64,000 nucleotides of DNA from Fidelibacterota bacterium (GTDB lineage: Bacteria > Fidelibacterota > UBA8477 > JABMPR01). Under the pieces are notes generated by a model. That model had not been told where the DNA came from, ran no database searches, and was given only the letters and a program-made list of their open reading frames with translations. Both the position numbers and the translations under genes were made by a program. The stretch lies in the NCBI GenBank assembly GCA_016784025.1, contig JADHVL010000018.1:7927-71926 (forward strand), read 5' to 3'. Numbering within the stretch: position 1 is the first letter of the stretch; each line of letters starts with the position of its first letter. Shown here piece after piece: positions 1-64,000 of the stretch.

Positions 1-863
1 TGGGCAATAACCTTTGGCCAAACCTGTCTGGCAATTTCACGATTGAATTCGATTTTGAAATCTGCCATAAAATCATTGAGTACCTGTTTGCCCAGGAGAT
101 TTTCGCGACGCTCAAGGATCTTATTGTAGATTAAATCACGATTCTTTTGGTAGTCTTCCTCCGTAACAAAAACTTCTTCCTGGCTATCATCGATGGATAA
201 AATATGCCAGCCATACTGACTTTTTACAGGTTGGGATATTTGACCTGCACTCAAGCTATATACTGTGTCTTCAAGAGTCTCGTCCAGATCCCCAAATGTC
301 ATCCAGCCCAATGCACCACCATTTTTCGAGAGCATGGTATCCGCGAAAACCTCTTGAGCAAGGGTATAGAAAGATTCATCCCCAGATGCTAACCTTCGCG
401 AATACTCCCTGATGTCTTCCTCGGTTTTTGCAAAGAGATGCCTCACGAACAGTCCTTTTTGACCCCGCTTAAAACCCCTTCTAAGATCCTCCTCAGTGGG
501 GAGGACCAGTTGGTCCTTAACCCAGGTCCTGTACAACTGACGTGATAAGGCACGATTTTCCACAAGGGTTCTCATTCTCACTATATGGGTGCTGGTATCT
601 AAATTCGCTGCTCTACCCTTTTGAGCGAGGATTTTCTGACCGATGAGGAAATTGATCATGTCAGACCGATTTTCCTCACTGTCGAATTTGTCGCCATATA
701 ATAAAACAGGGAGGTATGTACGTTGAAAGCTGGTTTCACTTATTTCAATATTATCCACAGTTGCAACCACCGTGCGTTTAGCTTCAGGTGCAGACTCTTC
801 TTTAGAGCACGCGATAAACAGAAATGTGAAGACCAGGAGTAGAACAGGAGCTTTTCGGACCAT
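1..863 (-). CDS. Parvulin (PpiC/PrsA-type) peptidyl-prolyl isomerase lipoprotein, 3' end outside window
   Basis: Not in the ORF track; translated by hand from ATG at 863 (overlaps the TAA of the upstream gene): MVRKAPVLLLVFTFLFIACSK (lipobox), VRHLF, FYTLAQE, NGGALGWM, ISQPVKSQYGWHIL parvulin motifs. Confidence 0.85.
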   Translation of the reverse strand, partial: MVRKAPVLLLVFTFLFIACSKEESAPEAKRTVVATVDNIEISETSFQRTYLPVLLYGDKFDSEENRSDMINFLIGQKILAQKGRAANLDTSTHIVRMRTLVENRALSRQLYRTWVKDQLVLPTEEDLRRGFKRGQKGLFVRHLFAKTEEDIREYSRRLASGDESFYTLAQEVFADTMLSKNGGALGWMTFGDLDETLEDTVYSLSAGQISQPVKSQYGWHILSIDDSQEEVFVTEEDYQKNRDLIYNKILERRENLLGKQVLNDFMADFKIEFNREIARQVWPKVIA

Positions 864-1876
864 TAAATTAGAGCCTCACATAGTTTCTCAAAACCAAGGA
901 GATTCTCCTTCGAGCCCAGTGCAATCAATTTATCATCAGCATTCAGCTTATAGTGGGGATCAGGATTAAAGTTCGCTTCTCCGCTGCGCTGTTCAACTGC
1001 AGTGATGATGATATCGTGGTTTTTCCTAACTTCAAGATCGATGAGTGATTTGCCTTCCGCCCGCGAGTTCGCTTCAATAAGGATAGTTTCCAAAACCAGG
1101 TCAAGATTCCCCCTATTCATGATGAGCTCGATAAAATCAACAACACCAGGTGCCATGGCTTGTCGAGCTAGTTTAGTCCCTGCTGCTTCATAAGGGTTAA
1201 TCACATGGTTGGCACCAGCCCGGGTCATCTTAGGGATAGATGCTGGAACTGTAGCTCTTGTTAAAATTAAGAGATCACTCTTCAAGCTTCGTGCAGATAA
1301 TGTCAAAAACAGATTGTCCTGATCATCTTTCAAAACCCCAATAAGCGTGGTGGCTTTCTCAATTCCTGCATTCAACAGGACCTCATCCTGAGTTGCATCT
1401 CCTTCGATTAGCACAATATCATTCTGAACAAGAGTGGTGATTTTGTCAACATCCTTTTCAATCACAACAAAACTTTTACCGGCGTTTTGAAGCTCCTTGG
1501 CAATGGCTTGTCCCATGCGTCCATATCCACAAAGGATATAGTGATCGTTTAATTTTTTGACTCGTTTCGCCATGCGAAACCTCCTGTAGCGTTTGAGATC
1601 CACTGCTTGCTGTGCGATGTGACCAGCAATAATGAAGAATAAACCGATTCCTGAAAACATAATAAAGATAGTCCAGAGGTGACCCAGATCAGACATCTCC
1701 CAGACCTCTTGAAATCCAACTGTAGCCAGAGTAATAGCCGTCATATAAAAGGCATCAAACCAGCCGACATGCTCAATAATTACATAGCCAGTGGTTCCTA
1801 AAAGGATGATGCCCAGCATGCTCAGGATCAGTTGTTCTATTCTCGTTTCCAGCATCCGTAATAATAGTTTTGGCAA
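863..1876 (-). CDS. Potassium channel with pore domain plus TrkA-N/TrkA-C (RCK) domains
   Basis: Two TM helices around pore DAFYMTAITLATVGFQE; RCK Rossmann motif ILCGYGRMG; true start may be ATG at 1855. Confidence 0.9.
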   Translation of the reverse strand: MPKLLLRMLETRIEQLILSMLGIILLGTTGYVIIEHVGWFDAFYMTAITLATVGFQEVWEMSDLGHLWTIFIMFSGIGLFFIIAGHIAQQAVDLKRYRRFRMAKRVKKLNDHYILCGYGRMGQAIAKELQNAGKSFVVIEKDVDKITTLVQNDIVLIEGDATQDEVLLNAGIEKATTLIGVLKDDQDNLFLTLSARSLKSDLLILTRATVPASIPKMTRAGANHVINPYEAAGTKLARQAMAPGVVDFIELIMNRGNLDLVLETILIEANSRAEGKSLIDLEVRKNHDIIITAVEQRSGEANFNPDPHYKLNADDKLIALGSKENLLGFEKLCEALI

Positions 1877-2032
1877 TGCCTGAAGGCTATCAAAAATAAT
1901 GCCTGGGAATGATGCATTTCACCAGGGAAATTCAGTTGATTACTTCCTACTCTCGGCCTTTCAGACCCAATGCTTTTGGATTACATTGTGAGCCGATGAG
2001 TACCGCACTGAACACTATTAATTACCCCATAA

Positions 2033-3343
<1,311 letters not shown>

Positions 3344-3351
3344 GGATTCGC

Positions 3352-3717
3352 ATGGCAAATAAACGGTCACGTTCAACTGCAAATCGCTCTACCCGCAAAT
3401 CTGGTGGCATATTCGAGAATAAAGTCGCCTGGATTTCCGGTGCCATCATTCTACTGATTCTTGTTCAAATCTTCGTGATGAGAGATGAGGGGCTGTATAG
3501 TCTGCTCAGACTCAAGCAGGAGATCAGAGATATGGAATCACATATAACTCGCCTGGAAATAGAAAAGGCAGAGTTAGAGAGTGAGCGTGACCGCTTATTA
3601 AATGATCCAGACTATCTGGAACGCATCGCCCGGGAAAGATTTCGCATGGCAAAACCAGGTGAAAAGGTATTTCACGTTGTGACGGAAACCAAAAGGGATG
3701 GGGTGCGCGATAAATGA
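3352..3717 (+). CDS. ftsB: Septum formation initiator FtsB/DivIC family
   Basis: Single TM, coiled coil, YLERIARERFRMAKPGE motif; usual position downstream of eno. Confidence 0.85.
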   Translation: MANKRSRSTANRSTRKSGGIFENKVAWISGAIILLILVQIFVMRDEGLYSLLRLKQEIRDMESHITRLEIEKAELESERDRLLNDPDYLERIARERFRMAKPGEKVFHVVTETKRDGVRDK

Positions 3718-3772
3718 AAAACGACAACAGAAGAGATCGATTTTCACCCATTCATTGAAGCATGAGAATTGA

Positions 3773-5647
3773 TTGCGGAACTGGCAGAATCATACTTCCT
3801 GGCAGAGGGTCTTAGAGGCTGAAATTCACCAGTCTCACCATAACTCAACATTTCAAAGTACAACAAACTTCACCCTTTCCAAAATCAACAAAATAATAGT
3901 ACCGGTGATTCTGGGCGTGCTAATGCATGGCAGCCTGTTTGCTGAAGGTAAGGATTCGCTGGCCTATATCTTTCGTCAAGATAATCTCTCTACCAACAAT
4001 GACTTTCAACTCAATTACAGGCAGAGCTTTTCGGGAAGCGATCTAGAGGTAACGGACGCCTTTAAGTACAAAGTATTTTCATATGACAACAACCTGTCAG
4101 ATGAAAAACAATATTCCATTCAACATCGCTTGCGGACTGATTTTTCATGGGGTAGCACTCGGAATAAAAGCATTCGTTTGGAGAGTGGTCAACATCAGGA
4201 CCATCGGACTGGTCTGGCTTCAACGATTGACAATTGGGCTCTGCTTGCTGGTTTAAAGCATAATGACAACCTGTCCCTGTTTATTGGTGGTAGATCAGTA
4301 GAGCGATACGGGATTGTGGACAAGGGTTGGGCAAGTGAACTGGATATTCGCAAATCCTGGCATTCTCCTATGCACCGATCTTTAATCATGGTAAATGGAT
4401 CCAGAGATCAATTAACCGAACATTTAAATCACACGCTAAATGCCCGAGGGGAGTATTTTGTCCGATTTGGTGATGTCTCCACTTTTCAAACTTCCATATA
4501 CCAGGAAGCCCGCTTGCAGGCATTTTTTACTGACTCGCTAGGGAGTTCTCAATCCCGTAACAATGAGAACTTGAACTGGCAAAATAGGTTCACTTATCAC
4601 CTGAGAAAAAATCTCCATCTCTCTCATCGCCTCGATTGGGGAGACCAACTGACGGAGATCAGTCGAGAACGTGTTGATCAAAATTCCACCGTCAATCTAT
4701 CAAGTGAGGATAGGAAACGATTTTCATTGTTAAATGAAACCTCCCTTGAATTGAATAATCCCAACTTTTCAACCTTGACGGCCTTCAAAGTTGAGAATTC
4801 TCAGAATAAATACTATGTGGATTATACTCAGGTCCTTTATCAGCTCAAGGAATCCCTGCTCTGGCAAAATACAGGACTTATTGACACACTCACGTGGATT
4901 TCATCGCTTTCAAGACTTGAATATGATACGCCTGATACCACCAATGATGATGACCGGGATGAATGGCGGCTCAATACAGAAATCAGAATACTTTGGGCGC
5001 CTTCTCCATTTTATAGTCTTGAGTTTGGCACCAAGTTGGGGATGTTCCACCTCATATATCTTTTTAATACGCGCAGTTCGGAAAACCATTGGAATCGCAA
5101 TCTGGTGTTATGGTCAGGTGTCACCTGGCGTAAGCAGAAATGGTCAGGGGATGGTCGAGCACGAATTCGCAGTAATTATTTTGACTATGATTACGATGAG
5201 CTATTTATTGAATTAGAGCAACCTTCACGAAGCTTTGTTCACAGATCTCTAGACTTAAACAAAAAAATCAAATTCAATATTGGACGGCGTTGGTCAATTA
5301 GTTCTAAGGCAGCCTTTCGCTGGGAAGATGAAGGTAAACTGAAGTGGGATTCTTTTATTCAGCAGGTTAACAGCAGTAGAGAACAGTCTGAATGGAGTGC
5401 TGAGCTTTTTTACAACTATAAGGGTTGGGAAGGCTGGATGGGCTATCTCACTCATGACAGGGTGATTAAATACACTGCTGCAAACCGTGAAACGGATCGC
5501 TGGCATGGCCAGGGTCCTTTGCTGGGTGTCAAATACCAGTTGGGTAAACGCATTGATCTTCGTGGAGATGCACGCTTTATATCAGTGGAAGATGGTGATC
5601 GGGAATATCTGCTTCCTAAAGTCTACTTTACCCTGGTTTACCGCTAA
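3773..5647 (+). CDS. Hypothetical protein, probable outer-membrane beta-barrel
   Basis: 624-aa ORF with signal-like hydrophobic stretch (IIVPVILGVLMHGSLFA), amphipathic beta-strand pattern, aromatic C-terminus VYFTLVYR; start uncertain. Confidence 0.55.
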   Translation: MRNWQNHTSWQRVLEAEIHQSHHNSTFQSTTNFTLSKINKIIVPVILGVLMHGSLFAEGKDSLAYIFRQDNLSTNNDFQLNYRQSFSGSDLEVTDAFKYKVFSYDNNLSDEKQYSIQHRLRTDFSWGSTRNKSIRLESGQHQDHRTGLASTIDNWALLAGLKHNDNLSLFIGGRSVERYGIVDKGWASELDIRKSWHSPMHRSLIMVNGSRDQLTEHLNHTLNARGEYFVRFGDVSTFQTSIYQEARLQAFFTDSLGSSQSRNNENLNWQNRFTYHLRKNLHLSHRLDWGDQLTEISRERVDQNSTVNLSSEDRKRFSLLNETSLELNNPNFSTLTAFKVENSQNKYYVDYTQVLYQLKESLLWQNTGLIDTLTWISSLSRLEYDTPDTTNDDDRDEWRLNTEIRILWAPSPFYSLEFGTKLGMFHLIYLFNTRSSENHWNRNLVLWSGVTWRKQKWSGDGRARIRSNYFDYDYDELFIELEQPSRSFVHRSLDLNKKIKFNIGRRWSISSKAAFRWEDEGKLKWDSFIQQVNSSREQSEWSAELFYNYKGWEGWMGYLTHDRVIKYTAANRETDRWHGQGPLLGVKYQLGKRIDLRGDARFISVEDGDREYLLPKVYFTLVYR

Positions 5648-5895
5648 GCAGATTCAGGTAGGGGCTTTTCCAGCTCATCAATGCGCTCATTGAGTGTATC
5701 AACATATCCAGAGAGATGTTTCTGGACATCGCGGATAGCCTGATTGTAATAATGTGGTCCAATATTTTCGCTGAAAAAATCCAATAAGAATTCTGCCTCA
5801 AAATTACCTAATTCCTGACTCATTTCGGTGGTGAAATAGGTTTGGATCTGCTGGATCAGATTGTCCTTCATTGCTCTTGAAAAGGTATTGATCAT
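5644..5895 (-). CDS. DUF2164 family small protein
   Basis: ELGNFEAEFLLDFF..IGPHYYNQAIRD motif; ATG at 5895 with AAGGA upstream; stop overlaps the stop of the convergent gene. Confidence 0.8.
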   Translation of the reverse strand: MINTFSRAMKDNLIQQIQTYFTTEMSQELGNFEAEFLLDFFSENIGPHYYNQAIRDVQKHLSGYVDTLNERIDELEKPLPESA

Positions 5896-5997
5896 ACTCG
5901 AAGTTCCTTTGTTGAAAGCTGTTGCCACACAGCAATTTATGCATTAATATAGCCTACACTTTAAAAACAATCTTCAAAGTCAAAAGTTGGAAAAATC

Positions 5998-6813
5998 ATG
6001 ATTCACATCAAAAAAACGATGTGTGTTTGTGCTGTGGTAATTGCAGTCATTTCACACATATCTCCAGTATTTGGAGCATTCGAGTATGTAGGGCTGGGGT
6101 GGCCAGCTGCAACGGCAAACATCAGGGTCCTGGGACAACACCCCCACCACTTCGTTGTAAATCCGGCTTTAATGGAGAATGGATTTCATCCTCAGATCAG
6201 CCTTTCCTATCAAAACCCCTTTCAGTCTCTTGACCTACAGGCAGGTTCTGTGACCATCCATCACTCAATATGGCAAAGACCGTATATTCATAGCCTGGAA
6301 TATTTCGGGGATGAACATTACTCTGAACTAAAATTCGTCAATGGAACTACCTGGAAACTCGAAAAGGGCTTCAGGATTGGAATGACTATGAATTATCATC
6401 GGCTTTCCATGTCAGGTTTCAATAGTCGGCATGCCATGACACTATCTTTGACTTCGTATGCCCAACTCTCAGATCAAATAAAAGTGGGTTCTGTGGTGGA
6501 ACATGTCATTCAATGGGGGCAAGGCTTAACCCTACCTCAGAATTTTCAAATGGGTGGGCAATATGATATGGGTCCAGCAACAATTGTCGTTGCCCTTGAG
6601 AAAGAATCTGCTCTACCCATGGAAGCCTGCCTCGGGATGTTAATATCTCCAGGTTCCTTCTGGCAGATAGGTGTTGGATACCGAGATTTTAGCGGGATGA
6701 TGTCAGCTGGTTGGCGTATTCGTACTCAAAGAATTTCACTTCACTATGCCTGTGTAGTGCACCCCTATTTGCCTGTATCGCATGGGTTTGGGCTGGAGTT
6801 GATATTGCCATGA
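5998..6813 (+). CDS. Hypothetical outer-membrane protein (PorV-like barrel class)
   Basis: Signal peptide, NPAL motif, beta-strand pattern, C-terminal HPYLPVSHGFG; ATGA-coupled to the next gene. Confidence 0.55.
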   Translation: MIHIKKTMCVCAVVIAVISHISPVFGAFEYVGLGWPAATANIRVLGQHPHHFVVNPALMENGFHPQISLSYQNPFQSLDLQAGSVTIHHSIWQRPYIHSLEYFGDEHYSELKFVNGTTWKLEKGFRIGMTMNYHRLSMSGFNSRHAMTLSLTSYAQLSDQIKVGSVVEHVIQWGQGLTLPQNFQMGGQYDMGPATIVVALEKESALPMEACLGMLISPGSFWQIGVGYRDFSGMMSAGWRIRTQRISLHYACVVHPYLPVSHGFGLELILP

Positions 6814-8558
6814 GACTCATCATTGTATTTCTCATATTCACCGTAAATGCATATGCTCAGGTCGACGATAATCTGGGGAATGACGAGTTGGATGATCCTG
6901 ATGAAAGTCAATATTTAGATCAACTTCTGACTGCGTTATTTCAACCATTTTCAATTGAAACTGTTGATACCAATTCTCTCCTTGAACATGGTTATTCCAG
7001 GGAGGCAATGGAGGTTATTTATAAATGGCGAAAAGGAAATGGGACACTCCTCTCGTTAAAGCGGAGCATTCATGGAAATGATTTAATTCTGCTGAACAAT
7101 GATGTAAAAACGGGTGCTCAGCAAACTCAAATCCACTTACGCCAACGCTTGCATTATTCACCTTCAATGAATGGGTGGCGGATTCTGAATAAGGGCCGCA
7201 TATTAAACAAATGGGGGTCCGTAAATGTTCTAGCCGAACAAGACCCAGGTGAGAATCAATTAACTGACCATTCCATTTTGACGTTGAGCAGCCACTCCAT
7301 CCCCTGGTTTGACCACCTCATTCTCGGTGGATTTCATGTGAACTGGGGTGGCGGATTGATTCTGAATCAACAGGGATCACGCCCAAGTCTAAATCCCAGA
7401 TCACTTCTGCGCACAAAGCAATCAACCATTCGACCTCATTACTCAAGCAGAGAGACGGACTACTTTCAGGGGGCTGCTGGCAGCTTTTCACTAAGCAAAT
7501 TTCATGGAGCCTTCTTTGTCTCCAGTCGCATTATGGAAGGTTTGTGGACCGGCAATCAGTTCAGGGAAGATGCTGACGGAATCCACCCATCTGGAAAGAT
7601 CCTTGAGTCCAGACGGGCTAACGATTATGGATTGGCATTGGAAGCGCTCTTGTCAGGGACACAACTCTATGCATCCACAATCTACACTCCAGAGGCAAAA
7701 TCAGGTCTATCCTATGAGTTGGGGTTCTCGCAGGAGTTGGCTCATTCCCAAAAGATTCAAGTCTACACAAATAGTTTTGATTACGCGAATCACAGGATGA
7801 CTGTTGCCTGGGCATATTTCACCTCACCGCTGCGTGTATCGCTTCAGTACAGGCATTTCATCACAGACGAGGTTTTAGCTCCCGGCTTCACATCAACACT
7901 TCTGGGTACATCTGCCTCAAATGAAAAGGGAATCTCGGTTCGAGCGCAAGTACGACCCACTGGAAAACTGCAAATCCGCTATGCCCTTGATACAGGTAAT
8001 TCAGTCGAGCTCCAAACTGTTGATGATTATAGGACGATTCAGCAGCACAAATTGCAAGTCATCCAGAAACTGATTCAGGGGGTCTTCCAGTTTGATTATA
8101 GTCGGAAAAATGAGCATCCTATTATGGTTGGGGATATCTGGCTTGGGCAATTCTCAACTTATAAAATCAGTAGATGTGCCGTTTCCCTGGTTCACAATTT
8201 TTCACCCCAATTTACGTATCGAGTGAATTTGAAATCAGCTTTTAGCGGCAAAGAATCAGCACTCCTTGTCCAGCAACGTCTGCTTGGTAAAAAGGGCAGA
8301 TGGAAATGGACAATTGGCCATGTGAGATTCACTATTCCCGACTATACCTTGAGATTAAGTGTCTATGAGACCAGTGTGGCAGAAAGCTTTAGCTTTTATA
8401 CCGCTTTTGATGATGGTGATCGATGGTTCGTGTATCTGAAGCAACAGAGTCTCCATTGGTTTGATATGGAAATGAAATTGGTCCAAACTCGTTCCTTTGA
8501 TGACCCCAATATGCCCAAACAACTTGCTATAAGCCTTCAGATGTCCGTTGTCTTATAA
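6810..8558 (+). CDS. Outer-membrane protein resembling the FCB helix-hairpin-helix (ComEA-like) barrel family
   Basis: ATG 6810 overlaps the previous TGA; signal MRLIIVFLIFTVNAYA-Q; EQDPGE, ILGGFHVNWGGGLIL, NEKG, LSVYE motifs; HhH region looks degenerate. Confidence 0.6.
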   Translation: MRLIIVFLIFTVNAYAQVDDNLGNDELDDPDESQYLDQLLTALFQPFSIETVDTNSLLEHGYSREAMEVIYKWRKGNGTLLSLKRSIHGNDLILLNNDVKTGAQQTQIHLRQRLHYSPSMNGWRILNKGRILNKWGSVNVLAEQDPGENQLTDHSILTLSSHSIPWFDHLILGGFHVNWGGGLILNQQGSRPSLNPRSLLRTKQSTIRPHYSSRETDYFQGAAGSFSLSKFHGAFFVSSRIMEGLWTGNQFREDADGIHPSGKILESRRANDYGLALEALLSGTQLYASTIYTPEAKSGLSYELGFSQELAHSQKIQVYTNSFDYANHRMTVAWAYFTSPLRVSLQYRHFITDEVLAPGFTSTLLGTSASNEKGISVRAQVRPTGKLQIRYALDTGNSVELQTVDDYRTIQQHKLQVIQKLIQGVFQFDYSRKNEHPIMVGDIWLGQFSTYKISRCAVSLVHNFSPQFTYRVNLKSAFSGKESALLVQQRLLGKKGRWKWTIGHVRFTIPDYTLRLSVYETSVAESFSFYTAFDDGDRWFVYLKQQSLHWFDMEMKLVQTRSFDDPNMPKQLAISLQMSVVL

Positions 8559-8587
8559 TTCCCCCCAGACTATTTTCAACGCTAAAT

Positions 8588-10120
8588 ATGAACCGACAGC
8601 GATATATAGTTTTAATACTCCTCCTGCTTTTTTCGATCACTTCGTTACAGGCAAGACGGACTGAACTTATTCTTCAAAAAGCGGCTGATGATAGATATGT
8701 CCCGGCGATTCCAGTCTATGTGATCAATCAATACCAATATATTTCACTCCAGGATTTGCTGGATGCCTATAAAATTTCGGCTTTCTTAAACCCTGCTGTC
8801 AGGAAGTCGGTCTTTCGTATCGGTCGCTTGAAATTCAAGGTTACAGCGTATAATCACTATGTCATGGTTGAGGACAGAACCTTTCAGATGTCCCATTCGG
8901 TGATTTTCTTTGATGGTGAAACATACCTGCCCATGGATGATTTTGTAGGTATCCTCAAAATGGTAGGTCTGGTTTCAGGAGTGACCATATTGTCAGGCAC
9001 GGATGAAGATGATATGCAGGTTGAGCCAACCGCTGAACCCACACAATACTCACAATTTGACATCGTGTCCGCCAACATCGAAGAACGTCAAAATGGAACG
9101 GTTATCCGGATTCGTACCGCCAATCGCTATGATGCTAATTCTGTAAAAGCCTGGATTAATCGCGAGGAGTGGCTTTATGTCACATTGCCTGGCGCTAAAG
9201 TTAATAAGTCGATTCTAGATAATACTGAAATCCCAAAAAACAGCAGTATCCGTAAAGTCACAGCTGATCAATTAGATGGCACCTCCCAACTTACGTTCCG
9301 TCTTCGTGGGACAGTTGAGGGTGTAGATGTTTTGCACCGCGATTCGCCTCCAGAAATATTACTTACTATTCGCAGACCTTATGTTATTGATCAATCCCAC
9401 TATCTTGAAAAAGAACGTCAGAAATGGAAGCTTGATAAAATTGTGCTGGATGCCGGGCATGGGGGACACGATCCAGGGGCTCGTGGCAATGGTCTAAGAG
9501 AAAAAGAAATCACACTCGATGTTGTTAAGCGATTGGGAAAATTGATTGAAACCCGCACGGATATTGAAGTGATATATACCAGGGATACAGATGTGTTTGT
9601 CCCGCTCTGGGAACGTACAAAGATTGCTAATGAAGCTGGCGGAAAAGTTTTCCTGAGCATTCATGTTAATGCAAATAAGAATAAAAAGGCTTCAGGGTTT
9701 GAAACCTATTTGCTCCGACCTGGAAAAACAGATGCTGCTATTGCCGTTGCTGAGATGGAGAATGCCGTAATAAAGCTTGAACAAAATACTGATCAGTACG
9801 ACAAGTTGAGTGCTGAACAACTCATTCTCGCCACCATGGCTCAAAGTTCCTTTATGCAGCAAAGTGAAACTCTGGCTGACCTGACACAGAGAGAATTTGA
9901 CAAAAAGCTGGTGGGGCAAAACAGGGGTGTCAAACAAGCCGGATTTATTGTGCTCATCGGCGCTTCAATGCCCAATGTACTCATTGAATTAGGATTTATT
10001 TCGAATAAGAATGATGCCCGCAGATTGAAACAGGCCTCTTATAGACAGAAGGCCGCCCAGGGTATATTTGATGCTCTGATGAAATACAAAACACGACATG
10101 AAAAGTTATTATCCCCGTGA
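8588..10120 (+). CDS. N-acetylmuramoyl-L-alanine amidase (Amidase_3, AmiC-like, with AMIN-like domain)
   Basis: IVLDAGHGGHDPGA, E-K, FLSIHVNA, VLIELGFISN Zn-amidase motifs; signal peptide. Confidence 0.93.
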   Translation: MNRQRYIVLILLLLFSITSLQARRTELILQKAADDRYVPAIPVYVINQYQYISLQDLLDAYKISAFLNPAVRKSVFRIGRLKFKVTAYNHYVMVEDRTFQMSHSVIFFDGETYLPMDDFVGILKMVGLVSGVTILSGTDEDDMQVEPTAEPTQYSQFDIVSANIEERQNGTVIRIRTANRYDANSVKAWINREEWLYVTLPGAKVNKSILDNTEIPKNSSIRKVTADQLDGTSQLTFRLRGTVEGVDVLHRDSPPEILLTIRRPYVIDQSHYLEKERQKWKLDKIVLDAGHGGHDPGARGNGLREKEITLDVVKRLGKLIETRTDIEVIYTRDTDVFVPLWERTKIANEAGGKVFLSIHVNANKNKKASGFETYLLRPGKTDAAIAVAEMENAVIKLEQNTDQYDKLSAEQLILATMAQSSFMQQSETLADLTQREFDKKLVGQNRGVKQAGFIVLIGASMPNVLIELGFISNKNDARRLKQASYRQKAAQGIFDALMKYKTRHEKLLSP

Positions 10121-10950
10121 ATGAACTAAGCGCAGAACAAGCCATTGGTGTTTTTGACTCTGGACTGGGAGGCATCTCAGTGGTACGAGCCATTATTGAT
10201 TTATTGCCCCATGAACACCTCGTGTATTTTGGGGATACAGCAAGAGTCCCTTATGGTTCAAAATCTGAAGAAACGGTGAATCGCTTTGCCTATCAAATTT
10301 CTTCATTCCTGAGAGAAAAACAGGTCAAAATGATTGTTGTGGCCTGTAATACAGCCTCAGCTGTTGCCTTGCAGAGTCTGCAGCAGAGTTTTGACATTCC
10401 AATAGTAGGCGTGATTGAGCCCGGCTCTGAAGCTGCCGTAAACACCTCGAAGCATAAACGAATCGGAGTGATTGGCACCGCCTCAACTATCAGATCAGGC
10501 GCCTATCGGACAGCCATTAGAGCGCTGGATCCAGACATGGAAGTGACTGATCAGTCTTGTCCCCTCTTGGTTCCACTTGTGGAAGAGGATTGGCCACATG
10601 ATGGTGTTGTAAGACAAGTACTGGAGAGTTATTTGGAACCATTCAAAGTCCAGTTGCCAGATTCGCTTATCTTGGGTTGTACTCATTATCCCTATCTCAA
10701 ATCTATCATTCAACAAGTGATTGGACCCTCAGTTCGTCTTGTTGATTCAGGAGAGGAAACAGCGACCCAGGTGCAAAAAGTGTTAAAAGAAATGGGATTG
10801 TTGAATCATGGGAACGGTGATCCAGGTAGGCATAAATTCTATGTTTCTGACTTTCCTCAAAAGTTTGAAGAAACGGCGTCCCGTTTTTTAGGTAGACCCC
10901 TTGATAAACTGTTTAAGGTTGAGTTGGAAGTTTTGGAATCTTACAAATAA
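10117..10950 (+). CDS. murI: Glutamate racemase
   Basis: FDSGLGG, PYGSK, VACNTAS, LGCTHY. Confidence 0.97.
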   Translation: MNELSAEQAIGVFDSGLGGISVVRAIIDLLPHEHLVYFGDTARVPYGSKSEETVNRFAYQISSFLREKQVKMIVVACNTASAVALQSLQQSFDIPIVGVIEPGSEAAVNTSKHKRIGVIGTASTIRSGAYRTAIRALDPDMEVTDQSCPLLVPLVEEDWPHDGVVRQVLESYLEPFKVQLPDSLILGCTHYPYLKSIIQQVIGPSVRLVDSGEETATQVQKVLKEMGLLNHGNGDPGRHKFYVSDFPQKFEETASRFLGRPLDKLFKVELEVLESYK

Positions 10951-10992
10951 GATACACCTCACCATTTCAATAAAGATTAGGGAAAATTCAAC

Positions 10993-12264
10993 GTGGTGAA
11001 TCCGGATTCTAAATCTGTTTTCGATTACATCTTCGGATTAACGGTACCTGGTGTCAAACTCGAATTGTCCCGGGTTGTCGAATTCATGAATCGGCTGGGT
11101 AATCCTCATACTGCCTATCCTGTTATTCATATTGCTGGAACCAACGGAAAAGGCTCCACCGCAGCCATGTTGGCCGCTATTCTCAGCGCTTATGGCAAAA
11201 AGACTGGATTGTTCACTTCGCCACATTTGATCACACCCAATGAGCGTATTCGGGTAGGGAATACCCTGGTCTCTGATGAATTTATCATCAGCAAAGTTGA
11301 AGAATGGCGTGTTCATATAGACCGGTTGGGCATTACGTTTTTTGAAGTCCTCACAGCCCTGGGAATGGAATATTTTAAGCAACAATCAGTCGATTATGCA
11401 GTCATAGAAACTGGACTGGGTGGCCGGCTGGATGCCACCAATGTGGTGGATCCTGTGGCCAGCATTATTACCAGTGTGTCCATGGACCATGAGAATATTC
11501 TGGGCGACAATCTCGCTCAGATTGCAGGAGAAAAGGCAGGCATTGTTAAATCGGGGCGTCCCATTATTCTGGGGAAGAATACCCGTGTTGTCCAACAGGT
11601 CGTGGAGCAAAAGAGTCAACTGGTTTCTGCGCCCTATGTATATGTTCCAAATCAGGTCAAAATTGAGGCTATCAAGCCTCATGGGTTGTCACAACGTATC
11701 CGATGCACGAATGCTGGGCAAACCATTGAGGTTGAACTACCCCTGCTTGGACGTCATCAGGTGGAGAATTTCACAAATGTACTGGCAGGTCTGGATGAAT
11801 TAGGTTTCAATTTAGATGCTTCTATCATTCAAAAAGGTTTGGATGACATGATCTGGCAGGGTCGTATGCAAGCTCTGCAAAAAGAACCTCTTGTACTCTA
11901 CGATGTTGCACATAATCCAGAGGGCCTTGCACGGTTGTTGGATTCGTTGCGAGAACTAGGTAGAGCAGATTCAATAATTGTGGCAGCATTCAATGCGAGA
12001 AAAAACATCCAGCCTATGCTCGATCTGCTTAGTACGTGGTCAGGAGAGGTATTATTCACCGTCTTTCCAGGACATTCTGCAGTTGAAAAGGAGACACTCA
12101 TGCATTTGGGTATCCATCCCGATTTGATAGCATCTGATCTCCAGACAGCGTATACGCGATCACTTGAACTGAGATCGAATGAGCGTCAATCCATCTGCTT
12201 CATCGGAAGTCACTATTTGGCTGAGTCTCTCTTTCCCATGTTTGATAATTCTCATCAGAATTGA
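10993..12264 (+). CDS. folC: Folylpolyglutamate synthase/dihydrofolate synthase
   Basis: HIAGTNGKGST, FTSPHL, ETGLGGRLDATN, EKAGI, DVAHNP. Confidence 0.95.
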   Translation: MVNPDSKSVFDYIFGLTVPGVKLELSRVVEFMNRLGNPHTAYPVIHIAGTNGKGSTAAMLAAILSAYGKKTGLFTSPHLITPNERIRVGNTLVSDEFIISKVEEWRVHIDRLGITFFEVLTALGMEYFKQQSVDYAVIETGLGGRLDATNVVDPVASIITSVSMDHENILGDNLAQIAGEKAGIVKSGRPIILGKNTRVVQQVVEQKSQLVSAPYVYVPNQVKIEAIKPHGLSQRIRCTNAGQTIEVELPLLGRHQVENFTNVLAGLDELGFNLDASIIQKGLDDMIWQGRMQALQKEPLVLYDVAHNPEGLARLLDSLRELGRADSIIVAAFNARKNIQPMLDLLSTWSGEVLFTVFPGHSAVEKETLMHLGIHPDLIASDLQTAYTRSLELRSNERQSICFIGSHYLAESLFPMFDNSHQN

Positions 12265-12397
12265 GTTTCCACTTCAGATGAAAAAAAGTGTTTTTGGAAT
12301 TCACCGCGCCTTTATGGGCTCCGGTAAATGTTGAGAGCAAGCCAGAATTGTATCTGGAGTCTATATCACACAGAGAAATAATAAATTAGATTTTTAA

Positions 12398-12425
12398 TTG
12401 ACAAGGTATAGGTCTGGTTTAAATT
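12398..12425 (+). promoter_or_regulatory. Putative sigma70 promoter of rho
   Basis: TTGACA (12398-12403), 16-bp spacer, TAAATT (12420-12425), AT-rich upstream tract. Confidence 0.6.
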
Positions 12426-12530
12426 CACCTTAGCAATTCAAACGCTGAATATGCAGATTTAATCTCCCAACAATACTTTTTTACAGAAATTTAACAAAAA
12501 TATCAATCACAAAAGAACAGGTTTATTTCA

Positions 12531-13784
12531 ATGAGTTTAACCATTACCCAACTTCTGAAAATGAAGTTGAAAGAGTTGGCAGATATTGCCCAGGAATTGG
12601 CAGTACCAGCAGTCAGTGGTCAGAAAAAGATGGATCTTATCGAAGCCATCATCGAAGCCCAAACGGAGAGCGCCGGAATGATGTTTTCCAAGGGCGTTTT
12701 AGAAATCTTGCCCGATGGATACGGCTTTCTCAGGGATGCTGACAATAATTATCTGGCTGGCGCCCATGACATCTATGTCTCACCGTCTCAAATCAAACGA
12801 TTCGGATTACGTACAGGACAAATAGTCTGGGGTCAGGTTCGCCCACCTAAGGACAATGAGCGCTATTTCGCTCTGCTCAAGATTGAGGCGATCAATTATC
12901 AGAATCCCGAAGAAGGCAGAATAGTTCCTCAGTTTGACACACTAATTCCCCTCTATGCTGACACCAAATTGACTCTGGAACGTGGTCCTAAAAGTTATTC
13001 TATGCGTGTTATGGATTTGATAAGCCCTGTGGGTAAAGGTCAGCGAGGTCTTATAACTGCTCAACCCAAAACAGGTAAAACAATCCTGCTTCAGGATATT
13101 GCAAACTCCATCGTTCAAAATCATCCTGATGTTACTCTTATCGTCCTGCTCATTGATGAACGACCTGAAGAAGTGACGGATATGCGCCGTATGGTTGATT
13201 CTGAGGTGATCGCATCTACTTTTGACGAGCCACCAGAGCGCCATGTTCAAGTCGCGGATATGGTCCTTAATAAAGCAAAATGTATGGTAGAGTTTGGCAA
13301 AGATGTGGTCATTCTTCTGGATAGTCTGACGCGTCTTGCCCGTGCTCACAATGCGGTTATCCCCCATAGTGGTAAGATTTTATCTGGTGGTATTGATTCC
13401 AATGCCCTCCATCGTCCCAAGCGCTTCTTTGGTGCCGCTAGAAATGTGGAGCATGGTGGTAGCTTAACCATCATGGCCACCGCGCTTATTGAAACTGGAT
13501 CCCGTATGGATGATGTAATTTTTGAAGAGTTCAAAGGTACAGGTAACATGGAATTGGTCCTCGATCGTCGTCTCAGTGATCGTCGAATCTATCCTGCTAT
13601 CGATATCAATCGATCTGGTACCAGAAAAGAAGAACTGCTTCTTTCCAAGGCTGAGCTTTCAAGAACCTGGATATTGAGAAAATTGCTCAACGAGATGACC
13701 CCTGTTGAAGCCATGGAATTTCTCCTGGAACGGATGCAGCGCTCCAGCACCAACAAAGAGTTTATTCAGACGATGAATTCATAG
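12531..13784 (+). CDS. rho: Transcription termination factor Rho
   Basis: [38 protein letters not shown]. Confidence 0.99.
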
Positions 13785-13812
13785 CTGAAAAGCATTTTAC
13801 ATACTGAAAATT

Positions 13813-13848
13813 GAGGGGCGTGGATAGAATTCTACGCTCCTCTTTTTT
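13813..13848 (+). terminator. Intrinsic terminator after rho
   Basis: Stem GAGGGGCGTGGA / TCTACGCTCCTC (two G-U pairs) followed by TTTTTT. Confidence 0.85.
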
Positions 13849-13967
13849 GTTTTGAATCCACTCGCTTTTGATATGAATAAATTCCAATTCAATGCTCCAC
13901 CTTTCACTTGCCTAGAGCGGGGGGGTGCGGATATATTGCGCGGCTTTATATGAGGAGGAGAGAGGAA

Positions 13968-15155
13968 ATGAGTTTCACTAAAAGAATCAATGCTTTACAA
14001 CCCTCAGCCACAATGGCTGTTATGGAAGCTGCTACGCGTTTACGTGAGCAAGGTGTTGATATCATATCCTTTGGTGCAGGCGAGCCTGATTTCGATACAC
14101 CTGACTATATTATCTCTGCAGCAAACAAAGCACTTGCTGAAGGTCATACACGCTATACGGCAGCCTCTGGAACAAAAAGCCTCAAGCAATCCATTGTAGA
14201 CAAACTAAAGCGGGAAAATGGACTGGATTACGAGATCAACCAAATTGTGGTTTCCAATGGTGGTAAGCATTCTCTTTTCAATATAATGATGACCCTTTTT
14301 GATGAAGGTGACGAGGTTATCATTCTCTCCCCATATTGGGTGACTTATCCTGAGGTAGTAAAATTAAGCGGTGCTGATCCAGTCTATGTAGAGACGTCAG
14401 AAGAAGACGGATTTCAAATCACAAGTGAACAGTTGCTTCAAGCAGTATCAGATAAAACCAAAGGGATTATCGTCAACACGCCCTCAAATCCCAGTGGCGG
14501 AGTGCTGAATCGTGAAAGCCTGAAAGCGATTGTCGATGTGGCTACATCAAATGATTTGTGGCTCATTAGCGATGAATGTTACGAAGCTCTTGTATATGAT
14601 GGGGAACATCTGAGCCTGGCAGGGTTTGAAGGTGCCTATGAAAAGACGGTTACTGTACAGACGATGTCCAAAGTTTATGCCATGACCGGATGGCGAATCG
14701 GCTATACAGCCTCTTCAGCAAAACTTGCAGCTGCCATGGGTAAATTTCAAGGTCAAGCAACGGGATGTCCGAATTCCATCGCCCAGTTTGCCTCTGAGGT
14801 AGCATTGAGGGAGGATCACACCGAACTGTCGAATTGGAGAGCCCAATTTGTTGATCGCCGGAATTATATGGTTCAAACCTTAAACGAAATGCCCGGTGTT
14901 AAGTGTCTTTTGCCAGAAGGTGCATTCTATGTTTTTCCAAAGATTTCAGGTCTCTTTGGTAAGAAGGCTGGCGATGTTGAAATCAAAAATGACATGGATC
15001 TGACAAAATATTTATTGGATGAAGCTCATATTACAGTAGTTCCTGGCGCAGCTTTCGGGGCCCCGGAACACGTAAGATTGTCCTATGCAACATCCATGGA
15101 CGCTATAAAAACAGGTCTTCGCAGGTTTGCGGACGCTGTTGCTAAATTGAATTGA
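13968..15155 (+). CDS. aspC: PLP-dependent class I aminotransferase (aspartate aminotransferase-like)
   Basis: [30 protein letters not shown]; ATG 13968 with GAGG RBS. Confidence 0.9.
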
Positions 15156-15174
15156 TGAAGGGAGTACCCATAAA

Positions 15175-15387
15175 ATGAAACCAGGAATCCATCCTAAATA
15201 CGAGTTGCACAAGGTTGCTTGTGCCTGCGGGAATAGTTTTGAGACCTATACCACGGTTGGTGAGCTGCATATAGAAATTTGCAACGAATGTCACCCATAT
15301 TTTACTGGAAAACAGAAATTGTTGGATACGGCTGGTCGTATTGATAAGTTCCGTAAAAAATATGGAACAGCTGAAAAAGCTAAATAG
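15175..15387 (+). CDS. rpmE: 50S ribosomal protein L31, Zn-binding type
   Basis: [23 protein letters not shown]. Confidence 0.97.
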
Positions 15388-15405
15388 ATCCGTTACAAAG
15401 CTGAT

Positions 15406-16401
15406 TTGACGCCCAAACGCTCATTTCGCGTTTTTACCCAGGCATTTCTTACCGCCCAACAAACTATTTTGGTCGGTGGGCAAGCTATCATTGAAGGTGT
15501 AATGATGCGCGTGCCTGGAGCATATGCTATTGCTGTGAGAAATCCCAAAGGTGAGATTATTACCAGACGCCAGGAATTCATTTCACTTACAGAAAAGATC
15601 GCCCTATTTAAGAAACCCGTCCTGCGCGGCATGATCGCACTTTTCGAGTCTATGAAGATGGGTATCGGTACGCTCAATGAGTCTGCCGAAATCGCCTATG
15701 AGGAAGAAAGCTCGGCTGAGATGACAATGAAGGACAAGGTTTTATCCTTCCTTGGCACCATGCTGGCCTTAACGATCGGACTGGGTCTTTTCTTTGTGAC
15801 ACCACTGTTTGTCACAGGCAACTTGCTCAATCTCTCAGAAACGGCATTTACTTTTAATGTCGTATCAGGAATTATCAGAATCGCCTTATTCCTGGCTTAT
15901 CTCTGGGGTATATCGCTCCTGGATGATGTGAAAAGACTCTTTCAATATCACGGTGCTGAGCATAAGGCAGTATACACTTTTGAAGCTGGTAAGGCATTGG
16001 ATCTAGATTCTGCAAGACCCTTTCAAACTCAGCATCCACGTTGCGGTACCAGTTTTATTTTTATAGTGCTTTTGTCCTCCATTATCATGTTTGCCTTTAT
16101 CGACAGCATTGTGAAACTATTTGCCGGCGAAATGACACTACAGATAAGATTACTCACACATCTGCCATTAATCCCACTGGTTGCTGGAGTTGGATATGAA
16201 ATTTTGAAGTTAAGCTCAAAATATCGTCATATCGCCTGGGTGAGAGCATTATCAGCTCCAGGTATCTGGCTACAGAACATCACAACCCGAGAACCTGATG
16301 ATGACCAGCTCACCGTAGCCCTTGAATCACTCAAGTTTGCTTTTGGTGATGATCTGGAGAAATATCAGGGTCAATCTTTTGTCGCAGAGGCTATCGACTA
16401 A
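15406..16401 (+). CDS. DUF1385 (YqhQ-like) membrane protein
   Basis: [33 protein letters not shown]; usual position between rpmE and prfA. Confidence 0.9.
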
Positions 16402-17465
16402 TGTTACTGGATAAACTTCCTGATCTTAAAGTGAAGTTTAAAGAACTCGAGGGTCAGCTTTCTGATCCTGAGATCATGACCAATAATCGCAGGTATGCGA
16501 AAATAGCCCGCGAGCACAACGAATTATCCCACGTTTTAGAAGTATTTCATAGTTATGAAGAGCTCATGACCAACATCGAAGAGGGTGAATCTATCCTCCA
16601 GGGTGATGATGATGAACTTAAAGAAATCGTTCGGGAAGAGCTGGACGATACTATTGCTGAAAAAGCCAAATTGGAAGACGACTTAAAAATTCTTTTGATC
16701 CCTATTGATCCCCTGGATCAAGGAGCGGCCATTCTTGAAATTAGAGCTGGAGCCGGTGGTGACGAAGCTGCCTTGTTTGCCTCGGATCTGGTTCGCATGT
16801 ATCTGCGTTATACTGAAACCAACAACTGGAAACACGAGTTTATCACTTTAAACGAGCTGGGTGGAGGGGGCACGAAAGAAGCCATCATCCAGGTGACAGG
16901 TGAAAATGCTTATGGGACTTTGAAATTTGAGAGCGGTGTTCATCGGGTTCAACGTATTCCACAGACTGAGAGTAGTGGCCGAATTCACACCTCAGCCGCC
17001 ACTGTGGCTGTTTTACCGGAAGCCGAAGAGGTTGATGTTGAAATCAACACTGGAGATTTAAGAATTGACACCTTCCGTGCCAGTGGTGCAGGAGGACAGC
17101 ACGTCAATAAAACTGAATCTGCAATCCGCATTACACATATTCCGACTGGTATGGTTGTTTCCTGTCAGGATGAAACTTCTCAGCATAAGAACAAAGACAA
17201 GGCGATGAAAGTTTTGCGTGCCCGTATGCTGGCTGCTGAACATGAGAAACATGATAGTGAAGTTGCTGCCATGCGTAAAACTCTTGTTTCTACAGGTGAT
17301 AGAAGTGCCAAGATCAGAACCTACAACTATCCACAGGGCCGAGTGACAGATCACAGGATCAACTTGACCCTATATCGTTTGGAAGAAATTACCAATGGTG
17401 ATCTTTCTGAGCTTCATGAAAAACTCGTGGCGGCGGAGATGGTCAATCGACTGGAGTCACTTTAA
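16401..17465 (+). CDS. prfA: Peptide chain release factor 1
   Basis: PxT motif (RIPQTES), GGQ motif, IRTYNYPQ. Confidence 0.98.
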
Positions 17466-17467
17466 GC

Positions 17468-17884
17468 ATGGGTTCCTCTCGATCGATGCGCACCTGGCGC
17501 AAGTTTCATAGATATACATTTGGTTATAGTAAATGGATTAGTCTGGTTTCAGTTGTACTGCTTCTTGTCATTTCGATTACGGGTATTCTGCTTGTCCACC
17601 AGGATGAATTGAAGCCCATCCAGAAGTCTCGAGTACCCCTCAGTGTACTTCCCAGTCACTATGAGAATCGGCTAGAGATCACTCGGGATAGACAGGGTAC
17701 TAAAGAAATATTCGCCGAAGAGAAGAGTGTCCCGCTGCGTTGGGTCATTCTTGATCTTCATACAGGTGATTTTTTTGGAAAATATGGATTTCTTCTCTAT
17801 GATGTGCTGGCAGTAGTTATGCTGGTCATGGGGAGTACCGGTATTTACATGTATTTTAAAATTAGAAAAAACAGCTTGTTTTAG
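17468..17884 (+). CDS. Small PepSY-associated TM helix protein
   Basis: RKFHRY, SITGILLVH, LDLHTG and TG-containing TM; conserved His pattern. Confidence 0.7.
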   Translation: MGSSRSMRTWRKFHRYTFGYSKWISLVSVVLLLVISITGILLVHQDELKPIQKSRVPLSVLPSHYENRLEITRDRQGTKEIFAEEKSVPLRWVILDLHTGDFFGKYGFLLYDVLAVVMLVMGSTGIYMYFKIRKNSLF

Positions 17885-17895
17885 AAGGGGATGAC

Positions 17896-18393
17896 ATGTT
17901 TAAACACGCACTATTGATGGTAGTATTAATTCTAAGTCTTGGTTTGATGGCCTGTAGTTCTGAGACTGCAGAAGTAGCTGGAGATCAATTTGGACAGAGC
18001 CTGACCATGACCAAAGTAACACCGGTTGCAGAGGTATTTACCCAAGCTCAGGATTTGAATGGTCAGATGGTTCGCGTCTCTGGTACAGTGACTGATCTAT
18101 GCAAACATAAAGGTTGCTGGATGCAGGTGAGTGACGGCCAAAATGTTTTAACAGTTCGCTTTAAAGATGAAGCTTTTATCATTCCAGCCACCGCTGTGGG
18201 TCGCAATGTTGATATGGAAGGACTCTTCATCGCAGAAAAAACCTCAAATCCCATAGGCTCACATCAGGCTTGTGCAGAAGGTGGAGAACATACTGGTGAG
18301 GGAGGCTGCGAAAGCGAGCGTGCTGAAAAGACAGTGAACAAAGTAGCCGATATTCGATATACCATGGTCTCAACTGGTTTGGTTCTTTCATAA
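17896..18393 (+). CDS. DUF4920 family lipoprotein (OB-fold-like)
   Basis: Lipobox LMAC, G-x-V-x-x-x-CKHKGCW, VRFKD motifs. Confidence 0.75.
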   Translation: MFKHALLMVVLILSLGLMACSSETAEVAGDQFGQSLTMTKVTPVAEVFTQAQDLNGQMVRVSGTVTDLCKHKGCWMQVSDGQNVLTVRFKDEAFIIPATAVGRNVDMEGLFIAEKTSNPIGSHQACAEGGEHTGEGGCESERAEKTVNKVADIRYTMVSTGLVLS

Positions 18394-18407
18394 AGTTTAT
18401 TTCCATC

Positions 18408-18433
18408 TGTAACGACTGAGCAGAAATTGCATC
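18408..18433 (+). promoter_or_regulatory. Possible ECF-type autoregulatory promoter
   Basis: TGTAAC-N16-CATC at the 5' end of the ECF sigma gene. Confidence 0.35.
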
Positions 18434-19038
18434 CAATTAAACGTGAATTGACAACTGAAGAGACGCCGGAGCTCATCCAGGCAGCTCGAGATGGAAACCG
18501 GAAGGTTCAGTCACAACTAGTGACGATGTATTCTTCCCGTATCTATAATCTGGGTCTGCGTATGCTGCGAAATAATGAAGATGCTGAAGATATGCTTCAG
18601 GAAACCTTCATTACAGCATTTCAAAAGATTCACACTTTTAAGGGTAAATCCAGCTTCTATACATGGATATACCGAATTGGTGTGAATATCGCTCTCGGCA
18701 AATTGCGAAAGCAATCCAGGATGCAGATATCCTACTCCATTCAGGAACCGGATTTCGAAAATCTCCATGGTCTGAAAATAGCAGATTGGCCAGATTATAT
18801 CGAAACCAAAGTTTCCGATGAAGAGTTTAAGATTGCTCTCAAAGTCGCTCTGGATGATCTGGACGAAAAGTATCGTTCAGTATTTGTTTTGAGAGATTTG
18901 GAAGAACTGTCCACGGCGAAAACAGCAGAAATCCTGGAGCTTTCTGAAAGCAATGTGAAGGTAAGACTTATGCGGGCCAGACTATTTTTAAGGGACCGTA
19001 TGACTTCCTTTTTAAAACGTGAAGGTTGGTTGGTATAA
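18427..19038 (+). CDS. ECF RNA polymerase sigma-70 factor
   Basis: DAEDMLQETF, SFYTWIYRI (region 2); region 4 HTH ending NVKVRLMRAR; start may be TTG 18448. Confidence 0.95.
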   Translation: MHPIKRELTTEETPELIQAARDGNRKVQSQLVTMYSSRIYNLGLRMLRNNEDAEDMLQETFITAFQKIHTFKGKSSFYTWIYRIGVNIALGKLRKQSRMQISYSIQEPDFENLHGLKIADWPDYIETKVSDEEFKIALKVALDDLDEKYRSVFVLRDLEELSTAKTAEILELSESNVKVRLMRARLFLRDRMTSFLKREGWLV

Positions 19039-19289
19039 TGAAACCGAAACATGATGTAGAGCTGCAAAAGAAAATCTGTCTGGATTTCGGTGCGGATATC
19101 GGCTCTGAATTATGTCAGGAAGTAGGTTTGCTCATGGAGGAATGTCCAGAGTGTAAAGTCTACTATGATACTATGCAACGTTCCGTCAAGCTGTATAAGG
19201 TTGTGGAAGATGAATGTGAGCTTCCTAAGTCTGTATCCGAACGCCTCTTCAAAGTATTAGATCTAGATCAGTTGAAGAAGGACGTTTAA
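19038..19289 (+). CDS. Soluble Cys-rich anti-sigma factor (zf-HC2/ZAS-like)
   Basis: TAATG coupling to the sigma gene; LCQEVGLLMEECPECKVYYDT; no TM segment. Confidence 0.75.
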   Translation: MKPKHDVELQKKICLDFGADIGSELCQEVGLLMEECPECKVYYDTMQRSVKLYKVVEDECELPKSVSERLFKVLDLDQLKKDV

Positions 19290-19293
19290 AAAA

Positions 19294-19548
19294 ATGGCAG
19301 CAACCACAGCACTAACAAAAAAAGTAATTATGTTTACCACCCCAACTTGTTCACATTGTACCACTGCCAAACGGTATTTGAGAGAGAAAGGGATTAAGTT
19401 TAAAGAGATCGATGTCAGCAGAAATCAAAAGGCTGCTCAAGATATGTTAAGAAAAACAGGTCAACAGGGCGTACCACAGCTGTGGATTAATAATCGTCCC
19501 GTCGTTGGCTTTGATAGAAATAGAATCAATAGTTTATTAGGGTTATAG
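19294..19548 (+). CDS. Glutaredoxin (YruB/NrdH-like)
   Basis: TPTCSHC active site, GQQGVPQ, VGFD. Confidence 0.9.
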   Translation: MAATTALTKKVIMFTTPTCSHCTTAKRYLREKGIKFKEIDVSRNQKAAQDMLRKTGQQGVPQLWINNRPVVGFDRNRINSLLGL

Positions 19549-19557
19549 GAGAAAGAA

Positions 19558-19827
19558 ATGAAAATTCAACCTTTAGATGATCGTGTATTAGTTGTTCCTG
19601 CAGGTGAAGAAGAAACAACAGCTTCAGGCATCATTATTCCAGATACTGCCAAAGAAAAACCACGTCGTGGTAGTGTTGCAGCCGTGGGTAATGATGAAGA
19701 ATTGCAGGAATTGATCAAAGAGGGTGATGTTATCCTCTATGGTAAATATGCTGGCGATGAACTCGCATATGATGGGACTGACTATCTCATCCTTAACCGG
19801 AGTGATATTCTGGCCAAACTCAGCTAA
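19558..19827 (+). CDS. groES: Co-chaperonin GroES, without adjacent groEL
   Basis: PLDDRVLV, mobile loop TASGIIIPDTAKEKP, GKYAG, DILA. Confidence 0.95.
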   Translation: MKIQPLDDRVLVVPAGEEETTASGIIIPDTAKEKPRRGSVAAVGNDEELQELIKEGDVILYGKYAGDELAYDGTDYLILNRSDILAKLS

Positions 19828-19849
19828 TTACGAGTTACAATTGAAAATT

Positions 19850-19876
19850 AAAGGGAGCGTAATGCTCCCTTTTTTT
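19850..19876 (+). terminator. Intrinsic terminator after groES
   Basis: AAAGGGAGC-GTAAT-GCTCCCTTT followed by a T run. Confidence 0.9.
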
Positions 19877-19979
19877 GTCCCCCTCCGCAGAATATCAACC
19901 ATTTCAAAATAGTTTGTCACTTCGCTCTCATGCCACACTCAAAGGATATGCTCGAAAATGCTATCCTGAGAGGGGATTT

Positions 19980-21329
19980 ATGAGTAAAAAATATGTGATT
20001 ATCGGTGGCGATGCAGCTGGAATGAGTGCTGCCAGCAAAATCAAACGCATGCAACCTGAATCTGAACTTGTGGTCTTTGAGAAGGGCCAGCACATCAGCT
20101 TTGCAGCTTGTGGAATGCCGTATTGGATCAGTGGCGTCATTGAGGATGGTGGTAAATTACAAGTTCTTACTCCTGAGATGGCTCGTGAAAAAAGAGATAT
20201 CGATGTTCGCATTGGACATGAAGTCACAAAAATTGATACTTCGAGTAAAACCATTGTCGTTCAAAATTTGAGTACAGGTGATAATTCTATAGAAAGCTAT
20301 GATGCACTCCTGATTGCAACTGGCGGTCGTGCAGTTGTACCTCCCATACCTGGTGTTGATTCTGTAGGTGTTTTTACACTCCGAAGCTTGGCGGATGGAC
20401 ATCGGATCAAAAATTATATCGCTGATCATGAGATTCAGCATGCCACCATCATCGGAGGCGGCCATATCGGACTGGAAATGGCAGAAGCCTATAGACATCT
20501 CAACATCGATGTGACATTGTTGGTGAGGGGAGACCAGATTGCCCCTTCAATGGATAAAGATCTGTTGGAAAAATTAACTGAGCACGTCATCGAGAAAGGG
20601 GTTGATCTCCAACTCGAAACCAGAGTCAATACCATTGAAAAAATAAATCATGGGCTTCAGGTTCATACTTCTGCTGGTTTGATCAAAACAGACATGGTTC
20701 TTGTTTCTACGGGTGTGAGGCCAAACTCAGAACTGGCAATTGACGCTGGAATCGAAGTTGGTAATAGTGGTGCCATCCTCATTGATGAGCATATGCAAAC
20801 CAGTGTGGAAAATATTTATGCTGGCGGTGATTGCGCTGAGCACAACCATCGTGTGCTGGAAGAAAGTATGTGGATCCCTATGGCTACTTCTGCCAATAAG
20901 GGAGGTCGGATTGCCGGTGAAAATATGGCTGGCGCCCCTACCAGATTTCCTGGGATTCTAGGGACCTCCGCTGCCAAAGTATTCGACTACACTGTTGCTC
21001 AGACTGGACTTACTGAGAAGCAAGCAAGACAAATTGAAAAATTGGGAGCCATAGAAACCACCACCATCACAGGTGGAAGTCGAGCACATTATTACCCCGG
21101 TTCAAAGCCTTTGACAGTAAAGCTTGTAGTCGAAAAAAGTTCTGGCCGACTCCTGGGTGCTCAAATGATAGGCAAGGCAGATGTAGCGAAACGACTGGAT
21201 GTTCTGGCCACAGCCATTACAGCAAAAATGACTGTAGCGGATATTGGCATGTTGGATCTGACCTATGCTCCACCGGTTTCGCCCGTCTATGATCCAATCC
21301 TTGTCGCAGCAAATGTAGCCAATAAGTGA
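19980..21329 (+). CDS. CoA-disulfide reductase / NADH oxidase family flavoprotein
   Basis: IIGGDAAGMSAA, SFAACG (SFxxC redox Cys), GGGHIGLE, C-terminal YAPP; ATG 19980 with GAGGGG RBS. Confidence 0.9.
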   Translation: MSKKYVIIGGDAAGMSAASKIKRMQPESELVVFEKGQHISFAACGMPYWISGVIEDGGKLQVLTPEMAREKRDIDVRIGHEVTKIDTSSKTIVVQNLSTGDNSIESYDALLIATGGRAVVPPIPGVDSVGVFTLRSLADGHRIKNYIADHEIQHATIIGGGHIGLEMAEAYRHLNIDVTLLVRGDQIAPSMDKDLLEKLTEHVIEKGVDLQLETRVNTIEKINHGLQVHTSAGLIKTDMVLVSTGVRPNSELAIDAGIEVGNSGAILIDEHMQTSVENIYAGGDCAEHNHRVLEESMWIPMATSANKGGRIAGENMAGAPTRFPGILGTSAAKVFDYTVAQTGLTEKQARQIEKLGAIETTTITGGSRAHYYPGSKPLTVKLVVEKSSGRLLGAQMIGKADVAKRLDVLATAITAKMTVADIGMLDLTYAPPVSPVYDPILVAANVANK

Positions 21330-21342
21330 GAAGAATATCAAG

Positions 21343-21362
21343 GCGAGGATTCGAATCCTCGC
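21343..21362. repeat. Perfect 20-bp palindrome (REP-like)
   Basis: GCGAGGATTC/GAATCCTCGC, intergenic, no T tract. Confidence 0.6.
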
Positions 21363-21431
21363 ATGGTAGTTCCCACGGTTTGGAGTCATATCTCCCAAGT
21401 CCCTACTCGATTGGACTAATCAAAAGGATGA

Positions 21432-21644
21432 GTGCAGATGATACATAAGGAAATGCTAATTGAGGACCTGGTTCAGGAATATCCCAAACTAATTGGTCCA
21501 CTGAAGATGGAAGGTATTGTCTGTCTGGCATGTGGTGAGGCTCTCTGGGGAACATTAGAAGCACAAGCTCTCGAGAAGGGTCTCAATAATATTGATGACA
21601 TCGTGGAGAAAATGAACGCGTTGATTTTGGAAGAAGCTTTATAG
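21432..21644 (+). CDS. DUF1858 family small protein
   Basis: MLIEDLVQEYP, GIVCLACGE, TLE motifs; start GTG 21432 or ATG 21438. Confidence 0.7.
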   Translation: MQMIHKEMLIEDLVQEYPKLIGPLKMEGIVCLACGEALWGTLEAQALEKGLNNIDDIVEKMNALILEEAL

Positions 21645-21724
21645 AAATTGATTTGTTGCCCGAGGAGACCATATTAGGTGGTGTTTGGGCGACTGTTAGA
21701 GAATAAAATTTAAGGTAACAGATT

Positions 21725-22147
21725 ATGCCAGAAGTTAAGATTCAACAGGTAAAAGGTGGAACCTTTGCCGCCAGGGGTACTTCAAACCATTGGACTATGA
21801 TAGACGTTTCAAAAAAGGTAGGTGGCCAGGAAGCTGCAAGCGGTCCCATGGAGATGGTCTTATTTGGTCTCGGGGGATGTACAGGAATAGATGTTGAAAC
21901 GATGTTGAAGAAAATGAAGGTTCCTTTGGAAAATTTTGAAATTGATATTCACGCAGAACGTGCTGAGGAGCATCCAAAAATCTTCACCCATATTGATATG
22001 ACCTATCATTTCTATGGCAAGGACCTTCCCTTAAAAAAACTGGAGCGAGCCGTTAAACTTTCTAAAGATACATACTGCTCTGTGAGCGCCATGTTGGCTG
22101 CCACTGTTGAAATAACTGCAAAAGTCGAGAATCATAACACCGCATGA
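21725..22147 (+). CDS. OsmC/YhfA family protein
   Basis: GPMEMVLFGLGGCTGID and SKDTYCSVS, the two conserved Cys. Confidence 0.9.
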   Translation: MPEVKIQQVKGGTFAARGTSNHWTMIDVSKKVGGQEAASGPMEMVLFGLGGCTGIDVETMLKKMKVPLENFEIDIHAERAEEHPKIFTHIDMTYHFYGKDLPLKKLERAVKLSKDTYCSVSAMLAATVEITAKVENHNTA

Positions 22148-22545
22148 TCTATCGCCTCATAGCCTACTCCCTTATTTTGCTGGGAACTGGTGGCACCATT
22201 TATATAGGTGTCGAAGGCATTTACGGTGACCACTATGATATTCCTGCCTTGAGCTATGAGTCGTTTAGCCGACAATATTCTGACTCCAGTAATTATATAT
22301 TGATTGATGTCCGTACAGAATCTGAAGTTGCAGCGCAACCAGCGCCCTGGTCAAATACCATTCAGATACCCCTGCTTTCCCTGGAGGATCGGTGCATGGA
22401 GTTAAATAAATACAAAGATCAACCCATGATGGTTTTGTGCCCGACAGGCAACCGTTCCAGACAAGGTGCTCGTGTACTAAGATTGGCTGGTTTTGATGCC
22501 TCCTACATGGAAAAGGGCATGTTTAACAAAGAAAGAATTTCATAA
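22144..22545 (+). CDS. Membrane-anchored rhodanese-like sulfurtransferase
   Basis: N-terminal TM, LIDVRTESE, active loop CPTGNRS. Confidence 0.85.
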   Translation: MIYRLIAYSLILLGTGGTIYIGVEGIYGDHYDIPALSYESFSRQYSDSSNYILIDVRTESEVAAQPAPWSNTIQIPLLSLEDRCMELNKYKDQPMMVLCPTGNRSRQGARVLRLAGFDASYMEKGMFNKERIS

Positions 22546-22766
22546 TGAGTAAAAGATACATTAAAATGTTATCAGGTTTGGCAGTTGGAGCTATCTTCGG
22601 ATTCATCTATTACTATTATATTGGCTGCGCTTCTGGTAGCTGTGCGATCACATCAAATCCGTACATTAGTACTGCCTATGGAGCCATGATGGGTCTTGTA
22701 TTTATGTGGCCAGCCAAAGAGAAGGATGCTAAAACAGATGATCGGGAAAACACACAAGTCGTCTAA
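22545..22766 (+). CDS. DUF6132-like small two-TM membrane protein with CX4C loop
   Basis: GFIYYYYIGCASGSCAITSNP..YGAMMG. Confidence 0.75.
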   Translation: MSKRYIKMLSGLAVGAIFGFIYYYYIGCASGSCAITSNPYISTAYGAMMGLVFMWPAKEKDAKTDDRENTQVV

Positions 22767-23454
22767 AATAATTGCGCTGGCTTTATGCCTGGTGCCGGCT
22801 GTTTTTGGACAAATCAATAATTTTGAATTTGTGCAACACGATAGCGCTTACGTCGGAAGTGAGGAGTTTGTAGTACTCCATGGTGAAATAATCAGTCTTG
22901 CCACCTCATCTCAATCAATTTCTGTCACCAGAGTTACGCATGAAATGGATACCTTGTGGACAAACTCTTTTTGTGTCGGGCCAGCTTGCTTACCTCCCTT
23001 CCTGGATAACTATACCTTTGATCTCGCTGCTTCCGATACCGCCGAGTTCACTCTTGACACCTTTCCAAATGGTGAAGAGGGGATAGGAATCTGGACCATG
23101 TTTGCAGTGGACTCCTCAACCATGGAAGTGGATTCAGTTAATATCAGATTGGAGTTTGTTGCTGTCTCTATTGATGGGTCTTTCGAAAGACCAAACTCAT
23201 TTGAGCTCTCTCATATTTACCCCAATCCAACCAATGCTTCAATCAATTTCGACCTGGATCTTAAAAGTACAGGAGATTATTCGATTATTTTGTATGCTCT
23301 GGATGGACGGGAAATTATGATCAGAAATTATCAATTGAATTCTGGCAAGAATCATCTTCAATGGAATATGCAAGGATTGCCATCAGGCAACTACATCATT
23401 AGCGCGACTGGTGCAGGAGAGACGATCTCCAGACAAGTGAGTGTGATCAAATGA
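22738..23454 (+). CDS. Secreted protein with T9SS type A (Por) C-terminal sorting-like domain and CX4C motif
   Basis: Signal ..PAVFG-Q; FCVGPACLPP; C-terminal IYPNP..LYALDGR..LPSGNYII..VIK. Confidence 0.8.
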   Translation: MIGKTHKSSKIIALALCLVPAVFGQINNFEFVQHDSAYVGSEEFVVLHGEIISLATSSQSISVTRVTHEMDTLWTNSFCVGPACLPPFLDNYTFDLAASDTAEFTLDTFPNGEEGIGIWTMFAVDSSTMEVDSVNIRLEFVAVSIDGSFERPNSFELSHIYPNPTNASINFDLDLKSTGDYSIILYALDGREIMIRNYQLNSGKNHLQWNMQGLPSGNYIISATGAGETISRQVSVIK

Positions 23455-23942
23455 TGCGATTACTTCCCCTTCTCCTGATTGTTGCCATCTCTTTTGGCCA
23501 GGAGAAAAACCTGCCACAGGTCAACCTAAAGGACATGAAGAATAAAACCCATAGTCTGAACAAGTTGGTTGAAGACCAGGTAACTCTCATCAATTTTTGG
23601 GCTACTTATTGTGTCCCCTGCCGAAAAGAAATGAAGCATTTAAATCGGATTAACGAGACTTATGCTGATCAAAATGTTCAGGTCATAGGTATTTCTATTG
23701 ATGATTCTCGTACTGTGGGCCGGGTTAAGTCTATGGTTAAGTCACAGAAACTTAAATATACCATTCTCCTTGATACTGAACAAAAATTATACAAGAATTT
23801 CAATACCACCGCCATGCCCTTCTCAATCCTGGTTGATGCACAGGGTAAAATTCTCTGGGAGCATACGGGTTATCTCCCAGGTGATGAAGCCCAAATGGAA
23901 TCTGAAATCAAGAAAGCTTTGGCGGCTCAGAAAAAAAGTTAA
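23451..23942 (+). CDS. TlpA/ResA-family thiol-disulfide oxidoreductase
   Basis: Signal peptide; INFWATYCVPCRKE; cis-Pro loop AMP. Confidence 0.92.
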   Translation: MMRLLPLLLIVAISFGQEKNLPQVNLKDMKNKTHSLNKLVEDQVTLINFWATYCVPCRKEMKHLNRINETYADQNVQVIGISIDDSRTVGRVKSMVKSQKLKYTILLDTEQKLYKNFNTTAMPFSILVDAQGKILWEHTGYLPGDEAQMESEIKKALAAQKKS

Positions 23943-23951
23943 TTTCCCCCC

Positions 23952-25649
23952 TTGTCCTTATTTTTCAGAACACTCATCCTATTAGCCATTCCATTAGGTC
24001 TGATTGCTGAAGGTGTGTCCTGGAATCTTGGTCTCAAGTCCAATCTTGGCCGTGGTGAACAGGTTGGAACAGATTACAATTACTTCGAAAATTTTATAAG
24101 TGGATCCATTGAGGTCGGCCAATGGTATCTGGATTTATCTGTAGAATCAAGTCAACCTCCAGAATATGGTTTCGAGTACCAGGGTATCGATCGCTTTTTT
24201 CTCAGCTATATTGGAAATGCACGCTCTCTGGAGATAGGTGATATCTCAGCCGTTTTTGGTCGAGGTTTGGCCCTGAATCTTGATGAAAACCAGGCCATTG
24301 ATTTTGATAATGAAATCATGGGTCTCAGATATTCATCTGTATTTATGGAAAATCATGAATTTGATTTGCTGGCAGGGTTTAAAAAGGAATATAGATTCTA
24401 TTCGCCTAGTTCAGATCTGCGTGAGCCTGATGGAATGGCTGGCTATGAACTGGCCGGGGCAGAGGCAACTTTCAATAGTGAAAGTGGTGTTTGGTCTTTT
24501 ATTCCATATCTGATAGCCAGCCGCATGCAGTCCGATTTCGTTTGGCAGGAATTGGATGCAGATAAGGGCGCGGTTGTTACAGATACAGTGACTCAAAACA
24601 TGAATGCCATTCAGGCTGGATGGGGGCAATCCATTTATGGAGAAAATTGGGATTTGTATCTAGAGTACAATAAGACCTGGAAAGCTTTCGATTATCCAGT
24701 ATCCAATCAGAGTATCCAACACCTGGAGAATGGGCAAAGTTTGATCAGCGATGATCCAAATTATGGTCAGGAAGGCCAGGCTTTCAATTTGCAGCTGAAT
24801 TGGTTCCCCGAATGGTTTACCACATTGTTTGAGTATAAACGCTATCTCAACGGTCCTGAAACTTCCTCTCAAAAACGTAATCCCATGCTTCTCGCCACAA
24901 AACCACTGCCATGGCAAATGGGACCTACTGGGATCAGAGAACATGATATTAGCCTTCTGGGGAATGTGACCCATCCTGTGGATTATGGCGATGAATTGGG
25001 CTGGAATCTGGAAATGAGAAAAACACTTTCAGATTCATGGTCAATGGTAATTAATGGAGCGCAGACTTCACAGTCCTCACCAGATGGAGCTCCTGGAATC
25101 CTACCCACACAGGATTTGGACCGGAATCCCTGGCAGGAATATTATGCAGAGTTCGAATATTCTGGTTCGCGTTTTTATCAGAGATTGTTGATAGCCTACA
25201 CCAGATCGGTTCTCAGTGGACAATCCGCTGCTGAGATTATGGAACATTATACCCTTGTTCCAGCCTATCTATCCTGGCACCCCAATGAAAATCTGGTTTT
25301 ATCCACAGTTGTTGAATTGCAGACCTCCAAAGTCTATACTGAATTGTATGCTGGAGATGTCCTTGAGGGTCATAAGTTTCAGAGCGGGCACTTTATTGTC
25401 AGTGCTGACTATGAGCATAATTATTCTGCAGCAATTATATGGGATACAAGTAATGATCCAAGTCTCATGACCAACGACGAAGAAATTCAACATTGGGTGA
25501 GTGGTGAAGTATCTGTGAAACCCATGGATGGACTGTGGTTACGGGCTTCTTATGGCAAGGAAAAGGGTGGTGTGCGATGTACAGGTGGAGTTTGTCGAGT
25601 CCTGAATCCCTTTGAGGGTTTCCGTATGGCCCTGGAGTGGCGACTATGA
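23952..25649 (+). CDS. DUF6029-like outer-membrane barrel with C-terminal CX4C
   Basis: Signal peptide; GDI..FGRGLAL; C-terminal GGVRCTGGVCRVLNPFEG..EWRL; these are the only two Cys. Confidence 0.7.
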   Translation: MSLFFRTLILLAIPLGLIAEGVSWNLGLKSNLGRGEQVGTDYNYFENFISGSIEVGQWYLDLSVESSQPPEYGFEYQGIDRFFLSYIGNARSLEIGDISAVFGRGLALNLDENQAIDFDNEIMGLRYSSVFMENHEFDLLAGFKKEYRFYSPSSDLREPDGMAGYELAGAEATFNSESGVWSFIPYLIASRMQSDFVWQELDADKGAVVTDTVTQNMNAIQAGWGQSIYGENWDLYLEYNKTWKAFDYPVSNQSIQHLENGQSLISDDPNYGQEGQAFNLQLNWFPEWFTTLFEYKRYLNGPETSSQKRNPMLLATKPLPWQMGPTGIREHDISLLGNVTHPVDYGDELGWNLEMRKTLSDSWSMVINGAQTSQSSPDGAPGILPTQDLDRNPWQEYYAEFEYSGSRFYQRLLIAYTRSVLSGQSAAEIMEHYTLVPAYLSWHPNENLVLSTVVELQTSKVYTELYAGDVLEGHKFQSGHFIVSADYEHNYSAAIIWDTSNDPSLMTNDEEIQHWVSGEVSVKPMDGLWLRASYGKEKGGVRCTGGVCRVLNPFEGFRMALEWRL

Positions 25650-26902
25650 GGAAGTATTTATTTCTACTGCCCTTCGTCCTATTCATCACTTCTTGTGACT
25701 GGAAGCCTGAACCAATTGAAGTGATTCCTTATGACTCTTTCAGAAAAATCGATATTGTGGTTGGGATCAAAACAATCATTGAAGTTGAAGGTAATGATTT
25801 TACGGTAGACAGTTCCGTAGACACATCGATTGTCGAAATAATTTCTAATGATTCCGGTCGTATCGAAATTATTGGTAGAGTTCCCGGGCAAACGAAATTG
25901 AGTTACAATTACTACATTTCAAGTGAACTAGAAGGTGAGAACGATCTAGCAGCTAGAATGGTTCTAATCTTTGAAGTTACAAATGGATTCCCATTAAGAG
26001 TGAATGTAGAGGATAGCGTAAAGGTAAATCTGGATGCCTTTGTTGATTCAATCCAAAGGGTAAGCCATGATTCAGTTGATATTAGGTTCTCTTCTGGACT
26101 AGTTAGTGCACATAATACAGTTACTTATGACATGGATTCTCTAGAATTGGTTGTTCATGGGGATACACCTGGCCGAGAAGGTCTGATCGTAACATTCTTC
26201 CAACAATCTGATACTCTAGGTGAACCGCTAATTTTCGATATTGCTACTCGTATTCATAAGGTGGTCCTGGCAGAATTTTATACGAATACGGGTTGTGTAA
26301 ATTGTCCCGAAGCGAATCATTATCTCGACAATATTTCAGCTGAGTTTATTGATGATTTCACTTTGGTTCGATATCATGTTAATTGGACCGACCCATTCGA
26401 CCCTATGAACCTTTATAATCCAGGTGATGTTGAAAGCCGTCGAGCATACTATAATATTTTTGCTGCTCCCGGATTCGTTCTGGAGGGAACCCTGATAACC
26501 TCCCTCGATGAGGACGACTGGTCAGGACGGGTGTTCAACGCCTCCCAGGGATTGACTCCTGTCTATATTGGTCCCATCGACGTATTGGAGAGTGTGGATA
26601 GCCTGCATCTTGAATTTGAATTGAACAGCTTTTCATCATCGTTGACCGACATAACAATATGGTCGCTTGTTATGGAAGACAGTATTGAATATGCAGGATC
26701 AAACGGCGAGACACTACATATGGATGTGATGCGGGATATGACTTCCAACCCTATAAGTGTATTGATTGGTCTCAGCACCATTCAGCACAGTTTAAAGAAA
26801 CCAGATGATTACGGGACTGCAGGTCCCATGAACTTATTGGTTTTTGTACAAGCTGATTCAGATAAATCTGTATTGCAATCTCGCAAACAAAACCTCTATT
26901 AA
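25646..26902 (+). CDS. Omp28-related outer-membrane lipoprotein with thioredoxin-like CXXC
   Basis: ATG 25646; lipobox FITSC; VVLAEFYTNTGCVNCP, YHVNW, H..VMRD, LLVFVQ..VLQ. Confidence 0.8.
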   Translation: MRKYLFLLPFVLFITSCDWKPEPIEVIPYDSFRKIDIVVGIKTIIEVEGNDFTVDSSVDTSIVEIISNDSGRIEIIGRVPGQTKLSYNYYISSELEGENDLAARMVLIFEVTNGFPLRVNVEDSVKVNLDAFVDSIQRVSHDSVDIRFSSGLVSAHNTVTYDMDSLELVVHGDTPGREGLIVTFFQQSDTLGEPLIFDIATRIHKVVLAEFYTNTGCVNCPEANHYLDNISAEFIDDFTLVRYHVNWTDPFDPMNLYNPGDVESRRAYYNIFAAPGFVLEGTLITSLDEDDWSGRVFNASQGLTPVYIGPIDVLESVDSLHLEFELNSFSSSLTDITIWSLVMEDSIEYAGSNGETLHMDVMRDMTSNPISVLIGLSTIQHSLKKPDDYGTAGPMNLLVFVQADSDKSVLQSRKQNLY

Positions 26903-26906
26903 CAGC

Positions 26907-27350
26907 GTGGCTGAATTACATCCCTTCTTTGTTCACTTCCCCATAGCCATTCTGGTGGTGGCGGCTGTCTTTGATGTATATGGTGCATCTAGAGGTCTGC
27001 AGCAGCATACGCAGACTGCCTTTATCCTGCAATTAATGGCTGGTGTCTCTGCCGTCTTCGCAGCCATCAGTGGCAATCTGGCTGAATCCCTGATTGTCGA
27101 TCACAGCCTTCTCCACCAAGGGGTGATGGAGGCATTCGATAAACATACTTCTATGGGAAATGCCATGGTATGGCTCATTATTCTGGTAGCCGTTGGACGC
27201 ACCTTTGCAGTCCTGGAGAAGAAGGAGTGGGCCCTAAGAGGCTGGGTGATTCCCGTTGTGAGTGTGACCGTGGCCCTGCTTGTGATCGTCACAGGATTAT
27301 TGGGCGGGGATTTGAGCGCATCAATCCTGACTTTTTACATCAATTCTTAA
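26907..27350 (+). CDS. DUF2231 family membrane protein
   Basis: LHPFFVHFPIA, SG, H, TG..GGDL motifs; four TM segments. Confidence 0.8.
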   Translation: MAELHPFFVHFPIAILVVAAVFDVYGASRGLQQHTQTAFILQLMAGVSAVFAAISGNLAESLIVDHSLLHQGVMEAFDKHTSMGNAMVWLIILVAVGRTFAVLEKKEWALRGWVIPVVSVTVALLVIVTGLLGGDLSASILTFYINS

Positions 27351-27353
27351 CAA

Positions 27354-27385
27354 ACCTTGCGAAGGTATATAAACCTCCGCAAGGT
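27354..27385. repeat. Inverted repeat between convergent genes (REP-like or bidirectional terminator)
   Basis: ACCTTGCGAAGGT-ATATAA-ACCTCCGCAAGGT, 13-bp arms with one mismatch. Confidence 0.65.
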
Positions 27386-27396
27386 CAATCAGAATC

Positions 27397-28401
27397 CTAG
27401 CTTTGTGTAAAACGCTTTCCGTTCATGGTTTTCAGGAAGGCAGCAATTTTAGCAGCTTCTTCGTCAGAAATCTGCTGCATCAACTGCATATCACCCATCA
27501 TCTGGATGGTTTTTTCAAGACTTTCTACTCCGCCATCGTGGAAGTAAGGACCGGTTAACTCAATGTTTCTCAAGGCGGGGACTTTAAACATAAACTTATC
27601 TTGTTCTAACCCGGTTACCTCAAATCGACCTTCATCATTCAGATTATGGTATGGTTTAATGAGACCATTTTTCTGGTACATATTTGCCCCCATCATCGAT
27701 CCCATGTGGCAGGTTACACATGCTTTGCCCAGAAAAAGATCCAGACCTTCAACTTCAGCTTTTGTGATGGCTTTCAGATCGCCCTCTAAATATGAATCAA
27801 AGCGATCATGCGTTACCAGTGTGCGCTCAAATGCAGCCAGGGCTTCTGTAATATTCTCATAGTTAATGCTGTTCTCACCGAAGGCTTCATTAAATAGTTC
27901 TGTGTACTCTGGAATAGCTTTGATTATGGCAACAGCAGTAGCGGAATCAGCAATAGCCATTTCAGCAGGATTTAAAATGGGTCCACCAGCTTGTTCATTC
28001 AGGTCAGCAGCTCGTCCGTCCCAGAATTGAGTAAAATGAAAACCGGCGTTAAAAACAGTCGGGGAATTCCTGGGACCGGGAATGCCATTGGTACCTTCTG
28101 ATGTGGGTTTGTTATCAACTCCTGCTGTAACTAGATCGTGACAGGTATTGCAGGACATATCTCCAGTATTTGATAGTGCAGTTTCAAAATATAGCTTTTC
28201 CCCAAGTTTGATCCGGGTCTCTGTGTCATTTTCAGAACCTGGCATCATGTCAGGGACCACCGCGAACATCGGTTTTACTTTAGCTAGTATTTCTTGCTGA
28301 TACGTCAAATCCTCTGGTGGTTGTTTATCTGCTTTTCCACCACACTGAATCAACATCAATATCATCAAACTCATAACGATGAACAGGACACCTTTCTGCA
28401 T
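27397..28401 (-). CDS. Diheme cytochrome c peroxidase (CCP/MauG family), probable lipoprotein
   Basis: Two CXXCH (CNTCH, CVTCH), RNSPTV, QFWDGRA, FKVPALRNI..PYFHDG. Confidence 0.93.
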   Translation of the reverse strand: MQKGVLFIVMSLMILMLIQCGGKADKQPPEDLTYQQEILAKVKPMFAVVPDMMPGSENDTETRIKLGEKLYFETALSNTGDMSCNTCHDLVTAGVDNKPTSEGTNGIPGPRNSPTVFNAGFHFTQFWDGRAADLNEQAGGPILNPAEMAIADSATAVAIIKAIPEYTELFNEAFGENSINYENITEALAAFERTLVTHDRFDSYLEGDLKAITKAEVEGLDLFLGKACVTCHMGSMMGANMYQKNGLIKPYHNLNDEGRFEVTGLEQDKFMFKVPALRNIELTGPYFHDGGVESLEKTIQMMGDMQLMQQISDEEAAKIAAFLKTMNGKRFTQS

Positions 28402-28585
28402 TACAATTTCCCCTTATTATTTATGTGTATATAATGAATAACTGCCAAACAGCAATAATATAAATATCAGTTGAAGGTTTGCATGAATAAAAATAGTGAG
28501 TTTCAAACGGTAGCAATCATTTGACCTCCAGAAGCGACTCTGCTTCTGACTTTGAAACCTTGCTTGCAGAAGGATAGTATAGTTC

Positions 28586-28619
28586 TATATTACATACCGA
28601 CCAGTCGGTATGTAATATA
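28586..28619. promoter_or_regulatory. TetR-family operator palindrome overlapping the -10 element
   Basis: TATATTACATACCGAC-CA-GTCGGTATGTAATATA, perfect 16-bp arms, 23 bp before the TetR start; TTGCAG-N16-TATATT promoter overlaps it. Confidence 0.85.
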
Positions 28620-28642
28620 ATGACATAATATTAAGGCCAGAT

Positions 28643-29242
28643 ATGACAGAGAGAAGACCCAGCTCAGAACGCCGAATAGAAATATTAGAAGCAGCCCTTA
28701 CCATTTTTGTTAAGAAGGGTTATTCCGAGGCGAGAATGGACGATATTGTTCAAGAGATCGGCTTGAGCAAAGGCGCATTATATCATCATTTTCAAAGCAA
28801 GCGGGACCTATTTATTGCCCTGATCGAACACTGGATGGATCAATTCTCTCCCATTGAACGTGGTGGACTGATGCGTGCAAAACCCTCCAGGGAGATCATC
28901 ATGCATATCGCAAAATTCACGGCAAAGTTATTTAAAAGGAATCCTAACTGGTTTTTAGTTGAGCCTGAAATATGGGCATTTGCAAACCGCGATAAAGAAA
29001 TCAAGGAATTGGCGAGCCACCTATACGCCAACGTGTTAAGCGAATTTGAAGCACTTATCAAACGCGGGATAGAGTATGGGGAATTCAGGGATGTAAATGC
29101 AGGCATGATTGCCATGTCAATCATGACCTCTCTGCATGGAATGATTTGGTTTGCACTGTTTAAACCAAATGACTTTTCGCTGGAAGAATATGTAGACTTG
29201 AATATGGAACTCATTCTGGATGGTATTGCTGTCCAGGATTGA
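28643..29242 (+). CDS. TetR/AcrR family regulator (probable fatty-acid degradation repressor)
   Basis: HTH ILEAA..F..KGY..MDDI...GLSKGALYHHF..K. Confidence 0.93.
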   Translation: MTERRPSSERRIEILEAALTIFVKKGYSEARMDDIVQEIGLSKGALYHHFQSKRDLFIALIEHWMDQFSPIERGGLMRAKPSREIIMHIAKFTAKLFKRNPNWFLVEPEIWAFANRDKEIKELASHLYANVLSEFEALIKRGIEYGEFRDVNAGMIAMSIMTSLHGMIWFALFKPNDFSLEEYVDLNMELILDGIAVQD

Positions 29243-29277
29243 GACAATAGAATTGTATCCAAAATAAGGAGAATGAG

Positions 29278-31050
29278 ATGAATAAGGGTGGCGCATTTTT
29301 AACCACACCCTTTGGCGTTGATGAAATCTTCACCAGAGAAAAATGGAGTGATGACCAAAAGGAGTTTTTTGATGCGATACAATCTTTCGCTAAAGAAGCT
29401 GTTGCTCCTCGAGCCGATGATATTGAAAAACTTGATGAGGCTTTGAGTCGAGATTTTATGACGCAGATGGGGGAAATGGGGATGATGGGACTGGACGTCC
29501 CAGAGCAGTATGGGGGTATGGGGCTTGATAAAACTGCTGCTGCCCTGGCCTTAGAAGCTATGGGAGTAGGAGAAAGTTCCTCCTTAATGGTGACAGTTAC
29601 GGATCATACTGGTATCGGCTTGCTGCCAATTCTGTGGTATGGAACTGACGAGCAACGAGAAAAATATATTCCTAAAATGATGAGTGGGGAATGGATGAGC
29701 TCATATGCTCTGACAGAACCCGGTGCAGGATCCGATGCCCTCAATGGAACCGCCTCAGCCAGGCTCAATGAGGAAGGTACACACTACATCCTTAACGGAG
29801 TGAAGCAATTCATCACCAACGGAGGCTGGGCAGATATCGGTGTTGTTTTTGCCAAGGTCGATGGAGATAAGCTGACCGCCTTTATTCTGGATAAGGAAAC
29901 CACTGGTTGGGAACGTGGACCAGAAGAACACAAGTTGGGTATTAAAGGATCTTCAACCACCACCTTTGTTCTGAATGATTGTAAGGTAGCAGTTGAAAAT
30001 GTACTGGGTGGAGTAGGTAAGGGCGCTGCTGTTGCTTTCAATGTGCTCTATATCGGTCGCCTAAAACTGGGCGCAGTAACCATGGGTGGAGCCAAACATG
30101 TCATCAAAACCGCCCTGGATTATGCCACGGAGCGCAAGCAATTTGCCCAGCCCTTGACTGCGTTTGGCATGATGCAGCGCAAGTTCGCTGATATGGTGAT
30201 TCGTTGCTATGAATCTGATACCATTACTTATCAGTCTACAGGATCCATTGATGACGCCGTTGAGCGCTACGAAGAGGATGATCCAGAATACTACAATCAT
30301 CTCTACTCTGTGATTGAAGACCATGCTATCGAGAATAGCGTCAATAAGATTTTCTCCTCTGAAGCCATGTGGATAAATGCTGATGATGGTGTGCAGATCT
30401 TTGGTGGCTATGGTTTTTCTGAGGAATACCCACTGGCTCGGCTCCTCCGCGATGAACGTGTCAATCGCATTTTCGAGGGAACCAATGAGATCAACAAGCT
30501 GATTATCTCCGGCATCACGATGAAAAAAGCCATCCTGGAAGAGCTGCCTATTCGAGAACAGATTCTTGGGATGGGAGAAGGTTGGATGCCAGTAGCTGAT
30601 ATTCCTTCAGATCATCCTATGGTACAAGAGATTAAAGCAGTTGAATTGGGTCGGGGTATAGTTCTTAAAACCCTTCATGAGCTCATCTTGAAACATGGTC
30701 AGGATTTTAAGAACACACAATTTGAAATTGAGGCCTTCGCCAATATGGTGATTGCCCAGCAGATCATTTTCAGTGTTCTGAGAAGATATTTACAACTGGA
30801 TGAAGCTTACCCAAGAAGGGATGAAGTCGCTTCAGTATTGAAAGTATCTGTTCTCAGAAATCTAGAGGTTATCGTTTCCAATACAAAAAAAATATTGAGA
30901 CATATCCTGCCTGAGGAAGATCGCAGGGCAAAGTTAGGCAAGTTGAATGAAGCATTAACCGAATTGGACTATCATGCTGATGTTATTGAAGAACAAAAGG
31001 TGATTTTCCAGCTTCTACTCAAACGCGGTACCTATCCGCTGAATGATTAA
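29278..31050 (+). CDS. fadE: Acyl-CoA dehydrogenase (long FadE type)
   Basis: YALTEPGAGSDA, LNGVKQFITN, KLGIKGS, QIFGGYG, RIFEGTNEI. Confidence 0.92.
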   Translation: MNKGGAFLTTPFGVDEIFTREKWSDDQKEFFDAIQSFAKEAVAPRADDIEKLDEALSRDFMTQMGEMGMMGLDVPEQYGGMGLDKTAAALALEAMGVGESSSLMVTVTDHTGIGLLPILWYGTDEQREKYIPKMMSGEWMSSYALTEPGAGSDALNGTASARLNEEGTHYILNGVKQFITNGGWADIGVVFAKVDGDKLTAFILDKETTGWERGPEEHKLGIKGSSTTTFVLNDCKVAVENVLGGVGKGAAVAFNVLYIGRLKLGAVTMGGAKHVIKTALDYATERKQFAQPLTAFGMMQRKFADMVIRCYESDTITYQSTGSIDDAVERYEEDDPEYYNHLYSVIEDHAIENSVNKIFSSEAMWINADDGVQIFGGYGFSEEYPLARLLRDERVNRIFEGTNEINKLIISGITMKKAILEELPIREQILGMGEGWMPVADIPSDHPMVQEIKAVELGRGIVLKTLHELILKHGQDFKNTQFEIEAFANMVIAQQIIFSVLRRYLQLDEAYPRRDEVASVLKVSVLRNLEVIVSNTKKILRHILPEEDRRAKLGKLNEALTELDYHADVIEEQKVIFQLLLKRGTYPLND

Positions 31051-31069
31051 GGAATGAGGAGTTAATTAA

Positions 31070-32203
31070 ATGAGTGAAAGATATAGTGTAATCGTTGATG
31101 CAGTGCGTAGTCCAATCGGTCTCAAAAATGGTGAAATGATTGGCATGCGACCTGATGATATTACCGCTCAGGTCGTCAAAGCACTAATGGCAAGAAATCC
31201 TGCTGTTAAAGCTGATGAGGTAGAAGATCTCGTCCTGGGTTGTGCCTTCCCTGAGGGAATTCAAGGAATGCTCATGGGCCGCGGAGTTGCCCTTTTAGCG
31301 GGTTTGCCAAATACCACAACTGGCAGTACGGTGAATCGTTTTTGTGGTTCTTCCATGGATGCGCTTCATCAATTGAGCACCTCCATCATGGCAGGTGACA
31401 AGGAGATCGGTATAGCGGCTGGGGTTGAAGACATGTTTGGTGTCCCCATGGGTGGCTATAATCCTGATTTTAATCCAGAGTTGTACGAGATTGACTATTA
31501 TATGGGTATGGGTGAGACGGCTGAAAATCTAGCTCAAGAGTTGGAGATAGGTCGTGATGACCAGGAAGCCTTCGCTATCGCATCTCATCAAAAGGCCCTG
31601 GCTGCCCAAGCCGCAGGTAGATTCGACAACGAAATTGTTCCTATTGAAATTGAGGGTATCCGCGTCTCCAAGGATGAGGGTCCCAGAGAACCAGATGTAG
31701 CCAAGATCAAATCGCTATCTCCTGCTTTTTTAGAGGAAGGTACTATTACAGCAGCAACATCCAGCCCCATCAGTGTTGGCGCTGCTGCTGTGTTGGTCAT
31801 GAGCAATACCAAAGCTGAAGAATTGGGTCTCAAAGTCAGAGCCAAAATCATTTCTCGTGCTGTCGCCGGTGTAGATCCAACCCATATGGGGTCTGGACCA
31901 CTCCCTGCAACTGAAAAAGCTCTGAAAAATGTGGGTATGACACTGGATCAGATGGATACCATAGAGTTGAACGAGGCTTTTGGAGCTCAATCACTCTATG
32001 TCATTCGCAAGGGCAATTGGCCATCGGAGAAGATCAATCTGAATGGAGGAGCCATTGCACTTGGACATCCCCTGGGTTGCTCAGGAGCCAGAATTGTAAC
32101 CACATTGCTCAATGTGATGGAACAGAACGATACAAAATTTGGTCTAGCAACCATGTGTATCGGGACTGGGCAGGGTATCGCAACAATTATCGAGAGGAAT
32201 TAA
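31070..32203 (+). CDS. fadA: Acetyl-CoA C-acyltransferase (thiolase)
   Basis: [30 protein letters not shown]. Confidence 0.95.
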
Positions 32204-32205
32204 TC

Positions 32206-34554
32206 ATGGCATTAAAGGTAGAAAAGGTAGCCGTATTGGGCGCTGGAGTCATGGGCGCGCAGATTGCGACTCACCTGTCAAACGCCGGGATTCCCAGCTA
32301 CCTCTTCGATATGAATCAGGAGCTGGCAGAACAGGGCTTGGAGGGAATGAAAAAGCTAAAACCCAGTCCGGTATACAACCCCAAAACCCTGGAGATGATC
32401 ACACCCTGTAATTATGATGATCACCTTGACAAGATTGGGGAAGTGGATTGGGTTATTGAAGTCATTGCCGAACGGCTCGATTGGAAACAGGGACTCTTTG
32501 AAAAAATAGTTCCCAAGATGAATGCTACAGCAATTCTCACCAGTAATACTTCTGGTCTTTCTCTCGCTGATATGGCGGCTTCACTACCTGCTGATATGAA
32601 GAAACGTTTCTTCATCACTCATTTTTTCAATCCACCTCGTTATATGAAGTTGGTTGAGTTGGTGGGCGGACCTGAGACAGACATGGAAGCCATGCAGGAC
32701 ATTGCTACATTTTTGGAAGATGATCTGGGAAAAGGGGTCGTTTGGGCCAAAGATACGGCCAACTTTATCGCCAATCGCATTGGGGTTTACGGTATGATGT
32801 TGACTTTGAAATTGGCCAGGGAAAAACGTCTGAATGTTCCTGATGTAGATGCATTGACCGGTACTCTGATCGGGCATATGAAATCGGCTACTTTCAGAAC
32901 GGCTGATGTTGTTGGCTTAGATACCCTCGTCCATGTGGCGGAAAATGCTTATGACAAGGGTGAGGCTGATGAAGAGCGCGATATATTCCAGATTCCAACC
33001 TATCTGCAATCAATGCTCGATAATGGATGGTTGGGGGCAAAAACCAAAGCAGGTTTTTACAAGAAGGTAGATAAAAAGACTATCCTTTCTCTGAACCTGG
33101 ATACTCTGGAATATGAACCTTCCGTAAAGAAGAAATACGATGCGATAAGGGTTTCGAAAAATGAAACCTATCTCCCAGGGAAATTAAAAAGTCTGGTAAG
33201 TATTGACGATGTTGCCGGAAAATTTCTCTGGGAGTTGAATGCTGGGATATTGATTTATTCAGCCAATCGCTTACCTGAGATCTCAGATGATATCGTGAAT
33301 ATTGATAATGCCATGAAATGGGGTTTCGGATGGGAATTCGGTCCCTTTGAAGTCTGGGATGCATTTGGACTGGCTGAGTCAGTGGAACGTATGAAGAGTG
33401 ATGGACGCAAAATTCCAACCTGGGTTCAGACAATGATCAACAAGGGATTTACATCCTTTTACGGATTCGATGGTAAGGCTAAAACCTATTACGATCCATC
33501 AAGCGAATCCATGCTGCCTGTCCCAACACATCCGCTAGCTGTGGATTTTAATGTCATTAAAAAAACCGGTGGGCTTATTAAAAAGGATTGGTCAGCTTCC
33601 TTGATTGATCTTGGTGATGGGGTTGCCGCCGTAACCATGCACTCGGTACTCCAGCCCACCTTCAATCCAATTGATGGCTCCATTATCGGTATGCTCGATC
33701 AGGCGATAGATTGGGTAACCGAGAATAAATATAAGGGTTTGGTCATCGCTTCTGAAGCGACCCATTTCTCTGCTGGAGCAAACCTTGCTTTGATGTTGCG
33801 CGCCATTGACGAGAAAGATTGGGATGGTCTGGATGCCATGAGTAAGGCTATGCAGGATACGCTGCAAAAGGTTCGATTCGCTCCCTTTCCTGTGGTGGCA
33901 GCACCACACTGGATGGCCTTGGGTGGTGGATATGAAACTATTGGTGCCTGTGATCGCATTGTCGCAGCAGCCGAATTGTATACGGGTCTCGTAGAAGTCG
34001 GTGTAGGACTGATTCCTGGAGCAGGTGGTAACCTTAGAATGATCATGAAATCACAGGATCGTCTCTCCAAGGGTCGCGCTGGTGCCTTCCAAGTTGCTCA
34101 GAAGGCTTTCGAAGCCATTGGTTTTGCTAAGGTTTCTATGTCAGCTAAACATGCTGTCTCAATTGGATATCTCACGAAGGACGATATCATTGTAGTCAAT
34201 CAAGATCATCGTGTATCAAGAGCCAAGGCAGAAGTCCTGTCCATGAGTGATGATTATCAGGCACCTGAATTACGGACAGATCTCTTTCTGCCAGGCAAGG
34301 GTGGGAGATTGGCTGTCAAGAGTAGTGTGAAGGGCTTTCTGAAATCTGGGAAAATCTCCGAACATGATGCGCTCATTGCTGAGAAACTGGCCTTTGTGCT
34401 CACTGGGGGTGATAAGGGTGGAATCATGAGACCCCTGGACGAACAGTATCTCCTCGATTTGGAGCGGGAGGCTTTTGTCTCACTTGGCGGGGAACCAAAA
34501 ACCCGTGCACGCATAGAATACATGTTGAAACGAGGGCGACCTCTTAGAAACTAA
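32206..34554 (+). CDS. fadN: 3-hydroxyacyl-CoA dehydrogenase / enoyl-CoA hydratase (FadN type)
   Basis: ATG 32206; VLGAGVMG, SNTSG, HFFNPPRY, FIANRIG; crotonase FSAGANL, GGGYE; C-terminal GRPLRN. Confidence 0.92.
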   Translation: MALKVEKVAVLGAGVMGAQIATHLSNAGIPSYLFDMNQELAEQGLEGMKKLKPSPVYNPKTLEMITPCNYDDHLDKIGEVDWVIEVIAERLDWKQGLFEKIVPKMNATAILTSNTSGLSLADMAASLPADMKKRFFITHFFNPPRYMKLVELVGGPETDMEAMQDIATFLEDDLGKGVVWAKDTANFIANRIGVYGMMLTLKLAREKRLNVPDVDALTGTLIGHMKSATFRTADVVGLDTLVHVAENAYDKGEADEERDIFQIPTYLQSMLDNGWLGAKTKAGFYKKVDKKTILSLNLDTLEYEPSVKKKYDAIRVSKNETYLPGKLKSLVSIDDVAGKFLWELNAGILIYSANRLPEISDDIVNIDNAMKWGFGWEFGPFEVWDAFGLAESVERMKSDGRKIPTWVQTMINKGFTSFYGFDGKAKTYYDPSSESMLPVPTHPLAVDFNVIKKTGGLIKKDWSASLIDLGDGVAAVTMHSVLQPTFNPIDGSIIGMLDQAIDWVTENKYKGLVIASEATHFSAGANLALMLRAIDEKDWDGLDAMSKAMQDTLQKVRFAPFPVVAAPHWMALGGGYETIGACDRIVAAAELYTGLVEVGVGLIPGAGGNLRMIMKSQDRLSKGRAGAFQVAQKAFEAIGFAKVSMSAKHAVSIGYLTKDDIIVVNQDHRVSRAKAEVLSMSDDYQAPELRTDLFLPGKGGRLAVKSSVKGFLKSGKISEHDALIAEKLAFVLTGGDKGGIMRPLDEQYLLDLEREAFVSLGGEPKTRARIEYMLKRGRPLRN

Positions 34555-34598
34555 CTGCATCCCAGGTTTTCCGTTTTCCTCTTGGGGATGCATTCATC

Positions 34599-34635
34599 AG
34601 AAAAGGCGGCGATTTTATCGTCGCCTTTTCTATTT
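34599..34635 (+). terminator. Intrinsic terminator after the fad operon
   Basis: AGAAAAGGCGGCGA-TTTTA-TCGTCGCCTTTTCT; a second hairpin TGCATCCC/GGGATGCA lies at 34556-34592. Confidence 0.85.
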
Positions 34636-34721
34636 ATAAAATCGCTTTAATAATTAACTTACTCCACAATCACTTATAACGCAGTACCATAAACTTGGAA
34701 TATTTCCATTTGGGTTAATAC

Positions 34722-35051
34722 ATGAATATCGAAGAAAAACAACAAATCCTGGAACGCATCAATTCAGAAATTGTAAGCGCCACTGAACAGGTCATCGAGC
34801 TTAAAGAGATGACACAGCCAATCGCCCCTGACGCTGCTATTGGACGAATATCCCGTATGGATGCCATCAACAATAAAAGTGTCAATGAGCTTCTATTATC
34901 AAAAACAGAAGTCAAACTCCAAAAACTCGAAGCCTCTCTGGCTTTTATTGATAAGGATGACTACGGTCTTTGTCGAGTCTGCAAACAACCCATCCCGCTG
35001 GGTCGTCTGATGATGTTGCCTGAATCAGATAAATGTGTGGACTGCGCCTAA
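34722..35051 (+). CDS. TraR/DksA C4-type zinc finger protein
   Basis: Coiled coil with GRISRMDA tip; YGLCRVC..IP..RL...P...CVDC. Confidence 0.88.
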   Translation: MNIEEKQQILERINSEIVSATEQVIELKEMTQPIAPDAAIGRISRMDAINNKSVNELLLSKTEVKLQKLEASLAFIDKDDYGLCRVCKQPIPLGRLMMLPESDKCVDCA

Positions 35052-35066
35052 TAAGGAGAAATTATT

Positions 35067-37145
35067 GTGAACAAGAATAAATTAGTTATCGGGCTTTTTG
35101 CCCTGGTAATAGTTACCTGCATTCCCAAATCAGAAAGTGTCCCAGACATGAATGACACAGATCCCTATATCTGGCTGGAAGAAGTAGAGGGTGAAAACGC
35201 ACTAAACTGGGTGAGGGAGCAGAATACTGTGACTCTGAACGAGCTGCAGGCTGATCCCCGTTTTCAACAATTTGAAAGTGAAGCCCTGGCTATATATGAG
35301 GCGAAAGACAGAACGGTTTATGGCAAAATCAGGGCCGACTATATTTATAACTTCTGGAGAGACGATGTACATATCAGAGGTATCTGGCGTCGATCGCCCC
35401 TGGATGCATATCTTGAAAATAAACCAGAATGGGATGTATTACTTGATATAGATGCTTTAGCTGAGGCAGAGGAAGAAAACTGGGTTTACAAAAGTGTAAA
35501 TGGTTTACCCCCAAACTACAATCGTTTCCTGATTGAGCTTTCTCGGGGGGGCAAAGATGCTGTGGTTGTCCGCGAATTTGATGTTTCTACAAGATCATTT
35601 CTTGATGACGGTTTTTTTGTTTCCGAAGAAAAATCAGCTATATCCTGGATAAATGAGAACCAGGTTTTCGTGGCTACAAATTTTGGCATGGGAAGTATGA
35701 CATCAAGTGGGTACCCCGCCAGCGTTAGAGTATGGACGCGAGGTGAGGATTTAGCAACCAGTCCTGAAATCACCAGGGTGGCTACTGATAATGTTGGACT
35801 CTGGGGTTGGACTATTTTCACCACAGACAATAATTACTCTCTGATAAGCAAATCAAAAGATTTTTGGACCCATGAGATTCTACTACTTGATGAAGTTATG
35901 GGGACAAAAAAAATAGAGCTACCCGTTGATGCTGATTTAAAGGGTCTCTGGAAGGAACAGGCTTTTGCTATCTTGAGATCAGATTGGCTGGGGAGTTCGA
36001 AGGGCTCTCTCATCGCACTAGATTTGACCAGCAATACGAAAATGGATGTATTTATCCCCAACGCCAAAAGTTCAATCATGGATGTAAATTTTTCTTCCAC
36101 CCACCTTCTGTTAACTATTCAAGAAGACGTGGTGGATAAGGTGTTGCGTGGAGTGCGTCATGAAAATTCCTGGGTGCTGGAAGATCTTGGTCTCCCTCAG
36201 GGAGGAACCATTTCTATAAAGGGAACAGATCCGCTAAACGCCAATTTCTTCTATACTTACAATGATTTGATAACACCTTCGACGCTGGGATACTTTGAGG
36301 ATGCAATGGCAGATCCAAAAGTGATCCGTCAGTCACCTGCACGCTATGACAGCGATAATCTCGAGGTGAATCAAAAATTTGCCACCAGCAAAGACGGTAC
36401 AAAAATTCCTTACTTTCTCGTAAGTAGGAAGGATATGCCATTTGACGGAAGCAATCCGACTCTTCTTTATGGATATGGAGGATTTGAAGTATCCGAAAAA
36501 TCGCAATATTGGTCGAAAACCGGGAAACTTTGGATGGAAAAAGGTGGCGTCCTTGCCCTGGCAAATATTCGAGGCGGGGGTGAATACGGTCCAGCATGGC
36601 ATCAAGCTGCCTTGAAGACCAATCGACATAAATCCTATGAAGACTTTATTGCCATCGCTGAACAATTAATCAGCACTAAAATCACCAGTCCGGAAAAGTT
36701 GGGGATCATGGGTGGCAGTGGTGGAGGACTCCTGGTTGGAGTTGTATTCACCATGCGGCCTGATTTATTTAATGCAGTGGTCTCACAGGTTCCCCTCCTG
36801 GATATGCTGCGATATCATAAACTCTTGGCTGGTGCAAGCTGGATGGGTGAATATGGAGACCCAGATGATCCAGTTGAAGGGGCATATTTGAAAGAATATT
36901 CTCCCTATCACAGTCTCTCTCCAGGCAAGAAGTATCCTAAGCCCATGTTTACTACATCCACCAAGGATGATCGTGTCCATCCCGGTCACGCTCGCAAAAT
37001 GGTAGCTCGTATGAAGGAGCAGGGACATCCCGTGATGTATTATGAGAATATTGAAGGTGGCCACGCTGCCGGAGCAAATCTTAAGCAATACGCTACCAGG
37101 GCGGCAATAGAATTCACCTATTTACATCGGATGTTGATGGATTAA
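35067..37145 (+). CDS. Prolyl oligopeptidase (S9A), probable lipoprotein
   Basis: DPYIWLE, YGYGGF, NIRGGGEYG, GGSGGG nucleophile, DDRVHP, GGH. Confidence 0.93.
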   Translation: MNKNKLVIGLFALVIVTCIPKSESVPDMNDTDPYIWLEEVEGENALNWVREQNTVTLNELQADPRFQQFESEALAIYEAKDRTVYGKIRADYIYNFWRDDVHIRGIWRRSPLDAYLENKPEWDVLLDIDALAEAEEENWVYKSVNGLPPNYNRFLIELSRGGKDAVVVREFDVSTRSFLDDGFFVSEEKSAISWINENQVFVATNFGMGSMTSSGYPASVRVWTRGEDLATSPEITRVATDNVGLWGWTIFTTDNNYSLISKSKDFWTHEILLLDEVMGTKKIELPVDADLKGLWKEQAFAILRSDWLGSSKGSLIALDLTSNTKMDVFIPNAKSSIMDVNFSSTHLLLTIQEDVVDKVLRGVRHENSWVLEDLGLPQGGTISIKGTDPLNANFFYTYNDLITPSTLGYFEDAMADPKVIRQSPARYDSDNLEVNQKFATSKDGTKIPYFLVSRKDMPFDGSNPTLLYGYGGFEVSEKSQYWSKTGKLWMEKGGVLALANIRGGGEYGPAWHQAALKTNRHKSYEDFIAIAEQLISTKITSPEKLGIMGGSGGGLLVGVVFTMRPDLFNAVVSQVPLLDMLRYHKLLAGASWMGEYGDPDDPVEGAYLKEYSPYHSLSPGKKYPKPMFTTSTKDDRVHPGHARKMVARMKEQGHPVMYYENIEGGHAAGANLKQYATRAAIEFTYLHRMLMD

Positions 37146-37164
37146 CGCTTGAACTAGATCAGGA

Positions 37165-38226
37165 CTAGCAAATTCGGGGGAGCTGTTCACCTACTGGCAT
37201 ATCGACAATTCGATTGGCTCCCAGACCTGTCTGCATAGCCACGATTCCAGGATGCCTGTCAGTAACTTCACCAATAATAGTTGCCGATTTTCCATGTTCA
37301 TTGTCTTGCATGACCTCTAGCATTTCATCTGCGACATCTGATGGTACAATTGCGACCAGCTTACCTTCATTGGCTACATAGAGTGGATCAATTCCCAAAA
37401 TCTCACAGGCACCACGAACATTCTCCTTCACAGGAATGGTATCCCCATAAAGTTGAATACCTACTGCTGACGATGAGGCGAATTCATTAAGCGTTGTGGC
37501 CAGGCCACCGCGCGTTGGATCCCTCAAAGCATGAATATCGGTGCTTACTCCAAGCATATCCTGGACAAGATGATTTAACCCAGCTGTATCACTTTCCACT
37601 GTGGACTGAAAGGATAAGCCCTCGCGTGTGGTCATGACGGCCATTCCATGATCTGCAAGCGTCCCTGATAAGAGTATTTTATCCCCAACTTCAAGATTTG
37701 AGGCTGAAATGTTGACGCCATTAGGTACAAAACCAAAACCGCTGGTATTGATAAAAAGTTTATCGCAACTACCGCGATTAACAACTTTGGTATCTCCAGT
37801 CACGATCTGAACCCCAGCAAGTTTAGCCGCTTTTTCCATGGAGAGGACAATCCGGTGCAGTGTTTCGAAGGGAAGACCCTCTTCCAGAATAAATCCAACA
37901 CTCAGATATTTAGGCATGGCACCGCTCATCGCTATATCATTCACTGTGCCGTTAATAGCGAGGTCACCAATATCTCCTCCAGGAAAAAAGATGGGATCTA
38001 CCACAAAGGTATCCGTGCTAAATGCAATCCGTCCACCAGGATTTTCAAGGACAGCCTGATCTTCCATTTTCTCTAAAGTGCTGTTCATGAAGCGGGGTAG
38101 GAAGATTTTGTCAATCATCTCATTGGAGAGTTTCCCACCAGCACCGTGAGCTAGTTGAACTGTGTCATGACTAAGGATGGGAACGGGGCAGGATAGGGCT
38201 TCAGGAAAATCCATTGATTGACTCAC
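37165..38226 (-). CDS. hypE: Hydrogenase maturation carbamoyl dehydratase
   Basis: AHGAGG, FFPGGDIG, GDTKVV, RDPTRGG, C-terminal PRIC. Confidence 0.97.
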   Translation of the reverse strand: MSQSMDFPEALSCPVPILSHDTVQLAHGAGGKLSNEMIDKIFLPRFMNSTLEKMEDQAVLENPGGRIAFSTDTFVVDPIFFPGGDIGDLAINGTVNDIAMSGAMPKYLSVGFILEEGLPFETLHRIVLSMEKAAKLAGVQIVTGDTKVVNRGSCDKLFINTSGFGFVPNGVNISASNLEVGDKILLSGTLADHGMAVMTTREGLSFQSTVESDTAGLNHLVQDMLGVSTDIHALRDPTRGGLATTLNEFASSSAVGIQLYGDTIPVKENVRGACEILGIDPLYVANEGKLVAIVPSDVADEMLEVMQDNEHGKSATIIGEVTDRHPGIVAMQTGLGANRIVDMPVGEQLPRIC

Positions 38227-38241
38227 TTCTTTCGGAATTTA

Positions 38242-39336
38242 TTATTCACTCAGAATGCGTTGATATTTATAGTAGGCAGCACAAGCACCTTCACTTGAAA
38301 CCATGGTGGCACCAAGAGGATTTTGAGGTGTGCATTCTTTCCCAAATGCTGGGCAGTCATGGGGTTTCTTCAACCCTTGAAGGATGACCCCACTGATACA
38401 GGCTTCAGGCTCTTCAGTATGAATGTCACCGACAGAAAATTTCAGCTCGGCGTCATAAGCCGCATATTTTTCTCGAATTTTAAACCCGCTGACAGGAATC
38501 TCTCCAATACCACGCCATTTACGGTTGGCAATTCCGAAGACATCCTTAATGATAGCCTGAGCTGGTTGATTGCCACCCTGCTCAACAATGCGGGCGTATC
38601 TGTTTTCGACCTTATGGGTACCTGCTTCAAGTTGTTTGACGGTGTGCAGAATCCCGTCCAACACGTCCATGGGTTCAAAGCCAGTGATAACAATAGGAAC
38701 TTCATATTTTTTGGCAATGGGATCGTATTCATCCCAACCCATGACTGTACACACATGTCCAGCAGCAAGATACCCCTGAACCCGATTGGCAGGGGAGGAG
38801 AGCAGTGCTTCCATGGCAGGTGGAACCAGAACATGGCTCACCAGCTCACTGAAATTTGTTAATCCCTCCTTAGCAGCCTGAGCCACAGCCATGGCATTGC
38901 CTGGTGCCGTGGTTTCAAATCCCACAGCAAAGAAGACGACTTCCTTATCTGGATTCTCACGGGCTATTTTCAGGCTCTCAAGGGGTGAAAACACAGTGCG
39001 AACATCACCACCTTCAGATCTAACCATAAATAGATCCTTATGGCTACCTGGTACGCGGAGCATATCGCCAAAACTGGTGAAAATTACATCAGGACGCCCT
39101 GCGATTTCAATAGCTCTATCAATGATTTCCAGGGGTGTGACACACACAGGGCAACCTGGTCCATGGACGAGCTCAATTTCTTTTGGAAGGACTTGATCGA
39201 TTCCATTGCGGATGATTGAGTGTGTTTGACCACCACAGATCTCCATGATGACCCACGGTTGGGTGGTAACAGCGTGTATTTCCTTTAAAATCTTTTTGGC
39301 TACAACTGGATCGCGGAATTCATCGAGATACTTCAA
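38242..39336 (-). CDS. hypD: Hydrogenase formation protein HypD
   Basis: [28 protein letters not shown]. Confidence 0.97.
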
Positions 39337-39605
39337 TCTGGACGCTCCAGCTTTTCCATTTCAATTCCCTCAGCATTGGCGCGATCTATCAAATCATCCC
39401 AGGCATCAAACGAGTTCTTAGCCTCCTCCTCGTTGAGTACTGACAAAGCAAAGCCGGCATGGACGATGGTATATTGGCCAATCTCAATCTCAGGGACATA
39501 CTCCAGACAGGCTTTGCTCACGGATCCGGCAAAGTCAATGTTGCCCATTTTGAGACCATTTTCGTCAAAAACTTCTAGTAGTTTTCCGGGGATTGCCAGA
39601 CACAT
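39333..39605 (-). CDS. hypC: Hydrogenase chaperone HypC
   Basis: MCLAIP N-terminus, VHAGFA. Confidence 0.97.
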
Positions 39606-39654
39606 AATTTATTTTCCTAACATAGTGTTTTGGTTTTAATGGTAATCAATCAAT

Positions 39655-41916
39655 TTACTTCCGCAAGTAGTTTTGGCCAATAATAACCTGGCCGAGTGCT
39701 AACCCACCATCATTTGTTGGCACCTGAGCGTGGGTGAACACCTCTAGACCTGCCTGATTCAACTCAGTCTGTAGTCCCTCGATTAATAAATTATTCTGAA
39801 ACACACCGCCACTTAACACGAGCTGTTTGATACCAGTCTCTCTACTCAGTTCAAGAGATATTGATGTAAATGTTTTGATAAGGGAATAATGGAACCATTG
39901 ACTGATGGATTCTATATTTTTTCCAGCCTGGATTCTTTGGACTAGATCATGCATTACATTGGTGATTGAAATTGTTTGCTCACTTTCACTCTGCTGAAAT
40001 TCAAAATTAGAATAGTCTGACCCCAGGCGATTCCCAGCAGCTTGCATGAATTCGATAGCGGCCTGAGCCTCATAACGAATCTCCTGACGTCCTCCCGAAA
40101 GTGCTGCAACTGCATCAAAGAGACGTCCGCAACTGCTGGTCAAGGGAGAATTTATGTTTGCATTCAACATTTGAATGATAGGCTGAATGTCATGATCCTT
40201 CAGTGCGGGAATGTCAGGTAGGTTGGTGCCAAATACTTGATGCAGGTAACCGAGACCGATGCGCCAGGGTGACCTGATGGCTGCTTCACCACCTGGGAGG
40301 GGCATGGGCTCAAAATGCGCTTTTCTTTCGAATCCTGTAGGATCACCTACCAGAAACTCGCCACCCCAGATCGTTCCATCTGTGCCGTAACCAGTTCCAT
40401 CCATGATGATACCTATGACCGGTTCTTCAAGACTGTTCTCAGCCATGCAGGCAGCCAGATGAGCATGATGATGCTGAACTCCCAGGAGAGGAATATTTTG
40501 ATCTTTGGCCCATTTAGTTGAGAGGTATTCGGGATGGAGATCATGAACAATGAGTTCGGGTTCAATTTCAAAAATTCTCTGAATATGTGCGATGGTCATC
40601 TTGAAAAACTCAAAGGCTTCGAGGTTTTCAAGATCTCCAATATGTTGACTCAGAAAGACTTTTTCATCTTTAGACAATCCAACCACATTTTTAAGCTCTC
40701 CACCAACGGCTAGAATTGATGGACCTTTACGCCTGGTGAAGATTGGGCGTGGAGCATATCCTCTACTACGACGAATAGGGCGAATTTCCCCCGATAGTTC
40801 CATGACCACAGAATCATCAGTACGCAAATAGATATCCCTGTTGTGGAGTAGAAAAAAATCAGCCAGATCAGCGAGACGAGTCAAAGCCTCATCATTATCA
40901 ATGCAAATAGGTTCTTCGCTAAAATTTGCTGATGTCATGACCAGAGTATCCAATTTTCCCGATAATAGCAAGTGGTGGAGTGGGGTATAGGGGAGCATGA
41001 TACCCAGACGATCATTACCAGGTGCAATGTTGGGAGCGATATTGGTGTCAAGTTTTGAAGTACAGAGCAAGATGGGTGCTTGGATTGACCCGAGAGTTTC
41101 TATTTCCAGTTGACTGAGATACACAAGGGTTTGAGCCGTAGCCAGGTCCCTGACCATGAGGGCTAGAGGCTTTGCATCACGACCTTTGGCAAGACGCAGT
41201 TGGGCTACAGCATCTGCATTACAGGCATCTACTGCCAGGTGAAATCCTCCAAGACCTTTTATTGCTAAAATCTTGCCCACTAACAGAAGCTCAACTGTTT
41301 TTGAGACGGGATCTGTTGATTCGATCCTTTCACCCTTCTGGTCTGTCAACCAGACATGGGGACCACATTCTGGGCAAGCATTGGGCTGGGCATGAAATCG
41401 ACGATCCCCAGGATCCTGGTATTCAGTATGACAGGCCTTGCACAGCGGAAAATGCTTCATGGAGGTGAAAGGGCGATCATAAGGGATATTCTCAATAATT
41501 GTGTAGCGTGGACCGCAATTGGTACAGTTGATAAAGGGATATTTGTATCGACTATTCTTTTCTTCAAAGAGTTCGGCCTTACAGTCATCACACAGGGCGA
41601 CATCTGGAGATATCAGTGTTGAAACAGATGTATTATCGTGTGAAGCAACTATGGTGAATTCAGAATCATCTTGCGCTGTAATGTCTTCTATATCTACTGA
41701 AATTATGGTTGAAAGAGGAGGCGCTTCAGCGTGCAAACGGGATTCAAATTGATCGAGTTGTGTTATGTTCCCCTGGAGTTCAACCTTGACACCATCCGAT
41801 GTATTATAAACAGAGCCAACAAGCCCAATATCCCTGGCAAGCGAATAAATAAAGGGGCGGAATCCCACCCCCTGAACGATTCCGTTGATTGTCAGTCGAC
41901 GTCTCAACATTGTCAT
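39655..41916 (-). CDS. hypF: Carbamoyltransferase HypF
   Basis: VQGVGFRP acylphosphatase domain, two Zn fingers, QHHHAH, DGTGYG, PTNDGG. Confidence 0.97.
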   Translation of the reverse strand: MTMLRRRLTINGIVQGVGFRPFIYSLARDIGLVGSVYNTSDGVKVELQGNITQLDQFESRLHAEAPPLSTIISVDIEDITAQDDSEFTIVASHDNTSVSTLISPDVALCDDCKAELFEEKNSRYKYPFINCTNCGPRYTIIENIPYDRPFTSMKHFPLCKACHTEYQDPGDRRFHAQPNACPECGPHVWLTDQKGERIESTDPVSKTVELLLVGKILAIKGLGGFHLAVDACNADAVAQLRLAKGRDAKPLALMVRDLATAQTLVYLSQLEIETLGSIQAPILLCTSKLDTNIAPNIAPGNDRLGIMLPYTPLHHLLLSGKLDTLVMTSANFSEEPICIDNDEALTRLADLADFFLLHNRDIYLRTDDSVVMELSGEIRPIRRSRGYAPRPIFTRRKGPSILAVGGELKNVVGLSKDEKVFLSQHIGDLENLEAFEFFKMTIAHIQRIFEIEPELIVHDLHPEYLSTKWAKDQNIPLLGVQHHHAHLAACMAENSLEEPVIGIIMDGTGYGTDGTIWGGEFLVGDPTGFERKAHFEPMPLPGGEAAIRSPWRIGLGYLHQVFGTNLPDIPALKDHDIQPIIQMLNANINSPLTSSCGRLFDAVAALSGGRQEIRYEAQAAIEFMQAAGNRLGSDYSNFEFQQSESEQTISITNVMHDLVQRIQAGKNIESISQWFHYSLIKTFTSISLELSRETGIKQLVLSGGVFQNNLLIEGLQTELNQAGLEVFTHAQVPTNDGGLALGQVIIGQNYLRK

Positions 41917-41926
41917 TGTAACCAGA

Positions 41927-42715
41927 CTATTTTTTTGACATTTCCTTCAGCCAACCATACCAGGCATCCATGCCTTCACCTGTGGTGGCTGATACTTCAA
42001 AGAATTCTAGATTGTGGTTCACCTGAAGCGCATATTCCTTACACTTCTCCACATCAAATTGCACATAGGGTAGTAAATCAATCTTGTTGATGATACAAAT
42101 ATCGGCTGCATCAAACATGGTGGGGTATTTGAGAGGTTTATCTTCCCCTTCAGTAACACTAATTACTACGACCCGTTTGTCCTCGCCCAGGTCAAACAAC
42201 GCGGGGCAAACCAGATTCCCTACATTTTCAATAAAGAGGGCAGAATTGTCCTGCAACTTTAACTGACCATAGGCTGTATGAATCATTTCAGCATCAAGAT
42301 GGCACCCATTTCCAGTATTAATCTGTAAGACTGGAACACCGGTTTTTGCAATGCGATCAGCATCATTCATGGTTTGTTGATCACCCTCGATGACGGCGCT
42401 GGGAATTTCTTCCTTCAACGTAGCCAGCGTCTTTTCCAAAAGGGTGGTTTTACCAGATCCAGGAGAACTCACCAGATTAATAGCGAATACATTTTTGGCT
42501 TCGAAGTATCCCCGGTTCCGCTGGGCCAGTAAATTATTCTCACCCAGGATATCCTGTTCGATTGCTATAGTTCGATCTTGAGTATGTTTGTGATCGTGAC
42601 TATGACCATGGTCATGATGATCATGACTATGAGAATGTCCATCTCCATGATGATGATCCTCGCCGTGTTTCCTGAAGGTCGTGCTATCAGATCCACATCC
42701 ACAGGTATCACACAT
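41927..42715 (-). CDS. hypB: Hydrogenase nickel incorporation GTPase HypB
   Basis: N-terminal MCDTCGC, His-rich stretch, SSPGSGKT, GCHLDA, ENVGNLVCP. Confidence 0.97.
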   Translation of the reverse strand: MCDTCGCGSDSTTFRKHGEDHHHGDGHSHSHDHHDHGHSHDHKHTQDRTIAIEQDILGENNLLAQRNRGYFEAKNVFAINLVSSPGSGKTTLLEKTLATLKEEIPSAVIEGDQQTMNDADRIAKTGVPVLQINTGNGCHLDAEMIHTAYGQLKLQDNSALFIENVGNLVCPALFDLGEDKRVVVISVTEGEDKPLKYPTMFDAADICIINKIDLLPYVQFDVEKCKEYALQVNHNLEFFEVSATTGEGMDAWYGWLKEMSKK

Positions 42716-42737
42716 ATTCAAATCCTTTCAATAAAAA

Positions 42738-43079
42738 TTAATTTACGCTTACAGCTCTCAGCTTGAGCTCACGTCCCTGAAGTATATCAATTTCATAGCT
42801 TTCACATTGAGGGCAGAGAGCCATAAATGAGTCTATTTCAAAAGTATGATTACATTTTTTGCAACTTGCCTTGGCGGGTACCTCATTGATGGATAAGGTC
42901 GAGTTTTCAGCCAGAGTATCCTTGCAAACAGATTCGTAGCAAAAGTTTAGAGAATCTATCATGACTCCCGACAATTTTCCCACATCAAGTTCGATGTTGG
43001 ATATTGAGCTAGCGCCATCCTTTTCAGCCTCTTTACAGGCGATACTGATGATATTCATGGCGATGGACATTTCGTGCAT
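42738..43079 (-). CDS. hypA: Nickel metallochaperone HypA
   Basis: MHE N-terminus at ATG 43079 with GGAG RBS; CKKC and CPQC. Confidence 0.96.
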   Translation of the reverse strand: MHEMSIAMNIISIACKEAEKDGASSISNIELDVGKLSGVMIDSLNFCYESVCKDTLAENSTLSINEVPAKASCKKCNHTFEIDSFMALCPQCESYEIDILQGRELKLRAVSVN

Positions 43080-43104
43080 TAAAACTCCGCTTTGGTATAG
43101 ATAA

Positions 43105-43120
43105 GGCAATTATAATGCCC
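43105..43120 (-). promoter_or_regulatory. Putative sigma54 (-24/-12) promoter of the hyp operon
   Basis: Minus strand gGGCATTATAATTGCc, exact GG-N10-GC spacing with GGCA and TTGC; implied TSS ~15 nt before the hypA ATG. Confidence 0.65.
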
Positions 43121-43286
43121 CAAAGTTTGAGGGCAATGTTTTAAATTATTCTGCGCTAAAAAAAGTTCAGGACTAACCTATTGGTTTATCTGACATAGTT
43201 GTGGATTTGTTCTCATCACCTATGAGCCTGGCTAATATTTTTAGGATAGTCGCATAGTCTAAAGCATTTATATTCATTGATATCAA

Positions 43287-44162
43287 ATGGAATTTATTCA
43301 GTCAAAAACTATCCTGTCTCGTGTTCAAGAAGATTCCTTCTTTGGATTGAGTTACAACATGAATCTTTATCGAGGTTGTCAACATGGCTGCATTTATTGT
43401 GATTCTCGTTCTGCCTGTTATCGTATGGATGAGCTCTCAAAAATCTATATAAAAGAGAATGCCATAGAGCTTTTGGACAAAGAGCTCCGTACAAAACGGC
43501 TAAAGGGTACCATTGGCACCGGTTCAATGAATGATCCCTATATGCCTGTTGAGAAAAAGTTTGAGCACACCCGCAAAGCACTTGAAGTGATTTCAGATCA
43601 TTGTTTTCCAGTCCATGTCATGACCAAAAGTGATCTGGTTCTTCGTGACCTGGATTTACTCCTCAATCTACAAGAGAATTACTGTGCCGTCACATTTACA
43701 ATCACCACAGCTGATGATGATCTTGCCAAAAACATTGAGCCACATGCTCCTGCGCCATCTCTGCGGTTTAAGGCTCTCGAAGAACTTAGAAAAGCAGGCA
43801 TATATGCTGGCATTACAATGATGCCCATTTTACCGTATCTAAATGATACACACGAGAACATAACGAAGTTGGTGGATCTGGCAAAAACAGTCGATGCCCA
43901 ATATATCTTACCTTACATGGGGGTGACACTCCGTGAAGGATCAAGGGACTATTTCTACCAGCAGTTGAGTAATTCATTTCCTGGGCTAAAGGATAAATAC
44001 GTCAAGAATTTTGGGAATAGTTATGGTTGTAATTCACCCAAAGCAAACGCTCTGTATAATTTATTTTATGAACGCTGCAGACTACATGAAATTCCAACGG
44101 AAATGCAGTTTTTCAAACCCAGATCCGAACCTCAGTTGACCCTCTTTGATTCCCGCACTTAG
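43287..44162 (+). CDS. Radical SAM protein, SplB-like (Rv2578c-type) putative DNA repair family
   Basis: MNLYRGCQHGCIYCDSR, GSMNDPY, TKS..VLRDLD; C-terminal QLTLF. Confidence 0.88.
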   Translation: MEFIQSKTILSRVQEDSFFGLSYNMNLYRGCQHGCIYCDSRSACYRMDELSKIYIKENAIELLDKELRTKRLKGTIGTGSMNDPYMPVEKKFEHTRKALEVISDHCFPVHVMTKSDLVLRDLDLLLNLQENYCAVTFTITTADDDLAKNIEPHAPAPSLRFKALEELRKAGIYAGITMMPILPYLNDTHENITKLVDLAKTVDAQYILPYMGVTLREGSRDYFYQQLSNSFPGLKDKYVKNFGNSYGCNSPKANALYNLFYERCRLHEIPTEMQFFKPRSEPQLTLFDSRT

Positions 44163-44177
44163 CAGGAAAACACAAAA

Positions 44178-46595
44178 CTAGTCTAGTATAGTTGCCACAA
44201 GAGTTACAACATCCTGAATATTTACTGTGGCATCCAGATTGAAATCAGCTGCTAGGGCTGCATTGCCCTGAAGGGTCGAATTGCCGAGAATATGAGCGAC
44301 GATCAGAATCAGATCCTGAATATTTATTTGAGTATCAAAATTGACATCTCCAGGAGTAAATGAAACCTCCCCAGTATAAAATATGTGGAGATCATCTACT
44401 GCAGCTTCGACAAGAGAACCTCCTGGAGCATCTTCGGCGATAAATCTGAATTGAAGTTGATTGGCCTGATCAAAAAAGTGATTCACAAGAAATTGATGCT
44501 GGGTCCAGGAATTGTCTGAGGTTGTGGTTTGCTCCAGGTTGATCCAGATATTGTTCTGATCACGCGCCTGGACGATCCAACTGTCCTCTCCTGGACTAAA
44601 CCCAAGATCATTGGAATACCATCTCCAGTAACTGATTACAGGAGAAACACCTGGGGGAATGGCATAAACTGGACTTTCAAGCGTAGTGCGACCACCATCC
44701 ACATCACCGGCTCCCGTGTTTGAACCATCAAAGGGTGCATTGCCAGTTACGAAACACTTCGTTCCTACCAGGGAATGGTCCTCTTCAGGTTGAACAGGAT
44801 CAGTACCCTCAAAGGTACCAATAGGCTCATCGCGAATCCACATCCCTGCAGTTGCATCATCACCCGCCACGCCAAGAGACCAGCCCTGCTCAGTTTCAGC
44901 ATCTTCGTAAATGAGGGTGGGAAAAAATCCTGATGAACCCACCAGGAAAAAGTGGGGAGTTTCAGGTGCGCTGTGAGGATGATATACAACGTTACCATCA
45001 TCGTCCGAGGCATGGATATAGTATTCAACGATAGAGCCACTTTCAGGTGAGGGAATCTCACTACTCCAATTATTAGGTAACACTTCCTGCATATCAATGC
45101 TGGAATATCCCCCTCCTGAAATTGAGTAGTTCAGGATTAAGGAAAGAGATGAGCCTGCTTCTGCAAAAGTTTCAACATTGACCTCAATAGGATCAACTGG
45201 ATCAATGACATTTGCCAGAGCAGTATGACTTACATTGAACGATGTAAGTGCTTTCAATGCATTTACCCTGAAACCCATCTGCAGATTACCCACATCATCG
45301 CCATCTATGAGTCTTGCTTCCAGCGCATCGACGGTAATGGATGGGAATTGAGATTTGATGAGGGCTGCAATACCGGCAGCCAGGGGCGTTGCCATGGAGG
45401 TACCATCCCAGGCTTGATATTCGCTGTTGTGGGCAGGATTCGCTGGATCAGTACAACTCCAGATATTGGTGCCTGGTGCACATACATCTACCCAGGAACC
45501 ATAGTTTGAGAAACTGGCACGACCATCCGAACTATTTGTTGCTCCAACACACACAGCACCTGCACTTGCTCCGGGGTAATGGGGTGAAGAACTGCCATCA
45601 TTTCCAGAAGCAAACAGAACGATACTCCCCTTGGTATTACGAGCGTGGAGAATAGCACTACCAATAGTAGCTGAAGCGCCTCCACCTCCCCAACTATTAC
45701 TTATGACATGAGCTCCATTTTCTGCAGCGTAAATGATCGCATTTGCAGCCGCGACGTCCGTAGTATAGGGAAAAATTTTGCAGGTCATGATCTTGGAATT
45801 TTGTGAGGCTCCTGCAATGCCAATCAGATTATTGGTAACACCAGAAGCAATACCGGCACAATGCGTTCCATGATCTTCAGCATTGTAGGGATGCCAGCCC
45901 CACTCATGGTTAACATTCGCATCGCCATCTGTGAAATTCCAGCCATAAATATCATCTACTTTTCCATTGAGATCATCATCAATGAAATTGTCAGCTATCT
46001 CTCCGGGATTGATCCATAAATTACCCATTAGATCGGGGTGATCCGTATCCACGCCAGTATCAATAATGGCAATAACCACGGTATCGCTACCGGTTTGAAT
46101 GTCCCAGGCATCTGGAGTACTGACCATAGGATGGTGCCAGGATTGACTGAAATAGGCATCATTGGGTGTCATTTGTGTGTCGTAGAGTTCTCGGATATAC
46201 ATGGCCTCTGCATACTCCACATCACTCAATGCATTCAACTCATCGATAACAGCCAGTACATCCTCATCTTCTGTAATATGGACGACAAAAATTCTTTCAA
46301 GACCATATGGGTCATTGTCTTCCATGGAAAAGGATGTGAATGCTGGAGCAATATCAATGGTATTCTGAGCTGAAAGGATGTCTCCGACACCTGGAAGATC
46401 CATCACTTGTAAGGTAGAGCTTCGTTGGCTTTGGTAAAATGAGTTCTCCTGCACTTTCAAGAAAAATTTATCAGTAATTAATTCAACCTGGTTTTGTCCA
46501 TAGGAAGGTTGACAAAATAGTAATACACAAATTAATGCAATATAGCGGGGCGGCGAAAGTCGCATAGGGAATAAATCCTTTTTAGTGAGTGTCAT
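44178..46595 (-). CDS. Secreted S8 (subtilisin-like) serine peptidase with C-terminal dockerin
   Basis: Triad IIDTG / HGTHCAG / GTSMA; oxyanion ASGN; duplicated EF-like GDVNFDTQINIQD..ADFNLDATVNIQD; start ATG 46595 or 46565. Confidence 0.9.
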   Translation of the reverse strand: MTLTKKDLFPMRLSPPRYIALICVLLFCQPSYGQNQVELITDKFFLKVQENSFYQSQRSSTLQVMDLPGVGDILSAQNTIDIAPAFTSFSMEDNDPYGLERIFVVHITEDEDVLAVIDELNALSDVEYAEAMYIRELYDTQMTPNDAYFSQSWHHPMVSTPDAWDIQTGSDTVVIAIIDTGVDTDHPDLMGNLWINPGEIADNFIDDDLNGKVDDIYGWNFTDGDANVNHEWGWHPYNAEDHGTHCAGIASGVTNNLIGIAGASQNSKIMTCKIFPYTTDVAAANAIIYAAENGAHVISNSWGGGGASATIGSAILHARNTKGSIVLFASGNDGSSSPHYPGASAGAVCVGATNSSDGRASFSNYGSWVDVCAPGTNIWSCTDPANPAHNSEYQAWDGTSMATPLAAGIAALIKSQFPSITVDALEARLIDGDDVGNLQMGFRVNALKALTSFNVSHTALANVIDPVDPIEVNVETFAEAGSSLSLILNYSISGGGYSSIDMQEVLPNNWSSEIPSPESGSIVEYYIHASDDDGNVVYHPHSAPETPHFFLVGSSGFFPTLIYEDAETEQGWSLGVAGDDATAGMWIRDEPIGTFEGTDPVQPEEDHSLVGTKCFVTGNAPFDGSNTGAGDVDGGRTTLESPVYAIPPGVSPVISYWRWYSNDLGFSPGEDSWIVQARDQNNIWINLEQTTTSDNSWTQHQFLVNHFFDQANQLQFRFIAEDAPGGSLVEAAVDDLHIFYTGEVSFTPGDVNFDTQINIQDLILIVAHILGNSTLQGNAALAADFNLDATVNIQDVVTLVATILD

Positions 46596-46708
46596 GGTCA
46601 CATCGCGATGTAGGTAGAAGAAATCGGGGAGAAAGGCAATATGTGTTTTAGCAGTTATTGTATTGTGATTGTATAAAGAATGTCCCCGCCATCGATCTGG
46701 TGATGGAT

Positions 46709-46737
46709 AAAAAAAGGGCTGCATTGCTACAGCCCTT
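46709..46737 (-). terminator. Intrinsic terminator of the psr operon
   Basis: Minus strand AAGGGCTG-N8-CAGCCCTT followed by a T run; extra hairpin TGGTAAAC-AGAG-GTTTACCA at 46747-46766. Confidence 0.8.
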
Positions 46738-46805
46738 GGTCGTAATTGGTAAACAGAGGTTTACCACCCCGTCCTAAATCATTTCGCAACCGTGTTTAAA
46801 CAGGC

Positions 46806-47429
46806 TCAACAACCGCCAGCGGGTGCCTTTTTCTTCTTCTTGCGTTTTACCTTTGGTTTGTCAGCTTTGGTCTGAGTTGGAGCAGTCAATGCGCCTGCAC
46901 TGCCACCACCAAAAACACCACTGGCCGCTTTTCTGAAATCATATTTAGCGAATTCTTCATCTGGAGAAGTCGTGGCAGGCTTTTGGGGATTCATGATGGT
47001 GTCAAACCAGTAATTCAAACCGCCCTGCATGACATAATTGTTCTCAAAACCAAGCTGACGCAAAATCATCCAAGCCTGATGTGAGCCGATAGTTCCATTG
47101 GAATAGAGCACATTCATTTTGACACCCTGATCCACATAGTCCCGGTTTTCATCCTTGAGAATAACCGAAATGGGAATATTGATGGCGCCCTCCAGATGAT
47201 ATTTCTGGAATTCATCAGGTGTCCGCACATCGATCAACTGGAGGCTGGGGTCTTTTGAGATGAGCCAGTGAGCTACTTCATCAGCTGTCACCATTTCAGC
47301 AGCACCCTGAACTTCCACCAGCATGTCCTCAGCCGTGAGTTTGTATGGTTTGGTCGTATTCTCAGGTACCATGGCTATAACCAATCCCAGCATGAAAAGA
47401 CCCATCATTACTATACTTTTAATCGTCAT
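46806..47429 (-). CDS. Membrane-anchored rhodanese-fold protein with C-terminal GGC arm
   Basis: ATG 47429; TM; LIDVRTPDEF..HLEGAINIP, QGG; active loop YSNGTIGS has no Cys; ends KKKKKAPAGGC. Confidence 0.85.
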   Translation of the reverse strand: MTIKSIVMMGLFMLGLVIAMVPENTTKPYKLTAEDMLVEVQGAAEMVTADEVAHWLISKDPSLQLIDVRTPDEFQKYHLEGAINIPISVILKDENRDYVDQGVKMNVLYSNGTIGSHQAWMILRQLGFENNYVMQGGLNYWFDTIMNPQKPATTSPDEEFAKYDFRKAASGVFGGGSAGALTAPTQTKADKPKVKRKKKKKAPAGGC

Positions 47430-47430
47430 A

Positions 47431-48021
47431 TCAATACTCCTCTCTGGGGAATTTTTTTTCAGCCAAATCACCTAGCCAGAACATGACTAGAGCAGCAATT
47501 ATTACCAGGAAGGCCAATGCGCCTCCGGATATTCCAAGTACATCAGACAGTTTTAATGCCCCAAGATTACCCGACATATAGAAACTTTCGAGTAAAGGAT
47601 AGGCTTCAGCGAACATGAAGATACCGATAAAGATTCCACCGAGAAATACCATTGCATCGATTTTCCCGATAGCTATTGCACTGAAACTGACACCTGGACA
47701 AAATCCTCCTGATATGAAGCCGATACCCATGATGATACCTCCGACTATAGCTGATCCTAGAAAAGTAGGATTGACATAAACCAGGTTAAGATCGATCCAG
47801 CCAAAAAGACTAAAGAAGAGTAATCCAAGCATTGCTGTGACGGCAGCGCCAAAAAACACCTTTAAGACAACCGTGTCATATCCATAAAAGACACCTGCTA
47901 ATTTCCGACTAGAAGAAAATCCGGCTTGTTCGAGAATAAATCCAAACCCGATTCCTACTACGAATGCAATGAATAGATTCCAGTCCTGCCCGATAATTTC
48001 TTGTGGTATAAGTGGTCCCAT
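47431..48021 (-). CDS. YeeE/YedE (TsuA-like) sulfur transporter half
   Basis: GFGFILEQAGF, GGFCPG, multiple TMs. Confidence 0.88.
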   Translation of the reverse strand: MGPLIPQEIIGQDWNLFIAFVVGIGFGFILEQAGFSSSRKLAGVFYGYDTVVLKVFFGAAVTAMLGLLFFSLFGWIDLNLVYVNPTFLGSAIVGGIIMGIGFISGGFCPGVSFSAIAIGKIDAMVFLGGIFIGIFMFAEAYPLLESFYMSGNLGALKLSDVLGISGGALAFLVIIAALVMFWLGDLAEKKFPREEY

Positions 48022-48030
48022 GATAGCCCC

Positions 48031-48546
48031 CTAGATCCAATTTTTTCTAAAAAAATATGCCAGGGCAAAAGCCGTCCCAAACATAGTTGCCATGCTGATA
48101 AATCCACTGAGGGAAAGAACAGCCATTCCTGTTAGAGCGGAGCCACTGGCACAACCACGGCCCAATTGTGAGCCAAATCCAAAGAGAATGCCACCGATCA
48201 TAGCGAAAATGAGACGTCGGTTCGCAGAAATTCCAGGGAAATGTTCAATTTTGAGTTTTAGTCTTCCAGCAAGAGCACCTGATAAAAAACCACCTACCAA
48301 TACACCCAAAATCTCAAATACCAACCAGGATTTCATTGGGCTTTTACCCTCACCAATATATTTACTGTAGAAAGGTGAGTTTGCCGCGTGTTCAGGTGCA
48401 ATTGTGCTGACCAAACTTACGACTGTTGATTTCACTGCACCACTTGCCCCCAGACCTCGGCCTGAAAAGAAAAATGCCATGAGGAGCACCAATCCCAACA
48501 GGACACCTGCCAGATAGGGATTCATGTACTTTGTTTTCATCATCAA
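48031..48546 (-). CDS. YeeE/YedE (TsuA-like) sulfur transporter half
   Basis: NPYLAG, GLGASG, LGRGCASG. Confidence 0.88.
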   Translation of the reverse strand: MMMKTKYMNPYLAGVLLGLVLLMAFFFSGRGLGASGAVKSTVVSLVSTIAPEHAANSPFYSKYIGEGKSPMKSWLVFEILGVLVGGFLSGALAGRLKLKIEHFPGISANRRLIFAMIGGILFGFGSQLGRGCASGSALTGMAVLSLSGFISMATMFGTAFALAYFFRKNWI

Positions 48547-48577
48547 TAACCCTTATTCAATTAATATTCAATTTTTA

Positions 48578-48652
48578 ACCACGAAGGCACAAAGGCTCCA
48601 GGGAACACCAAACTAGAATTTGTGGAGCTTAGTGTCTTTGAGTTTTTGTGGT
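48578..48652. repeat. Long imperfect intergenic hairpin (REP-like)
   Basis: ACCACGAAGGCACAAAGGC pairs with GTCTTTGAGTTTTTGTGGT (G-T rich); inner GGCTCCA/TGGAGCT. Confidence 0.6.
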
Positions 48653-48665
48653 AAACCATCATTAT

Positions 48666-49607
48666 TTAATACAACCAGCGGCTGGCTTGACCGGCGTTAA
48701 CCACAATAAAGCGCAGCATGAGATTCCCGGCAACGATGAGCACAACAGGAACAATGGCAGGGATAAATTTGTGTTTTAGTTCAAGAATTTCCAGAACCAC
48801 AGGCAGTAATAGTCCAAGACCTACAACAAAGACCCAGAATGGAACCGTAAAGGCACCACCGAGGAACATCTGCGCAGCTTGGATGTGTACTTGAGTTCCA
48901 GCGAGATGGCCCATAAATAAATGGACGATCATGAACAATTCGATACCGATTAAAATGATATCGATACGTGTAAACAATCGTTTCTCCACTTCAGATTTAG
49001 AAAAGAAAGATACCAAAGCGGCACTGGCTGAGAGTCCTGAAGTTAAAAATAGTGGTCCCAGAATGCTTGTATTCCAGAATGGTCTTGCATTAAAAGCCGA
49101 CAGAAGAATTCCTGTGTACATACCAAGTATTACAGATAGGAGAATGAGAATCTGAGCCAGATATCGACGATAATCTTTGAGCCAATCAATGGCCGTTTTA
49201 ACTTCGTCAAACTTCCAATCCCATTTTGGGAAAATATCCTCAATCCAGGTGGCAATCCAGGCTATGGACAGCGGCATTATGATACCTAACGTCCAGGCTC
49301 CCCATGACATGGGTGATTCCCAGCGGATATTGGTAAAAAGTTGCCAGAAATAGAGAACATGGGATAAATCCATCAAGAGAGCAATCAATCCAATCCCGAT
49401 CAGAAAAGGGACTGCCAAGGGCATCCATTTTACAGCCACTGGTAGCTCATCTTGCCTGCCACGTAGCGTGAAATAAGCTGAGAATATCAGGATTCCCGCT
49501 GAGATTCCACCCAGGAATAGATAAAAGGGGATTTCCCAACCCCAAACATGGAGGATGGGATCAATCTCTGGATTCATACGTCCACTGGTGATAATTTCTT
49601 CAATCAT
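48666..49607 (-). CDS. psrC: Polysulfide reductase membrane anchor (NrfD/PsrC)
   Basis: WGWEIPFYLFLGG, DL, SPMSWGAW, YTGILLS..RPFWN; about 8 TMs. Confidence 0.9.
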   Translation of the reverse strand: MIEEIITSGRMNPEIDPILHVWGWEIPFYLFLGGISAGILIFSAYFTLRGRQDELPVAVKWMPLAVPFLIGIGLIALLMDLSHVLYFWQLFTNIRWESPMSWGAWTLGIIMPLSIAWIATWIEDIFPKWDWKFDEVKTAIDWLKDYRRYLAQILILLSVILGMYTGILLSAFNARPFWNTSILGPLFLTSGLSASAALVSFFSKSEVEKRLFTRIDIILIGIELFMIVHLFMGHLAGTQVHIQAAQMFLGGAFTVPFWVFVVGLGLLLPVVLEILELKHKFIPAIVPVVLIVAGNLMLRFIVVNAGQASRWLY

Positions 49608-49615
49608 AAAAACCT

Positions 49616-50149
49616 CTATATCAGATAGAATACTTTGGGGTCAGTCCCAGCTTCGGGAATGAGTGATTTCCATTTTCGAGTTGCCATGGCTCGAGAAATG
49701 TCGCTGTTTGGATCGTCCAGATCACCAAAGATCATGGCATGGGTGGGACAGACAGAAACACAAGCTGGATTCTGACCTTTTTCAACCCTGTGGATACAAA
49801 AGGTACATTTATCCACATAGCCTTCTGGGTGAATAAAGCGGGCATCGTAAGGACAGGATGTGATACAGGCCTTACAACCGATGCATTCACTTTCTTCGAC
49901 CAGAACAATACCACCCTCAGCATAATGGCTCGCCTCAGTGGGACAAGTCCTCACACAGGGGGCATTGGCACAATGGTTACAACGTTCTGAGCGAATCTCC
50001 AACTGCAGCTCTGGATAAGTGCCCGTTGTCTTTTCCACAATCCAATCTCTACAGTGACCAATGGGGACATCATTTTCAGTCTGACAGGCCACCACACAAT
50101 CGCTACAACCCACACATCGAAGAGTGTCTACAGCCATTGCATATCTCAT
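49616..50149 (-). CDS. psrB: 4Fe-4S electron transfer subunit (PsrB/NrfC)
   Basis: CVGCSDCVVAC, CNHCANAPCVRTCP, CIGCKACITSCP, CTFC..CVSVCP. Confidence 0.93.
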   Translation of the reverse strand: MRYAMAVDTLRCVGCSDCVVACQTENDVPIGHCRDWIVEKTTGTYPELQLEIRSERCNHCANAPCVRTCPTEASHYAEGGIVLVEESECIGCKACITSCPYDARFIHPEGYVDKCTFCIHRVEKGQNPACVSVCPTHAMIFGDLDDPNSDISRAMATRKWKSLIPEAGTDPKVFYLI

Positions 50150-52389
50150 GAGGACACCTCCTCTCCAGCTTCAAAACGGAAGGTGACGAAATTGCCCCGC
50201 ATACCGGTGCCACCCATTTCAGGATCAATATGTACCCGTGTGATCAAATCAGCGTCACTGGCACCACGACCGTGTGCTCGAGTTAGTTTTTTATTGGTAT
50301 GGCCAAAACCATGAACTATGTACACACTATCAAAACGGATACGTTCGGTGACGCGCACCTTGATGGGAGTCTTGCTGACCACTCCATCCTGGTTTTCCAG
50401 CCATAGGTACTGATCATTCTTCAGATCCCATTCTTTGGCAACCTTGGGATTTACCCAAACACTGTTTTCATCCATGAGATCGGTAAGATTTGGATTATTG
50501 GCCGTTCGGCTGAATGTGTGCATGGGTGCTCGACCGTAGATGAGACGGTAATAGCCCTCTGGTGGTTCTTCATGAGCTTTATATTTTGGTAATGGATCGT
50601 AGCCCTCATCCTCCATGGCTGTGGAGTAGAGCTCAATTTTGCCGGTGTTGGTGTTGAATTCGAAATCTTCGAGGTTTTCCATGGGGTAGAGATCGTCATA
50701 GGAGCGGTCCATTTTCTTAACCCCCAAACGCTTCATCTCTTCCAGAGAAGAACCTACCTGCTTTAATTCCCAATCCAATTTCTCCTCGATATCATTCCAT
50801 GGAAAGAAATGACCAAGACCCATTTTTTCAGCAATACCCTTGGCCATCCACCAGGCGGGTTTGGTGTTGTATTTTGGTTCAGCGGCAGGCATACGAAGAG
50901 CCAGTGTAGGCTCGCGGTGTGGACTTACGCGAATGTTATCATAGCGTTCCAGATAGGTACATTCCGGTAAAATTACATCAGCATAGCCAGTGATTTCCAT
51001 GGGCATGGTATCAACTACAACCATCAGGTCCAGCGCTTGAATGGCTTTTATTGTATTGGCCTGGTTGGGCAAGGTATGTATCAAATTGGTTCCATTGACG
51101 ATCCAGGCTTTAAAAGAACAATCTCGTTCAATCGTAGGAATTGTTGCATCACAAATTCCCGAAGCTAGAGACAATCCAGCCAGCTTGTATTTTCCTGGGA
51201 AGGCATCTCTCCAAGTTCGAGTTGGCTTGGGGAAGGGAGGATGTGGGTAATTCTTAAATTTAACTTTCTCAGGATTGTAATAACCGCCTCTGCGTCCCCA
51301 TGACCCCAGCAGTGCATTCAGCATTGCCACAGCTCTTAGGCGTTGCGTATCATCCCCATACCAGGTGACGTGTCGCCCGGGGTGAATGATAACTCGTGGG
51401 CTGGCATTGGCCATTTCGCGGGCAGTCTCACGTATAATTTCTGGTTTGATTGTCGTAAGTCCATAGGCCCATTCAGGTGTCATAGTAGCGACGTGAGCTT
51501 TCAGGTCATCAAAACCATAGGCATACTTTTCAACATAGTCTTTATCATAAAGACCTTCATTGATGATGACGTGCATCCAGGCCAGTAATAGTGCCATGTC
51601 TGTAGCAGGTTTGATAGGCAGCCAAAATTTTGATTTACTGGCCACAGTTGAAAAGCGTGGATCTACGGTGATAATGGAAGCGCCCTTGGCGGTAGCCTGT
51701 GCGATCTCTTGGACAGGACCGTTATGCATATTTTCACCAAAATGTGAACCGATGAGAACTAAACAGCGCGTGTCCCTGATATCTACCCGCTCAGGTGATC
51801 CAACACCTTCACCATATGTGGCAAAAAAGCCAACCTCTCTAGGTCCACGACACTGGGCATAGGAGGGAGCAGTGATATTATTGGATCCAAATGCTTTTAA
51901 CAGGTCACCAAAATATTTACCACCTGAACCGTGGGAGAAAAGGGCAGTACACTCTGGTCCATGTTCTTCTCCGACTTTTTTCAGTCCATCAGCGATATAA
52001 GTGAACGCTTCATCCCATGATGCTTCACGAAATGTCTGAACACCGCCAACCTCTGTTCGGATGAGAGGTGTTTTTAAGCGATCTTCATCATTGTACATGC
52101 CCACCCCACCAGTACCACGGGGGCAAAGTCGACCGTTTGAATGGGGATCATCTTCATGACCGGTTAGCTTCCATATCTTACCTTCATCATTGGTATGTAC
52201 CCAACCAGCACACTTCCAGAAACATATCTCACAGTATGTTGGAGTTCTCTTGGCATACATGCCTGGAACCGTATCAGGAGCTAAGATTTCTCCCTTAGAG
52301 AAATCAAACAGGGGTGTTGCAAAAGCCAGGCTTCCGGCACCCATACCGGCGACTTTAATAAAATCGCGGCGATTCATGTTAGTACTCAT
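50146..52389 (-). CDS. psrA: Mo-bisPGD catalytic subunit, polysulfide/thiosulfate reductase (PsrA/PhsA) family
   Basis: Tat signal NRRDFIK; FS0 motif CEICFWKC..LCPRG; probable Mo-ligand Cys in SYAQCRGPR; ATG 52389 overlaps the MerR TGA. Confidence 0.88.
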   Translation of the reverse strand: MSTNMNRRDFIKVAGMGAGSLAFATPLFDFSKGEILAPDTVPGMYAKRTPTYCEICFWKCAGWVHTNDEGKIWKLTGHEDDPHSNGRLCPRGTGGVGMYNDEDRLKTPLIRTEVGGVQTFREASWDEAFTYIADGLKKVGEEHGPECTALFSHGSGGKYFGDLLKAFGSNNITAPSYAQCRGPREVGFFATYGEGVGSPERVDIRDTRCLVLIGSHFGENMHNGPVQEIAQATAKGASIITVDPRFSTVASKSKFWLPIKPATDMALLLAWMHVIINEGLYDKDYVEKYAYGFDDLKAHVATMTPEWAYGLTTIKPEIIRETAREMANASPRVIIHPGRHVTWYGDDTQRLRAVAMLNALLGSWGRRGGYYNPEKVKFKNYPHPPFPKPTRTWRDAFPGKYKLAGLSLASGICDATIPTIERDCSFKAWIVNGTNLIHTLPNQANTIKAIQALDLMVVVDTMPMEITGYADVILPECTYLERYDNIRVSPHREPTLALRMPAAEPKYNTKPAWWMAKGIAEKMGLGHFFPWNDIEEKLDWELKQVGSSLEEMKRLGVKKMDRSYDDLYPMENLEDFEFNTNTGKIELYSTAMEDEGYDPLPKYKAHEEPPEGYYRLIYGRAPMHTFSRTANNPNLTDLMDENSVWVNPKVAKEWDLKNDQYLWLENQDGVVSKTPIKVRVTERIRFDSVYIVHGFGHTNKKLTRAHGRGASDADLITRVHIDPEMGGTGMRGNFVTFRFEAGEEVSS

Positions 52390-52850
52390 GTGTTTTTCCA
52401 ATGTTCTTGTAGATAGGATTTCATGTTATGACAGGTCGTTACATCTCGATAAACCGGGCATTCAGAACATACTTCGTCCTGACATACTGAAGACTTCGAC
52501 TTGACCATCCAACATGGTTCTAATGATGATTTGTAAGCATCACAGGAGGCACGATCTGCCTCACTGCAACCTTTGATCTCCCAACAGGGAGCCATGGACA
52601 TCATGCCCTTAATCCCTGCCAGATTGAACCCACGATCTTCGATCATGACGCGAATGCATTGAAGTCGTTCGATATCTGTCTGGGAATAGAGTCGACGTTT
52701 GGATTTTGTCCGCTGTGGAATGATAAGACCTTCAGTCTCGTACATCCTCAAGGTGTGGACAGAAACACCCACCAGGTCGGCAGCTACACCAATTGCGAAT
52801 ACCGGTCTGGTTTTGTCTGAGAGGCGCTCTTTTATGTCTGTTGCATTCAT
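52386..52850 (-). CDS. MerR/HspR-type HTH regulator with Cys-rich (two-CW-like) C-terminal domain
   Basis: FAIGVAADLVGVSVHTLRMYETEGLI..RRLYS; CWEIKGC..C.AY..CW..C....C..CPVY. Confidence 0.85.
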   Translation of the reverse strand: MNATDIKERLSDKTRPVFAIGVAADLVGVSVHTLRMYETEGLIIPQRTKSKRRLYSQTDIERLQCIRVMIEDRGFNLAGIKGMMSMAPCWEIKGCSEADRASCDAYKSSLEPCWMVKSKSSVCQDEVCSECPVYRDVTTCHNMKSYLQEHWKNT

Positions 52851-52878
52851 ATCTAATCTATATTTCAAAATATAGCTT

Positions 52879-52894
52879 TGCCATATACATGCCG
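52879..52894 (-). promoter_or_regulatory. Putative sigma54 (-24/-12) promoter of the merR-psr operon
   Basis: Minus strand cGGCATGTATATGGCa, GG-N10-GC; implied TSS ~18 nt before ATG 52850; AT-rich tract upstream. Confidence 0.55.
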
Positions 52895-53256
52895 AAATGA
52901 GTGAGAAATATTAAAAGCACATAGTGTTAGTAGTGTTTATTGCTAGAAGTTAATAATAACAGGTAATGTCTCTGAAGTGGACACAAGCCCTTGTCTGTAA
53001 GGATTTGGGATAATTTGACGGGAGATGGAGTTTTTCGATACATCAACAAATGCGACAAAATATTCTGGAAATCTTCTACCTGAAAAACACGAAAATCATT
53101 GTCCTTGAACTTGAAGTCTTCGCGTAAAGTTGATTATCTGGGATGTACTTCCCACATTTGGAAAGGCTGCATCCTTTGAATGAGAAAACATTGGCAAATC
53201 TTTGCAGGTCCAAACATTTACATAGTCAAAAGACAGAACCACGCTAATTTCTCCGC

Positions 53257-54159
53257 GTGAAAATGACATCCTATATCGTTCCCATCCTATACATTACTCT
53301 TGTCATGATCTGGGGCAGCACCTGGATTGCCATCAAAGTGAGTGTCGGTGATACACCATTTCTCATGGCGTCTATACGATTCTTCCTGGCAGGCCTGGTT
53401 CTGGTCCTATTGCAGAAATGGCGCAAACAACCGATTTTTCCTCGACGGGAAGATCGACATATCATTCTGGCCCTTGGGATAGGTAACTTCTTTTTTGGAT
53501 ATGGTCTCACCTACTGGGGGATGCAATTTGTTGATAGTAATATCACTTCAATCCTCTGGGCGACCTTACCTGTGATGATAGCGGTATTCGCTCATCGGAT
53601 GCTGGTGAATGAAAAAATTAATGCCTGGAGCATATTCAGCCTGATTGGTTCAATCATAGGCACCTTGTTTATTTTTGACCTCAGGGGGGCAGACTTCGAT
53701 CCACAAGCAGCGAAGGGCATGGTTGTTATCTTACTCTCCATCCTTGCTGCAGCATATCCTAATGTACTTTACAAAAGGGAAGGGAAAAATCTTGATCCCG
53801 TAGCCACGAATGCCTCTGCAATGCTCATAGGAGCTATGCTCCTCCTAGTCACAGGTCTTCTGGTTGAGCCCTGGCAGCATGTAGAATTAAATGTAGTTAC
53901 AATGGGAGCTACAGCCTATCTCGCGATTATTGGTTCCGCCATTGGGTTTACCATGTATTTCTGGTTGCTCAATAGGGTCACAATTGTAAAAATGAGCTAC
54001 ACGACTTTCCTCATCCCAATTTTGGCAAGCATCTGGGGTTGGGTACTCCTGGGAGAAGAACTATCAAGTTCCGGTTTAACGGGTGCGGTGATAATTATTC
54101 TCTCAGTTTCCTTGCCTGAAATATTGCGAAAGAGAGTTATCAATTCTAATGCAGATTGA
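53257..54159 (+). CDS. EamA/DMT family transporter
   Basis: IWGSTWIAIK, RFFLAG, about 10 TMs, LLGE. Confidence 0.9.
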   Translation: MKMTSYIVPILYITLVMIWGSTWIAIKVSVGDTPFLMASIRFFLAGLVLVLLQKWRKQPIFPRREDRHIILALGIGNFFFGYGLTYWGMQFVDSNITSILWATLPVMIAVFAHRMLVNEKINAWSIFSLIGSIIGTLFIFDLRGADFDPQAAKGMVVILLSILAAAYPNVLYKREGKNLDPVATNASAMLIGAMLLLVTGLLVEPWQHVELNVVTMGATAYLAIIGSAIGFTMYFWLLNRVTIVKMSYTTFLIPILASIWGWVLLGEELSSSGLTGAVIIILSVSLPEILRKRVINSNAD

Positions 54160-54248
54160 CACTCAGCTACACGTTGTTTTTGGGATACAGGTCAACTATA
54201 TTCAAAGCCTGAACATAATTACTAGAGGTCTTTAAAAAACAATAACTT

Positions 54249-55010
54249 ATGGCAAAAATTATAGCCATCGTGAATCAAAAGGGGGGTGTGGGGAAAACGA
54301 CGACATCAGTCAACCTGGCTGCAGGTTTGGCTGTGACTGAGAAAAAGACCCTGCTTATCGATTTAGATCCCCAGGCAAACTCTACTTCTGGACTTGGACA
54401 CCCTGTGAGGGTGGATGGTCAAAGCATCTATCAAGTATTACTTAACCAGGCGACTATACCAGACATCATGCATAAGTGTGAATTGCCATTCCTGGATCTG
54501 GTACCTTCCAGCCCATCGCTGGTCGGTGCAGAAGTTGAGTTGGTTTCGGCCATCGCCCGTGAACGTATTCTGAAAGAGGCGGTAGCAGAGGTGGAAGAGA
54601 ATTATGATTTTATCATTATTGATTGTCCGCCTTCATTAGGTCTTCTTACACTAAATGCACTTACAGCTGCTCACTCAATCCTGATTCCAATACAGTGTGA
54701 ATATTATGCCCTTGAGGGTCTGGGTCAGCTATTGAACACCGTACGCCGTGTTCAAAAGACAATAAACAAGGCGCTTGTTATTGAAGGCGTATTGATGACC
54801 ATGTATGATAGCCGACTTAATTTGAGTAAGCAGGTTGTTGAAGAGGTGAAAACCTATTTTAAAGAGCGAGTTTACAAGACCTACATCAACCGAAATGTTC
54901 GCTTGAGTGAATCACCGAGTTATGGAAAACCCATCATGTTGTATGATGCTAATTCTGTAGGTGCCGCTAATTATATGAATCTGGTAGAAGAGGTGCTTGA
55001 AAATGCCTGA
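54249..55010 (+). CDS. parA: Chromosome partitioning ATPase ParA/Soj
   Basis: [48 protein letters not shown]. Confidence 0.97.
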
Positions 55011-55890
55011 AGTCCCTAAAAGACTGGGACGGGGTCTGGATGCAATTCTTGATTCCCTGGGTGCACCTGAAGAATCATCCATTTCCACACTCACAGTTTC
55101 TCCCAATGATATTCGACCCAATCCTTTTCAACCTAGAAAAGATTTTGATTCAGAAAAAGCGGTCCAGGCTTTTGAAGATCTAAAAGCATCTATTAAATCC
55201 AAAGGCCTGATACAACCCATCACGGTCCGCGAAGTCAATGGTGAATATGAACTCATCGCCGGTGAAAGGCGTCTGAGAGCTTGCCAGGCACTGGGTTTAG
55301 AGACAATTCCAATTCACATTCTTACTGTGGACAAAGATGTGGATATGATGGAATTAGCTTTGATTGAAAATTTACAAAGGGATAACCTGAATCCCCTTGA
55401 AGAGGCCGAAGCATACTCACTTCTATCAGAGAAGTACGACCTTTCTCACGAGGAAATTGCCAGTAATATTGGTAAGAGCCGAGCGGCTGTCACCAACGCC
55501 ATGCGCCTCTTGAAGTTGCCGGTGGAAATAAAAGTTGCCTTAAAAAACCTCGTCATATCAGCCGGTCATGCCAGAGCACTTCTGGGGCTTGATTCAGAAA
55601 AAGAAATGATTCACATCTTCCAACAGGTTCGCAGGAATAACATGAGCGTTCGTGAAACTGAAAATTATGTCAAAAAGCTCAAGGATAAGACTCCTGTTTC
55701 AGCAAAAAAGAAGAAAGCTCCCCCCAAAAAGTCAGTGTTTTTGACTCGCAGCGAAGAAGCCCTTATGACGGTTCTGGGAACCCGTGTACAGATAAAGGCT
55801 GGTCCCAAAAAGGGGATCATCGAAGTTGAGTTTTTTGGTGATGAAGATCTCGAGCGGTTGCTGGAATTGTTCGAGTCCATGAAAAAATAG
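55003..55890 (+). CDS. parB: Chromosome partitioning protein ParB/Spo0J
   Basis: [30 protein letters not shown]. Confidence 0.97.
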
Positions 55891-55944
55891 CGATCTGTAT
55901 TCGGAACAATCCCCTGCAACAGGAATAGGTAGAAACAAGAAACC

Positions 55945-56742
55945 ATGAAACACGAAAAATATACTATACTCATCCTACCGGATAACGAAACCAACGGCAG
56001 ATCCTATTCAATTACCGCGGTTGCTGTCAATATCTTGAAATTGTTCATTCTTGGTCTGCTCGCAGTGATCATTCTATTTTCTACCTATTACCTACCCAAG
56101 GCATTGGAATATCGGGACATTAAACGAGAGAATGATTATCTCCTTAGTGAAAGACAGGAAGTTGCTGGTTTGCTGAAAAATGCCAAACGCATTGATGAGA
56201 TCAATCACTTTATTGAAAGCACACTGGGTAGCCATTATAACCTTCGTGCAGATGCAGGGGATAGTAATGCTTTTGAGGACAATTGGGAACTCTCTCCCTT
56301 TGAAACCATGGGCTTGTTAGATGACCTGCCAACCTACTTGCCTATTAAGGGTTTTGTAAATGCTGGATTTCAGGTTAGGGAAGGACTTTTTAGTCAGGAC
56401 CATCTGGGCTTGGACCTATCCTCCATTGAAGATAGAGTTGTAAAGGCTGCGGGTCGTGGGTATGTCATTTTTTCGGATTGGACTTATCGCTTTGGGAATA
56501 CGATAATTATCGATCATGGTAACGGCTATCTTACTGTTTATGGTCACAATGAACAAAATCTTGTGACACAGCGACAGGTTGTAGATCGTGCAGAACCCAT
56601 TGCCATCATGGGCAATACAGGTCTATCTGATGGAGCACATCTTCATTTTGAAATCTGGTACGAAGGAGTACCCCTGGATCCAACAACATTTATCACCGAA
56701 TTGAACGAAACAAACACTCCAGCTGTTGAGAAGGAATACTAG
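55945..56742 (+). CDS. M23 family metallopeptidase
   Basis: HLGLD, YGHN, GNTGLSDGAHLHFEI; N-terminal TM and coiled coil. Confidence 0.9.
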   Translation: MKHEKYTILILPDNETNGRSYSITAVAVNILKLFILGLLAVIILFSTYYLPKALEYRDIKRENDYLLSERQEVAGLLKNAKRIDEINHFIESTLGSHYNLRADAGDSNAFEDNWELSPFETMGLLDDLPTYLPIKGFVNAGFQVREGLFSQDHLGLDLSSIEDRVVKAAGRGYVIFSDWTYRFGNTIIIDHGNGYLTVYGHNEQNLVTQRQVVDRAEPIAIMGNTGLSDGAHLHFEIWYEGVPLDPTTFITELNETNTPAVEKEY

Positions 56743-56743
56743 A

Positions 56744-57121
56744 ATGGCGAATCGAATACATCGCATAGAAACTATTGTGGGCCGTGGAACTCATATTTCT
56801 GGAGATATGAACATCAATGGAAGCGCACATATTAATGGTACAGTGGACGGCAGTATTGAAGCCAGCGGATTTGTTACTGTCTCTGAATCCGGTGTCGTTA
56901 AGGGGGGCATTAAAGGGGATTATGCTATCATTGGTGGTATTGTGGGTGGCAATATCGAAGTGAAGGGGAAAGTAGCCCTGGGGAAGGCTGGACGACTGAA
57001 GGGCGATGTTATTGCTACCAGACTTATTATAGAGGATGGGGCGGTTTTCCATGGGCGCAGTTCCATGGTGCCTGAAACTTCCACTTCTGATGAATTTGAA
57101 GCTCTCGGCGAAGAGCTTTAG
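56744..57121 (+). CDS. Bactofilin (polymer-forming cytoskeletal protein)
   Basis: Beta-helix G-x-x-x-G repeats, TIVGRG..GDV..LIIEDGAVFHG. Confidence 0.9.
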   Translation: MANRIHRIETIVGRGTHISGDMNINGSAHINGTVDGSIEASGFVTVSESGVVKGGIKGDYAIIGGIVGGNIEVKGKVALGKAGRLKGDVIATRLIIEDGAVFHGRSSMVPETSTSDEFEALGEEL

Positions 57122-57127
57122 CAGCAC

Positions 57128-57331
57128 TTGAAACCTGACGGCTCCGGCAAGTATATGGCAGCGGCCTCTACCATGACCGGTAGTGTCCTCGGTCTTGGTG
57201 CTATCGGCTATTTTATCGATGAAAAATTTGGTTGGCCTCAGTATGGTCTCCTCACCGGAGCCTTATTGGGTGTGGTTATCGGAATGTATGAGCTTTACAA
57301 GAGCTTGTATATGAAAGATGAGGATCAATGA
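57128..57331 (+). CDS. atpZ: AtpZ/ATPase_gene1 family protein
   Basis: GYFIDEKFG..P..G.LLG; first atp-associated gene. Confidence 0.75.
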   Translation: MKPDGSGKYMAAASTMTGSVLGLGAIGYFIDEKFGWPQYGLLTGALLGVVIGMYELYKSLYMKDEDQ

Positions 57332-57720
57332 AAGCCTGGCAAGTATTAGGGGTTTCAGCACTGATTTTAAATGGTTTAGCCATCCTGGCCTTGATCTTTG
57401 TCGGGCGCATAGAATTGGTTAAATCCGTGCTCGCTGGAGCCATTATTCCAATTCTTATAAGTGGCGGACTTTTGGCCTGGGCGGAATATTCCAAAACAAA
57501 TGACGCTCAAAACCTTCAAAAATTGAATATTATGGGTTTTTTCTTTAAGGTTATTCTGTTGGGGATATGGTCAGCTATCCTCGTGAAAGCAGGGACTTTA
57601 GATAACGTGACATTTATTGTAATATTAGTTATAAACTTTCTTGCGTGGCATGGGGTCGAAGCTTATTATTGGCCGCTTTTTATGGCAAGAAGCACACAAA
57701 AAACAGGGGAGAATTCTTGA
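57328..57720 (+). CDS. atpI: ATP synthase protein I-like membrane protein
   Basis: Four TMs, directly before atpB, overlapping starts and stops. Confidence 0.6.
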   Translation: MKAWQVLGVSALILNGLAILALIFVGRIELVKSVLAGAIIPILISGGLLAWAEYSKTNDAQNLQKLNIMGFFFKVILLGIWSAILVKAGTLDNVTFIVILVINFLAWHGVEAYYWPLFMARSTQKTGENS

Positions 57721-58538
57721 TGGCTGCACCAGGCCACGGAACCAGCAACAATATTGGGGATAAAATCATTGAGCATGTCGCGAATAGTGACGTGATGATT
57801 CATTTTGAACTTTTCGGTGTAGATCTTTCCATCACCAAACATGTTATCATGCTTTGGATTGCTGCCGGTTTTCTCGTAACCGCTGGACTTTATGCAACCC
57901 GAAGATATCGGAAAGAAGATCGTCCCGTCCCCAGTGGTTTTTCAAATGCATTTGAGTATGTCGTTGACTTTGTCAGAACTGGAATCCTCATTCCCACGGT
58001 TGGAAAGAATCATGTGTTAAAATGGGGACCTCTGGTGATGTCCTTTTTCTTTCTTATCCTGACGATGAACTTCCTCGGTCTCATGCCCTTCTTTAATTAT
58101 ATCAATCATGGGCATGGTGGAACCACTGCAACTGGCAATATTAATGTGACTGCCGCTCTGGCTTTAATCACTTTCATGGCCATTATCGTTGCAGGCATCC
58201 TGGAGCATGGCTTCTTTAAGCATTGGAAAAATCTGGTCCCTGGTGGTCTACCAAAAGCCGTATATATCATTCTCATCCCCATCGAGATCTTGAGTATGTT
58301 TGTGAGGCCCTTCGCATTGACCATGCGACTGGCTGCTAACATGACTGCAGGGCATATTGCCATGCTTGCTATCTTTGCCCCCATATTTCTACTTCACAAT
58401 GCCTATGTAGGCGTTGCTTCAGTGGCATTGAATGTGGGCATTACCTTTTTAGAGATTATCGTGAGTATTGTTCAGGCTTACGTGTTCACATTGCTTTCAT
58501 CCGTGTTCATTGGCCAGTCAATTCACCCACATCATTAA
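57720..58538 (+). CDS. atpB: F0 subunit a
   Basis: ATG 57720; NFLGLMP, TATGN, RPFALTMRLAANMTAGH, QAYVF. Confidence 0.96.
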   Translation: MAAPGHGTSNNIGDKIIEHVANSDVMIHFELFGVDLSITKHVIMLWIAAGFLVTAGLYATRRYRKEDRPVPSGFSNAFEYVVDFVRTGILIPTVGKNHVLKWGPLVMSFFFLILTMNFLGLMPFFNYINHGHGGTTATGNINVTAALALITFMAIIVAGILEHGFFKHWKNLVPGGLPKAVYIILIPIEILSMFVRPFALTMRLAANMTAGHIAMLAIFAPIFLLHNAYVGVASVALNVGITFLEIIVSIVQAYVFTLLSSVFIGQSIHPHH

Positions 58539-58572
58539 TAGTTTTGATCTTTAACAACAAAAAATATAAACC

Positions 58573-58654
58573 TTCTATCAGCTATGCTCGAACGGCTCTT
58601 ACTCAGTTCAGGGATATGAGACATGTATGTAGCAGTGAGACAGTGATGATAGAA
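58573..58654 (+). ncRNA. Candidate structured cis-regulatory RNA between atpB and atpE
   Basis: Nested stems TTCTATCA/TGATAGAA, GCTATG/TGTAGC, CTC/GAG, GAAC/GTTC. Confidence 0.4.
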
Positions 58655-58676
58655 ACACACACGAAGGAGTTTTAAA

Positions 58677-58895
58677 ATGGAATTTGCTTATCTAGGTGCC
58701 GCAATTGGTGCAGGTATGATCGTTATTGGCGCAGGTCTTGGAATTGGAAAATTGGCCGCAGCCGCTGCTGCAGGTATTGCTCGTCAGCCTGAAGCTGCCG
58801 CCAGCATTACTGGCGCTGTAAACTTGCCACTCTTCCTGCTGGAAGGTGTTGCAATTATCGGTGAGGTTGTAGCTCTCCTCATCGCTCTGAAATAA
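58677..58895 (+). CDS. atpE: F0 subunit c
   Basis: GAGLGIG glycine zipper, ARQPE loop, ion-binding Glu in LLEG. Confidence 0.96.
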   Translation: MEFAYLGAAIGAGMIVIGAGLGIGKLAAAAAAGIARQPEAAASITGAVNLPLFLLEGVAIIGEVVALLIALK

Positions 58896-58926
58896 GAAAG
58901 CCTAAAGACTCTCCTTCGGAGGAACT

Positions 58927-59421
58927 ATGGAAAACCTGCTACGGTTTGACACAGGCTTAATGATTTGGACCTGGATCACCTTCATTGCTGTGTTGGTGAT
59001 CCTGGGAACCAAAGCCTGGAAACCCATGATCAAGGCGCTGGAAAATCGCGAAAATTTCATTCGTGAATCACTTGAGGAAGCTGAAGAAGCTCGTAAAGAA
59101 GCTGATAAAGTAGCTGGTGAATATGAAGCGATGGTAGCCAAAGCACGACAGGAAGCCCAAAATATTGTGGCTTCCGGCAAAGAAACCGCTGAGCGGATGA
59201 AGGCTGATATTCTCAATGAAGCTCAAGATAAATCAGCTGGGATTCTTAAGCAGGCTGAAGTTCAGATTGTCGCCGAACGCGACAAAGCGATTGCTGAAAT
59301 CCGTACTCAGATTGTCGATATTTCAATGGCTGCTGCTGAAAAAATTATCGCAAAATCACTTACTCTGGAAGACAACGAACGCCTTATCGAAGACGCTCTC
59401 AAGGATTACGGAAAGAATTGA
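58927..59421 (+). CDS. atpF: F0 subunit b
   Basis: GLMIWT..AWKP...LE.RE..I, long coiled coil. Confidence 0.95.
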   Translation: MENLLRFDTGLMIWTWITFIAVLVILGTKAWKPMIKALENRENFIRESLEEAEEARKEADKVAGEYEAMVAKARQEAQNIVASGKETAERMKADILNEAQDKSAGILKQAEVQIVAERDKAIAEIRTQIVDISMAAAEKIIAKSLTLEDNERLIEDALKDYGKN

Positions 59422-59957
59422 TGCGCACCTCAGCAAAAAGTCGCCAGTACGCCAACCTGCTTCTAAATATTGCTGAGAAGAAGGACGCTCTTGAGCCTGT
59501 CTATCGCTCAATGAAGTCTTTCTATGCCAGTTATCGGCGTGAACCAGCACTGAAAGCATTTCTAGCCTCAACCAAAGTTGAAGCCACCGATAAAATTAGT
59601 TTGCTTGGCAAAGTGTTTCCTGACCTGCACCCTATCAACCAGGCATTTGTTGCCCAATTGGGTGATGAACGGGATATGAAATTGTTGGGCATGATCATGC
59701 ATGGTCTGGAAACTGCTTTTTACACTCGCAGCGATCAGGTTAAAGTGCATGCTGTCAGTACCAGCAAATTATCGGATGCAACGATTCAAGGCATTCACCA
59801 GGCTGTCAAATCAGTCACATCCTCGAAAGCTGATTTTACTGCAGAAGTAAATCAGGATATTCTGGGTGGATTAACATTAAGAGTTGGCAATACCATTTTG
59901 GATGCCTCCCTCTCCAGTAAACTAGCACGTATCAGACAAGCACTGATTCAGTCCTAA
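59418..59957 (+). CDS. atpH: F1 subunit delta
   Basis: YA..L, ILGGLTLRVGN..LDAS; operon position. Confidence 0.9.
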   Translation: MMRTSAKSRQYANLLLNIAEKKDALEPVYRSMKSFYASYRREPALKAFLASTKVEATDKISLLGKVFPDLHPINQAFVAQLGDERDMKLLGMIMHGLETAFYTRSDQVKVHAVSTSKLSDATIQGIHQAVKSVTSSKADFTAEVNQDILGGLTLRVGNTILDASLSSKLARIRQALIQS

Positions 59958-59972
59958 AGGAAAGACAAGAAT

Positions 59973-61508
59973 ATGACAGATATTCGAACAGACGAAATCA
60001 CAAAATTACTCCAGGAAGAACTGGGCAAATTAGATCTCTCCATTGATGTGGCCGAGATTGGTGAAGTCATCATGGTTGGTGACGGAATTGCCCGTGTCAG
60101 TGGGCTGGAAAATGTTATGGCCTCCGAGCTGATTGAGCTCCCCAACGGTGTTGTTGGTATGGCTATGAACCTGGAAGAGGACGAAGTCGGACTGGTTCTA
60201 TTTGGCAATACCTCTCTTGTAAAAGAGGGTGATCAGGCCAAGCGAACAGGAAAGGTTGTTTCAGTCGCAGTTGGTGATGCTGTAATCGGACGCGTGTTAA
60301 GCCCAATTGGCGTTCCAATGGATGGCAAGGGCGAGATTAAGGCCAAAAAACTCTATCCCGTCGAACGCAAAGCTCTGGGTGTGTTGGCCAGAAGTCCTGT
60401 AAATGAGCCATTGCAGACGGGTATCAAAGCTATCGATAGTATGATTCCCATTGGTCGTGGCCAACGTGAATTGATCATTGGTGATGGGCAGACTGGTAAA
60501 ACCGCAGTTGCTCTGGATACCATCGTAAATCAAAAATACACCCATAGTGCAGACTCACCCGATGATCCAGTATATTGTATTTATGTAGCCATCGGCCAGA
60601 AAGCCTCAACAGTTGCCCGAGTGGTAGCTGAGCTTGAAGCTCAGGGTGCCATGGAGTATACAACCATTGTAGCTGCAAACGCCTCTGATCCTGCCCCCCT
60701 ACAATTTCTCGCACCCTACACCGGTGCTTCAATTGGTGAATATTTTCGTGATAACGGCAAACATGCTCTAATTATCTATGATGATCTGTCAAAGCATGCA
60801 GTTGCATACCGCCAGATGTCTTTGCTACTGAGAAGACCTCCAGGTCGTGAAGCCTATCCAGGAGATGTATTCTACCTCCATAGCCGCCTACTGGAACGTT
60901 CTTCAAAATTGAACAAAGAGTTAGGTGGTGGTTCACTCACTGCTCTGCCCATCATTGAAACACAAATGGGTGATGTATCTGCTTATATCCCTACCAATGT
61001 GATCTCCATTACTGATGGTCAGATCTTTTTGGAAACCGATCTGTTCAATAGTGGACAACGTCCCGCATTGAACGTGGGTATTTCAGTATCTCGTGTAGGT
61101 GGAAACGCCCAGATCGCGGCCATGAAAAAGGTTGCTGGTGGAATGAGACTTGATTTGGCACAATATCGTGAACTGGCGGCTTTTGCTCAGTTTGGTTCTG
61201 ACCTGGATGCTGAAACTCAAAAACAGCTGACCCGGGGAAAAATTCTCTATGAAGTATTGAAGCAGAATCAGTTTGTTCCCATGGTTGTGGAAAAGCAGAT
61301 TGCCATTTTCTATGCTGCATCGAGAGGTTTTCTGGATGACATTGAACCTACAGATGTGAGACGCTTTGAAAGTGAATTCCTAAGCAATATGGAAGCCACC
61401 AATTCAGATCTTCTAAAGAGAATTGCAACAGAGGGCAAGCTGACTGATGAGATTGATGCTGCTTTAAACAAGGCGGTTTCGGACTTTGTTAAAGGCTTCG
61501 TAGCCTAG
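59973..61508 (+). CDS. atpA: F1 subunit alpha
   Basis: [47 protein letters not shown]. Confidence 0.98.
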
Positions 61509-61515
61509 GGTAGCT

Positions 61516-63778
<2,263 letters not shown>

Positions 63779-63784
63779 TTAAAA

Positions 63785-64000
63785 ATGGCAGGCCAATTTC
63801 ATCTAGAAATCATCACACCTACCAAAGTGTATGATGAGGGCGAAGTAGATTATGTCCGCGCTCCTGGTGCAGATGGTGCATTCGGTATCCTGGCAGGGCA
63901 TACTGAGTCAATTATGGCTTTGGCTATCGGTGAAATCAAAGTTGTCAAAGGTTCTGTTGAGAAGACCTATGCTTCCGCCAAGGGTTTTGCGGAAATCACC
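63785..64000 (+). CDS. atpC: F1 subunit epsilon, truncated by window end
   Basis: Translated by hand: MAGQFHLEIITPTK..PGADGAFGILAGH. Confidence 0.92.
   Translation, partial: MAGQFHLEIITPTKVYDEGEVDYVRAPGADGAFGILAGHTESIMALAIGEIKVVKGSVEKTYASAKGFAEIT

What the first reader, a model, noticed from the sequence alone, without database searches (positions are those of the whole stretch)
22545..26902. Candidate trans-envelope disulfide/persulfide relay: five consecutive CX4C and CXXC proteins
Seen: five overlapping or closely spaced genes each carry one Cys pair: two-TM DUF6132-like protein (CASGSC), T9SS-CTD protein (CVGPAC), TlpA (CVPC), barrel-like DUF6029 protein (CTGGVC, its only Cys, near the C-terminus) and Omp28-like lipoprotein (CVNC). 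Established: TlpA proteins are periplasmic reductases, and CX4C pairs act as shuttle disulfides in Ero1/Erv-type relays. Inference: the predicted locations (inner membrane, periplasm, outer-membrane barrel, surface lipoprotein, secreted cargo) form a chain that could move reducing equivalents or sulfane sulfur across the outer membrane. I know of no described system of this kind.
Basis: partly seen in the sequence, partly recalled or inferred. Interest (0 to 1): 0.85.

Follow-up and report, generated by a model that had tools for sequence, protein, structure and literature searches.

The report
Conserved outer-membrane cysteine-pair redox module
Four of the five genes form a widely conserved but unstudied module: a periplasmic thiol reductase, a large outer-membrane barrel with an invariant cysteine hairpin, and two cell-surface cysteine-pair proteins, which may carry thiol chemistry to the cell surface.

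Summary
All five Cys pairs exist at the stated places and are conserved in homologues.

The five genes are not one unit.
- Rhodanese and DUF6132 belong to a thiol/sulfur-stress cluster. It starts with an ECF sigma factor and a four-Cys anti-sigma protein.
- Cargo–TlpA–DUF6029–Omp28-like is a separate four-gene block. One congener lacks the block and keeps the rest.

TlpA sits directly upstream of DUF6029 in 41 of 41 assessable, mostly Marinimicrobia, loci and in 20 of 20 Cloacimonadota loci. The barrel's CX4C is present in 138 of 138 representatives that reach the C-terminus.

AlphaFold2 gives a barrel of about 24 strands, closest to usher pores. By strand parity and indel pattern, the Cys hairpin lies in the last extracellular loop.

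The Omp28-like lipoprotein has a canonical thioredoxin fold closest to HBP35. In sister lineages its counterpart is a UxxC selenoprotein. A barrel–lipoprotein complex gets weak support only.

A thiol relay across the outer membrane is neither shown nor excluded. A dedicated export pore is the main rival.

This scan has noted the same module on other DNA at least nine times. I found no paper that describes it.

The parts
18427..19038 (+). ECF-type sigma factor, head of the flanking stress cluster
   Evidence: Sigma70_r2 3.4e-17 and r4_2 5.1e-15. Syntenic in relatives.
19026..19289 (+). Small soluble Cys-rich protein overlapping the sigma gene; putative thiol-sensing anti-sigma factor (inferred)
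   Evidence: No Pfam or NCBIfam match. C18 and C30 are kept in 12/12, C40 and C43 in 11/12. The same gene pair sits next to rhodanese-DUF6132 in a distant family.
19294..19827 (+). Glutaredoxin (19294-19548) and GroES (19558-19827), followed by a terminator-like hairpin at 19850-19872
   Evidence: Glutaredoxin 6.5e-20 and Cpn10 8.5e-28. Hairpin of 10 pairs plus a T run.
19980..22147 (+). CoA-disulfide-reductase-like flavoprotein (19980-21329), DUF1858 redox-disulfide domain protein (21432-21644), OsmC (21725-22147)
   Evidence: NF007123 scores 467.5 bits against a cut-off of 458. DUF1858 domain by TIGR03980, 1.4e-8. OsmC 3.3e-19.
22144..22545 (+). Membrane-anchored rhodanese, probably periplasmic; active-site Cys99
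   Evidence: Rhodanese 2.1e-7. Cys99 kept in 15/15. The homologue in a distant family carries a lipoprotein signal.
22545..22766 (+). DUF6132 two-TM protein with CX4C in the short loop between its two TM helices; partner of the rhodanese, not of the core module
   Evidence: PF19628 32.9 bits. Cys 16/16. Separable from the core module.
22738..23454 (+). Small T9SS cargo: signal peptide, about 135-aa N-domain with the motif W-x4-C-x4-C, and a C-terminal sorting domain. Its architecture and gene neighbours resemble those of PorA in P. gingivalis (homology untested)
   Evidence: Por_Secre_tail 7e-10. W74, C79 and C84 invariant in 15/15. This domain is fused behind a Trx domain in Cloacimonadota cargos.
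23451..23942 (+). Periplasmic TlpA/ResA-like thioredoxin-fold protein, CVPC
   Evidence: Redoxin 2.1e-24. Best solved relative is 2m72_A, 5.1e-23. Directly upstream of DUF6029 in 41/41 and 20/20 loci.
23952..25649 (+). DUF6029 outer-membrane barrel of about 24 strands; invariant CX4C beta-hairpin (C543/C548) before the last strand
   Evidence: PF19494 53.3 bits. AF2 pLDDT 89.4, pTM 0.83. PapC Z 17.3 and FimD Z 16.2. Topology from strand parity and indels.
25637..26902 (+). Lipoprotein with two Ig-like domains, a thioredoxin fold with CVNC at the canonical site, and a beta-sandwich (HBP35-like, distantly Omp28-like)
   Evidence: AF2 pLDDT 85.6. Foldseek HBP35 5y1a 1.4e-9. Profile against PDB: 2axo 5.8e-6, 1fo5 1.1e-5. 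Lipobox Cys kept in 23/23.
26844..27350 (+). DUF2231 membrane protein (start uncertain); belongs to the flanking cluster
   Evidence: PF09990 6.5e-12. It directly follows DUF6132 in the congener that lacks the four-gene block.

Best explanation
The region holds two separable units.

(1) A thiol/sulfur-stress cluster. It comprises an ECF sigma factor, a four-Cys anti-sigma protein, glutaredoxin, GroES, a CoA-disulfide-reductase-like enzyme, DUF1858, OsmC, a periplasmic rhodanese, DUF6132 and DUF2231.

(2) A four-gene outer-membrane thiol-redox module set inside that cluster.

In the module, TlpA is a periplasmic reductant, presumably charged by the DsbD or CcdA-like proteins encoded elsewhere. 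The DUF6029 protein is an outer-membrane barrel of about 24 strands. It has no plug domain, and a strictly conserved Cys-Cys hairpin sits at its outer mouth. The lipoprotein (Trx fold, CXXC) and the T9SS-tagged CX4C protein sit on the cell surface.

My preferred mechanism: the barrel docks the surface thioredoxin-fold protein and lets periplasmic reducing power reach surface Cys (or Sec) active sites. This may run through TlpA entering the wide lumen, or through the hairpin disulfide. It would be a thiol counterpart of the MtrA-MtrB-MtrC arrangement.

Shown: the genes, their folds, Cys conservation and gene linkage. Inferred: localisation, the direction of electron flow, and any passage across the outer membrane.
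For: Gene linkage:
- TlpA lies directly upstream of DUF6029 in 41/41 assessable loci; 5 more start inside the barrel gene. These loci are mostly Marinimicrobia plus five Cloacimonadota.
- The same holds in 20/20 Cloacimonadota loci. I fetched 20 of the 35 genomes that were positive among 41 sampled.
- A CXXC lipoprotein of this kind is adjacent in 27 loci of the first set and in 19/20 Cloacimonadota loci, all 19 with CXXC.
- Elsewhere the downstream genes are T9SS-tagged proteins, some with a WCxPC thioredoxin domain.

Catalytic cysteines:
- In four loci the downstream partner has an in-frame TGA at the first Cys position.
- One of these, read with TGA=U, scores 408.9 bits against the 200-bit cut-off of NF045500, 'Omp28-related selenoprotein'.

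Barrel:
- The Cys pair is present in 138/138 representatives that reach the C-terminus.
- The hairpin loop has no indel in 32 homologues, although other outer loops vary by up to 125 residues.

Folds:
- Barrel: pLDDT 89.4. MtrB scores Z 15.0 over 428 residues. PapC scores Z 17.3, rmsd 5.0, over 364 residues.
- Lipoprotein: the CXXC sits at the N-terminus of the first Trx helix. The best structural match is HBP35. HBP35 has Cys-dependent insulin-reductase activity and is surface-located (PMC2907840, passages read).

Fusion: Cloacimonadota cargos join the Trx domain and the W..C-x5-C domain in one protein.

Electron source: DsbD_TM matches elsewhere in the genome.
Against: - No coordinates were available, so no Cys-Cys distance was measured.
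- The hairpin is inferred to lie on the extracellular side, about a membrane's thickness from periplasmic TlpA. The barrel has no second Cys pair.
- All linkage evidence is genomic. The loci are kin and were found with queries built from this family.
- PorA's four cysteines were reported as not needed for its signalling role in P. gingivalis (PMC12152298, passage read).
- Conserved Cys pairs in loops of outer-membrane proteins are often only structural.
Confidence: 0.45

Rival explanations
1. Dedicated export or assembly pore. The DUF6029 barrel moves or anchors the neighbouring surface proteins (the Trx-fold lipoprotein and the small PorA-like cargo). TlpA only keeps their cysteines reduced or correctly paired in the periplasm before export. 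The barrel's hairpin disulfide is a structural latch.
For: - The best fold matches are the 24-strand usher translocation pores: PapC Z 17.3 and FimD Z 16.2.
- No plug domain was predicted.
- By locus tags porA (PG2172) lies next to Omp28 (PG2173), an uncharacterised protein (PG2174) and a thioredoxin-domain protein (PG2175) (earlier scan notes).
- The barrel gene overlaps the lipoprotein gene by 13 bases.
Against: - It does not explain why the barrel's own Cys pair is its most conserved feature (138/138).
- It does not explain why the partners are always thioredoxin-fold or selenocysteine proteins.
- The genome has a normal T9SS translocon for the tagged cargo: SprA/Sov, 591 bits.
- I did not verify that PG2174 is a DUF6029 protein.
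Confidence: 0.3
2. Sulfane-sulfur (persulfide) relay, as the first reader also proposed. Rhodanese and DUF6132 hand sulfur to TlpA, the barrel and the surface proteins, moving it across the envelope.
For: - In this clade the genes from OsmC to DUF2231 are overlapping or closely spaced.
- A rhodanese with conserved active-site Cys99 (15/15) and a CoA-disulfide-reductase-like enzyme lie upstream.
Against: - The units separate. One congener has CoADR-DUF1858-OsmC-rhodanese-DUF6132-DUF2231 without the four-gene block. A distant family has sigma/anti-sigma-rhodanese-DUF6132 on a different contig from TlpA-DUF6029.
- DUF6132 is absent within 2.5 kb in 16 of 37 assessable loci.
- My DUF6132 and rhodanese profiles were searched against the 20 Cloacimonadota loci with the others and matched in none of them.
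Confidence: 0.08
3. Polysaccharide export porin. DUF6029 is a Wzi-like barrel for polymer secretion, and its redox neighbours are coincidental.
For: PMC9603273 (passages read) reports HHpred similarity between Wzi-barrel-only homologues and DUF6029, and suggests a polysaccharide secretion role.
Against: - TlpA adjacency in 61 of 61 assessable loci across two phyla cannot be coincidence.
- No Wza/OPX or glycosyltransferase gene lies in the cluster.
- The model has about 24 strands, whereas that paper treats Wzi among 18-stranded barrels.
Confidence: 0.05
4. Metal handling. The Cys pairs, together with the barrel's invariant His341 and Glu348 loop, bind a thiophilic metal such as copper. TlpA acts as it does for Sco/CoxB-type copper sites.
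For: - Invariant H341, E348, C543 and C548 in the barrel.
- The copper transporter OprC is the top Foldseek match, but at generic barrel level only: TM about 0.46.
Against: - No metal-binding domain, chaperone or efflux gene lies in the module.
- Selenocysteine UxxC partners point to redox catalysis.
- The OprC match is no better than those to other 22-strand receptors.
Confidence: 0.05

Closest known systems
DsbD/CcdA to TlpA / ResA / CcmG periplasmic reducing pathways
   Same: TlpA here is a signal-peptide-bearing Redoxin-family protein with CVPC. The genome encodes DsbD_TM proteins.
   Different: Known pathways end at periplasmic substrates such as apocytochromes, Sco and CoxB. Here TlpA is locked to an outer-membrane barrel and to surface-sorted Trx-fold proteins. 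The ResA and TlpA NCBIfam models score below their cut-offs: 88 against 170, and 67.6 against 230.
MtrA-MtrB-MtrC porin-cytochrome conduit of Shewanella (PDB 6r2q)
   Same: The layout matches: a periplasmic redox protein, a large outer-membrane barrel and a surface redox lipoprotein. The barrel model aligns to MtrB with Z 15.0 over 428 residues.
   Different: There are no haem motifs; the redox groups would be Cys pairs. Fold likeness is at the level of any large barrel. This is a functional analogy only, drawn in part from my own knowledge of Mtr.
HBP35 of Porphyromonas gingivalis (PDB 5y1a)
   Same: It is the best structural match of the lipoprotein's Trx-plus-sandwich part: E 1.4e-9, rmsd 3.5 over 249 columns. 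It is surface-located and has Cys-dependent thioredoxin activity (PMC2907840).
   Different: HBP35 is a T9SS cargo, not a lipoprotein. The window protein adds two N-terminal Ig-like domains. Sequence identity is 13%.
P. gingivalis PG2175 - PG2174 - Omp28 (PG2173) - PorA (PG2172)
   Same: The parts list is the same. The window's TlpA has its best solved relative in 2m72_A, 5.1e-23; earlier scan notes assign that entry to PG2175. Papers call PG2175 a thioredoxin-domain protein, PG2173 Omp28 and PG2174 uncharacterised. PorA is a small CTD protein of similar size with a close Cys pair, Cys92/Cys96.
   Different: I could not fetch that genome. Whether PG2174 is a DUF6029 protein, and the operon structure, rest on locus tags and unchecked scan notes. 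No sequence match of the cargo's N-domain to any solved chain was found.
Chaperone-usher translocation pores PapC / FimD
   Same: These give the best fold matches. They are 24-strand barrels: Z 17.3 and 16.2 over 364-369 residues.
   Different: There is no plug, no N- or C-terminal usher domain and no chaperone or pilin genes. Identity is 8-12%.

Membership tests
DUF6029 (PF19494) | Match to the Pfam model above the gathering score | tested here: met
   53.3 bits against a cut-off of 27; residues 65-562 on profile positions 76-535 of 538.
DUF6029 (PF19494) | C-terminal motif YG..KGG..C-x4-C...F.G before the last strand (my own reading of the family) | tested here: met
   32/32, 20/20 and 138/138 representatives that reach the C-terminus.
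TlpA/ResA-like Redoxin (PF08534) | Thioredoxin fold with CXXC, exported | tested here: met
   Redoxin 86.5 bits against 26.6. CVPC kept in 22/22, with one further row gapped at those columns. An N-terminal hydrophobic signal is visible in the sequence.
ResA (NF002854) / TlpA (NF047696) as named by NCBIfam | Score above the curated cut-off | tested here: not met
   88 bits against 170, and 67.6 bits against 230.
Omp28 family lipoprotein (NF033782 / PF11551) | Score above the curated cut-off | tested here: not met
   NF033782 scores 28 bits against 150. No PF11551 match. The genome's two true PF11551 proteins lie on another contig.
Omp28-related selenoprotein (NF045500) | UxxC active site and a score of at least 200 bits | tested here: not met
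   The window protein scores 18.9 bits and has Cys, not Sec. A sister-lineage partner, the L070 gene read with TGA=U, scores 408.9 bits.
Thioredoxin fold | Strand, then CXXC at the N-terminus of helix 1, and a conserved Pro before strand 3 | tested here: met
   Strand 210-216, C220/C223 and helix 223-236. P278 is invariant. The profile aligns its CXXC with that of the M. jannaschii thioredoxin 1fo5, 1.1e-5.
T9SS type A cargo | C-terminal sorting domain, and a T9SS present in the genome | tested here: met
   Por_Secre_tail 39.5 bits against 27. SprA/Sov match of 591 bits in the genome.
PorA (P. gingivalis PGN_0123) | Ig-like, FimH-like N-domain homologous to PorA-N | tested here: inconclusive
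   A profile of the cargo against all PDB sequences matched only CTDs.
DUF6132 (PF19628) | Match above the gathering score | tested here: met
   32.9 bits against 23.2.
Ero1/Erv-type CX4C shuttle oxidases | FAD-binding helical domain next to the shuttle Cys pair | tested here: not met
   No flavin or Erv/Ero domain in any of the five proteins.
MtrCAB-type porin-cytochrome conduit | Multihaem CXXCH cytochromes inside and outside the barrel | tested here: not met
   No cytochrome domain in the module. The only haem protein nearby is a di-haem peroxidase on the other strand.

The most novel reading that the evidence does not exclude
The module is the first thiol- or selenol-based electron conduit across a bacterial outer membrane. 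DsbD/CcdA charges TlpA. TlpA works through the roughly 24-strand DUF6029 barrel, whose invariant Cys hairpin is a relay or gate. Surface thioredoxin-fold (seleno)proteins are thereby kept reduced for catalysis outside the cell. This would be a cysteine counterpart of MtrCAB, present across the FCB group including Porphyromonas gingivalis.
Probability: 0.3. Interest if true: 0.9.

Novelty: new variant of a known kind. Interest (0 to 1): 0.7.

Why it matters
Thioredoxin-fold proteins on the cell surface, such as HBP35, Omp28-type lipoproteins and their selenocysteine forms, have no known electron source outside the cell. A family of large outer-membrane barrels has no assigned function; it holds 2042 clusters at 50% identity with E up to 0.001.

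This module links the two, and it is kept in at least two phyla. Either answer would be new. One answer is a thiol relay across the outer membrane. The other is a dedicated export pore, which would explain how PorA reaches the surface without the T9SS.

In this clade the module sits inside a cluster headed by an ECF sigma factor and a four-Cys anti-sigma protein. That suggests, by inference only, that surface thiol chemistry is tuned to thiol or sulfur stress in oxygen-minimum-zone Marinimicrobia.

Tried and rejected
- Barrel-lipoprotein complex: complex prediction on the barrel (residues 20-565, alignment A2) with the lipoprotein (21-421, A3) gave the verdict 'weak support'. The ipSAE was 0.58, 0.59 and 0.61 (median 0.59) against a best control of 0.00. 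The runs agree in at least 76% of contacts and the partner's pLDDT is at least 85. In the tool's calibration the pass mark was reached by 58 of 80 solved complexes and by 2 of 110 mismatched pairs. Scores of 0.60 or lower, however, came from only 7 of those 80 solved complexes and from both of the mismatched pairs that passed. No interface was returned. I do not count this for or against binding.
- DUF6132 fusions: a search among longer proteins found none. This is weak evidence.
- PDB sequence searches: the barrel profile matched nothing. The lipoprotein alone gave nothing meaningful. The cargo profile matched only CTDs.
- ESM Atlas search with the cargo N-domain: unnamed clusters only, best score 0.91, no structure held.
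- Foldseek with the barrel: generic large barrels, TM about 0.45. VIA-align ranked usher pores first.
- Shared ECF-type promoter: I looked for one motif upstream of both the sigma gene and the CoADR-like gene. My loose motif matched only the CoADR-like gene's upstream region, plus one unrelated site on the other strand, and 25 sites genome-wide. Dropped.
- The search for homologous proteins with the barrel profile returned 73 proteins, all PF19494; those that carry a source's organism name are Marinimicrobia. It did not widen the taxonomic range.
- Bacteroidota genomes, including P. gingivalis, could not be fetched with the tools left. The wider claims of the earlier scan notes stay unchecked.
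- Model coordinates are not exposed. The hairpin's position in or above the lumen could not be measured.

Full report
**What is in the window**

Between 18427 and 27350 all genes lie on the + strand. In order they are:
- an ECF sigma factor;
- an 87-aa Cys-rich protein whose gene overlaps the sigma gene;
- glutaredoxin and GroES;
- a CoA-disulfide-reductase-like flavoprotein (NF007123, 467.5 bits against a cut-off of 458);
- a DUF1858 redox-disulfide domain protein;
- OsmC;
- a membrane-anchored rhodanese;
- a DUF6132 protein;
- a T9SS cargo protein;
- a TlpA-like redoxin;
- a DUF6029 protein;
- a lipoprotein;
- a DUF2231 membrane protein.

A strong terminator-like hairpin follows GroES at 19850-19872. 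From OsmC to DUF2231 the genes overlap or lie at most 9 bases apart. Record titles of close relatives show that the organism is a Marinimicrobia (Marinisomatota) genome assembled from a metagenome.

**The observation**

There are two corrections.
- The cargo gene starts at the ATG at 22738.
- 'Omp28-like' rests on a weak NCBIfam match only: 28 bits against a cut-off of 150, with no Pfam Omp28 match.

The barrel has exactly two cysteines, C543 and C548.

Conservation in relatives:

| Protein | Cys pair kept |
|---|---|
| DUF6132 | 16/16 |
| TlpA | 22/22 (one further row gapped) |
| DUF6029 | 19/19 |
| Lipoprotein CXXC | 16/17 |
| Cargo | 15/15, two phyla, spacing 3-5 |

In a profile search of 1.84 billion cluster representatives the barrel family has 2042 members at E up to 0.001. 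Of the best 150, 138 reach the C-terminus and all 138 carry the CX4C. The other 12 are fragments that end earlier.

**The five genes are two units**

- DUF6132 is single-copy. It was found in 26 of 28 other genomes of the window's order.
- In the other families of the phylum it was found in 2 of 12 genomes, one of these below the Pfam cut-off.
- It was not found in four genomes, all at least 93% complete, that have DUF6029.
- Within 2.5 kb upstream of the barrel it is present in 21 loci and absent in 16; 9 loci are not assessable.
- One congener (83% complete) has CoADR-DUF1858-OsmC-rhodanese-DUF6132-DUF2231-peroxidase. The block cargo-TlpA-barrel-lipoprotein is simply missing there.
- A distant family has sigma/anti-sigma-rhodanese-DUF6132 on a different contig from its TlpA-DUF6029 pair. 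Its rhodanese carries a lipoprotein signal.

So rhodanese and DUF6132 go with the sigma/anti-sigma pair. The anti-sigma candidate keeps four cysteines: C18 and C30 in 12/12, C40 and C43 in 11/12. By analogy with thiol-switch anti-sigma factors, which I recall rather than tested, this suggests a thiol- or sulfur-stress regulon.

The genome has DsbD_TM proteins elsewhere. DUF6132 is therefore not needed as the inner-membrane link.

**The core module is strongly conserved**

I built profiles from relatives and scanned 46 loci. These came from a pattern search seeded with the barrel alignment.
- TlpA lies directly upstream of the barrel in 41 of 41 assessable loci.
- Directly downstream lies the CXXC lipoprotein in 27 loci and a T9SS-tagged protein in 11. 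My profiles found nothing there in 3 loci, and 5 are not assessable.
- One of the 3 'none' loci in fact holds a selenoprotein form that the stop-delimited ORF caller had split.

In Cloacimonadota the Pfam family was found in 35 of 41 sampled genomes. I fetched 20 of these.
- All 20 have TlpA-DUF6029.
- 19 have a CXXC lipoprotein just upstream of TlpA; all 19 carry CXXC.
- All 20 barrels have the CX4C.
- 18 have a T9SS-tagged protein directly downstream and the other two an Omp28-like protein.

These loci are kin and were found with family-derived queries. The counts show linkage, not independent events.

**Partners elsewhere point to catalysis**

In other Marinimicrobia clades the downstream T9SS cargos include proteins with a WCxPC thioredoxin domain.

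In four loci the partner has an in-frame TGA exactly where the first Cys of the CXXC should be. Read with TGA=U, one scores 408.9 bits against the 200-bit cut-off of NCBIfam's 'Omp28-related selenoprotein'. Another scores 183 bits and ends in a T9SS sorting domain. I did not check for SECIS elements or Sec machinery.

Many Cloacimonadota cargos of about 446 aa carry a WCxxC thioredoxin domain near residue 40, a W..C-x5-C domain near residue 290, and a CTD. A profile of the window cargo's N-domain alone matches that second domain, with E 1.1e-5 and 3.7e-5 in a small database. This fusion ties the two surface partners together.

**Structures**

Barrel:
- The model is confident: pLDDT 89.4, pTM 0.83.
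- It has a signal helix, about 24 long strands and no plug domain.
- It has one 48-residue loop with short helices. That loop holds the family's second most conserved stretch, with H341 and E348 invariant.
- C543 and C548 face each other in a two-residue-turn hairpin (strands 540-544 and 547-551). The hairpin lies between strand 23 and the last strand.

I counted strands from the periplasmic N-terminus. On that count, indels of 3 or more residues fall inside six of the 12 outward connections, up to 125 residues in 17 sequences. Only one falls in the 11 inward turns, and that in a single sequence. This places the hairpin in the last extracellular connection, which itself has no indel in 32 homologues.

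Without relying on Foldseek, the best fold matches are these:

| Match | Z | Aligned residues |
|---|---|---|
| PapC usher pore (rmsd 5.0) | 17.3 | 364 |
| FimD usher pore | 16.2 | 369 |
| MtrB | 15.0 | 428 |

Foldseek gave generic barrels.

Lipoprotein:
- The model has pLDDT 85.6.
- It shows two Ig-like domains and a thioredoxin fold with CVNC at the N-terminus of the first helix.
- A terminal beta-sandwich follows.
- Its best structural match is HBP35 of P. gingivalis: E 1.4e-9, rmsd 3.5 over 249 columns.
- Its profile aligns the CXXC with that of a solved archaeal thioredoxin.

TlpA's best solved relative is 2m72_A, 5.1e-23.

**Literature**

- 'DUF6029' occurs in two held papers. I read passages of the one listed, which suggests a polysaccharide-porin role from HHpred similarity to Wzi.
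- 'DUF6132' occurs in one unrelated paper.
- HBP35 has Cys-dependent insulin-reductase activity and a surface form (PMC2907840, passages).
- PorA is a 246-aa CTD protein with an Ig-like N-domain. [quoted passage not shown]
- PorA's four cysteines were reported as not needed for its signalling (PMC12152298, passage).
- Proteome papers name PG2175 a thioredoxin-domain protein, PG2173 Omp28 and PG_2174 uncharacterised.
- No paper found in these searches describes the module.
- Supplements were closed.

**Earlier notes of this scan**

At least nine other windows carry notes on a TlpA-DUF6029-Omp28 (and PorA) module. They gave me four leads: 2m72 and PG2175, HBP35, selenoprotein forms, and PorA. 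I re-tested the fold, selenoprotein and Cloacimonadota points. I could not re-test the Bacteroidota and P. gingivalis operon claims.

**Reading**

The module is real, and every part carries a redox-type Cys or Sec pair. My preferred mechanism, at 0.45, is supply of periplasmic reducing power to surface thioredoxin-fold proteins at or through the barrel. This resembles the Mtr layout.

The main rival, at 0.3, is a dedicated export pore with TlpA as a folding aid. It is favoured by the usher-like fold and by PorA's unexplained route to the surface.

The persulfide version that includes rhodanese and DUF6132 is unlikely, because the units separate. The two leading readings predict opposite results for surface exposure in a barrel mutant.

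Noticed in passing
window 18427-19289; L120 (G033:C38) 2080-2908: An ECF sigma factor is paired with a small soluble protein that keeps four cysteines (C18, C30, C40, C43) and has no Pfam or NCBIfam match. It looks like a thiol-switch anti-sigma factor of an undescribed type. In a distant family the pair sits directly next to rhodanese-DUF6132.
   Followed up: partly
L116 (G004:C10) 1-3165: A congener has CoADR-DUF1858-OsmC-rhodanese-DUF6132-DUF2231-peroxidase without the cargo-TlpA-barrel-lipoprotein block. This is a clean presence/absence polymorphism of the four-gene module.
   Followed up: partly
L067 9823-11562; L069 about 6720-7876; L070 9813-10958; L071 about 7040-7890: Omp28-related proteins directly downstream of DUF6029 have an in-frame TGA at the first active-site position (UxxC). 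SECIS elements and Sec machinery were not checked.
   Followed up: partly
L098, L100, L106-L108, L110, L112, L114 (Cloacimonadota), gene downstream of DUF6029: T9SS cargos of about 446 aa fuse an N-terminal WCxxC thioredoxin domain with a W..C-x5-C domain related to the window's small cargo.
   Followed up: partly
L072 8900-10411; L073 11472-12680: These T9SS cargos next to DUF6029 in other Marinimicrobia carry many tandem Cys-rich repeats, with 26-34 cysteines and 5-9 CxxC motifs. Their neighbours have thrombospondin-type-3-like and dockerin-like repeats. Function unknown.
   Followed up: no
G000:C46:15278-21570 (outside the window): Two large proteins (831 and 836 aa) carry a true Pfam Omp28 domain (68.2 and 61.3 bits). 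They are separate from the module's lipoprotein.
   Followed up: no
window 27397-28401 (- strand): A di-haem cytochrome c peroxidase lies convergent to the cluster and is syntenic in most congeners. It fits an oxidative-stress setting.
   Followed up: no
window 24900-25000 (barrel residues about 322-350): The barrel's long helix-bearing loop holds its second most conserved stretch, with invariant P325, H341, E348 and G350. This may be a functional site together with the Cys hairpin.
   Followed up: no
L035 (G002:C18) 839-1171: Short fragments similar to the CoADR-like gene lie about 2 kb upstream of the intact copy. They look like remnants of a duplicated or broken gene.
   Followed up: no
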